This document shows positions 1 to 41,590 of a DNA stretch of 41,590 bases, in pieces. Position 1 is the first letter of the stretch; every line of letters starts with the position of its first letter. The stretch spans positions 1-41,590 of the forward strand of contig CAZNCI010000002.1 of NCBI GenBank assembly GCA_964571475.1. Reading direction: 5' to 3'. Source of the stretch: an uncultured Saprospiraceae bacterium (GTDB taxonomy: Bacteria > Bacteroidota > Bacteroidia > Chitinophagales > Saprospiraceae). Under the pieces are notes generated by a model. The model saw only the letters and a program-made list of their open reading frames with translations, ran no database searches and was not told where the DNA came from. A program made the position numbers and the translations under genes.

Positions 1-3
1 CCC

Positions 4-64
4 CCAAGTGTCGGTGTGAATCCCTAAGCGACCCAAAGGGAGCTTAGGTTCACGCTGACACTGG
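4..64. repeat. Palindromic repeat unit 1, a long imperfect hairpin
   Basis: The outer arm CCAAGTGTCGGTGTGAA (4-20) pairs with TTCACGCTGACACTGG (49-64). An inner stem CCTAAGC (23-29) pairs with GCTTAGG (42-48). An innermost CCC-AAA-GGG lies at 32-40. The window starts inside or next to this array. Confidence 0.7.
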
Positions 65-86
65 TGGCTTAAAGCACCCCTCCATA

Positions 87-143
87 CTCCAAGTGTCAGC
101 TTGAACCCTCCTGCGTCGGGCATTCAAACTGACACTTTTGGAG
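87..143. repeat. Palindromic repeat unit 2, same family as 4-64
   Basis: CTCCAAGTGTCAGCTTGAA (87-105) pairs with TTCAAACTGACACTTTTGGAG (123-143). Both arms are direct-repeat copies of the unit 1 arms, while the loop sequence differs. Confidence 0.7.
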
Positions 144-308
144 AAATCAATGAGGTTAGAGATAAAAACTTAATTCAGGCAATCGTTGTTTCATTTAAGA
201 ATGAGATATAAATAAATGTTCCTTTTTAAATTGCCATGGATAACGCCTCCTGTGTCACAAGCCCGTCCCGCACTCCTGCGGGATGCACTTAATTAAAAAA
301 AATAAACG

Positions 309-827
309 ATGCCAGCAGATAAACAAATGCCCTATTTCATCAAACCTTCTATCAATTTGCCGAAAGGCAAAAAAGAAGAAGCTTTAAAAGCAGCCTGCGA
401 TGCCATCATTATTAGTTTGCAGGAAGAGACCGATACGATTTTGAAGATGGCGACCATCAATTGCCTATTGAAGACCTATTTGCCCTACGCCTATTGGGTC
501 GGTTTTTATATCTATAAAAACGGTAAATTATCCGTTGGTCCCTATCAGGGAACACTTGGTTGTCTTTATATTGAAATGGGTAAAGGTGTTTGCGGCAAAG
601 CGGCACAGGACGAAGCGACTCAAATCGTGGAGAACGTTCACGCCCTAGAGCAGGGAGAAGCCCATATCGCCTGTGACCCCAATTCAGCTTCAGAAATTGT
701 ATTACCCGTTTTTGATGCCAATCGAAAACTAATGGCTGTACTGGATATTGACAGTACACTAACCGCTTCTTTTGATGAAACAGACAAACAGTATCTCGAA
801 GCAATGTTAAAGACTATTTTTCAATAA
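309..827 (+). CDS. msrC: GAF-domain protein, free methionine-(R)-sulfoxide reductase (YebR/MsrC-like)
   Basis: ATG start, 172 aa. The block VGFY...GPYQG...CLYIEMGKGVCGKAA...VENVH....HIACDPNSASEIVLPV...AVLDIDS is colinear with the E. coli YebR pattern as I remember it. Confidence 0.8.
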   Translation: MPADKQMPYFIKPSINLPKGKKEEALKAACDAIIISLQEETDTILKMATINCLLKTYLPYAYWVGFYIYKNGKLSVGPYQGTLGCLYIEMGKGVCGKAAQDEATQIVENVHALEQGEAHIACDPNSASEIVLPVFDANRKLMAVLDIDSTLTASFDETDKQYLEAMLKTIFQ

Positions 828-2337
828 AAACCGTACTCGTCGGATAAGCAAAGTCAATATTCAAATCCGCTGCCAATCGTAGTACTTTCAGGAGAATCTC
901 CTCTTTTACCCTTACTTCTTCGGCGTAGTCCGCCACCCCCAATTGCACCCGAAACAAAATAGACAAAGCTGAGTCATCCAGGCTTTGCAATGCGATATAA
1001 ATCCCCTCCTGACGAACAGATTCATGATTTTCGACCAGTTCTTTTAGTTGGGTGATGAATAATTCAATCTGATCCGGAGCCGTCTGATAAGTAATACCCA
1101 ATGTTGTCTGAAATAAACGATAAACCCGAACCCCCATATTGGTAATCGAACGGTTAGCCAGTGCCCCATTGGGGATGGATACAACGGAGGAGTCCGACTT
1201 TCGGATACGGGTACTTCGAAATCCCACCTCTTCAATTGTCCCGGACACATTACCATCTGTCACATAATCCCCAATTTGAAAGGGGCGGTCAATAAAAATC
1301 ATGGCAGATCCGATTAAATTTTTGACCGTATCCTGGGCAGCAAGCGCAAGCGCCAAACCACCTATCGAAATACCGGCAATCAGTGCCGTGACATTCACAT
1401 TAAAAATACTCAACAGCTGTAATACACCGCCTAGAATAATAAAAACCTGTGCAAATCTTCGTAAGATGGGAACCAGTTGTTCATCCATTTTACTCGTGGT
1501 CGTCTGGGTAAATTTATGGGTATAATTCATCAATATATCAACAATACGGAGGGCGATAAGCACCACGAGAATAACAGAAAGTACCCGAATGATAGAAATG
1601 GCATACTCCATCGATGTCACAGGAAGTAAGAGCACCGGAAGCAGCACTTTAATAAATCGAATAATAATTAAAATACTGATGTAACGAGCGATTTTATGTA
1701 CAGAAAATTCACTCATTTTTCGAACAACAGCCGGGTGCCTTTTCAACCTGCCAAATATAAGGTTCAATATCCTACTTAAAATAATATGCAAAATCAGCCC
1801 AAATATCAAGATCAAAAACAAACCCAAATATTGCCAGATGGCTAAGCCTAGAATCTTTGATTGCCCCATCATCGGCAGGTAGTTCAACAAACGGTCTGTC
1901 CCGTAAGGGAAGACTTTTTTATGAAGACTCGGAATTTCTCTTACCGTTTGTTCCGAATACAGCCATTTTCCTTCTTTTTTTTCTAAAAATATTTGAGGCA
2001 TCTCCTTAGGGAAAGGCGTAAAAATCGCCTTGTGCGTCAGGCTATCGATGTAATCCGCATTAGTTGGAATTTGATTAAACACTACAAATAAGCCCTGCCC
2101 GTCCAAAATTTGCTTGAGCTGGATGGAACGTTTTTTAATTTCATCCGCAGACAAATCCATCCGGGATAACGCCTGTGCCGCTTTCTCCGGCTGATAGGAA
2201 TTTTTTTGTAAATAGAATAAATGTACATACATCGAATTATTGGGAGATTCGAGTGTAATGGGCACACTATTCGATGATTGTGAAAACAAATTCGACGTAA
2301 GGAAAAGAGAAACTAAAAGAATAAAGTACTTTTGCAT
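814..2337 (-). CDS. Mechanosensitive ion channel (MscS family) with N-terminal signal peptide and periplasmic domain
   Basis: 507 aa with signal peptide MQKYFILLVSLFLTSNLFSQ and several TM helices. The MscS beta-domain motif is FQIGDYVTDGNVSGTIEEVGFRSTRIRKSDSSVVSIPNGALAN. Its 3' end overlaps msrC convergently by 14 nt. Confidence 0.85.
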   Translation of the reverse strand: MQKYFILLVSLFLTSNLFSQSSNSVPITLESPNNSMYVHLFYLQKNSYQPEKAAQALSRMDLSADEIKKRSIQLKQILDGQGLFVVFNQIPTNADYIDSLTHKAIFTPFPKEMPQIFLEKKEGKWLYSEQTVREIPSLHKKVFPYGTDRLLNYLPMMGQSKILGLAIWQYLGLFLILIFGLILHIILSRILNLIFGRLKRHPAVVRKMSEFSVHKIARYISILIIIRFIKVLLPVLLLPVTSMEYAISIIRVLSVILVVLIALRIVDILMNYTHKFTQTTTSKMDEQLVPILRRFAQVFIILGGVLQLLSIFNVNVTALIAGISIGGLALALAAQDTVKNLIGSAMIFIDRPFQIGDYVTDGNVSGTIEEVGFRSTRIRKSDSSVVSIPNGALANRSITNMGVRVYRLFQTTLGITYQTAPDQIELFITQLKELVENHESVRQEGIYIALQSLDDSALSILFRVQLGVADYAEEVRVKEEILLKVLRLAADLNIDFAYPTSTVFIEK

Positions 2338-2406
2338 ATTATTACTCGTTTGTCATTTGACACGAAGGTAACCTATTTTAATAATTGTTTTACAAAAAAA
2401 TACACT

Positions 2407-3753
2407 ATGAGGTTTAAAAGTATTTTGATATTTTTTGTAGCCATCACCACTTTGGGAACGCTACAAGCACAGGATTTTTCTAAAAAGGCAGAAGACTACG
2501 TCAATGAGTTGGTCAAGAATGACCAATTCAGTGGAAATATAATGGTTGCAAAATCAGGAAAAATCGTTTATTTAGCCAATAAGGGCTATGCCGATTATTC
2601 TTTCAACATAAAAAACACTCCGGCAACCCGTTTCCGCATCGGGTCAGTCACCAAGCAATTCACTGCATTTTCAATACTATTGTTGGTCGAACATGGAAAA
2701 CTTAAATTAACCGACCATATCTCGGATTACATCCCCAACTACCCTAAACCCTATGGTGACCAAATAACGATTCATCAGTTATTAACTCATACTTCCGGTA
2801 TTCCAAATTATACCGAAGACGAAACCTTTTTTAAAAACAGAGGCTGCTTAGAGGATGACAGCCCCGATGAATTTATCAGGCGCTTTTGGAATAAACCTCT
2901 GGACTTTACACCTGGAAGTAAATTTAGTTACTCCAATTCCGGCTATTATCTTTTAGGCGTAATTATCAATCATCTTAAAGATCTTGATTACGAGGAAGTA
3001 CTTAAAAAGGTATTGAGTGGTGCCCAAATGGAAGAAAGCGGCATGGAGAAATATCAGGCAGTTATCCCTAATTTGAGTGCCGGATATGCGGCTATTGGCA
3101 CACACCCAAAGGAATGTAATTTCATCAAGGTGGATTTAGCGGCCTTCTCTGCCGGAGCAATGTATTCCACGGCAACCGATTTGTACAAATGGCATTTATT
3201 TTTGAAAGAGCAGGATTTGGTTTCACCTGAATTGATGGCTAAATATTTTACACCGGAGAAAGAAAGTTATGCTTATGGCTGGCTGGTATCCAATATAGAT
3301 GGGCATGACATACAATGGCACAATGGAGGGATTGATGGCTTTGTTTCTTACATTGCCCGTTATCCAAAGGATGATCTATTCATTGCCGTATTATCTAACT
3401 ACGAAGGTGCGCCTATAGATAAAATGGGCATGGATTTGGCAAAAATGTATTTTGGCAAGCAAGTCGCAACCCCTACCATGCCAAAAATAGTAAAGGTCGA
3501 TCCAAATATTTATAATGATTACGTTGGCACCTATAAGTTAGCTCCAACTTTTGATATTGTTATCACAAAAGAAGATGACCGACTCATGCTCCAGGCAACG
3601 GGTCAGGATAAATTTGAAATTTTTCCGGAATCAGAAACATTATTTTTTCTGAAAGTTGTGGAAGCAAAAGTAGAATTCATCAAAGGAGAAGACGGCAAAG
3701 TAAAAGAACTGATTTTGCATCAAAATGGGAAGCAAACAGGCGTTAAACAATAA
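2407..3753 (+). CDS. Secreted serine hydrolase of the beta-lactamase (class C/PBP-like) family
   Basis: An SxxK motif (SVTKQF) follows FRIGS. The YSNSGY motif (YxN) and HNGG are also present. I chose the ATG at 2407 (MRFKSILIFFVAITTLGTLQAQ signal peptide) rather than the TTG at 2332. Confidence 0.8.
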   Translation: MRFKSILIFFVAITTLGTLQAQDFSKKAEDYVNELVKNDQFSGNIMVAKSGKIVYLANKGYADYSFNIKNTPATRFRIGSVTKQFTAFSILLLVEHGKLKLTDHISDYIPNYPKPYGDQITIHQLLTHTSGIPNYTEDETFFKNRGCLEDDSPDEFIRRFWNKPLDFTPGSKFSYSNSGYYLLGVIINHLKDLDYEEVLKKVLSGAQMEESGMEKYQAVIPNLSAGYAAIGTHPKECNFIKVDLAAFSAGAMYSTATDLYKWHLFLKEQDLVSPELMAKYFTPEKESYAYGWLVSNIDGHDIQWHNGGIDGFVSYIARYPKDDLFIAVLSNYEGAPIDKMGMDLAKMYFGKQVATPTMPKIVKVDPNIYNDYVGTYKLAPTFDIVITKEDDRLMLQATGQDKFEIFPESETLFFLKVVEAKVEFIKGEDGKVKELILHQNGKQTGVKQ

Positions 3754-3764
3754 TATAAAAAGGT

Positions 3765-3788
3765 GGCAGTCCAAACGAACGGACTGCC
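3765..3788. terminator. Stem-loop between convergent genes
   Basis: GGCAGTCC (3765-3772), an 8-nt loop, then GGACTGCC (3781-3788). It lies 12 nt after the hydrolase stop. No clean U-tract follows on the + strand. Confidence 0.45.
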
Positions 3789-3795
3789 GCTTATA

Positions 3796-3805
3796 CCCCC
3801 CCCCC
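3796..3805. repeat. C10 homopolymer tract
   Basis: Ten consecutive C residues sit in the 68-nt gap between two convergent genes. Confidence 0.9.
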
Positions 3806-3821
3806 AGGGACAAAGTAAATC

Positions 3822-4511
3822 TCACAACCAGTCTGTCCACGGTCCCACCTGTGTCTCGAAATGCTCATTCTCTGCCAATCGTGCTAAAAAGTCAGTTCGG
3901 GGAATAGCCCTGGCGCCAAGACTAGCGAGGTGACTGGTTTCCATTTGACAATCAATAAGATCAAATCCCTTTTGGCGCAAAGCCTGAACAATGGAGATGA
4001 ACCCAAATTTGGAAGCATTGCTAACCCTGGTAAACATCGACTCCCCAAAAAACATCCTGCCCAGAGAAAGACCATAAAGCCCTCCAACCAGCTCATCCTC
4101 CTGCCAGACTTCTACCGAATGAGCGAAGCCATCCTTGTGTAGTTGATAATAAGCATCTACAATATCCGTCGTAATCCAGGTCCCTTTTTCTTTACGGGTT
4201 TCACCAAATTTGCAATTCAGAATGACATCCAAAAAGCGGGTATCATAGGTGACGAGAAATTTTTTCTGATTAAAATAAGGGCGCATACTCCTGGCAATCT
4301 TCAATTCTTCAGGAAATAAGACAAAGCGTGGATTGGGAGACCACCAAAGAATCTCTTCACCGGGATTAAACCAGGGGAAAATCCCAACCCGGTAAGCCTC
4401 CAAAAGCCGCTTACTGGAAAGATCACCCCCAACAGCTAATAATCCATCCGGATTCGCATAGGAAGGATGAGGAAAATTAACACTATTCTCATGTAATTCA
4501 AAAATAGGCAT
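3822..4511 (-). CDS. aat: Leucyl/phenylalanyl-tRNA--protein transferase
   Basis: The motif string GLLAVGGDLS..RLLEAYRVGIFPWFNPGEEILWWSPNPRFVLFP matches the Aat family. The ATG at 4511 (MPIFELH...) reproduces the E. coli N-terminal spacing and lies just downstream of the clpS stop. The long ORF version starts at 4538. Confidence 0.85.
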   Translation of the reverse strand: MPIFELHENSVNFPHPSYANPDGLLAVGGDLSSKRLLEAYRVGIFPWFNPGEEILWWSPNPRFVLFPEELKIARSMRPYFNQKKFLVTYDTRFLDVILNCKFGETRKEKGTWITTDIVDAYYQLHKDGFAHSVEVWQEDELVGGLYGLSLGRMFFGESMFTRVSNASKFGFISIVQALRQKGFDLIDCQMETSHLASLGARAIPRTDFLARLAENEHFETQVGPWTDWL

Positions 4512-4515
4512 AAGC

Positions 4516-4836
4516 TTATTCGTCGTCACCTCCTTCAATCACAGCAGAGAGCCCCCGCTCCACCAAAGCATCCTTTTTAGGTTTCAATTCTTTTTTAGGA
4601 CCGGTTTTTACCGTAGCCTTCCCCTTAAAGTGAATAATAAATGCCAACTGCTCCGCCTGTACATCCGAATGGTGAAGCACATCAACAAAGGCTTTGATTA
4701 CCCAGTCAAAAGTATTTTCATCATCATTATAAACGACAATGTAGGCACCAAATCCCGTATCAGAAGTCTCTTCCTCTTCATCAACGATGACATCAATATC
4801 TTCTTCTTCTAAAGGTTTATCTAACATTTTTAGCAT
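4516..4836 (-). CDS. clpS: ATP-dependent Clp protease adaptor ClpS
   Basis: 106 aa. An acidic N-terminal tail precedes the ClpS core YIVVYNDDENTFDWVIKAFVDVLHHSDVQAEQLAFIIHFKGKATV. Confidence 0.85.
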   Translation of the reverse strand: MLKMLDKPLEEEDIDVIVDEEEETSDTGFGAYIVVYNDDENTFDWVIKAFVDVLHHSDVQAEQLAFIIHFKGKATVKTGPKKELKPKKDALVERGLSAVIEGGDDE

Positions 4837-5059
4837 ATAATAAAATGGTAAAAAAGGGATTAATGAATAAAATAGTCCATTCTACTGCATGAACAAACAC
4901 CCAAAATTAAGGATTTTTAAGATAAAAAACCATGTTAATGGAATTTCTTTTACTGAAATGAGTGTAAAATCAGTCCGACTAAAGGCAAATAAGCAGGCAC
5001 GACAATCTTTTTGACAAATTTTTTATCCCATTGGGCTTTCATTTTTAGAAAAAAAAACT

Positions 5060-5067
5060 TACCTTTG
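5060..5067 (+). promoter_or_regulatory. Bacteroidetes-type -7 promoter element (TAnnTTTG) for rpmE2
   Basis: TACCTTTG is an exact match to TAnnTTTG and ends 37 nt upstream of the ATG at 5105. I saw no exact -33 TTTG. Confidence 0.5.
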
Positions 5068-5104
5068 CACTCCGAATTTAAAAAGAGTAGAAAAAAGATA
5101 TACA

Positions 5105-5371
5105 ATGAAAAAAGATACGCATCCGGAAAATTACAGATTGGTCGTATTTAGAGATATTTCTGTTGAAAAGGATTTCCTTTCAAAATCATGTGCTCCCAGC
5201 AGAGAAACAGTCGTATGGGAAGACGGAAATGAATACCCATTAATTAAAATGGAAATTTCAAGTTATTCTCACCCTTTCTTTACGGGTAAGCAAAAATTTG
5301 TCGATACGGCAGGACGTATTGATAAATTTAACAAGAAATTTTCTAATACAAAATTTGCAAAGAAAGACTAA
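5105..5371 (+). CDS. rpmE2: 50S ribosomal protein L31, type B (no Zn-ribbon CxxC)
   Basis: 88 aa, [10 protein letters not shown]....[24 protein letters not shown]. The CxxC pairs are absent, as expected for type B. Confidence 0.9.
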
Positions 5372-5459
5372 AAATCAATGTGCAGTACGTCATTTTTCCA
5401 TGATTGGTTGAATGATTGCCTGCCCGCTACATTTTCAAGTCAAATCAATGCTTTTTCCA

Positions 5460-5502
5460 AAAAGTCTCAGCCTTTCTCATTTAGGTTGAGACTTTTTGTG
5501 TT
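5460..5502 (+). terminator. Rho-independent terminator of rpmE2
   Basis: AAAAGTCTCA pairs with TGAGACTTTT (arms around 5460-5469 and 5487-5496). The sequence TTTTGTGTTTG follows. Confidence 0.6.
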
Positions 5503-5504
5503 TG

Positions 5505-5532
5505 TCCACATTTTTCGTATTTGTATCCACAT
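5505..5532 (+). promoter_or_regulatory. Direct repeat TCCACAT x2, 21 nt apart, upstream of the 5596 gene
   Basis: TTTGTCCACAT (5501-5511) and TTTGTATCCACAT (5520-5532). The TCCACAT cores start at 5505 and 5526. Confidence 0.3.
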
Positions 5533-5595
5533 AAAATTGCTTTTTAAGAATAGATAAAATACCTTTACCAAAGGAAAAGGAATATAATATACAAT

Positions 5596-6798
5596 ATGGC
5601 TAACATCATTTTATTTGACAGCGAAGAGCGAGCTCACTTATTACCTCTTACTTATACACGCCCCGTATGCGAGATCAGAGTCGGCATCCTGACCATCAAA
5701 GAAAAATGGGAACGTGCCTTAAATGGAGAAATATCCTATATTACTCAAGATTATTTAGCCGAAAAATATCCGCTGGAATACGGCAAAGAGAATTATGTCA
5801 TCAATGGCTCCGTATTGCCAACACCTCAATTGCTCCGCCTAATAGAGCAAATGGACTATAATGATGCTTATCTCTTAAACGAGGAATTGATTGCGGCCAA
5901 ATTGGACGAACGCCAATTCGAACGACTCATTCACGATAAAGATATTCCCGACCTAAAAGGAATCGACCTCGATGATACTGAAATACTAAAAATCAACCAC
6001 CTTTGGGATATTTTTCAAATAAACAACCAAGCCATCAAAGCTGACTTTTCTCTATTAACCAAAGGACGAAAATCGGCTGCCATTCACGATTCCAATACCA
6101 TTATCGGGGAAGGTGATATTTTTATTGAAAAAGGAGCGCAGGTTTTTGGTGCTTTTCTAAATGCCACTAACGGTCCCATTTATATTGGTAAAGATGCGCT
6201 GGTGATGGAAGGAGCAATGCTAAGAGGAAGCCTCGCTTTACTGGACAATTCAGTGGTCAAAATGGGGGCAAAAATCTACGGAGCCACCACCGTCGGAAAA
6301 TACGCCAAGGTTGGTGGTGAAATAAAAAATAGTGTCATCGGTGATTATTCCAACAAAGGTCACGATGGTTATTTAGGGGATGCTGTACTCGGGAAATGGT
6401 GCAATATTGGAGCAGACTCTAATAATTCCAATCTAAAAAACAATTACGCCGAAGTAAAAATGTGGGACTACCCCTCAGAAAAATTCATCAAAACCGGCAC
6501 TCAATTTTGTGGACTTATACTAGGAGACCATACCAAATGCGCCATCAATACCGTATTTAACACAGGTACGGTAATCGGGGTTGCCTCTAGTATTGTCGGG
6601 GAGGGTTTTCCACGAAACTTCATTCCTTCATTTACCTGGCGGACACCTAACGGATTTCAAACACACCGGACAGATAAAGCCTTTGAAACGATGGCTTTAG
6701 TCATGGCTCGACGTGGTATAGACTTCACCACACAGGATCGTCTGATTATGATTCGCGTATTTGAAGATACGGCCAAATTTAGAAAGTGGGAGCACTAA
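5596..6798 (+). CDS. Putative sugar nucleotidyltransferase (GlmU-like, left-handed beta-helix C-terminus)
   Basis: 400 aa. The N-terminus ILFD....LLPLTYTRPVCEIRVG is nucleotidyltransferase-like. The C-terminal half carries hexapeptide-type repeats (IGKDALVMEGAMLRGS..VVKMGAKIYG..VGGEIKNSVIGDYSNKGHDGYLGDAVLG). Confidence 0.65.
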   Translation: MANIILFDSEERAHLLPLTYTRPVCEIRVGILTIKEKWERALNGEISYITQDYLAEKYPLEYGKENYVINGSVLPTPQLLRLIEQMDYNDAYLLNEELIAAKLDERQFERLIHDKDIPDLKGIDLDDTEILKINHLWDIFQINNQAIKADFSLLTKGRKSAAIHDSNTIIGEGDIFIEKGAQVFGAFLNATNGPIYIGKDALVMEGAMLRGSLALLDNSVVKMGAKIYGATTVGKYAKVGGEIKNSVIGDYSNKGHDGYLGDAVLGKWCNIGADSNNSNLKNNYAEVKMWDYPSEKFIKTGTQFCGLILGDHTKCAINTVFNTGTVIGVASSIVGEGFPRNFIPSFTWRTPNGFQTHRTDKAFETMALVMARRGIDFTTQDRLIMIRVFEDTAKFRKWEH

Positions 6799-7820
6799 AA
6801 ACTCCCATCTGACTCCTTATAAATAACAGCTAATAATACCTGCCCTACCGCCCTCAATGTTCGAGAGTCAATGATGTCCATATTATCATTATGGGTATGG
6901 TGATAACTGCCAAAGGTTTGACCTTCGTTGTTTATCGGCAAATTAATAATATCCGTCATTGGTATGCCCGTATATTTCATAACATAAATATGGTCATCGG
7001 TAATTCCTCCTCCCTGACGATTCTGAAAATAATTTCCATACCCCATTTTTCCGGCTAATTCCCATATTGAATTCGTCACATAAGGAGAGCCCTGCATAGA
7101 ATAGCCCTCTTTGGGAAACTGTGCATTTCTCGCCCCTACCATATCCAATAATATACCAAATTTAGGTTTTATCCCAGAAAAATTCCTGCCGTAATATTGA
7201 GACCCCAATGCCCACGTCAGAGATGCTGCTCTTTGCTCTTCCTCTGTCTTGTGCTCCCGACTATCCCCATAATCCTCAGCATCAAAAAACACCAAATCCA
7301 CCCCCATGCCTTTAAGTGGCGTTTGGGATATTTGTCTGGCGAGCTCTAATAATACACCGACACCACTACCACCATCATCGGCTCCCAGAATTGGCTTATC
7401 CTGATCTTTTGTACTCCAGGGGGAGTCTGCAATATGCCGGCTATCCCAGTGAGTAGATAATAAAATTCGCTTAGATTCTGCTGGATTTATTTTGGCAATA
7501 ATATTGGTTGCTGGAAATTTATCTCCGGTATAAACAGCAGCTTCAAACTTTTGCTCCTCGACACTCCATCCGTACTGCTTCAATCTTGCAACAATAATAT
7601 CCTTCGCTTTTTCATGCGCCTCCGTCCCTAGTACTCTCGGACCTAATTCAACCTGCTCCTTAATAAAGGCATAAGCCGTATCTCGCTCAAAATGAGGAAC
7701 AGTTGCCATTTTTTTGGGTTTAGGTTTTTCTGTATGTAATGTAGTATCATGATCATCCTCCCCACAAGCAAAAATCAAACTTATCGTAAACAAAACAAAA
7801 AGTAACTTAATCTTATTCAT
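6795..7820 (-). CDS. M28-family metallopeptidase / glutaminyl-cyclase-like lipoprotein
   Basis: The metal-ligand motif pattern is HWDSR, GADDGGSGVGVLLELAR, FFDAEDYG, LLDMVG and HHTHND. The ATG at 7820 gives a lipoprotein signal, MNKIKLLFVLFTISLIFAC. The 7853 start in the ORF track is TTG. Confidence 0.8.
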   Translation of the reverse strand: MNKIKLLFVLFTISLIFACGEDDHDTTLHTEKPKPKKMATVPHFERDTAYAFIKEQVELGPRVLGTEAHEKAKDIIVARLKQYGWSVEEQKFEAAVYTGDKFPATNIIAKINPAESKRILLSTHWDSRHIADSPWSTKDQDKPILGADDGGSGVGVLLELARQISQTPLKGMGVDLVFFDAEDYGDSREHKTEEEQRAASLTWALGSQYYGRNFSGIKPKFGILLDMVGARNAQFPKEGYSMQGSPYVTNSIWELAGKMGYGNYFQNRQGGGITDDHIYVMKYTGIPMTDIINLPINNEGQTFGSYHHTHNDNMDIIDSRTLRAVGQVLLAVIYKESDGSF

Positions 7821-7872
7821 AATTGATGCCGCTCTCTGCGGTATTTTAGGCAATTTAAAATATTTTGATATA

Positions 7873-8937
7873 TTATTTTTCCTGCGCAGGCGAAAAGTGC
7901 TCCCAGCCCTGCGCTTTTAAATCGTGGACGTTTCCTCCTTTGGTATGTAGTTTGATACCCTCCGATGCTTTCACCATTTCCCCCATAATATAAATGTCCG
8001 GCAAATACTTCACTTTTTCAATATCACCCGGATCAATCGTAAAGAGCAATTCATAATCTTCACCTCCATTTAATGCACAGGTGGCGGGATCCAGATTAAA
8101 TTTAAGCGCCATCAATTCTGCATCAGGGTGAATGGGAATACCACTTTCTTCCACATACGCCCCTGTTCCCGATTCCTGACAAAGGTGAAACACCTCCGAT
8201 GCCAAACCATCCGAAATGTCAATCATTGACGTTGGGATTAATGCATTCTTAGCAAAAAAATCAATCATATCCCTTCTCGCTTCTGGCTTCAACTGCCGCC
8301 CAATCAAATAATCCTGCCCTTCCAAATCGGGCTGAATACCGGGATTTGACAGATAAATTTGTTTCTCTCGCTCTAGTATTTGTAAGCCGAGGTAGGCGGC
8401 GCCAAGATTACCCGTAACACAGAGTAAATCGCCGACTTTTGCCCCATCCCTATAAACAAGTTTGTCTTTTTCACCCTGACCAATAGCCGTAATATTAATA
8501 AACATACCTTTGGGCGAAGAGGTGGTATCCCCTCCTACAAGATCAACACCGTAATATTTACAAGCCAGCTGAATGCCTTCGTATAATTCTTCCAATGCTT
8601 CTACCGAATATTTATTAGATATTGCGATAGAAACAGTAATCTGCCTGGGCTGTGCATTCATGGCATAAATATCCGAGACATTTACAACCACCGCCTTATA
8701 ACCAAGGTGTTTCAACGGGGTGTACATCAGGTCAAAATGAATGCCCTCCACAAGAGAATCCGTAGAGACCACCGTCAAGAACGAACCATTATCAATAACG
8801 GCAGCGTCATCCCCAACACCCTTTTTAGAGGATTTATTCAACAAACCAACCTGCTTCGTCAAATGTTTAATCAGGCCAAACTCACCCAATTCGTTTACAT
8901 CTGTTCTTTTTTGCTTATCCATATACTTCTTAATCAT
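7873..8937 (-). CDS. thiL: Thiamine-monophosphate kinase
   Basis: 354 aa. The N-terminus GEFGLIKHL....GDDAAVI and the AIR-synthase-like fold motifs (DSLVEGIHF, GGDT, DISDGL) are present. Confidence 0.85.
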   Translation of the reverse strand: MIKKYMDKQKRTDVNELGEFGLIKHLTKQVGLLNKSSKKGVGDDAAVIDNGSFLTVVSTDSLVEGIHFDLMYTPLKHLGYKAVVVNVSDIYAMNAQPRQITVSIAISNKYSVEALEELYEGIQLACKYYGVDLVGGDTTSSPKGMFINITAIGQGEKDKLVYRDGAKVGDLLCVTGNLGAAYLGLQILEREKQIYLSNPGIQPDLEGQDYLIGRQLKPEARRDMIDFFAKNALIPTSMIDISDGLASEVFHLCQESGTGAYVEESGIPIHPDAELMALKFNLDPATCALNGGEDYELLFTIDPGDIEKVKYLPDIYIMGEMVKASEGIKLHTKGGNVHDLKAQGWEHFSPAQEK

Positions 8938-8943
8938 TTATAT

Positions 8944-10080
8944 CTAAAGCGAATACAATAAATCTTCCATTGAAGAAGGATCGTCCCCGTTTCGTTTGGC
9001 TAATTTAATGGCCTGCTTTGCTACTTTTTTTGCTTGCTTTTTATTCTTCACTTTGGCGTACAATCGGGCAAGTGTATCCATATTATAATATTGAGGATCC
9101 AAAGTAACTGATTTTTCTGCCCATTGAATAGATTTTTTTAAAAATCGTTTCTGTTTAACGCCTTCATAAAAAGACCATGCCGCATTATTCAAGTCAAGCG
9201 CATCATTAATTGGATACTTTTTGTAATACTTAATGGCGCATTTTGCATACCGTTTCATATCTTCCTTCTGGCGGTAATAGTCCATTTTGAAAGCCAATAA
9301 ATGTTTATCTGCAGATCGGGGATAAACCCCTGAATATATCTTATCTGCCACTTTAAACGCTCTTTTGGCATTGCCCAGTGACATCGCCTTTCTAAACACC
9401 ATGGTATATACCTGTTCAAATACTTCCTTCTTGCCAAACAATTGATCAAAATCCCGTCTATTTTCAATAAAATACTGATAAGCTTTTGTTCCCGGCTCCT
9501 TGATTGATTTAAGTATTAAATACATATTGTCTTCTGTATCCCAATGTACTTGTTTATCAAGATATGCCGCCACCAGTCTTTGCCCTTCAGGTGCGTTAGC
9601 CTCTAAGCTGGATAATGCAATGTCGTATTTTAATTGGGGATTGGCATTGTCTGTATCAATATCCATTGTTTTAAAAACGGCTAAAGCTTTTCGTCCTTCC
9701 TCCATCAATGCATCCCCGCCCATATAACCAATTCCCCCATGAATCATCTGTCCATTAGGAGCTACGAAGGTATAAGAAGGGAATCCTTTTATATTAAATT
9801 TATCAACAAGACCGGGACCGGGTCCTTTCTCCATATCCATTTTATAATTAATAAAATTTCCATTAAAAAACTCCCCAACGGTACGTCTGGAATAAACATT
9901 TTTATCCATTAACTTGCAGGGACCGCACCAGGTGGTGTATCCATCCAAAAATATAACAGCATGCTCAGCGGCAGCCCTTTCCAATACTTTATACCAATTT
10001 CCTTCCTCAAAATTCACTTGAGCCGATAAAAAAACAGGCATAAAAACACCCAAAATAAGTATTAATAATTTATGTCTCAT
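8944..10080 (-). CDS. Secreted thioredoxin-fold protein with helical/TPR-like C-terminal domain (paralog A)
   Basis: The signal peptide is MRHKLLILILGVFMPVFLSAQ. The active-site context is IFLDGYTTWCGPCKLM. The C-terminal half is lysine-rich and helical. Confidence 0.8.
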   Translation of the reverse strand: MRHKLLILILGVFMPVFLSAQVNFEEGNWYKVLERAAAEHAVIFLDGYTTWCGPCKLMDKNVYSRRTVGEFFNGNFINYKMDMEKGPGPGLVDKFNIKGFPSYTFVAPNGQMIHGGIGYMGGDALMEEGRKALAVFKTMDIDTDNANPQLKYDIALSSLEANAPEGQRLVAAYLDKQVHWDTEDNMYLILKSIKEPGTKAYQYFIENRRDFDQLFGKKEVFEQVYTMVFRKAMSLGNAKRAFKVADKIYSGVYPRSADKHLLAFKMDYYRQKEDMKRYAKCAIKYYKKYPINDALDLNNAAWSFYEGVKQKRFLKKSIQWAEKSVTLDPQYYNMDTLARLYAKVKNKKQAKKVAKQAIKLAKRNGDDPSSMEDLLYSL

Positions 10081-11258
10081 CTTAATATTTTCTCTAAACC
10101 TTTAATGAACAAATTAACGCGCTCTTCTGCTCTTTTTCCAATTTTTACAGCAAAAGGAAGCGCCCTTTTGGCCTCTTTTAGTGCTGCTTTGATATGACCA
10201 TTTTCTTTCATAATCATAGCGGAAAATAAGATCTCATCGTATTTTTCACTCTTAGATGCAGCCTTTTGGGCAAAAGACTCTGCCTGCTGCATGGCATTTT
10301 TATTTTCAGAAAAATTATCGCGGATGACTCTTACTATTTGAAATAATTTAGCCGGATCTTTTTTAGCGTATTTGGATACGTATTTTGATGCACTAGAAAT
10401 ATAATCATCTGCTTCATTATAAGCTAAGGCAAAATCCATATTGGATGTAAGCTGGAATTTCTTTCCCAGTTTTTTATCGTACTTTTTCATCTTGCCCTGT
10501 GCCTCCTCTAATAAATCTTTTGTGTCATACTCAATCGCTTTGGCCACAGTTGCCTGACAGGCATCCTGCACCTTTTTATCCACTACGGCTCTTTCGTTTT
10601 CAGAAAGTATAGCCTTCTTATGCGCCAATAATAAATCGAAAATTCTGGAATCCGCCTCCGTTGCCGCCATCAATATAAACTTCAAATTCTGAGGGCTATC
10701 CAAATCTTTTTGACTTCTGAGGTATTCATTGGCAATTTTCAAACTGGGCTTGCCTGCCTGAATCAAAGCAGCGACATAATCATAAACCAATTGAGGGCTC
10801 CTGTCTCCCTTTTCGTAAGCTTCCACAAAATCACCACTCCGATCAACACTTCCAAGTGCTTTCTTTCCTAACTCCAAAAATGCAGGAACCGGTTTTGCCC
10901 CCATATCTTTGAGCACAATTGCCTCCGTATAATCTATAAAAAACAAGGTAGGATAACCAGAAACCGGGTATTTACTCCCAAACTTCCTGCCTGCCGGCTT
11001 TTCCATATCATACTTTACATTGATGAAATTTTTGTTAAAAAAAGTGCCCACTCTTTCATCTGTGAACACATTTTTTGACATCCGCTTACAGGGACCGCAC
11101 CAAGTGGTATAAGCATCAATAAAAATGACTTTTTTCTCTTTTTTGGCTTTGGCAACAACTTCTTCCCAGGGAGCATCATGCATAAATTCGATCCCTTGAC
11201 CCTGACCAATTATGCTGGATAACAAAATCGTGAGCAAAACAATTAATATTCGATTCAT
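10077..11258 (-). CDS. Secreted thioredoxin-fold protein with helical C-terminal domain (paralog B)
   Basis: A signal peptide is present and the active-site context is IFIDAYTTWCGPCKRM. Its stop overlaps the paralog A start in an ATGA 4-nt overlap at 10077-10080. Confidence 0.8.
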   Translation of the reverse strand: MNRILIVLLTILLSSIIGQGQGIEFMHDAPWEEVVAKAKKEKKVIFIDAYTTWCGPCKRMSKNVFTDERVGTFFNKNFINVKYDMEKPAGRKFGSKYPVSGYPTLFFIDYTEAIVLKDMGAKPVPAFLELGKKALGSVDRSGDFVEAYEKGDRSPQLVYDYVAALIQAGKPSLKIANEYLRSQKDLDSPQNLKFILMAATEADSRIFDLLLAHKKAILSENERAVVDKKVQDACQATVAKAIEYDTKDLLEEAQGKMKKYDKKLGKKFQLTSNMDFALAYNEADDYISSASKYVSKYAKKDPAKLFQIVRVIRDNFSENKNAMQQAESFAQKAASKSEKYDEILFSAMIMKENGHIKAALKEAKRALPFAVKIGKRAEERVNLFIKGLEKILR

Positions 11259-11451
11259 TCTATAGTCTTTAAAAAAAAATTATTTTAGTATGTAAGTATT
11301 GATAAATGGGCATTCCAAAGGCAAGGACAACAAATTTCTCACAAAAATACAGTTACTTCTGGAAATAATGGAATGTATCGTGAAAATATTGTGGTAAATA
11401 GTGTTCTATACTCAATTGTTAATATCCATCAACAGAATTGTACCGTCTATT

Positions 11452-12195
11452 TCACTCGAATGGAAATTGTAAAGTCGTCGTGCAAAGATCAATCGCATTA
11501 TAACTATAAGAATAAGTAGGTTGAAAACAGATGTGCTCCAACTCTTCCATGCTGCCCTTATAAACATTAAAATCAACAAAGCCATCAATGCCCTGAAGCT
11601 TTCCCTTATTGCCATATTGCCAAAAATCCCAGTTATTTTTACGCAATAGTGGCATTTGGGCATTATATCTGGCGATCCATAAAGTTACATCATCAATAGA
11701 TCCATATAAGTGCTCATTATAAAAAGTTAAATTGGTATAGACAATGGGCTGAATATTATAATGTATCCGAATCGCCTTCAACCACTCGTTTGCTCGTTTA
11801 GCAACCAGCGCCGGGGCAACTCCATCCAGCCGTTCAATATCCAAAACCGGAGGTAAATCTCCTTCTTCAATACAAACATTGGCGATGAAATTATTAACCT
11901 GCTCCGTTACCGAAACATTTGGACGAAAGAAATGATAAGCGCCCCTTTTGATTTGAACCCTCCTCATCTCATTCCAATTATAAGCAAATAAACTATCCAC
12001 AAAGTTATCTGCTTCTGTTGCTTTCACAAAAGCAAAATCAATATCCTGCGCCTTGATCGTATCCCAATTAAGAAAAGATTGATGATGAGAAATATCAATC
12101 CCCTGCACTTCATAATCTGACATTCGCGCAGTCTCTACCTGACAGGAATTTGCCAGTAGCAGCACCAAAAATGCGTTCAGGAGGTATTTTCTCAT
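11452..12195 (-). CDS. Glycoside hydrolase family 25 lysozyme (muramidase), lipoprotein-type signal
   Basis: The GH25 pattern GIDISHHQ....IDFAFVKATE....GAYHFF is present. The N-terminus is MRKYLLNAFLVLLLANSC. Confidence 0.8.
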   Translation of the reverse strand: MRKYLLNAFLVLLLANSCQVETARMSDYEVQGIDISHHQSFLNWDTIKAQDIDFAFVKATEADNFVDSLFAYNWNEMRRVQIKRGAYHFFRPNVSVTEQVNNFIANVCIEEGDLPPVLDIERLDGVAPALVAKRANEWLKAIRIHYNIQPIVYTNLTFYNEHLYGSIDDVTLWIARYNAQMPLLRKNNWDFWQYGNKGKLQGIDGFVDFNVYKGSMEELEHICFQPTYSYSYNAIDLCTTTLQFPFE

Positions 12196-12338
12196 AATAT
12201 CTGATAATAGCTATTGAGTATTAAACGGAGATATTAGTCAAAAGGATGCCTTCCTGCCCTTCTTTTTACAAAGTTTAATATTTTAGTAACACTTTTGTCA
12301 GGTAGGTTACATGCCCCCCATTTAACCGAACCCCGTTT

Positions 12339-13658
12339 TCAATCTATTTGATGTTTGATCTGAACCCCTCTAAAAAGAACAAAACTAATAATAAAAAAGG
12401 CCGCTAAAGATAAGATACTATTATGCATCGAACCGGTCAATTGCTCGATCAAACCAAAACTAAATGTCCCTACAATAATGGCTAACTTCTCCACGACATC
12501 GTAAAAACTAAACCAGGAGGCCGTATCTTCCGTATCTTCCGGTATCAACTTTGAATAAGTAGCCCGGGATACCGACTGAATCCCTCCCATTACGATCCCC
12601 ACTAAAGAGGCAATCAAATAAAATGGCGGCTTGCTATACACAAAAAATGCCGAAACACAGATAAACATCCAAATAAGCAACATAATCATGATGGAGGTTT
12701 TATTCCCTCTTTTATCCGCAATACTGGCAAATAAATAAGCACCACCAATCGCCACTATTTGCAAAAGCAAAATCAAACCAATCAACTCCAATGTATCAAA
12801 ATTCAGCTGTGTTTCTGCAAAGGTAGCTGCCAAAAAAAGCACGGTTTGTGTACCCGCACTATAAAAGAAAAATGACCGCAAAAAACGCTTGGTATTCACA
12901 TGATTACTCAACTGATTCCAAACTTTCTTCAGCTCCTGAAACCCTTTAAAAATCAAGTTTTCCTCTGATTTCACCCTTACATCTTTGGGCAATCGCCGAA
13001 AGGGTATCTGTGCGAAACCGAGCCACCACAGCCCCACCGTCACAAATGATAATTTAACAGCGATGCTCTCTTCTGCAATCCCAAACCACTCATATTTTTG
13101 AATAACCAATAGATTAATCAATAATAAAATAACACTACCGATAAAACCATAAGCAAAGCCCTTGGCACTTACGCTGTCATACTTTTCTTCACTCGCAATG
13201 ATAGGCAGATAGGAATTATAAAAAACCAAGCCTCCCGCAAAACCAATTGTCGCCAGAATAAACGATATTGTTCCCAAAGCCAGCGTCTCCATTCCATTAA
13301 AAAACCAAAGTGAAATACAGGCCAGCGAGCCAATCGTGGTAAACATCCGCAAGAAAAACTTCTTCCGTCCACCATAATCGGCGATTCCCGACAAAAAAGG
13401 AGAAGCGATCGCTATCAATAAATAAGCGGTAGATATCGCATACGAATACAGTGTACTATTCGACATACTAATGCTCCCGAGATGAATCGTCTTATCCGTA
13501 ACGGCCAGGAAATAAGCAGGAAAAATAGCCACCGTTATGGTCAGTGAATAAGCTGAATTTGCCCAGTCAAAAAAAGCCCAGCCGGTAATCACTTTTTTTT
13601 GATCCTTTTGAAATGTTGTTGTATTTGACATAAGTATTTTTTTACAGGAGTATTTCAT
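12339..13658 (-). CDS. MFS transporter (UMF1/Atg22-like)
   Basis: 439 aa with about 12 predicted TM segments. The N-terminal WAFFDWANSAY motif is typical of the UMF1 family. An alternative ATG lies at 13631 (MSNTTT...). Confidence 0.75.
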   Translation of the reverse strand: MKYSCKKILMSNTTTFQKDQKKVITGWAFFDWANSAYSLTITVAIFPAYFLAVTDKTIHLGSISMSNSTLYSYAISTAYLLIAIASPFLSGIADYGGRKKFFLRMFTTIGSLACISLWFFNGMETLALGTISFILATIGFAGGLVFYNSYLPIIASEEKYDSVSAKGFAYGFIGSVILLLINLLVIQKYEWFGIAEESIAVKLSFVTVGLWWLGFAQIPFRRLPKDVRVKSEENLIFKGFQELKKVWNQLSNHVNTKRFLRSFFFYSAGTQTVLFLAATFAETQLNFDTLELIGLILLLQIVAIGGAYLFASIADKRGNKTSIMIMLLIWMFICVSAFFVYSKPPFYLIASLVGIVMGGIQSVSRATYSKLIPEDTEDTASWFSFYDVVEKLAIIVGTFSFGLIEQLTGSMHNSILSLAAFFIISFVLFRGVQIKHQID

Positions 13659-13753
13659 CCTCGTTTAAACGCCGTGCCCCCCTGCCTAAATTCATCATTG
13701 AGTCCACTACATTTTTCTTGGCTAAAGGTAATAAAAAATATAAAAATATAAGA

Positions 13754-13785
13754 TTTTGTGTAGTTCTCAACATTTTGTACCTTTG
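13754..13785 (+). promoter_or_regulatory. Bacteroidetes-type promoter (-33 TTTG / -7 TAnnTTTG)
   Basis: TTTG ends at 13758, a 19-nt spacer follows, then TACCTTTG at 13778-13785. This implies a leader of about 190 nt before the ATG at 13981. Confidence 0.55.
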
Positions 13786-13980
13786 CGCCAAGATTTTGAA
13801 AAAATCCTATTTTCCTTTCCAATTCCCTATTCAGCTAAGGAAGTAAGCTGTTAGTGTTCTGCCTTAAATGAACTTTTCAGGAATTGATTGAAAAACTTCT
13901 CTGCTAAAACCATTACAACGAGGTGTCCTAACCCATCAGTTATTTTGATTTTAAAAACACCGCCTTATGCGGCACGATTT

Positions 13981-16362
13981 ATGACAAAAAAAATTACGCC
14001 TACTCAAATTAAAGAAATTCTTCGAGATTATTCAACTTGTTGCGTCAGCAGAGAAGTCAGCCTGCAGATGAGAAAAGAAGTCCTTACCGGCAAAGCAAAA
14101 TTTGCCGTTTCTGATGATGGCAAAGAACTGCTGCAGGTCGCAATGGCTAAAGTTTTTAAAAAAGGGGACTTCAGAGCCGATTATTATCGAGGCTTCACCC
14201 TTATGTTTGCCCTTGGACTTGCCCAACCAAAAGATATTTACGCCCAACTCTACGGTGATTGTGACAACGACCCCTTCGCCGGTGGTCGGCAAATGACCGG
14301 TCATCATTGCACCCCCTCCATCTCAAAAGAGGGACAATGGCTCCCCCTCAAAGACCGCTACAATATCAGCATTGACACCTCAACTACTGCCGGACAAATG
14401 GCTAGAGGTTTTGGATTGGCTGCAGCCTCAAAAGCCTTTAGAGAAAATGATTTATTGAAAGATTCCCCGCTTTCCAATAACGGTAATGAAGTCTGCTTTT
14501 GCAACATTGGGGATGGCAGCACCTCTGAAGGTGTTTTTTGGGAAGCAGTTAATGCCGCAGGTGTCGTACAGATTCCTCTTGTGCTTTCCGTATGGGATGA
14601 TGGTTACGCCATTTCCGTGCCCAAAGAAAAACAAACCGTAAAGGCCAGCATTTCAAAAGCCCTTGCCGGCATGAAAAAAAATAAAAACTCCAACGGAATT
14701 GAAATTTTCACCGTCAAAGGCTGGGATTATTTAGCACTTTGTGAAACATTCGAAAAGGCAACAAAAATATCCCGTGAAAAACATATCCCTACCCTGATTC
14801 ACATCGAAGAAGTCACCCAACCGCAAGGACACTCCACCTCTGGATCACACGAAAGATACAAAAATGCAAAACGCCTCGCCTGGGAGGAACAATACGATGG
14901 CAACCACCAATTTCGAAACTGGATATTACAAGAGGGAATTGCCACCGAAGACCAACTAATAACCATCGAAAAAAATGCGAAAAAAGAAGCATTAGAAGGG
15001 AAGAAGGAAGCCTGGCATAATTATTATTTTAGCGTGCAGGAAGTTTATGAGGAATTGAAAGAAATCTATCAGGTAATTGCCCAAAAAAGTAATGACAACA
15101 CACGAATAAAGGAAATTACCTCACATTTACACCACCTCGTATTGCCCGTTCGTGCTGAAATAATTCGCAATGCCCGCAGAATGGTGATCGCCCTCCGAAA
15201 ATGTACTGCCTGCACCGAAGAAAGAAAAAGACTTCAAACTTTTATTGATAAAATAGGAGTCAGAATGACCCGACGATACAGCACCTTTCTGTATAGCGAA
15301 TCAGAACGATCAGCGCTTAAAATACCCATTGTCGAAGCCCAATATACCGAAAATTCCAAAAAAATAAATGGCTACGAAGTACTCAATGCTTTTTTTGACC
15401 AATCATTTTCTAAATACCCCAACCTCTATGCCTTCGGTGAAGATGTCGGTAAGATTGGTGGTGTCAATCAGGCGTTTAGTGGTCTTCAGGAAAAATATGG
15501 CGAGCATCGCATTTTTGATACGGGGATCCGGGAATGGACAATCGTAGGGCAGGCTATCGGCATGGCTGCCAGAGGACTCCGGCCTATTGCAGAAATCCAA
15601 TATCTGGACTATTTACTTTACGCAATATCTCCTCTTTCAGATGATTTAGCGACCCTTCGTTATCGTAGTAATAATCAACAAATGGCTCCTGCTATTATCC
15701 GAACCAGAGGTCACCGTTTAGAAGGTATTTGGCACTCCGGATCACCCATGTCTTTATTATTGGGAAGTCTGCGTGGCATTTATATCCTAACGCCGAGAAA
15801 TATGGTACAGGCAGCAGGTATGTACAATACCATGCTTCAATCCGATGATCCGGCATTGATAATCGAATGCCTGAACGGCTATCGAATCAAAGAAAAAATG
15901 CCAGAAAATCTGGACACCTTCACTGTGCCCTTGGGCATACCCGAAGTACTTATAGAGGGCACCGACCTGACACTTGTCACTTATGGCTCTAGTGTCAGAA
16001 TCGCGAAGTCAGCCCTAAAAATGCTCAAAGCTGAAGAAATTTCAGTTGAATTAATAGATGTGCAAACACTATTGCCTTTTGATTTAAATCACAAAATCGT
16101 TGAATCACTCAAAAAAACGAACCGCATTATCTTTTTTGACGAAGACGTACCGGGAGGAGCCTCCGCTTATATGATGCGGGAAGTCCTCGAAGTGCAGGGA
16201 GGATACCGCTACCTCGATTCCCCTCCTGTTACAATCACCTCCAAAGCGCATCGCCCCGCTTATAGTACAGATGGTGATTATTATTCCAAACCAAGCGCAG
16301 AAGATGTTTATGAAACGATCTTTGACCTTATGATGGAAAGTGAGCCCGGAAGATTTGAATAA
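13981..16362 (+). CDS. Fused alpha/beta E1 component of a 2-oxoacid dehydrogenase (TPP-dependent)
   Basis: The N-terminal half is E1-alpha-like (REVLTGKAKF, GDGSTSEGVFWEAVN). The C-terminal half is E1-beta/transketolase-like (FGEDVGKIGGVN...RIFDTGIREWTIVGQAIGMA). I chose the ATG at 13981, since the 13888 ORF start is TTG. Confidence 0.85.
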   Translation: MTKKITPTQIKEILRDYSTCCVSREVSLQMRKEVLTGKAKFAVSDDGKELLQVAMAKVFKKGDFRADYYRGFTLMFALGLAQPKDIYAQLYGDCDNDPFAGGRQMTGHHCTPSISKEGQWLPLKDRYNISIDTSTTAGQMARGFGLAAASKAFRENDLLKDSPLSNNGNEVCFCNIGDGSTSEGVFWEAVNAAGVVQIPLVLSVWDDGYAISVPKEKQTVKASISKALAGMKKNKNSNGIEIFTVKGWDYLALCETFEKATKISREKHIPTLIHIEEVTQPQGHSTSGSHERYKNAKRLAWEEQYDGNHQFRNWILQEGIATEDQLITIEKNAKKEALEGKKEAWHNYYFSVQEVYEELKEIYQVIAQKSNDNTRIKEITSHLHHLVLPVRAEIIRNARRMVIALRKCTACTEERKRLQTFIDKIGVRMTRRYSTFLYSESERSALKIPIVEAQYTENSKKINGYEVLNAFFDQSFSKYPNLYAFGEDVGKIGGVNQAFSGLQEKYGEHRIFDTGIREWTIVGQAIGMAARGLRPIAEIQYLDYLLYAISPLSDDLATLRYRSNNQQMAPAIIRTRGHRLEGIWHSGSPMSLLLGSLRGIYILTPRNMVQAAGMYNTMLQSDDPALIIECLNGYRIKEKMPENLDTFTVPLGIPEVLIEGTDLTLVTYGSSVRIAKSALKMLKAEEISVELIDVQTLLPFDLNHKIVESLKKTNRIIFFDEDVPGGASAYMMREVLEVQGGYRYLDSPPVTITSKAHRPAYSTDGDYYSKPSAEDVYETIFDLMMESEPGRFE

Positions 16363-16507
16363 ATAAAGAAAACAGCTCACACATTTTTAAAAAAAATAAA
16401 AATCAATTAAATTTTTTACTTTTTTTTAAGCAAAAACACCAAAAAAGACATTTTATTTATATATTTTTCACTTTTTTAGCACCATTCTATTGCTTTCGTG
16501 ACTTTTT

Positions 16508-16547
16508 TGTCTTTTTTTTGCAAAAATTTAATTTTCAAAAAAAGACA
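16508..16547 (+). promoter_or_regulatory. Inverted repeat immediately upstream of the glnN start codon
   Basis: TGTCTTTTTTT (16508-16518) is the exact reverse complement of AAAAAAAGACA (16537-16547), with an 18-nt loop. The 3' arm ends 2 nt before the ATG at 16550. Another AAAAAAGACA copy lies at 16441-16450. Confidence 0.4.
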
Positions 16548-16549
16548 AT

Positions 16550-18742
16550 ATGGAAAGGTTCACTTCACTCAACGAAGCTATCAACAGAGAAAAAATTGAT
16601 GTAAAATTCCCTGCAGCCAGGATTTCCGATTATTTCGCATCGAATGTTTTTACCCAAGAAACAATGAAAAAATATCTGGCAAAGGATATTTTCAAACGTG
16701 TCCAAACAGCCATTGCCGGCGGAAAAAAAATCGAGAGAGAAACAGCCAATCAGGTCGCCGCTGCAATGAAGTCATGGGCAATCGAAAAAAATGCAAAATC
16801 CTTCACCCACTGGTTTCAGCCCCTCACCGGAGCGACAGCGGAGAAGCACGATTCTTTTTTTGTGCCGGACATGAACGGTGGCGGCGGAATCGAAACTTTC
16901 AGTGGAGATGAGCTCGTCCAGCAAGAGCCCGATGCTTCGTCCTTCCCTTCCGGAGGAATCAGACAAACCTTTGAAGCCAGAGGTTATACCGCATGGGATC
17001 CGTCCTCCCCTGCTTTCATCATGGAGATTGGAGAAGGAAAAACCCTTTGTATTCCTACCATTTTTGTTTCTTATACAGGAGAAGCACTCGATTACAAAGC
17101 GCCTCTTTTGAAATCAATTAACTTATTGGAAGAAGCGGCACTGCCCGTCGTTCGGATGTTTGACCGCCATGCGACAAAGGTCGTCTCCACTTTAGGATGG
17201 GAGCAGGAATACTTTTTAATAGACGAGGCATTGTATTTTGCACGCCCTGATTTGGTTTTATCTGGACGGACTGTTCTCGGACAAAGCCCGGCAAAGGGAC
17301 AACAATTGGATGACCATTATTTTGGAGCCATTCCCGAACGGGTTTATGCCTTTATGTTAGATTTTGAACAGGAAGCACATAAATTGGGCATCCCCGTTCG
17401 CACCAGACACAACGAGGTTGCTCCTGGTCAATTTGAACTGGCCCCCATGTTTGAAGAGGCTAATATTGCAGTAGATCACAATCAGTTGATTATGGACATT
17501 CTGGAGCGAGTCGCCAAACGCCATAAACTACGGTGTCTGCTCCATGAAAAACCATTCGCAGGCATCAATGGCTCAGGAAAACACAACAATTGGTCATTGG
17601 CAACAGATACCGGAAAAAATTTACTGTCTCCCGGCTCTACCCCAAAGACCAATTTATTATTTCTGACCTTCTTTGTGAATGTGATTAAAGCCGTTTATGA
17701 ACACGCTGATGTCTTGCGTGCCGCCATCGCCTCTGCAGGTAATGATCACCGGCTGGGAGCCAATGAAGCACCTCCTGCTATCATCTCTGTCTTTATCGGC
17801 AAGCACCTTTCTCAAGTACTGGATGAGGTCGAAAAACGAGTCAAAGATGGCCGTTCAGATGAAGTAGCTAATGCCAATCTAAAAATGGATATTCACAAGA
17901 TTATCCCCGATTTATTACGGGATAATACCGATAGAAACAGGACTTCGCCCTTCGCCTTTACAGGAAATAAATTCGAGATAAGAGCCGTCGGATCGACCAC
18001 CAATTGTGCCTCACCTATTACCGTGATGAATACTATCATGGCCAACCAGTTAAAAGAATTTAAAAAAGAAATTGACACCTTGGTAAAAGGAGGAGAAAGC
18101 AAAGAAGGAGCTTTATTAAGGGTATTAAGGAGATGTATTCGCGTAGCAAAACCCATTCTTTTTGAAGGAGACAACTACAGTGAAGCATGGGCAAAAGAAG
18201 CAGAAAAAAGAGGCCTAAATAATATCAAAACTACGCCCTATGCACTTGAATTTTTTGAAACTAAAAAAGCAAAAAAATTATTCGCTTCCAACGGTATCTT
18301 TACCGAAACAGAATTAAATGCACGGACCGAAATTTATTTTGAAAACTACATTCTAAAAATTCAAATCGAAGGGCGAATCCTGGGAGAAATGGCTATGACG
18401 CAAGTCATCCCGGCAGCAGTCGCTTATCAAAACACCTTGATCGAAAATGCACTTGGGTTAAAAGACTTAGATATCGGCGCAGATGCCATCGAAACGCAAA
18501 AGAGTTTGATTAAGGACATCTCTAAACATATTTCTGTTATTCAAACCAATGTATTAGCCATGATTAATGCAAGGAAAAAAGCCAATAAAATCGAACACGC
18601 TTCTGATAAAGCAAAGGCTTATTGTGATGAAGTAAAACCCTTCTTTGACATCATTCGCTATCATTCTGACAAACTGGAATTGATCGTCGATAATGAATTA
18701 TGGCCACTGCCTAAGTATCGGGAATTGTTATTTATAAAATAG
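16550..18742 (+). CDS. glnN: Glutamine synthetase type III
   Basis: 730 aa, the size typical of GSIII. Motifs include EQEYFLID, HNEVAPGQFE, HEKPFAGINGSGKHNNWS and NRTSPFAFTGNKFE. Confidence 0.9.
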   Translation: MERFTSLNEAINREKIDVKFPAARISDYFASNVFTQETMKKYLAKDIFKRVQTAIAGGKKIERETANQVAAAMKSWAIEKNAKSFTHWFQPLTGATAEKHDSFFVPDMNGGGGIETFSGDELVQQEPDASSFPSGGIRQTFEARGYTAWDPSSPAFIMEIGEGKTLCIPTIFVSYTGEALDYKAPLLKSINLLEEAALPVVRMFDRHATKVVSTLGWEQEYFLIDEALYFARPDLVLSGRTVLGQSPAKGQQLDDHYFGAIPERVYAFMLDFEQEAHKLGIPVRTRHNEVAPGQFELAPMFEEANIAVDHNQLIMDILERVAKRHKLRCLLHEKPFAGINGSGKHNNWSLATDTGKNLLSPGSTPKTNLLFLTFFVNVIKAVYEHADVLRAAIASAGNDHRLGANEAPPAIISVFIGKHLSQVLDEVEKRVKDGRSDEVANANLKMDIHKIIPDLLRDNTDRNRTSPFAFTGNKFEIRAVGSTTNCASPITVMNTIMANQLKEFKKEIDTLVKGGESKEGALLRVLRRCIRVAKPILFEGDNYSEAWAKEAEKRGLNNIKTTPYALEFFETKKAKKLFASNGIFTETELNARTEIYFENYILKIQIEGRILGEMAMTQVIPAAVAYQNTLIENALGLKDLDIGADAIETQKSLIKDISKHISVIQTNVLAMINARKKANKIEHASDKAKAYCDEVKPFFDIIRYHSDKLELIVDNELWPLPKYRELLFIK

Positions 18743-18756
18743 GACTTACTAAAATC

Positions 18757-18796
18757 AAAAAGCGATGCTCCGTTGTATCTCGGAGTATCGCTTTAT
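18757..18796. terminator. Bidirectional rho-independent terminator (glnN on +, nuo transcription unit on -)
   Basis: A 12-bp stem, AGCGATGCTCCG (18761-18772) pairing with CGGAGTATCGCT (18781-18792), contains one G:U pair. It is flanked by AAAATCAAAA on one side and TTTAT on the other. Confidence 0.75.
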
Positions 18797-18807
18797 ACGG
18801 TAATAGA

Positions 18808-19137
18808 TCATTTCTCCCAATACTCCGGTTTCGTCTCCTCCGTCCTTTGGTTCCAATAATCAGGGGTTACCTTACGCCCATCCTTTGTGTGCAACTCTCG
18901 ATTATAAACGGCAATCACAGGATTAAACACCAGATCGGTAACAGCTACAGTGTATAATTGAGGGTCTTCTTCCGACTTCCTTTTTTCTTCAACCGTCAGA
19001 ACAGTATAACCGTTCAATTCCAATAACTCCTTCAAAAAGTCAACGCGTGCCTGATCAATTTTTTTCTCGACATAAGTCACCTTTGTACCATCCGCTAACT
19101 CTCCAAATAAGTGCCTCCCTTTATTTAATGCTGACAT
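18808..19137 (-). CDS. Hypothetical 109-aa soluble protein, last gene of the kor-nuo string
   Basis: The ATG lies 24 nt after the nuoN stop on the same strand. There are no cysteines and no TM segment. The terminator follows directly. I recognise no family. Confidence 0.6.
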   Translation of the reverse strand: MSALNKGRHLFGELADGTKVTYVEKKIDQARVDFLKELLELNGYTVLTVEEKRKSEEDPQLYTVAVTDLVFNPVIAVYNRELHTKDGRKVTPDYWNQRTEETKPEYWEK

Positions 19138-19161
19138 TATTACTAACTTTAAATTTTAAAC

Positions 19162-20589
19162 CTATTTCAATAATCCTCCCATCCCAAAAACATACTCGTA
19201 AATTGGACTGTACAGCCCAATCGCCAATACTCCAACAACACATAATACCAAACCCACTTTTAGTAAATTATCCGTTTTAATATACGGAATGGCTTCGTCA
19301 CTCTGCCTCAAAAACATCGCACGAACCACCAGTAAATAGTAATACAATGAGATAATTACATTAATCACAGCTATTGTCACCAGCCAATAATACCCTTCAC
19401 TCGCTGCGCCTACAAATAAGAAGAACTTACCAAAGAAACCTGCTACCGGAGGGATTCCTGCTAAAGAAAACAATGACAACAACATCACCAAACTCAACTT
19501 GGGGTTCGTTCGATACAAACCTTCATATTCCTTCATATTCTCCTTGCCCGTAGCAAAAGAAATAGCCTGAACAACCCCAAATGCCCCTAAATTAGAGAAG
19601 ATATAAATCAAAACAAAATACAAAATCACCGACATACCCAAATGTGCAGCCGCCATCAGCCCCAATAATAAAAAACCAGCCTGTGCCACTGATGAAAAGG
19701 CCAAAAATCGTTTCATATTCGTTTGCCGTATGGCAAATAAATTACCAATCGTCATCGTCACTATGGACAATACATATATCACATCCTTCCATACCACCTC
19801 CATTGATTTCATCGCCGTAAACAAAATAATAGTCAATATAAAGGCTGCTGCTCCCTTTGACACAACGGACAAATAAGAAGTCACATTGACCGGGGCTCCC
19901 TCATAAACATCTGCCGTCCAAAAGTGAAACGGCACCAAAGATAATTTAAAAGCCAGGCCTGCCATGAAAAATATCAATGCCAATATCTCCAATGGTCCAC
20001 TTCCGATCGACGATGCAATCTCATCAAAATAGACAGAACCCGTCACGCCATATATCATCGAAATGCCATATAGTGCGACGCCTGATGCCATAGCTGCAGA
20101 CAATATAAACTTAATACCCGCCTCCGCTGATTTTTTATTGTAAATATCGTAAGCAGCCAGTGCCGCAATAGGTAAGGATGATAGCTCCAGTCCTATATAA
20201 AACATCAAAAAATCACCGGCTGAAATCATGAAATACATCCCCAATAAGGTCGAAAATATCAATAGATAAAATTCACTCCCTCTTCCTTGATCAATCAAAT
20301 CTCTTTTAATCCAGGAAGCAGATTGAAACAAAACGATCAATACCCCGATATTTAATACATTCTTCATAAAATGTGTCAAGGCTGAATTATGGTACATTTT
20401 GCCAAACAATTGCCCGTATTCCGTAGGGAAGAAACCCGCGATTGTCTGTATAGCAAACAATCCAATGGAGATCGAAATAATCAAATTTCGCTTTTCTCTG
20501 GATAGAAATATCTCCGCACACAATACAATCAAAATTATTGCGGTTAACAATATCTCCTGACGCATCAATAAAAATTTACTTAATTCCAT
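19162..20589 (-). CDS. nuoN: NADH-quinone oxidoreductase subunit N
   Basis: 475-aa polytopic antiporter-like protein, placed last in the conserved nuo order. Confidence 0.9.
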   Translation of the reverse strand: MELSKFLLMRQEILLTAIILIVLCAEIFLSREKRNLIISISIGLFAIQTIAGFFPTEYGQLFGKMYHNSALTHFMKNVLNIGVLIVLFQSASWIKRDLIDQGRGSEFYLLIFSTLLGMYFMISAGDFLMFYIGLELSSLPIAALAAYDIYNKKSAEAGIKFILSAAMASGVALYGISMIYGVTGSVYFDEIASSIGSGPLEILALIFFMAGLAFKLSLVPFHFWTADVYEGAPVNVTSYLSVVSKGAAAFILTIILFTAMKSMEVVWKDVIYVLSIVTMTIGNLFAIRQTNMKRFLAFSSVAQAGFLLLGLMAAAHLGMSVILYFVLIYIFSNLGAFGVVQAISFATGKENMKEYEGLYRTNPKLSLVMLLSLFSLAGIPPVAGFFGKFFLFVGAASEGYYWLVTIAVINVIISLYYYLLVVRAMFLRQSDEAIPYIKTDNLLKVGLVLCVVGVLAIGLYSPIYEYVFGMGGLLK

Positions 20590-20726
20590 CTTTCTTTAAT
20601 TAAGATATTTTGGCATTTATTTTTTTCTTGGGCGAGTCACGTAAAAACGTGACCAGGCTATCCGCACTCGCTCTTTCTAAAAAGAGCTCAAACAATTGCT
20701 TCTATCCTTCTCGCAATCCATTTTCA
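20590..20726 (-). other. Atypically long structured intercistronic spacer (nuoM-nuoN)
   Basis: The gap is 137 nt, against 20-54 nt for all other nuo junctions. It holds two stem-loops: GTCACG/CGTGAC (20636-20653) and GCTCTTT/AAAGAGC (20670-20687). It is a GC-rich island in an AT-rich context. Confidence 0.6.
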
Positions 20727-22220
20727 TCAATGAAAGAACTTCTCCATCATTGGAATAATACTATCGGTAATCATATTTGACACCCACAAAGGAGCCATCC
20801 CTAACCCCATAATGGGGATAATCAACAATACTGCCCCGACTTTCTCAAACCACATTGCCTTGGGAAGATCCCTGAATTTTTCATTTTTGACCGGTCCCAT
20901 CAGCATCAGGCCTACTACCCGTAAAATATACACCGCCGTCACCACAATAGCCGAAATCGACACGACCGTTGCTATTCTGTAAAATAATTCCTTATGCTGA
21001 AATGCCCCTACAAAAATAGTCATTTCTGCTACGAATCCACTCAAGCCCGGCAAACCGAGAGACGCCAAACCCGCAATCACATAAACGGCGGATATAAACG
21101 GCAGTATCTTCATCAATCCCCCCATTTTATACACATCCCGGGTATGTGTCCGACCATATAGCATCCCAATCAAACCAAAGAATAATGCCGTCATCAATCC
21201 ATGAGATAACATCTGCAATATGGCTCCGGTAAACGCAATCTGATTCACCATCAATATCGCATAAAAAACCAAACCACAGTGACTCACGGAGGAATAAGCA
21301 TTGATATATTTCAAGTCCGTTTGTGCAATCGCTCCAAAGGCGCCATATATCACACTAATCGCTGTTAATATCACAAATATCCAGCCCATCTCTGCTGCGG
21401 CATCAGGCATCAGGTACATCGCCACCCGAAACGCGCCATAACCTCCCAGCTTCATCAACACCCCTGCATGCAACATGGATACTGCCGTAGGTGCCGATGC
21501 GTGACCATCAGGAGACCAGGTATGAAATGGGAACAATGCCCCCAAAACGCCAAACCCCATAAAGGTAAACGGGAAGAAAAAACGCTGGGCTTCAACTGGA
21601 ATTGTATTCTTCGCAATTTCTAAAATATTAAAAGTCAAAGCACCTCCATCCGGTGCCGAATTAAAATAAATGCCCAAGAGCCCTACCAATAAAAAGGCGG
21701 AACCTCCCATCAGCATTAAGGTCAATTTCATGGCGGCATACTCCTTTTTCCCGCTTCCCCAGATTCCTATCAATAAATACATCGGAATTACGGCTACTTC
21801 GTAAAAAAGAAACATCGTGAACAAATCAAGCGAAATAAAGAACCCAAATACGCCCATTGCCAGAATAATCAGAGAGATAAAAAACTCCTTCGTCATATTC
21901 TCAACCTGCCAGGAAATAAATACCCCCGCAAAAGTCACAATGCCCGTCAATAAAATCATCACAACAGAAATACCATCTACCCCAATATCATAATGAATAT
22001 TGAAATGCTCAAACCAAACATAACTCTTGGTGAAAACCATAGTCGCCGTATTGCCATTTGCCCGTTCGCCCAAATAGGCAAAAACAAGATAAATAGCCTG
22101 CACGAACTCCAAGCCCATCCCTATTGCCGAAATAACACGAGCCTGCTTAAAATCCCGACTAAACACCAATGCGACAACTGTCAAAAACGGTATAACAACC
22201 AATAATGTTAAAATATCCAT
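20727..22220 (-). CDS. nuoM: NADH-quinone oxidoreductase subunit M
   Basis: 497-aa antiporter-like membrane subunit in the conserved position. Confidence 0.9.
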   Translation of the reverse strand: MDILTLLVVIPFLTVVALVFSRDFKQARVISAIGMGLEFVQAIYLVFAYLGERANGNTATMVFTKSYVWFEHFNIHYDIGVDGISVVMILLTGIVTFAGVFISWQVENMTKEFFISLIILAMGVFGFFISLDLFTMFLFYEVAVIPMYLLIGIWGSGKKEYAAMKLTLMLMGGSAFLLVGLLGIYFNSAPDGGALTFNILEIAKNTIPVEAQRFFFPFTFMGFGVLGALFPFHTWSPDGHASAPTAVSMLHAGVLMKLGGYGAFRVAMYLMPDAAAEMGWIFVILTAISVIYGAFGAIAQTDLKYINAYSSVSHCGLVFYAILMVNQIAFTGAILQMLSHGLMTALFFGLIGMLYGRTHTRDVYKMGGLMKILPFISAVYVIAGLASLGLPGLSGFVAEMTIFVGAFQHKELFYRIATVVSISAIVVTAVYILRVVGLMLMGPVKNEKFRDLPKAMWFEKVGAVLLIIPIMGLGMAPLWVSNMITDSIIPMMEKFFH

Positions 22221-22274
22221 AATTCTTATATTAATATTTTTAATGGCAAAAACTCAATTAAATACCATTAAACA

Positions 22275-24191
22275 CTATCCTTTTAAATAGACAAAAATCA
22301 ATACCAATGCCAAAACACCTGATATAAATGCAAATGCGTAATCCTGCACCCGTCCTGATTGAACCCCCTTGATTCTTCCAGAAACAGCAGCCGTAATTCG
22401 CCCCAAAAGATTCATAAAGCCATCTATAATATTTCGGTCAAACCAGGCGACTGACTTGGCTATTATCCCGAATAGAATACTTTTTGTGACAAACATATAC
22501 ACCTCATCTATATAAAACTTATCATAAGTCCATTTATAAACTGATCCAAAATTTCCGGCAACCCTATCCGGCAAATCTGATTTTTTCTTATAAAATAAAT
22601 AGGCGACTAAAATCCCCAGCACACCAATACCTATTGATGGCAAAGCAACCAACCAATCTATATGTGTGTGAAACGCGTGCCCATCTGATGTGACCAAATC
22701 ATGAAATGGAATAAACCCCGTTGTCACACTGGCAATAGCGAGAATGATCAAAGGGATCGTCATCGTCAAAGGTGACTCATGAGGCGCGTGCTCATACTTT
22801 TTATCACCACCCCAAAATATATTAAAATACAACCTGAACATATAAAATGCCGTCAATCCTGCCACAATATATTCCACTACAAAAAGAAAGGTATTCTGGT
22901 GCAAAGCTGCTGCCAATATCTCATCCTTACTAAAAAATCCAGCGCCGGGAGGGATACCGGAAATTGCGATACAGGCCATTAAAAACGTAATATGTGTAAT
23001 GGGCATATATTTGCGCAAACCGCCCATATCTCCCATTAAATTACTATGAACCGCATGGATAATAGATCCCGCCCCAAGGAACAATAACGCCTTAAACATC
23101 GCATGGGTAAATAAATGAAACATCGCCGCCATAAACCCTAAGCCTTCATGATCTCCATAACCCGACACCCCTAATGCCAGCATCATATACCCTAACTGCG
23201 ACATGGTAGAAAAAGCCAACACCCGCTTAATATCCGTCTGCGTACAGGCAATTACTGCCGCAAACACGGAGGTAAATCCTCCCACATAAGCAATAAACTC
23301 CAATGCATCCGGTGCCGCAAAATGATACAAAGGAAATAATCGCGCCACCAAATAAACACCGGCAACTACCATGGTCGCTGCGTGAATCAATGCTGAAACA
23401 GGAGTAGGTCCCTCCATGGCATCTGGCAGCCAAATATGCAAAGGAAACATGGCAGACTTACCGGCACCACCCATAAAAACGAGCAATAAAGCCCATGTCA
23501 TCGCTGACATACCCATAAATGCGATACCCGCACCCTGGGTCATCGCCGCGCCATTAAGATCAGTTAACAATTGAAAATCAAAGGTTCCCGTTAGGGCGGA
23601 AATCAACAAAATACCAATTAAAAATCCTAAATCTGCAAATCGAGTAACGATAAAGGCTTTTTTAGAAGCCGCTACCGCTGAAGGTTTATCATAGTAAAAG
23701 CCAATCAAAAGGAAGGAAGAAACACCTACCAACTCCCAAAACATATACATCTGGAACAAATTCGTCGCAACGACAAGTCCAAACATTGAGAAACTAAACA
23801 GAGATAAAAACGCAAAAAAGCGATAAAATCCCGGGTCTCCTTTCATATATCCAAGACTATAAATGTGCACCATCAGGGAAATAGTCGATACCACCACCAA
23901 CATCATCACCGAAATGGGATCTAATAAAACACCCATATCAATGTGCAATGTTTCTGTAAAAGAAAGCCAAGTCGTATTAAAACCAATTATTTTATGATAA
24001 GTCTCCTCAACTTTTCCTACCTGAAAGAAGTACCTCCAGGCAGTCATATATGACAGCACTGCCGAGATAGCAATTGCTCCTGTACTTATCAACCCCCAAA
24101 TTTTAGGCGATTTATTATTACCCAAAAGCCCAACAACAAAGAAGGCTAAAAAAGGTATTAATGGTATCCAAATTGTATAGCTAAAATCCAT
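22275..24191 (-). CDS. nuoL: NADH-quinone oxidoreductase subunit L
   Basis: 638 aa. It is antiporter-like with the long C-terminal extension typical of NuoL. Confidence 0.9.
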   Translation of the reverse strand: MDFSYTIWIPLIPFLAFFVVGLLGNNKSPKIWGLISTGAIAISAVLSYMTAWRYFFQVGKVEETYHKIIGFNTTWLSFTETLHIDMGVLLDPISVMMLVVVSTISLMVHIYSLGYMKGDPGFYRFFAFLSLFSFSMFGLVVATNLFQMYMFWELVGVSSFLLIGFYYDKPSAVAASKKAFIVTRFADLGFLIGILLISALTGTFDFQLLTDLNGAAMTQGAGIAFMGMSAMTWALLLVFMGGAGKSAMFPLHIWLPDAMEGPTPVSALIHAATMVVAGVYLVARLFPLYHFAAPDALEFIAYVGGFTSVFAAVIACTQTDIKRVLAFSTMSQLGYMMLALGVSGYGDHEGLGFMAAMFHLFTHAMFKALLFLGAGSIIHAVHSNLMGDMGGLRKYMPITHITFLMACIAISGIPPGAGFFSKDEILAAALHQNTFLFVVEYIVAGLTAFYMFRLYFNIFWGGDKKYEHAPHESPLTMTIPLIILAIASVTTGFIPFHDLVTSDGHAFHTHIDWLVALPSIGIGVLGILVAYLFYKKKSDLPDRVAGNFGSVYKWTYDKFYIDEVYMFVTKSILFGIIAKSVAWFDRNIIDGFMNLLGRITAAVSGRIKGVQSGRVQDYAFAFISGVLALVLIFVYLKG

Positions 24192-24226
24192 AAGACACGC
24201 TTTACTAAATTGTAATTTAAAATTCT

Positions 24227-24544
24227 TTAATACTTCATTTCTGTGGTTTCATCCACATCTACTGATTTCACCAAACGGTACAAATCAACAATAATCGCAA
24301 TGGCAATGGCCACTTCCGCCGCTGCAATGGCAATCATAAACAGGGTAAAAAACAGCCCCTGAGAATCTCCCGGATGGAGATATACATTAAAAGCCACGAA
24401 ATTTATGGCAACGGCATTCAAAATCAACTCCACCGACAATAGGATGGAAATCAAATTTTTCCTTGTCAAAAAGCCATAAATACCAATGAAAAATACAATT
24501 GTCGAAACAATCAAAATTTCATATAATCCGACACCTGGTATCAT
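24227..24544 (-). CDS. nuoK: NADH-quinone oxidoreductase subunit K
   Basis: 105 aa with 3 TM segments and the motif LLSVELILNAV. Confidence 0.9.
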   Translation of the reverse strand: MIPGVGLYEILIVSTIVFFIGIYGFLTRKNLISILLSVELILNAVAINFVAFNVYLHPGDSQGLFFTLFMIAIAAAEVAIAIAIIVDLYRLVKSVDVDETTEMKY

Positions 24545-24564
24545 AATATTTATTTTTTACTTTA

Positions 24565-25071
24565 TTATTTTTCAATCTTTGGTCGTTTAGCAATGACAAT
24601 CGCTCCTATCATTGCCGCCAAAAGCAAAATACTTATCAACTCAAAAGGAAGCACATATCCTCCTGCCTCAAAACTCAATAAACGCGTACCTATATCATCG
24701 ACCCTTGCTAATTGTCCTGTTGATTTTTTCTCAAAAGTATGACCCAAAATAGTCGTGATGGAGATAAAAGCCCCAAAAATAACAGCCAGCCCACTTAATA
24801 TAGTCATAAGGAGTTTAGGTCTGGGCAGCTGACTATCAATCCGCTCCGTCAAAAGAATAGCAAATATGATAAGTACGACAATACCTCCGGCATACACCGT
24901 TAATTGCACCGCTCCCAAAAAATGATAACCTACCTGAAAATACAACCCGGCTATTCCTATTAAAACAAAAAAAAGGTAAACAGCTGCACGAAGAATCTTG
25001 GTGCTTGTCACGGATAAAAGTGAAAACCCAACAATCATAGTGGCTAAAATATAAAATATTATACGTTCCAT
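24565..25071 (-). CDS. nuoJ: NADH-quinone oxidoreductase subunit J
   Basis: 168-aa membrane protein, in position between nuoI and nuoK. Confidence 0.85.
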   Translation of the reverse strand: MERIIFYILATMIVGFSLLSVTSTKILRAAVYLFFVLIGIAGLYFQVGYHFLGAVQLTVYAGGIVVLIIFAILLTERIDSQLPRPKLLMTILSGLAVIFGAFISITTILGHTFEKKSTGQLARVDDIGTRLLSFEAGGYVLPFELISILLLAAMIGAIVIAKRPKIEK

Positions 25072-25099
25072 TTAAGGATATTTTTTATAGTACTAAATG

Positions 25100-25585
25100 T
25101 TATTCTTCTACTCCGGGAGCTAATTTCGAACCCGGCTTATTCAATACTTTTGTTAATTTTGAACGATCAAAAACAGCGTGCTCAAACTCCTGCCCCATGA
25201 TAATCGCATCCGTCGGACAGGCAGGAATACACAGGCCACACATGGTGCACATAGATAAATGATAAATATGCTGAACAATGGCTTTTTTCTTCTTGCCCGT
25301 CTCGGGATCAGGTTTTCTATCCCAAATAATTTCGATAGATCCATTTGGACAGGCAATTTCACAGGATTGGCAGCCTGTACACCTATGTTCATTCTCTTCG
25401 TTATGAGGCATAATCACCTCCCCACGAAACCGATCAAACATCTTCAGCTCATCCCGATTATCAGGATACTGCTGCGTGATAATTTCCTTTCGCGCATGGA
25501 AAAAATAATAGCCCGTCACCCTCATACCTTTGATGAGCGTCTTAACGCCATGACCTATTTCTGAAAAATATTTTACTACACCCAT
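25100..25585 (-). CDS. nuoI: NADH-quinone oxidoreductase subunit I (2x[4Fe-4S])
   Basis: Two ferredoxin motifs are present: CTGCQSCEIACP and CTMCGLCIPACP. Confidence 0.9.
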   Translation of the reverse strand: MGVVKYFSEIGHGVKTLIKGMRVTGYYFFHARKEIITQQYPDNRDELKMFDRFRGEVIMPHNEENEHRCTGCQSCEIACPNGSIEIIWDRKPDPETGKKKKAIVQHIYHLSMCTMCGLCIPACPTDAIIMGQEFEHAVFDRSKLTKVLNKPGSKLAPGVEE

Positions 25586-25613
25586 TGTGCCTATATTTTT
25601 TATCCTATTAATT

Positions 25614-26696
25614 TTAATTGCCGAAATACCAACCCATATAAATCATGAACGCCATGAATACAAGGTTCATCAAATTTAATGGCAAAAGATATTTCCACTC
25701 TAATGTCAATAGCTGATCTATTCTCAATCGAGGGAAAGTCCACTTAAACCACATCATAATAAATATGATAAAAGACACCTTTCCGAAAAACCAAAATATG
25801 GGTGGGATATAATCCATCACCTGATTAAACCCGGCTAAATTCCCTATATGAAACGGCATCCACCCCCCTAGGAATATCGTAGCAGCGACAACCGATACAA
25901 TAAACATATTCACAAATTCAGCTAAGAAGAAAAACGCAAATTTCATTCCTGTATATTCCGTGTGAAAACCCGCCGTCAGCTCCGACTCTGCTTCTGCCAA
26001 ATCAAAAGGCCCTCTATTCACTTCTGCCGTAGCTGATATTAAGAAGAGTACAAATGCAATAAATGCAGGTGTATGCCCCTTGAAAATAAACCAACCGTCT
26101 GCCTGATGCTCTATAATTGTTGAAATCTGAAGGCTACCACTCATCAATACAATTGTCAATATGGCGAGCCCAACGGAGAGTTCATAACTAACGACCTGCG
26201 CCCCACTTCTCATCGCACCAATTAACGAATATTTATTATTACTCGCCCACCCGGCCAACAGAATTCCTACTACGCCAATAGAGGAGATCGCAATAATAAA
26301 AAACACCCCAATATTAATATCAAATGCCAATAAGCCTTTTGCAAAGGGAGTTAATGACAAAGCAATTAGTGAAGTAATAATGATAATAAAAGGAGCAAAA
26401 TTAAAAAGAAACCCATCAGCGCCCCTCGTCATTATCGGCTCTTTCAATAATAACTTCAAGGTATCCGCTGTTGTTTGGGCAAGCCCCCAGGGTCCTACTC
26501 TATTCGGTCCTAACCTCAATTGAAAAAATGCACAAACCTTTCTTTCTGCCAATACCAATACTAAACCCAGCAAAGCAAAAAATCCCAAAAAGATCGCCCC
26601 AATTATAAGCCACTCAACGAAGGAAGCCATACCCGGAGACATACTTGATAACAAGCTCTGGTGAATAGAATCGACTAAATTTGTAAAATCATACAT
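25614..26696 (-). CDS. nuoH: NADH-quinone oxidoreductase subunit H
   Basis: 360 aa and polytopic. NuoH/ND1 motifs include RLGPNRVGPWGLAQ and FDLAEAESEL. Confidence 0.9.
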   Translation of the reverse strand: MYDFTNLVDSIHQSLLSSMSPGMASFVEWLIIGAIFLGFFALLGLVLVLAERKVCAFFQLRLGPNRVGPWGLAQTTADTLKLLLKEPIMTRGADGFLFNFAPFIIIITSLIALSLTPFAKGLLAFDINIGVFFIIAISSIGVVGILLAGWASNNKYSLIGAMRSGAQVVSYELSVGLAILTIVLMSGSLQISTIIEHQADGWFIFKGHTPAFIAFVLFLISATAEVNRGPFDLAEAESELTAGFHTEYTGMKFAFFFLAEFVNMFIVSVVAATIFLGGWMPFHIGNLAGFNQVMDYIPPIFWFFGKVSFIIFIMMWFKWTFPRLRIDQLLTLEWKYLLPLNLMNLVFMAFMIYMGWYFGN

Positions 26697-26720
26697 GAAT
26701 AAACACTTTTAATTAATACC

Positions 26721-27857
26721 CTACCGGTCAATATCCGGCATCACTAAATCCAGCGTTGACATTGTCGCGACCAAGTCGGCTATTTTGCCCCCGGTTGCGA
26801 TATGATCCAACACAAATAAATTCGAGAATCCGGGAGAACGGAACTTCAGCCGATAAGGATTCTTCTTGCCATCACTAATAATATATACCCCCAACTCACC
26901 TCGCGCCGTCTCTACCCGTTGGAAAAAATCTCCCTTGGGTAATTTAATAACTGCATTGGTCTTTTCCTGAATAGCTCCTTCCGGAATATTATCAATCAAC
27001 TGCTCAATAATGCTAATAGACTCCCACATCTCCTGAATCCGGACCTTATATCGGGCAAACGCATCTCCTTCTGTAAATAAAATCTCTTTAAAGTCCACCT
27101 TATCATAGGCGTGGTAGGGCTTTTTCTTTCTTATGTCACAGGCAAAACCAGATGCCCTTCCCGCAGGGCCTGTCACCCCATAAGCAATAGCATCCTCCTT
27201 GGTAAGCACCCCTATGCCCTTCGTTCTTTCCTGAAAAATGACATTACCCGTCAATAATTCGTCGTATTCCGGCAATTTTGTTTTAAAATGCGCCAAAAAC
27301 TCCTTCGTTCGTTTTTGAAAATTAGGGTGAATATCCTGTGCCAAACCACCGGGAAGGTTGTAATTCATCGTCAAGCGTGCGCCACAGGTCTCTTCAAAGA
27401 TATCGGAGATCATTTCCCGGTCTCTAAAACCGTATAGGAAAGTTGTAATGGCTCCCAGGTCCATCCCCATCACTCCCCACCACAATTGATGAGAAGCCAA
27501 ACGGGTTAATTCGTCAATAATGGTTCGAATCACTTTTACACGATCAGACACCTCTATTTCCAGTGCATTTTCAACAGCTAAACAAACGGCTGCATTATTG
27601 ATATGACAGGAAAGATAATCCATCCTGTCCGTCAGATGTACAATTTGCCGATAACTATCCTTTTCGCACATTTTTTCAATAGAGCGGTGGATGTAGCCAA
27701 TATGTGGCTGAATATGCCTCACCGTTTCCCCGTCAATGGTTAAAACCAACCTAAGCACTCCGTGTGTTGAAGGGTGTTGAGGCCCCATATTCACAAAGTA
27801 CTCCTGACTCTCGAAGGGTTTGTTGGTATTCATTTTATTTTGTTCTGCAACTTCCAT
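26721..27857 (-). CDS. nuoD: NADH-quinone oxidoreductase subunit D
   Basis: 378 aa, NMGPQHPSTHGVLRL...DIDR C-terminus. It follows nuoC and is directly followed by nuoH after a 24-nt gap, so no nuoE/F/G lies between them. Confidence 0.9.
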   Translation of the reverse strand: MEVAEQNKMNTNKPFESQEYFVNMGPQHPSTHGVLRLVLTIDGETVRHIQPHIGYIHRSIEKMCEKDSYRQIVHLTDRMDYLSCHINNAAVCLAVENALEIEVSDRVKVIRTIIDELTRLASHQLWWGVMGMDLGAITTFLYGFRDREMISDIFEETCGARLTMNYNLPGGLAQDIHPNFQKRTKEFLAHFKTKLPEYDELLTGNVIFQERTKGIGVLTKEDAIAYGVTGPAGRASGFACDIRKKKPYHAYDKVDFKEILFTEGDAFARYKVRIQEMWESISIIEQLIDNIPEGAIQEKTNAVIKLPKGDFFQRVETARGELGVYIISDGKKNPYRLKFRSPGFSNLFVLDHIATGGKIADLVATMSTLDLVMPDIDR

Positions 27858-27879
27858 AAGTTACTAATATTTTTGCATT

Positions 27880-28338
27880 TTACATTTCTACGATATTCAC
27901 CTCGTCTTTATAATCCTTTCGCATAGGATAGCCCTCCCAATCCTCCGTCAATAACAATCGGCGAAGATCCGGATGATTGTTAAAGACGATTCCGTACAAA
28001 TCAAAAATTTCCCTTTCGTGAAACTCTGCCGTGGGCCAAATATCACAAACGGTATCAATCACCGGCTGCTCTCTATCTGCCGTTTTCACTTTCATCACGA
28101 TAATATGCCCGTGTGTACTAGACTCAAGATGATAAACCACCTCCAAACAACTGGGCCAATCCACCCCGGATTGACAGAATAGGTAATCAAAGGCTGTCGC
28201 CTGATTATCCTTCAGTTGTCGGGCAAATTGATGAAGCGATTCCCTCGGTACAACTACCTGCAAAAATGCCTGCTCTTCATCAAACTCTAATCCTTCCGCT
28301 AAGGGCGAAATTAATTTTATTAATGCTGCTTTGTCCAT
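27880..28338 (-). CDS. nuoC: NADH-quinone oxidoreductase subunit C
   Basis: 152 aa. The motif AEFHEREIFDLYGIVFNNHPDLRRLL is typical of NuoC (30-kDa subunit). Confidence 0.9.
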   Translation of the reverse strand: MDKAALIKLISPLAEGLEFDEEQAFLQVVVPRESLHQFARQLKDNQATAFDYLFCQSGVDWPSCLEVVYHLESSTHGHIIVMKVKTADREQPVIDTVCDIWPTAEFHEREIFDLYGIVFNNHPDLRRLLLTEDWEGYPMRKDYKDEVNIVEM

Positions 28339-28383
28339 AAAGCTATTTTTTCGTAATAGGTAAAATCATTTCTTTAGGTAACT

Positions 28384-28929
28384 CTAAAATCCTTCGTGAA
28401 AATGCTCATCGGGATTTTTTCGCTTGCCCATTTGTTCCGTTTTAATCTTCTTTTGTAATTCCATAATACCATAAAGCAAAGCCTCTGGACGAGGAGGACA
28501 TCCCGGAACATATACATCAACTGGAATGACATGATCTGCTCCTTTCACTACAGAATATGAATTATAAAAGAAAGGTCCACCAGAAATAGCACACGCCCCC
28601 ATTGCAATCACGTATTTAGGCTCTGCCATTTGATCGTACAAACGGCGAAGCACTGGTGCCATTTTATTAACAATTGTTCCAGCAATAACAATTAAGTCTG
28701 CCTGTCGGGGAGTCGCTCGTGCAACCTCCGTCCCAAAACGAGACCAGTCATGCCTTGCAGCACCGGTTGACATCATTTCGATTGCACAACAACTCGTGCC
28801 AAATGTTAGAGGCCATAAAGAGTTGGCTCGACTCCAATTGACGACTTTATCAATAGAGGTAATCAAAATATTCCCTCCATTTCCTGCGGGAATGATTGTC
28901 CCTATTTCATGTTTTTCAATATCACCCAT
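28384..28929 (-). CDS. nuoB: NADH-quinone oxidoreductase subunit B (N2 cluster)
   Basis: The motifs [27 protein letters not shown] and [11 protein letters not shown] are present. Confidence 0.9.
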
Positions 28930-28966
28930 GATTATTCTGAATATTTAACCCATTAATAAACTGCTT

Positions 28967-29317
28967 CTACTCCCACTCTAAAGCTTTCTTTTTCCAGGCA
29001 TATAATAATCCCAAGCCCAATATGATTAAAAAGACCAAGGCCTCTGCAAAAGCAACCCCTCCTACTTTCTTCATCACAACAGCCCAAGGGACTAGAAACA
29101 CCATTTCTACATCAAAAACCAAAAATAAAATGGCAAAGAGATAATAACCTACTTTAAACTGCACGTGCGTAGGACCTTCGGTTGACACACCACATTCGTA
29201 AGGATCTTCTTTATGCTCGTTTGTTGACCGGGGTGCTAATAATGACGAGGCAATCATAGCCCCACCAACAAATACCACTCCAGCGACAAAAAATACTAAT
29301 ATTGCTTCTAGTCCCAT
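28967..29317 (-). CDS. nuoA: NADH-quinone oxidoreductase subunit A
   Basis: 116 aa with 3 TM segments and the motif YECG.....FKVGYYLFAILFLVFDVE. Confidence 0.9.
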   Translation of the reverse strand: MGLEAILVFFVAGVVFVGGAMIASSLLAPRSTNEHKEDPYECGVSTEGPTHVQFKVGYYLFAILFLVFDVEMVFLVPWAVVMKKVGGVAFAEALVFLIILGLGLLYAWKKKALEWE

Positions 29318-29340
29318 TGGATATATTCTTTAATTATTAA

Positions 29341-30345
29341 TTAATCAACTGTCCATGTGTCTCCGGAAAGCAATAAGTCATCAACAGATTTAAACTTAGA
29401 ATTAGCTTTCACCTGCTCCATCTGCTCTCCAACTCTATCCCCAAGTGTTAAATCTCCTACACTTCTGATAATACCCATCGCCATCGGTGACTGCATACGT
29501 GCCAACATGGAGTGTAATGTCATATCAGGATCCTTCGCATCGTGTACCAAAATATCAGCTTCCGTCACGCCATCTTCTCCGATGGTGACTACTTCCAGTT
29601 TTAGACCATTTAGTCGAATACCTTTATTCTTTTCTTTTCCAAAAATCATTGGCTTGCCGTGTTCTAACCACAATTGCTGGTCATCACGCACGTCCTTATG
29701 AACCGTTCCGTCAAAGACACCATCGTTAAAGATGACGCAATTTTGCAACACTTCGATCACGGAGGTTCCATGAAAAGCTTCCGCCTCTACAAAAGTAGCG
29801 GTTAATTCCTTAGGTCTGTTACCCGGAATACGTGCAAAAAAGCGCGAATTAGCCCCCAACGCCAATGTCGCCGGATGAAATGGTTGTTGTGTATTTCCGT
29901 AAGGGGAAGATTTTGTTTTCAAGCCTAACTCTGTGGTAGGAGAAAACTGCCCCTTGGTCAAACCATAAATCTCATTATTGAAAAGAATCAAATTTAGGTT
30001 AATATTTCTACGAATGACGTGGATGAAGTGGTTGCCACCAATCGCCATAGAGTCGCCATCACCGGTAATCACCCAGACACTTAAATCAGGATTAGCCAAT
30101 TTGACACCCGTTGCAATCGCAGGGGCGCGTCCATGAATACTATGAACGCCATAGGTATTCATATAATAAGGGAAACGGGAAGAACAGCCGATTCCAGAAA
30201 TAAAAGCAAATTTTTCTTTCTTGACCCCCATTAGAGGCAATGCTTTTTGTACCGATCTCAAGATGACATAATCATCACAACCGGGACACCAGCGCACTTC
30301 CTGATCGCTGGCCATATCTTTATAAGTATAAATAGGATTTTCCAT
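29341..30345 (-). CDS. korB: 2-oxoglutarate:ferredoxin oxidoreductase, beta (TPP-binding) subunit
   Basis: 334 aa. It has an N-terminal WCPGCDDY motif and the TPP motif GDGDSMAIGGNH. Its stop lies 23 nt before the nuoA ATG. Confidence 0.85.
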   Translation of the reverse strand: MENPIYTYKDMASDQEVRWCPGCDDYVILRSVQKALPLMGVKKEKFAFISGIGCSSRFPYYMNTYGVHSIHGRAPAIATGVKLANPDLSVWVITGDGDSMAIGGNHFIHVIRRNINLNLILFNNEIYGLTKGQFSPTTELGLKTKSSPYGNTQQPFHPATLALGANSRFFARIPGNRPKELTATFVEAEAFHGTSVIEVLQNCVIFNDGVFDGTVHKDVRDDQQLWLEHGKPMIFGKEKNKGIRLNGLKLEVVTIGEDGVTEADILVHDAKDPDMTLHSMLARMQSPMAMGIIRSVGDLTLGDRVGEQMEQVKANSKFKSVDDLLLSGDTWTVD

Positions 30346-30377
30346 TTTTTTTATCTTTTTTTTATGACAAGTGATGA

Positions 30378-32255
30378 TTAATCATTCTTGAGTGATTGAT
30401 TGAATTTTTGTACCAACTCCATTATGGTAAATGGCAGCCCCTGTATTTTATTATACTTCAAAAAAGTATTGTCAGGGTATCTGGATTGTAATACGGATGC
30501 CATCTGACCCAAATTCAATTCACATACAAGAATCTTCTTAAATCTACTGAATACTTCTGCTGTATTCTTAGGCATTGGGTTGATATAATTAAAATGTACA
30601 TAACCAACCTTATCGCCCGTTTCATTCATATAGTTGACAGCCGTATGAAGACTACCATAGGTTCCTCCCCAGCCTACAATCAGCAAATCTCCTGATTGAG
30701 CCCCCTCAACATTCAACTCCGGGATATAATTCTCTACTCTTCTAATTTTTTCTGATCGCACCTTCGTCATCTCTTCGTGATTCTTAGGCACATAAGACAC
30801 ATTACCAGTCAGCTGGTCTTTTTCCAATCCACCAATTCGGTGTTCCAAACCTTCTGTGCCGGGAATCGCCCACTCTCTGGCAAGCGTTTCTTTATCTCTT
30901 TTGTATGGCATCCACTGCTCACCTTCTTTATATACCGCTATCGGAGGAGTAATAGAAGGCATATCCGCCATCGTCTTAATCCTCCAAGGTTCTGAGCCAT
31001 TCGCAATATATCCATCCGTCATTAAAATAACAGGAGTCATGTGCTCAAGCGCCAATCGTGAAGCTTCATAAGCAAAGTCAAAACAGTTGGCAGGGGTGCT
31101 TGCCGCAACGACAATTGTTGGGCTATCCCCATTTCGGCCATAAAGCACCTGAAATAAATCCGACTGCTCCGTTTTGGTAGGAAGACCTGTTGACGGGCCT
31201 CCTCGCTGTACATTGACAATTACGATGGGCAATTCTGTAATGGTTGCCAATCCAATGGCTTCCCCTTTCAATGCCAAACCAGGACCGGAAGTTGTTGTGA
31301 TAGCCAAATCACCGGCAAAAGCTGCTCCAATGGCAGAACAGATACCCGCGATTTCATCCTCTGCCTGAAATGTTTTCACACCAAAGTGCTCGTGCTTTGA
31401 CAATTCGTGTAAGATATCAGAAGCAGGTGTAATAGGATAAGATCCAAGGAACAGTTCTAAATTTGCTTTTTCTGCTGCGGCAATAAATCCCCAGGCGGTT
31501 GCTGCGTTACCCATAACGATTCGGTACTTACCCGGTTTCATCGTTGCAGGAAGGATCGTGTGCTTAGAAGGCAATAATTCAAGTGTATCCGCATAATTAA
31601 ATCCGGCGCGCAACACACGAATATTAGACTCAACAATCTTTGGCTTTTTCGCAAATTTCTTTTTGATGAAATGCTCGGTATGATCCAAAGGCCTGCTAAA
31701 CATCCAAAAGACCATACCCAAAGCAAACATATTCTTGCTTCGATTCATGGCTTTATTATCCAAGCCCATATCCAAAATCGCTGATCGGGAAAGTGTAGTT
31801 ATATCTACCTGAATTACCTTATAATTGTCTAAACTCCCATCTTCCAGCGGATTTGAGGAATATTCAGCTTTTGCTAAATTCTTCTTGGTAAAACTATCCG
31901 TGTCAATGATTAATGTCTTCCCGGGAGGAAGTGCTTCCAAATTTGTTTTTAACGCTGCAGGATTCATTGCTACTAATACATCAACATCATCACCCGGTGT
32001 GCTAACTTCACTATGTCCAATATGAACCTGAAAGCCTGAAACGCCATAAACGCTCCCTTGAGGTGCTCTAATCTCCGCAGGATAATTTGGGAAGGTAGAA
32101 ATGTCATTTCCCAAAAGCGCTGAGGTCTCTGTGAATTGAGTGCCTGTCAATTGCATCCCATCTCCTGAATCCCCAACAAACCTAATAACAACACTATCTA
32201 ACGCGTTGATTTCAGCTTCGCTGCTTGGAGTTGTTTTTATTTTTTCAACTGCCAT
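30378..32255 (-). CDS. korA: 2-oxoglutarate:ferredoxin oxidoreductase, alpha (fused gamma-alpha) subunit
   Basis: 625 aa. The N-terminal gamma-like domain is FVGDSGDGMQLTG. The alpha domain is GSYPITPASDILHEL...TTSGPGLALKGEAIG...VQRGGPSTGLPTKTEQSDL. Confidence 0.85.
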   Translation of the reverse strand: MAVEKIKTTPSSEAEINALDSVVIRFVGDSGDGMQLTGTQFTETSALLGNDISTFPNYPAEIRAPQGSVYGVSGFQVHIGHSEVSTPGDDVDVLVAMNPAALKTNLEALPPGKTLIIDTDSFTKKNLAKAEYSSNPLEDGSLDNYKVIQVDITTLSRSAILDMGLDNKAMNRSKNMFALGMVFWMFSRPLDHTEHFIKKKFAKKPKIVESNIRVLRAGFNYADTLELLPSKHTILPATMKPGKYRIVMGNAATAWGFIAAAEKANLELFLGSYPITPASDILHELSKHEHFGVKTFQAEDEIAGICSAIGAAFAGDLAITTTSGPGLALKGEAIGLATITELPIVIVNVQRGGPSTGLPTKTEQSDLFQVLYGRNGDSPTIVVAASTPANCFDFAYEASRLALEHMTPVILMTDGYIANGSEPWRIKTMADMPSITPPIAVYKEGEQWMPYKRDKETLAREWAIPGTEGLEHRIGGLEKDQLTGNVSYVPKNHEEMTKVRSEKIRRVENYIPELNVEGAQSGDLLIVGWGGTYGSLHTAVNYMNETGDKVGYVHFNYINPMPKNTAEVFSRFKKILVCELNLGQMASVLQSRYPDNTFLKYNKIQGLPFTIMELVQKFNQSLKND

Positions 32256-32478
32256 AATAATTTGGTATTTACTTGTTATTAATTTGAGGGGCTAATGTAG
32301 GTATTCACTAGGAAATAACAAACTTCCATAAGGTAATTTTAGGTAATATCCTAATTTATACTGAATCTAAATTAGACAAAAATATTAAAAATATCTTTAC
32401 AATGAGTAGAAAGCTTATTAATCTTGCAATCGAATCCTTTATAAGGAGGTATTTTCTAATCAAATTAACAAAACAATT

Positions 32479-32829
32479 ATGGCAATTATAATAACAGATG
32501 AGTGCATCAATTGTGATGCTTGTATCTCAGAATGTCCCAATAATGCAATTTATGAACCGGATGAGGAATGGTCTTATGCTGATGGAACAGCTTTAAGTGG
32601 CTCGATAGAATTACCTGGTGGCGGAACAGCTGATGCTGATGAAAAGCATGAACCTATCTCAGATGAATTCTACTTCATTGTTACTGATAAGTGTACGGAA
32701 TGTAAAGGTTTCCATGATGAACCTCAATGTGCTTCAGTTTGTCCTGTTGACTGTTGTGTTCCCGATGAGGATCACGAAGAGGATGAAGATACACTAATGA
32801 AGAAAAAAGTATGGATGCACGGAGAATAA
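32479..32829 (+). CDS. YfhL/Alvin-type 2x[4Fe-4S] ferredoxin with a roughly 35-aa internal insertion
   Basis: Motif 1 is CINCDACISECP. Motif 2 is CTECKGFHDEPQCASVCP (CxxCx8CxxxCP). The inter-motif spacer is 52 aa, against about 17 aa in E. coli YfhL as I remember it. The gene is transcribed divergently from korA. Confidence 0.85.
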   Translation: MAIIITDECINCDACISECPNNAIYEPDEEWSYADGTALSGSIELPGGGTADADEKHEPISDEFYFIVTDKCTECKGFHDEPQCASVCPVDCCVPDEDHEEDEDTLMKKKVWMHGE

Positions 32830-32856
32830 GCTCCTAAATAAATTTTTTCTTTCTAT

Positions 32857-32904
32857 AAAACGCCTTTAAATTTATCTGACTAAATTTGAAGGCGTTTTTT
32901 TTAT
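32857..32904 (+). terminator. Rho-independent terminator of the ferredoxin gene
   Basis: AACGCCTTTAAATTT pairs with AAATTTGAAGGCGTT as a 15-bp stem with one G:U pair. It is followed by T8. Confidence 0.8.
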
Positions 32905-32980
32905 TTTTAAATTTATTTTAAAATATATTGTCTTTTTTGCAACCTAGTTCGTTAATCCCCGTAACAAATAAAACATAATA

Positions 32981-33023
32981 TAGATTAGATCTTTTACGTA
33001 GATCTTTTTTTGATTGTAGATCA
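32981..33023 (+). repeat. Cluster of TAGAT(C) direct repeats (iteron-like)
   Basis: The copies are TAGAT at 32981, TAGATCT at 32986, TAGATCT at 32999 and TAGATCA at 33017. They are interleaved with the small palindromes AGATCT, TACGTA and AAGCTT. Confidence 0.6.
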
Positions 33024-33278
33024 AGCTTGAGAGTCTAGTGGCTCAAGAACTAAGTCTTTGGTACCATAGAAGAAGTTATTTTTTGCATGATTTGTATTGG
33101 TGAAACCGGAGTTATGCCATAGCGTAATGAGGATTTCCCCAATACGAAGCAGGTGAAAAAGAACGATTCAATGGTGCTAAAAACTTAATGCCGGAGGCAC
33201 CAACATACCTTTATGCACACCTCTCTTAAACCGAGCCAGTAATTAATTTTTAAGCCAGTTTGATTTTACAGAAACACT

Positions 33279-33617
33279 ATGAACACTTTTATGAAAGGAG
33301 ACGATGCGTTTCCATCTAGAGATTGGTCGATGTTGCCCAATGCATTAGCGACATTAGAGTCAATCATCCATCCTCAGAACAAAATAATTTTTGACCTTCT
33401 ATTAACAGAAGGAGAGGTTGAACACCATGAATTACTTCAAAAAACAGGTCTTAATCCTCGTCAATTCAAACGCAGGATAGATCGACTTTTAAAGTATGAC
33501 CTAATCCATAAATTTAGCGGAATATCACAGACTTTTTACGCAATTAAAGATTCGCGTATGGATATGATTTACAAAAACAGCATCACCATTATCCACAATA
33601 CATTGTCAGTGATTTGA
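33279..33617 (+). CDS. Small winged-helix (ArsR/MarR-like) DNA-binding protein
   Basis: 112 aa. The pattern HPQNKIIFDLLLTEGEVEHHELLQKTGLNPRQFKRRIDRLLKYDLIHKF...TFYAI fits a helix-turn-helix plus wing. The gene is monocistronic between two terminators. Confidence 0.6.
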   Translation: MNTFMKGDDAFPSRDWSMLPNALATLESIIHPQNKIIFDLLLTEGEVEHHELLQKTGLNPRQFKRRIDRLLKYDLIHKFSGISQTFYAIKDSRMDMIYKNSITIIHNTLSVI

Positions 33618-33640
33618 TAGGTATTCACTGCCGTGCAATA

Positions 33641-33694
33641 AAAAAACTCACTGGAAAATTTTTAGTCTAAATGACACTCCAGTGAGTTTTTTAT
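33641..33694. terminator. Bidirectional terminator (wHTH gene on +, serA-like gene on -)
   Basis: AACTCACTGGA (33645-33655) pairs with TCCAGTGAGTT (33678-33688). It is flanked by an A-run upstream and a T-run downstream. Confidence 0.75.
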
Positions 33695-33700
33695 TATCTC

Positions 33701-34648
33701 CTAAGAAAAATAAGCGATTAATTTATCTGCCAATTCCATTCCAATATTAGTTTGGGCTTCGACCGTTGAGCCACCAATATGTGGGGATACGGATATTAGC
33801 GGATGATTTAATAAGTCTTTTCCAGGTGTGGGCTCATCTTCAAATACATCTATTGCAGCAAATCCAATTTCACCCTTGTCCAATGCATCCAATAAGGCAG
33901 TTTCATCGATCATGCCTCCACGTGAAGTATTGATAATGGTCGCAGTTGGTTTCATCAATTGAAGTTCGTATTCGCCTATAATAGCTCCATTGGAAGTAGG
34001 AACGTGAATAGAAATAAAGTCACTATTTCGCAACATGGTATCCATATCAACAGTTGGCACTTTCACTGCCAACTTTATTTGATTGCTTTGATATAAGTTC
34101 AAATCAATGGCTACATCCAAATCCGGCAATAAATCAACGGGAAGGATATTCATACCCATTCCTATTCCAATCCTTGCGGTCTCTCTTCCTATTCGTCCAA
34201 AACCAATAATTCCCAACGTCTTACCTCTCAATTGAAAACCTTTGGAATATGCTTTTTTTAATTGCTTAAAATCTCCATCCTTCATATCTCGATTAGCCTG
34301 ATGCAAATATCTCGCTACATTAAACATATGGCCAAACACCAATTCTGCGACTGCCTCTGATGAAGCTGCGGGGGTATTCATCACCTCCCTGCCGATCGAC
34401 CTTGCGTACTCATGGTCGATATTATCGAGTCCTACACCTGCTCTGGCAATCACCTTTAAATTGGGGCAGTGGTCAATTAATTCTTTGCGTACCTTTGTGG
34501 CACTCCTTACAATAATAGCATCATAATCCGGCAATTTATCCATTAAGTCATCCTGAGCTATTTTTTCGGTATCAACCTGAAAGCCTGATTCTTCTAAAAG
34601 AAATTTTGCATCTGGATGAATTCCATCATTTGCTAAAATTTTTATCAT
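33701..34648 (-). CDS. serA: D-3-phosphoglycerate dehydrogenase / D-isomer 2-hydroxyacid dehydrogenase (short form, no ACT domain)
   Basis: 315 aa. The NAD motif is GIIGFGRIGRE. The catalytic region is NTSRGG..DE.AL..AL..G....AAIDVFE.EP and SPHIGGST. Confidence 0.75.
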   Translation of the reverse strand: MIKILANDGIHPDAKFLLEESGFQVDTEKIAQDDLMDKLPDYDAIIVRSATKVRKELIDHCPNLKVIARAGVGLDNIDHEYARSIGREVMNTPAASSEAVAELVFGHMFNVARYLHQANRDMKDGDFKQLKKAYSKGFQLRGKTLGIIGFGRIGRETARIGIGMGMNILPVDLLPDLDVAIDLNLYQSNQIKLAVKVPTVDMDTMLRNSDFISIHVPTSNGAIIGEYELQLMKPTATIINTSRGGMIDETALLDALDKGEIGFAAIDVFEDEPTPGKDLLNHPLISVSPHIGGSTVEAQTNIGMELADKLIAYFS

Positions 34649-34794
34649 GATAAGTTTTTTTATTTATTTATTTAGATGTGTTGATTATTTGATCTATTTC
34701 CTTAGCGGTCACGCCCTAAACGAGCGCAAATTTTAAAAAAATTATAGCATAAACACAAATCAAAAAGTATTTTTTATTTTTTTATTGAGTCTGA

Positions 34795-34842
34795 ATCAAA
34801 AAAGTCGAAACAGAATCAACTTCTATTTCGACTTTTTATTTC
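34795..34842 (-). terminator. Rho-independent terminator of the 34862-35323 gene
   Basis: AGTCGAAA (34803-34810) pairs with TTTCGACT (34826-34833). An A-run on the + side gives a U-tract on the minus transcript. Confidence 0.6.
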
Positions 34843-34861
34843 TATTTATATTGGTGCTGAC

Positions 34862-35323
34862 TCAATTAGACCGTTGTACAAAGGTCGGGAAAGAAGCTCC
34901 TGTATAATGGTTGAAATTCTTCCCACTTTTTAATGGAAATTGATAATTTCTGGTAAAACTGGAAAAGAAGGCAGTTAATTCTTCGGTCTTTACATTTCGA
35001 GAATCAGGACGAAGGATATACCCTATATGGTCCACCTTGCCATCAGCTGCCCAAAATACGTGAATCCAAACTTTCACTCCTTTGAGATCATAACGTACTC
35101 TATTGGAGTAATCATCCATGGCGGACATCATGTCAATCCAATAATTGAATGCTTTTTTGATATCATTCCCAGATGCTTCTAGAAGTGACTGTGAGTATTG
35201 TTGGGTTAAATATTCATAATTTTTTTCATTTTCACCTAAAACAAAAACGGTAGGTGAATCGGTTTGGCTAAAGCCTAATTGAGAGATAAAAAGTAGGGAC
35301 AAAATTGAAAATAACAGTTTCAT
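34862..35323 (-). CDS. Hypothetical secreted protein
   Basis: 153 aa with signal peptide MKLLFSILSLLFISQLGFSQ. I recognise no family. Confidence 0.6.
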   Translation of the reverse strand: MKLLFSILSLLFISQLGFSQTDSPTVFVLGENEKNYEYLTQQYSQSLLEASGNDIKKAFNYWIDMMSAMDDYSNRVRYDLKGVKVWIHVFWAADGKVDHIGYILRPDSRNVKTEELTAFFSSFTRNYQFPLKSGKNFNHYTGASFPTFVQRSN

Positions 35324-35482
35324 TCGTTGTATTTAAATTATTAATATAAGCCGTAAAGACTTAGCTTGTCTCTACAAAAGTAGCTATAAATAGGTAATAA
35401 TACAAGTATTAAAATACTGGAGTAAAGAATTTCGGCCCTCTTTCTTAACATATATAATCCAAAGTTATCTTAATTTCGCGCC

Positions 35483-36115
35483 ATGAAGTTACGTTGGAAG
35501 ATAGCGCAAGCCGCAGAAATCCGTTGGTGGAGGCAATACCTGAAAGGGAAATCCATCCCTGATTACAAACACAATAAAGCACAATACTGGCATAGAGTAT
35601 TGGCAGATCTTGCACCCTTTCTTTTACCTTACGGAAAAATATTGGATGCGGGCTGTGGACCTGCCGGAATTTTCATGGTTTTGCCTGATAAAGAGGTAAA
35701 AGCCATTGACCCTCTTTTGGATCAATACGAATATTTGCCGCATTTTTCTAAAACAGACTACCCTTGGGTCTCCTTCGAGAATATCAGCCTGGAGTCTTTT
35801 AGCACCAATCAAAAATACGACACCATTTTCTGCTTAAATGCCATCAATCACGTTGATGACATTCAAAAAAGCCTTGATGTCCTTTTTCAGACAATAAAAC
35901 CGGGAGGGCAATTAATCATCTCCACAGATGCCCATAAATATAAATGGTTAAAGAAAATTTTTCAATGGCTGCCGGGAGATATCCTGCATCCTCACCAGTA
36001 TGACACCAAAGATTACACTCAAATGCTGACCAGCAGAGGTGGCAATATCATACAAACGATCACCTCTAAACCCGGAAATATTTTTGATTATATCATCTTC
36101 GTATTGAGGGTTTAA
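35483..36115 (+). CDS. Class I SAM-dependent methyltransferase
   Basis: Motif I is ILDAGCGPAG. The post-I acidic residue (AID) and motif IIFCLNAINHV are present, as is PGGQLIIS. Confidence 0.75.
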   Translation: MKLRWKIAQAAEIRWWRQYLKGKSIPDYKHNKAQYWHRVLADLAPFLLPYGKILDAGCGPAGIFMVLPDKEVKAIDPLLDQYEYLPHFSKTDYPWVSFENISLESFSTNQKYDTIFCLNAINHVDDIQKSLDVLFQTIKPGGQLIISTDAHKYKWLKKIFQWLPGDILHPHQYDTKDYTQMLTSRGGNIIQTITSKPGNIFDYIIFVLRV

Positions 36116-36152
36116 AATAAAACCCCTACATTTGATAAAAAAATATAAGAAA

Positions 36153-37730
36153 ATGATTTTTAGAAGAAGCCTATTATCTACTTTATTAGTATTTGTAATA
36201 AATTTTGTTATTGCTCAGTCGTCCAGTCCTTTTAGAGGACAAAGTGAGGTATTTTTAAACGGTAATGAACAGAGCGCCGTTAAAGAATTCCCCATCGCCA
36301 ACGACGGACCTTTTCTCTCTTTTTGCGTAAAGTCAGCAAACCCGGTAGAGGGACTTCTTATCCGGTTCTCCGAAGATAATGTATCATGGGCAGATTGGAA
36401 AACCATTGAAGATGACGAACACGCTCAGGAAGGAGAAATTGGCTGGATTAGCGCTCAGGGCTTTATAGATGCCAACTTTCGGTATTATCAATTAAAAACA
36501 ACTCATCCTGATCCAGTCAATGTTTCCGTTCATTTTTTTAATCCCCAATTCACTGAACGCTTAACAGAAACTGACCAAAATACGATCATCTCAGGGCGGG
36601 ATTGTACCTGCCCCATCCCGTCTTTTCAAAATAGGAGCCAATGGTGCCCATCCGGGAACTGTCCGGAACACCCCAATCCATCTTACACGCAGGTGACACA
36701 CTTAATCGTTCACCATTCTGCCGGATCCAACACCTCCAATGATTGGGCGGCTGTTGTTCGGTCAATATGGAGCTTCCACGTTAACGACAGGGGTTGGTCT
36801 GATATTGGTTACAACTGGCTGGTTGCCCCTTCCGGCACTATATTTCAGGGGAGAGGTGACAATATTATTGGCGCCCACTTCTGTGGAAAAAACAGCAAAA
36901 CGATGGGTGTCTGTATGATGGGAACTTATATGACGGTGCTGCCGCAGGATACGGCCGTTGCCAGTTTGCAAAAATTATTATCATGGAAAGCCTGCCAGGA
37001 AGACATCGATCCATTGGCAACAAAATACCATCCTTCATCCGGTAAATATTTAAAACAAATATCAGGACATAGAGATGGATGTTCTACTGCCTGCCCTGGA
37101 GATTTATTTTACCCAACTCTTCCTGAAATACGTCAGCAGGTTAGCTTACGCGTGACTAATAATTGTGCCAATATTTTTGCCCCCGCCCCTTTAAACGCCA
37201 GTATTCAAGACAACCATGTACAATTATCCTGGACGGACAATAGCGATAATGAAGTTGGGTTTATTCTGGAGCGGATGGCCGCTAATGAAACAGAATTTTC
37301 CAAACTTGTAGAACTTCCTGCTGGTAGTACGTCTTATTTGGATGAGACGATTGAAGCCGATGTTTATTATGGATATAGATTAAAATCCTATAACACGCAG
37401 GACACCTCCATGTACAGTAATGAATTATGGATATCTACTTCTTTTGGGGTAAGAACGGAGGATCAGTTTCTCAATGATAATACCGTTCAATTATTTCCCA
37501 ATCCAACTACCTCGCAATTTACACTAAAGGTAGAAAATGAATTATCAGGGAAAGTAGATATTGAAATTCTATCTGCCAATATGGAAGTAGTCAATACCTT
37601 TTCTTTTAATAAAAATACTTTTGCGAAAAGCAAAACGTTAGAACTAAAAAATCAGGCTCCCGGACTTTATTTCGTCAAAGTCAGGCAAGGAGATGCCGTT
37701 GGTGTTTTTAAGATAGTCAAAGTAAAATAA
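36153..37730 (+). CDS. T9SS-secreted N-acetylmuramoyl-L-alanine amidase (PGRP/Amidase_2) with FN3 domain and Por C-terminal sorting domain
   Basis: A signal peptide follows the ATG at 36153. The amidase_2 core is HLIVHHSAG...GWSDIGYNWLV...GAHF....GHRD...TACPG. An FN3-like block (LSWTDNSDNEVGFILER...YYGYRLKSYN) follows. The C-terminus LFPNPTTSQFTL....PGLYFVKV...KIVKVK is a T9SS CTD. Confidence 0.8.
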   Translation: MIFRRSLLSTLLVFVINFVIAQSSSPFRGQSEVFLNGNEQSAVKEFPIANDGPFLSFCVKSANPVEGLLIRFSEDNVSWADWKTIEDDEHAQEGEIGWISAQGFIDANFRYYQLKTTHPDPVNVSVHFFNPQFTERLTETDQNTIISGRDCTCPIPSFQNRSQWCPSGNCPEHPNPSYTQVTHLIVHHSAGSNTSNDWAAVVRSIWSFHVNDRGWSDIGYNWLVAPSGTIFQGRGDNIIGAHFCGKNSKTMGVCMMGTYMTVLPQDTAVASLQKLLSWKACQEDIDPLATKYHPSSGKYLKQISGHRDGCSTACPGDLFYPTLPEIRQQVSLRVTNNCANIFAPAPLNASIQDNHVQLSWTDNSDNEVGFILERMAANETEFSKLVELPAGSTSYLDETIEADVYYGYRLKSYNTQDTSMYSNELWISTSFGVRTEDQFLNDNTVQLFPNPTTSQFTLKVENELSGKVDIEILSANMEVVNTFSFNKNTFAKSKTLELKNQAPGLYFVKVRQGDAVGVFKIVKVK

Positions 37731-37760
37731 ATAAATGCCTGACAGCCAAAACCCAAAAAT

Positions 37761-39540
37761 ATGTCAAAGAAAAAATACAAAATAGGATTAACAATGGCCG
37801 GAGCAGTATCCGCTGGTGCCTATACTGCCGGGGTCATTGATTACCTATTGGAAACCCTGCAAAAATGGGAGGATGCCAAGGCAGCCAATGAAGAAAATAT
37901 TCCCAATGATTACGAAGTAATTATTGAGATCATCAGTGGAGCATCTGCCGGAGGCATTACGGCTGCACTCGTCCCATTTTGCCTCTCAAAAGAGCATCAG
38001 CCGGTAAACCACAACAACAAAGAAGGTAAAAACAACCTACTGTATGATTCATGGGTCAATATGGTCGAAAAGCCCAATGCTTCTATGATTCAACAATTAT
38101 TGAATACCGATGATCTGCCTATCAATGACGCCGGCAACAAAGAAGTACAATCACTTCTCAACTCTGACCCCATTGATGCCATTGCAGATAAAGCACTCCA
38201 AAAATCAGCCTCGACGGATAAACTACCGGCTTATATTTCCGACAATTTAGATATCGTACTAACCGTCACCAATTTAAAGGGACTAGACTTTAATATTGAG
38301 TACAAATCATATCAAAACTCTACCCCATCGAGTATCACCATGCACAGTGGTTATTTCCGATACCGGTTAGGCAATGGAAGTAGCGATGATTATTTGCGAC
38401 TGGATTTAACCCAGTCCAAATACAGGGAAGAATTAATTGCTGCCGCTAAATGCACCAGTGCTTTCCCCATTGGATTAAAGGCGCGTACCAAGCAAATGAA
38501 ACTAAAATATATTGAAAAATACGCCGAAAGTTTATTTCCCAAACATCAAAAAAAATGTGACGCTTTCCGATGAGATTTTAAACCATCCCAATTATAGTTT
38601 CATCGCTGTCGATGGTGGCATGATTAATAACGAACCTCTGGGTTACACCAGCCGGTTCATGAAAGAAAAAATTGACAAAACGAATGATGCCAATCAAAAA
38701 GATTATTCCCTGATTATCATAGACCCCTTTCCGAGTCATGTTTCGGAGGATATACTGGAAAGCACAACCGGCTTACTCAGTATTTTTCCACAATTAATCC
38801 GAACCCTCCGCAATCAGGTCATGTTCAAGCAGGATGATTTATTCGAGGCACTCTCTGATCAAAATAGCGACCGGTTCCTGATTGAACCCACTCGTAAGGA
38901 AAATGGACAACGCGTTAAAAACCCGATTGCAAGTGGAGCTTTAGGCGGATTTAGTGGTTTTTTTGATAAAAAATTCCGCCAACATGATTTTGAATTAGGA
39001 CGCCGAAATTGTCAATCTTTTATCCGGTACTATTTTGCTAAAAAAGAAAGTGAAAATCATTATATTCACGAGCAATGGACAGATGCCATGAAGGATCGTT
39101 TTCGATTTTTCCGTAAGGATAAAAATGGTCATAAAATCAGTTTCCTCCCCATCATCCCCGATCCCGATGTATTGGTCGCTGATCGCAAAAAAGAAAATAA
39201 CTATCAATCTGTTTATAAGGTTCCATTCGAGCAGCCCATGGACTTCCCTAAATACCATATCTCAAGATTCATCGACTTCAAAGGACATTTAAAATATAGA
39301 CTTCAGGGAGTTTTCAAACAATTAGTCATCGACTTCAATCAGGGTAAACTCAATGAATACGACCCGGAGGATGATGCCTATTTGAAAAAATTCAAAGCTT
39401 ACCGCAAGCTCAATAAAAAATTAGGCGGCTGGGTAAAAAAACGTGCGGCTCTTTACCTTGGTCAACGATTCAGTAAGGAAGCTACCAAAGTTATCCGGGA
39501 TGATTTTCGAAGCTATGGATTATTGGAGGAGGAAGAGTAA
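37761..39540 (+). pseudogene. Patatin-like phospholipase split by a +1 frameshift (ORFs 37761-38573 and 38512-39540)
   Basis: ORF1 carries the oxyanion motif GLTMAGAVSAGAY and the nucleophile elbow GASAG. ORF2 carries the catalytic Asp motif AVDGGMINNEP plus a C-terminal GALGGFSGFFDKKFRQHDFELGRRN region. ORF2 begins only at a TTG, and its frame is closed by TAA at 38503-38505. Removing one A from the A8 run fuses both ORFs into about 592 aa. Confidence 0.75.
38548..38555 (+). repeat. A8 homopolymer at the patatin frameshift site
   Basis: CATCAAAAAAAATGTG. This is the only homopolymer of 6 nt or more inside the 68-nt stretch (38506-38573) where both frames are open. Confidence 0.85.
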
Positions 39541-39543
39541 TTT

Positions 39544-41553
39544 TTAATTCACCATCTTCCATCGGATGCCCAGGCGCATTCCTTCGTTGGGAAAAGGGTA
39601 ATAAGCAGTCGTATAATAAAATGACTTTCTTCCCAGTAGCCGAGTCATATTTTCATATTTAACAAAAAAGCGAAAAGAGTTAATTTTAAAATCAAACCAG
39701 GCATCCAAATTGGGGTAAAAATCAAGGGTTTGGCGGTTTTGGAGCTGAAAATTCCCCGTTACCGGGTTATAGTATTGTGCCTTAAAATGGTCTAAATATC
39801 GAACATCCATCCCTAATTGAAACAACATTTTCCTGAATTTACTCCTAAAATAAAAGCTGTGCTTACCAAACCAGATAGGCACAGGAGCCAGCTCACTATC
39901 GGACACCTGCCATACAATTGTATTCGCCAGATGAAACTTCCCAATACGAAAATCCTTGGAAACAATTAAAGAAAGAATGCTTATCGGAGTTCCTGTTTGC
40001 TGAGGCAAACCCAGTGTATCATAATAAATATAATTATTCAACAACCGATAAATTCCAGTCGCTTTAAAATGGTATTTCGCCAGCTCATAAGTTCCCCTCA
40101 AACTGTTATTGAGTGTTTTTTTAAAATCATTATTCCAGACTAATTTTTGGCTTATCCGAAACTGGCTTTGCGTCCACGATGGAGCAGAGAGTTGACTCGT
40201 CAGTCCGGCAGTAAGCATTCCGGCTTTATTCAAGTTGATTTTCAAAGTTCCGGCAAGGTAATAATCGCCGGCATTATCCCATAGCCCGAGATGTGCTTTA
40301 GCCCTTAATTCAAGCCGATCTTTAAGCGGCAATATCCACTCCCCCGTCACCATTAGATTATTTATCACTGTATCAACGGGCTCCATATATAGCTGATGTC
40401 GGTTATGTAGCATCCCCACAGAGAGGTAATCTCCCTTAAAAGCTGTCGGTCGCTTCGTTTTTTTCTGTGCAGCATGTGTAATAATTCTAAATTGATTACG
40501 CACACTAAAATCCGTCATAAAAACCCGCGAACCCCGATCATCGACATCCAGTACAGGAAACCATTGGGGAAAAAGTGTATCCGTCGCCACCTTAACCGAG
40601 CTAAATTTATATTTATCCCGACTATACAAAAAGTCATGAGCAATCTTATAATTTCGTTTAGTTGTTTTATGGGTACTGTCCTTTTGGGTTTTTCTCAATT
40701 GATAATAATGGGTATATCCCCATCTTCGTTCCTGTTGACGGGTCTTTGCCTCCGAGAGTAATATCGCTCCTGAGGACAATGTTAAAGTTGCTCCAGCCCC
40801 CAAATCTTCAGGTTTTGGCTCGACATAAACACCTCCATTGTCTTCCTGCTCAATAGTATTGGATACAAAGGTAAAAAAGCCATCATAGCGTTTATTCTTA
40901 CTTTGATAACGCAAACCTGTTGCAAGTCCTGTATTTCGGGTATTTTGTCTATTGTATTGCGAAAGCCTTCCCAGCTGACTAATGCGATTATAATCCAGCG
41001 AAAGAGCAATTCCATTGGCAAATTGTTTCCCAAATTTAGCGGCGACCATCTCATCAGCCTGCTCTGACCCCAATACAAAGCCCAACTCTGAAAAGGCTTT
41101 TTTTACGATATAAAAAGGCAATTCCTTTCCGCTTTTTTTATAGGGATCAAACACATCCAAACCCACATAAAACCCCTGATGCTCAACAGGGGTATAAATC
41201 AAAGAATGAGTGGCAGAGCCTATATTTCCGAGGTGCATCAAATCGACTTCTTTCAGCCGGGCAGGATCGTATTGATGTGAACTTTTAGTCAATGCCGTAT
41301 CCAAATAAGCATTTATGAATGCGGGGTGCTCCAGTTTTGTCAAAAAGACACCAAAGGTATCAATCGTATTAGAAACCTCCTGCTGCTGCCCGGAGAAAGT
41401 TGTGTCCCGGCCAGTTGTCGTCCTTGCCCCACCCGGGTTATTGCGAATAGGATCCCTTTGTGCATGAATATTATAAGACAATAACAGCATTATGCCTATC
41501 CAAAAGCAACTTTTTTTGTTCATAAACAAACGATGGTATTTATATTTATTCAT
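39544..41553 (-). CDS. Outer-membrane beta-barrel protein (Bacteroidetes 'putative porin' type)
   Basis: About 669 aa with a signal peptide ending LLLSYNIHAQ. The sequence is rich in alternating aromatic/hydrophilic beta-strand patterns and ends in ...LGIRWKMVN. Start ATGs are possible at 41553 or 41523, and the 41556 start is TTG. Confidence 0.7.
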   Translation of the reverse strand: MNKYKYHRLFMNKKSCFWIGIMLLLSYNIHAQRDPIRNNPGGARTTTGRDTTFSGQQQEVSNTIDTFGVFLTKLEHPAFINAYLDTALTKSSHQYDPARLKEVDLMHLGNIGSATHSLIYTPVEHQGFYVGLDVFDPYKKSGKELPFYIVKKAFSELGFVLGSEQADEMVAAKFGKQFANGIALSLDYNRISQLGRLSQYNRQNTRNTGLATGLRYQSKNKRYDGFFTFVSNTIEQEDNGGVYVEPKPEDLGAGATLTLSSGAILLSEAKTRQQERRWGYTHYYQLRKTQKDSTHKTTKRNYKIAHDFLYSRDKYKFSSVKVATDTLFPQWFPVLDVDDRGSRVFMTDFSVRNQFRIITHAAQKKTKRPTAFKGDYLSVGMLHNRHQLYMEPVDTVINNLMVTGEWILPLKDRLELRAKAHLGLWDNAGDYYLAGTLKINLNKAGMLTAGLTSQLSAPSWTQSQFRISQKLVWNNDFKKTLNNSLRGTYELAKYHFKATGIYRLLNNYIYYDTLGLPQQTGTPISILSLIVSKDFRIGKFHLANTIVWQVSDSELAPVPIWFGKHSFYFRSKFRKMLFQLGMDVRYLDHFKAQYYNPVTGNFQLQNRQTLDFYPNLDAWFDFKINSFRFFVKYENMTRLLGRKSFYYTTAYYPFPNEGMRLGIRWKMVN

Positions 41554-41590
41554 CAATGCACTTTCCTTTTTTTGAACTACTCCTTATTTA

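Follow-up and report, generated by a model that had tools for sequence, protein, structure and literature searches.

A headless complex I operon joined to korAB and facing a ferredoxin gene in Saprospiraceae and related Bacteroidota

Operons for headless NDH-1 (NUO), with 10/11 genes in the order nuoA, B, C, D, H to N and without nuoEFG, have been described in gut Bacteroidales, such as Bacteroides fragilis (BF638R_0850-0841), Phocaeicola vulgatus (bvu_1750-1759) and Prevotella. The B. fragilis complex shows no NADH oxidation, its donor being described as unknown (PMC7002350), and its NuoC and NuoD are fused (PMC11304471). Ferredoxin is the assumed donor in PMC11405475 and PMC6560451; the former, citing Franke and Deppenmeier 2018, presents it as the working model for gut Bacteroidales, and it is likewise the working model in Desulfitobacterium (PMC11238625). 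The proposal of ferredoxin as donor to headless Bacteroidota complex I is thus not new. Other NUO11 systems in the literature likewise have a nuoABCDHIJKLMN operon, for which ferredoxin reduced by pyruvate:ferredoxin oxidoreductase (PFOR) was proposed and the donor is described as unresolved; their papers report neither a linked donor gene nor a common partner protein. Cyanobacterial and chloroplast NDH-1 (PDB 6HUM, 6KHI, 7EU3) also have an 11-subunit core without the N-module. They are ferredoxin:plastoquinone oxidoreductases with ferredoxin as the established donor, and the cyanobacterial complex needs NdhS, NdhV and NdhO for ferredoxin docking. The two-subunit KorAB of Thauera aromatica has an Alvin-type ferredoxin as its partner (Fdx, PDB 1RGV), which is known to deliver electrons to benzoyl-CoA reductase rather than to a respiratory complex. 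In Campylobacter jejuni, a chain was described from the 2-oxoglutarate oxidoreductase OorDABC through flavodoxin to a Nuo complex that cannot use NADH, as cited from Weerakoon and Olson 2008 in PMC4453560.

Here we analysed a stretch of 41,590 nucleotides (the window) from an uncultured Saprospiraceae bacterium (GCA_964571475.1, contig CAZNCI010000002.1), whose closest relatives are Saprospiraceae MAGs, the nearest locus being L169. The window also encodes T9SS sorting domains and Porin_10, which support a Bacteroidota origin. An earlier note on this DNA had proposed the order korA, korB, nuoA-B-C-D-H-I-J-K-L-M-N, orf109, and the ORF list gave exactly these 14 genes on the minus strand (Table 1), with NCBIfam models naming NuoA-D, NuoH-N, the KorA/KorB-type subunits and the ferredoxin. 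Its description of the layout was also borne out: intergenic gaps are 20-54 nt except for the nuoM-nuoN spacer, nuoEFG are missing from the unit, and the ferredoxin gene lies across a divergent control region. The only intergenic hairpin with a T-run in the korA-to-orf109 unit was the claimed terminator after orf109. For TAnnTTTG, the -7 promoter motif of Bacteroidota, the minus strand between 18700 and 32600 has just one intergenic match, which begins at 32384 in front of korA, and neither promoter nor terminator motifs were found in the korB-nuoA gap. In the window, korAB and the nuo genes appear to share one transcript, driven by one promoter in front of korA and terminated after orf109.

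Table 1. Coordinates of the genes and control signals of the kor-nuo locus in the window
Feature	Position	Strand	Description
Terminator-like hairpin and T-run	18751..18792	-	Unit end, after orf109
orf109	18808..19137	-	109 aa, soluble, Cys-free; unannotated family
nuoN	19162..20589	-	NCBIfam
nuoM-nuoN spacer	20590..20726	-	137 nt; two hairpins, no T-tail; specific to this lineage
nuoM	20727..22220	-	NCBIfam
nuoL	22275..24191	-	NF005141, 649 bits (cut-off 556)
nuoK	24227..24544	-	NCBIfam
nuoJ	24565..25071	-	NCBIfam
nuoI	25100..25585	-	NCBIfam; two CxxCxxCxxxCP motifs
nuoH	25614..26696	-	NCBIfam; begins 24 nt past nuoD
nuoD	26721..27857	-	NCBIfam; short 378-aa form
nuoC	27880..28338	-	NCBIfam; gene separate from nuoD
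nuoB	28384..28929	-	NCBIfam; N2-cluster ligand motifs
nuoA	28967..29317	-	NCBIfam
korB-nuoA junction	29318..29340	-	23 nt; promoter/terminator motif absent
korB	29341..30345	-	334-aa TPP-binding beta subunit
korA	30378..32255	-	625-aa alpha subunit, two-subunit 2-oxoacid:ferredoxin oxidoreductase
Divergent control region	32256..32478		223 bp; between fdx and korA
fdx	32479..32829	+	116-aa Alvin/YfhL-type 2[4Fe-4S] ferredoxin; NF033683
Terminator-like hairpin and T-run	32857..32908	+	After fdx; 18-bp stem

The operon lacks nuoEFG, and its complex I keeps the ligands for Fe-S clusters and for the quinone site. NuoB has all three ligand motifs of the N2 cluster (SCCAIE, GACA and GCPP), and in NuoD, His32 and Tyr81 correspond by alignment to His95 and Tyr144 at the quinone site in Yarrowia NUCM. 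NuoD, whose best full-length NCBIfam match was PRK12322, is a short NUO11/Fpo-like form and matched NdhH as well as any complex I (E 1e-88). Across 48 related loci the nuoD-nuoH gap was 7-477 nt, so that, as in the window, nuoEFG never fit there; no NuoF signature motif was found anywhere in the window, and NuoEFG could be encoded elsewhere in the genome. The gene order is that of gut NUO from the same phylum, whereas the separate nuoC and nuoD, the junction with korAB and the facing ferredoxin gene set the window apart. The named bacteria with the window-type cluster live in the sea or in soil and belong to Flavobacteriaceae, Saprospiraceae and Chitinophagaceae, as opposed to gut Bacteroidales, and on the window side of this comparison the operon ends with an orf109-family gene. 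Compared with cyanobacterial and chloroplast NDH-1, menaquinone is expected in place of plastoquinone, and the ferredoxin is of the 2[4Fe-4S] rather than the plant-type [2Fe-2S] kind. Unlike the NUO11 operons in the literature, the window links genes for a candidate donor enzyme and carrier, plus a lineage-wide extra gene.

In 17 of 19 loci nuoN was immediately followed by this extra gene, orf109, which occurred at no other place in about 2 Mb of related DNA and held the same position in named genomes. Searches of Pfam, NCBIfam and the PDB returned no match, and the AlphaFold2 model (pLDDT 81) had a best PDB fold match of only E 0.26; a profile search nevertheless found at least 7832 homologues. 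On its position and this search, orf109 represents a large Bacteroidota family without annotation that gives the nuo11 operons of this phylum a conserved twelfth gene, which is a new point. Its product may be a subunit of the complex or be required to assemble it. Homologues of NdhS, NdhV and NdhO, the known subunits for ferredoxin docking, were not found here, and orf109 resembles no solved chain.

KorA scored 656 bits against TIGR03710 (cut-off 483), and its best solved relative was the Magnetococcus OGOR (6N2N_A, E 7e-71). KorB matched 6N2N_B (E 1e-52) and TIGR02177, the latter at 234.7 bits, under the cut-off of 261.9; Pfam TPP_enzyme_C is present in the KorB orthologues of L166, L167 and L169. 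The four Cys of KorB are consistent with a single [4Fe-4S] cluster, and the substrate of KorAB would be 2-oxoglutarate. The ferredoxin matched NF033683, the YfhL-family dicluster model (92 bits, cut-off 86), and is strongly acidic (pI 4.05), with the Cys motifs CxxCxxCxxxCP and CxxCx8CxxxCP. Its best PDB matches were the A. vinosum, P. aeruginosa, T. aromatica (1RGV, E 4e-14) and E. coli YfhL ferredoxins, and each alignment was split into two blocks around residues 31-60 by an insertion of about 30 aa relative to these 80-82-aa proteins. The pairing of a two-subunit KorAB with an Alvin-type 2[4Fe-4S] ferredoxin is like that of Thauera, although the insertion distinguishes the window ferredoxin. 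The hairpin and T-run downstream of fdx suggest that the gene is monocistronic in the window.

Given this gene context, we consider the chances about even that the window complex is a ferredoxin:menaquinone oxidoreductase fed by KorAB via the 116-aa ferredoxin. KorAB, as a 2-oxoglutarate:ferredoxin oxidoreductase, would reduce the divergently encoded acidic ferredoxin, which would be the electron donor to the complex; the headless 11-subunit complex I with orf109 would then pass electrons forward to the quinone while pumping protons. Such a route would resemble the one described for C. jejuni in using a 2-oxoglutarate oxidoreductase, a small low-potential carrier and a complex I independent of NADH, with ferredoxin instead of flavodoxin and a two-subunit KorAB instead of a four-subunit Oor. 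In the C. jejuni operon, by the account cited above, two other genes replace those for NuoE and NuoF, whereas nuoD abuts nuoH in the window.

Comparative analysis of the korB-nuoA junction bore out the proposed conservation, within limits. The adjacency is not confined to one genome, which the earlier note had named as grounds for refutation: it recurs in about 30 loci across three orders, always head-to-tail in one orientation. korB immediately preceded nuoA in 10 GTDB species genomes (Flavobacteriaceae, Saprospirales and Cyclobacteriaceae) and in 18 of 65 informative metagenome loci, as well as in the isolate Muriicola marianensis, one Saprospiraceae MAG and the closest relative L169. Many independent genomes share this gene order, so it is not due to chance. 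In a neighbour-joining tree, the kor-linked nuo operons mostly, or essentially, formed one clade, so the proposed conservation holds for one Flavobacteriaceae/Saprospiraceae nuo11 clade plus Cyclobacteriaceae. The remaining 47 informative nuo11 loci lacked kor and had variable upstream genes; for most operons of nuo11 with orf109, neither kor nor a ferredoxin gene was close by. Thus the anatomy and gene identities in the earlier interpretation stand, while the kor-nuo linkage is not general. To our knowledge, oor and nuo are not adjacent in C. jejuni, in contrast to the physically linked kor and nuo of the window.

These kor-free loci favour an unlikely but serious alternative, in which there is no dedicated coupling and nuo11 with orf109 forms a self-contained cassette, gained or kept by one lineage at a site downstream of korB. 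The donor would then be a general low-potential pool, another carrier or NuoEFG from elsewhere, and KorAB and the ferredoxin would serve mainly other pathways. Consistent with this, fdx-korAB of sister genomes (L001, L006, L009-L011, L014-L017) has no nuo beside it, whether or not PFOR is there, and convergent genes come after korB; within Muriicola, one species has the cassette and another lacks it. In addition, the ferredoxin is widespread and highly conserved, at 75-90% identity across Flavobacteriaceae and Saprospiraceae, and may therefore serve many partners. The korB-nuoA gap ranged from 0 to 211 nt in relatives; it was 58-211 nt in 15 of 28 kor-linked loci, with a promoter motif before nuoA in 10 of these 15 and a terminator-like hairpin after korB in five or six, so kor and nuo are probably expressed separately there. 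Relatives thus come close to what the earlier note had likewise named as refuting, a promoter and terminator between the two genes in transcript data; the window does not, and its short, motif-free gap fits the proposed single transcription unit. Against the absence of coupling are the single orientation of the junction, the gaps of 0-32 nt in 13 loci, and the neighbours that recur beside nuo11, with no alternative donor module conserved near it. The ferredoxin gene was divergent from korA in 21 loci and always adjoined it. In the Flavobacteriaceae-type loci (n=14), a same-strand PFOR gene follows the ferredoxin gene, which is a new point; the locus thereby gathers two ferredoxin-reducing enzymes and their carrier, plus the pump in 10 of the 14. 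A ferredoxin-linked cluster of the HdrCBA/MvhD-like kind is divergent from nuoA in another nuo11 lineage, and contig L092 has the ferredoxin gene in divergent orientation to nuoA without an intervening kor.

It is quite improbable that the complex runs in reverse, with proton-motive force driving electrons from menaquinol to a very low-potential ferredoxin that powers reductive carboxylation by KorAB as a 2-oxoglutarate synthase, and, in Flavobacteriaceae, by PFOR too, so that CO2 would be assimilated anaplerotically or mixotrophically. The closest solved relative of KorAB, the Magnetococcus OGOR, is reportedly a CO2-fixing reverse-TCA enzyme, Alvin-type ferredoxin potentials are low enough for carboxylation, and the two oxidoreductases that could carboxylate are both encoded close to the ferredoxin gene; complex-I-like enzymes of Nitrospirota are also said to have been proposed to run towards ferredoxin. 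However, lifting electrons from about -75 mV (menaquinol) to somewhere near -450 to -650 mV (ferredoxin) is estimated to cost more than a pump of 4 H+/2 e- can supply at ordinary proton-motive force, and extra pumping capacity was not seen, with one L, one M and one N and no second NuoM. The named carriers are presumably aerobic heterotrophs with no obvious need for such a route, and the sequence holds no indication of direction. Direct docking of KorAB on NuoI/NuoB/NuoC/NuoD as the input module of a carrier-free 2-oxoglutarate:quinone oxidoreductase supercomplex, perhaps with orf109 as adaptor, would fit the very short korB-nuoA gaps (23 nt in the window, 0-19 nt in ten relatives), a KorAB that has one cluster and lacks a built-in ferredoxin domain, and the subunit-like conservation of orf109, but is very hard to credit when the many kor-free nuo11 operons conserve orf109 just as well, half of the kor-linked loci have long gaps in which promoter motifs or terminator-like hairpins are frequent, sister genomes have korAB alone, and a dedicated ferredoxin gene always adjoins korA.

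For the preferred reading, in which KorAB would feed the complex through the ferredoxin, the kor-nuo-fdx layout provides a testable lead on what feeds headless complex I.

The fourteen genes of the kor-nuo unit are consecutive minus-strand ORFs running from position 32255 down to 18808 (ORF list of 17000-35000), and eleven of them were named NuoA, B, C, D, H, I, J, K, L, M and N by NCBIfam, all in one cluster. The intergenic gaps were 20-54 nt, including 23 nt between korB and nuoA and 24 nt between nuoD and nuoH, with the single exception of the nuoM-nuoN spacer, and 223 nt separated korA from the divergent ferredoxin gene, fdx. A sigma-70 promoter scan of the window was uninformative (45 matches, 46 expected), and the Bacteroidota -7 motif TAnnTTTG was used in its place. 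Its sole intergenic match on the coding strand was at 32384, upstream of korA, and a hairpin followed by a T-run was located 3' of orf109. Since the ORF list, NCBIfam names, gaps, and promoter and terminator motifs all agree, the earlier note had described this unit correctly in every checkable detail of gene order, gene identity, spacing and terminal hairpin. An Rfam search of the window returned no RNA families, and k-mer counts in the fdx-korA intergenic regions for a common regulatory motif returned only AT-rich or coding-edge words.

Porin_10 and T9SS sorting domains place the window in Bacteroidota. Saprospiraceae MAGs are most closely related to it, and an ENA contig, L169 (L numbers denote the related loci fetched for comparison), matches it exactly in gene lengths and carries the same genes on its flanks. 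The nuoM-nuoN spacer is unique within the window and missing from all 169 fetched loci, relatives having ~20-45 nt at this place; a repeat was ruled out, with no other copy in the window or the loci. The remaining neighbours of the unit are listed in the table. Among these, orf112 is kept at the same place beside fdx in L169, the closest relative, and by eye is similar to a small winged-helix regulator, and the type III glutamine synthetase gene and the nuo unit converge at their ends. Related loci that extend about 1 kb past orf109 did not show this neighbourhood of the E1 component and glutamine synthetase.

Positions of features in the window and in related loci (nt; - and + denote strands).
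Feature	Sequence	Position	Strand	Description
fdx	window	32479-32829	+	116-aa ORF; YfhL-family dicluster ferredoxin, NF033683 92 bits (cut-off 86)
orf109	window	18808-19137	-	homologues in L082, L088, L090, L093, L108-L156, L161-L166
nuoM-nuoN spacer	window	20590-20726	-	137 nt; two hairpins (z -1.96), no T-tail
orf112	window	33279-33617	+	no family match
orf112 counterpart	L169	10631-10969		
AIR-synthase-related gene and neighbours	window	7873-11258	-	AIR-synthase-related protein, then two tandem thioredoxin-like/DUF255 paralogues (378 and 393 aa)
E1 and glutamine synthetase genes	window	13888-18742	+	824-aa fused E1 alpha/beta 2-oxoacid dehydrogenase component adjoining 730-aa type III glutamine synthetase
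PFOR	L003	3768-7301	-	equivalent place in L002, L004-L009, L011, L014, L090, L093, L101, L103
Hdr-like cluster	L120	3570-9304	-	complete
Hdr-like cluster	L126	3339-9068	-	complete; partial clusters in L124, L127
Ferredoxin homologue	L092	95-445	-	50% identity
nuoA	L092	1045 onwards	+	
kor-nuoABCDH region	L029	13492-17912		YceI, MarR and type III DNA methylase in place of nuoI-N
-7 motif before nuoA	L003, L012, L083, L088, L089, L091, L095, L097, L098, L101			
Hairpin in korB-nuoA gap	L012, L084, L088, L091, L098, L007			

The earlier note had also stated that NuoE, NuoF and NuoG are not encoded in this unit, which was confirmed by the short nuoD-nuoH gap and by a motif search in which the NuoF signature was found neither in the window nor in 160 related loci. 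A search of all fetched loci for a Bacteroidota NuoF, made to test for a second complex, found none, and the nuoD-nuoH gap was 7-477 nt in 48 loci. The quinone-reducing module is intact: NuoB retains the N2 ligand motifs, NuoI both CxxCxxCxxxCP motifs for its two 4Fe-4S clusters, and His32 and Tyr81 of NuoD align with the quinone-site residues His95 and Tyr144 of Yarrowia NUCM. NuoD is of a short form (378 aa) that is best matched end to end by model PRK12322, the canonical NuoD models aligning in two pieces, and the pump genes among the fourteen are one each of nuoL, nuoM and nuoN.

Headless NDH-1 complexes are already known in Bacteroidota. The NUO of B. fragilis does not oxidize NADH, which has been demonstrated for the headless enzyme only in this species, and its electron donor was termed unknown and drawn as 'unknown Xred' (PMC7002350); ferredoxin was assumed to be the donor in Phocaeicola and Prevotella (PMC11405475, PMC6560451). 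An earlier hunt for a partner protein common to the 11-subunit class, which is widespread in bacteria, was unsuccessful, as summarised in PMC11238625 (PMC3144371), and Spero et al. described partial operons with flavodoxin in Campylobacter, with F420H2 or ferredoxin in archaea, and with a then unknown donor in cyanobacteria (PMC4453560). Whereas the cyanobacterial and chloroplast NDH-1 has the ferredoxin-docking subunits NdhS, NdhV and NdhO, none of these was found here and the sole extra gene is orf109. The locus also differs from the Campylobacter Oor-flavodoxin-Nuo chain, in which NuoE and NuoF are replaced by the products of two unrelated in-operon genes and the carrier is flavodoxin, whereas here nuoD abuts nuoH and the linked carrier gene encodes a ferredoxin.

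KorA is a fused gamma and alpha subunit of the ~600-aa class in the OAFO superfamily (TIGR03710, 656 bits; cut-off 483), and its best solved match is 6N2N_A (E 7e-71). KorB matches 6N2N_B (E 1e-52), has four Cys residues, carries TPP_enzyme_C in its orthologues, and scores 234.7 bits with TIGR02177, under the cut-off of 261.9. KorAB is nearest to the Magnetococcus OGOR structure, while the NCBIfam models name '2-oxoacid' only. The window ferredoxin contains the motifs CxxCxxCxxxCP and CxxCx8CxxxCP followed by a C-terminal extension, has a pI of 4.05, and was aligned to 1BLU and 3EXY. It passes the YfhL family model and matches the ferredoxins of Allochromatium, Pseudomonas and Thauera and E. 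coli YfhL in two blocks, but these Alvin-type proteins are compact (~80 aa) and the window protein has ~30 extra residues (31-60) between the aligned blocks. Homologues were 75-90% identical across families and always 116-117 aa in length, compared with at most 73% for the neighbouring KorB, and the insertion of ~30 aa belongs to the conserved form of this ferredoxin.

To better understand how widely kor and nuo are joined, we performed surveys from both sides. In a KorB scan of one genome per GTDB species, mapped by tblastn, 10 of the 80 loci returned had korAB followed directly by nuoA. These were from Mariniflexile, Eudoraea, Salegentibacter, Salinimicrobium flavum, several Flavobacteriaceae, Flavobacteriales and Bacteroidetes MAGs, a Saprospirales MAG and two Cyclobacteriaceae MAGs, and within the fetched DNA they had the full nuoA-N order, except in the short contig L033 and in L029, where it breaks off after nuoH. 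In L029, a Cyclobacteriaceae MAG locus, the absence of nuoI-N from this place could reflect a split operon, a recent disruption or misassembly. A NuoB scan of metagenome contigs also returned 80 loci, in all of which nuoD adjoins nuoH; among the 65 with enough upstream DNA, korB was located directly before nuoA in 18 and was not in 47. Exact-protein look-ups added Muriicola marianensis, where KorB ends 17 nt before nuoA, a Saprospiraceae MAG and L169.

A neighbour-joining tree of NuoB, NuoD and NuoH placed the kor-linked operons, including the window, in one clade, with the Cyclobacteriaceae locus on a separate branch; kor was missing from the whole of two other large clades and from L086, a member of the kor-linked clade. 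From the kor side, 9 of the 17 closest KorB relatives kept korAB, mostly with a divergent ferredoxin gene, and had convergent genes in place of nuo after korB. The two arrangements occur even among Muriicola species, M. marianensis having korB-nuo11-orf109 (nuo11 being the eleven-gene nuo operon) and Muriicola sp. E247 having korAB and then convergent genes, which indicates that the nuo11-orf109 block was gained or lost within a genus. All these indicated that the kor-nuoA adjacency pointed out in the earlier note is real and conserved at the level of a lineage, where it acts like a present-or-absent cassette downstream of korB, and that it does not extend to headless complex I as a whole.

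The proposal of a single kor-nuo transcription unit fits the window and is doubtful for about half of its relatives. No element separating korB from nuoA was found in the window, and the gap between them among 28 kor-linked relatives was 0-32 nt in 13 and 58-211 nt in 15. A TAnnTTTG motif was located 25-35 nt before nuoA in 10 of these 15 long gaps, and five or six of the 15 contained a hairpin with a T-run just after korB. The gap lengths and motifs make co-transcription of kor and nuo plausible in the window, and suggest that in about half of the relatives nuo is probably expressed from a promoter of its own. Kor and nuo stay adjacent even where the units look separately transcribed. A strict operon fusion becomes less likely on these data, although there may be selection for co-inheritance or co-regulation.

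The surroundings of fdx and nuoA contained further ferredoxin-linked genes. The ferredoxin gene was divergent from korA in 21 loci, and in 14 loci of the Flavobacteriaceae type a gene for a pyruvate:ferredoxin oxidoreductase (PFOR; 1177 aa, with POR_N, POR, EKR, Fer4 and TPP_C) was located downstream of it on the same strand. Ten of these 14 loci also carried nuo11 behind korB, so that two ferredoxin-reducing 2-oxoacid oxidoreductases, a carrier and a pump are encoded in one region with the layout PFOR<-fdx <-> korAB(-nuo11-orf109). The PFOR gene was missing from the fdx-flanking position in the window and its Saprospirales relatives. Upstream genes were variable in nuo11 loci without kor, and the 47 kor-less loci shared no recurrent family there, the largest cluster comprising 4 loci. 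The only recurrent module upstream of nuoA in kor-less loci was a cluster, divergent from nuoA and found in one kor-less nuo11 lineage, of HdrC, HdrB (CCG), HdrA and MvhD (FlpD)-like genes with two more Fe-S proteins, found whole in 2 loci and in part in 2 others. Such Hdr-like clusters belong to a ferredoxin-linked enzyme class. On L092, a 1.9-kb metagenome contig, a ferredoxin homologue was divergent from nuoA with no kor between them, across a 600-nt gap free of ORFs of at least 60 aa.

The most unexpected result was the family of orf109, which had zero matches when the window ORFs were searched against NCBIfam and Pfam. Of the 19 loci with at least 350 nt beyond nuoN, 17, including 13 kor-less loci, had a homologue as the very next gene, and no other copy turned up when all loci (about 2 Mb) were translated in six frames and searched with a profile. 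A single-sequence search returned 413 homologues, an exhaustive HMMER search gave 130 clusters at 50% identity, and a profile of diverse members extended the family to at least 7832 proteins, all annotated as hypothetical and none with a Pfam domain. Named sources were Saprospiraceae, Flavobacteriaceae, Chitinophagaceae and a Bacteroidales MAG, and in every genome looked up the gene was 6-145 nt after nuoN of an A-B-C-D-H...N operon. Orf109 is a soluble protein without Cys; its invariant residues comprise His, Glu, Arg, Phe, Asn, Trp and Tyr, and AlphaFold2 modelled it as a small alpha/beta fold (pLDDT 81). Searches of Pfam and NCBIfam and a profile search of PDB sequences for the identity of the family gave nothing significant and no consistent Pfam family, and a Foldseek search of the PDB with the model gave a best E of 0.26 and a TM of at most 0.43. 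A PII-like assignment was rejected, the weak matches having TM below 0.4. Orf109 is not an electron carrier, and it is likely an accessory subunit, a donor-docking adaptor or an assembly factor. No published description of this family or of the kor-nuo synteny was found in the literature, which was incompletely covered.

From the gene context we infer that reduced ferredoxin would be the direct donor to this complex. The eleven Nuo subunits together with Orf109 would most likely form a ferredoxin:menaquinone oxidoreductase to which the 116-aa ferredoxin would deliver electrons, this carrier being reduced by KorAB, and by PFOR as well in Flavobacteriaceae; in the window, nuo would probably be transcribed with korAB. 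Since the evidence for this chain is gene context, our confidence in it is evenly balanced. An alternative that we regard as rather unlikely, and that is in line with the patchy occurrence of the linkage and with separate promoters among relatives, is that kor and nuo are neighbours without any dedicated coupling. It is improbable that the complex runs in reverse, using the proton motive force to reduce ferredoxin for carboxylation. That direction is thermodynamically strained when menaquinol is the electron source. Direct docking of KorAB on the complex is very improbable, as orf109 and nuo11 are equally conserved where kor is missing.

A bolder form of the ferredoxin-fed reading, which we offer tentatively and consider somewhat doubtful, is that the Orf109 family would be a twelfth subunit of headless complex I in Bacteroidota that had so far escaped recognition, building or gating the ferredoxin-docking site, a functional analogue of cyanobacterial NdhS, NdhV and NdhO with an unrelated fold, and that the kor-fdx(-PFOR)-nuo11-orf109 supercluster would mark a dedicated energy-conserving chain in aerobic Bacteroidota of sea and soil, by which electrons pass from 2-oxoacids to ferredoxin and on to menaquinone.

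The arrangement is real and conserved, and it becomes a more valuable lead through the PFOR beside fdx and through the orf109 family. It offers a clade whose pump genes are physically linked to those for a ferredoxin-reducing enzyme and its carrier, and an unannotated, phylum-wide gene right after nuoN. The isolates Muriicola marianensis (GCA_014638095.1) and Salinimicrobium flavum (KCTC 42585) have the arrangement, as does the Saprospiraceae MAG GCA_020436825.1, and orf109 homologues are also found in Salegentibacter, Lutibacter and Longitalea (L. arenae, GCA_016924755.1); the named isolates are aerobically culturable. Together these make the question of the donor directly testable by genetics and membrane biochemistry. 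If the proposed chain is true, the respiratory chains of Bacteroidota abundant in sea and soil would include an additional high-yield, ferredoxin-oxidizing coupling site.
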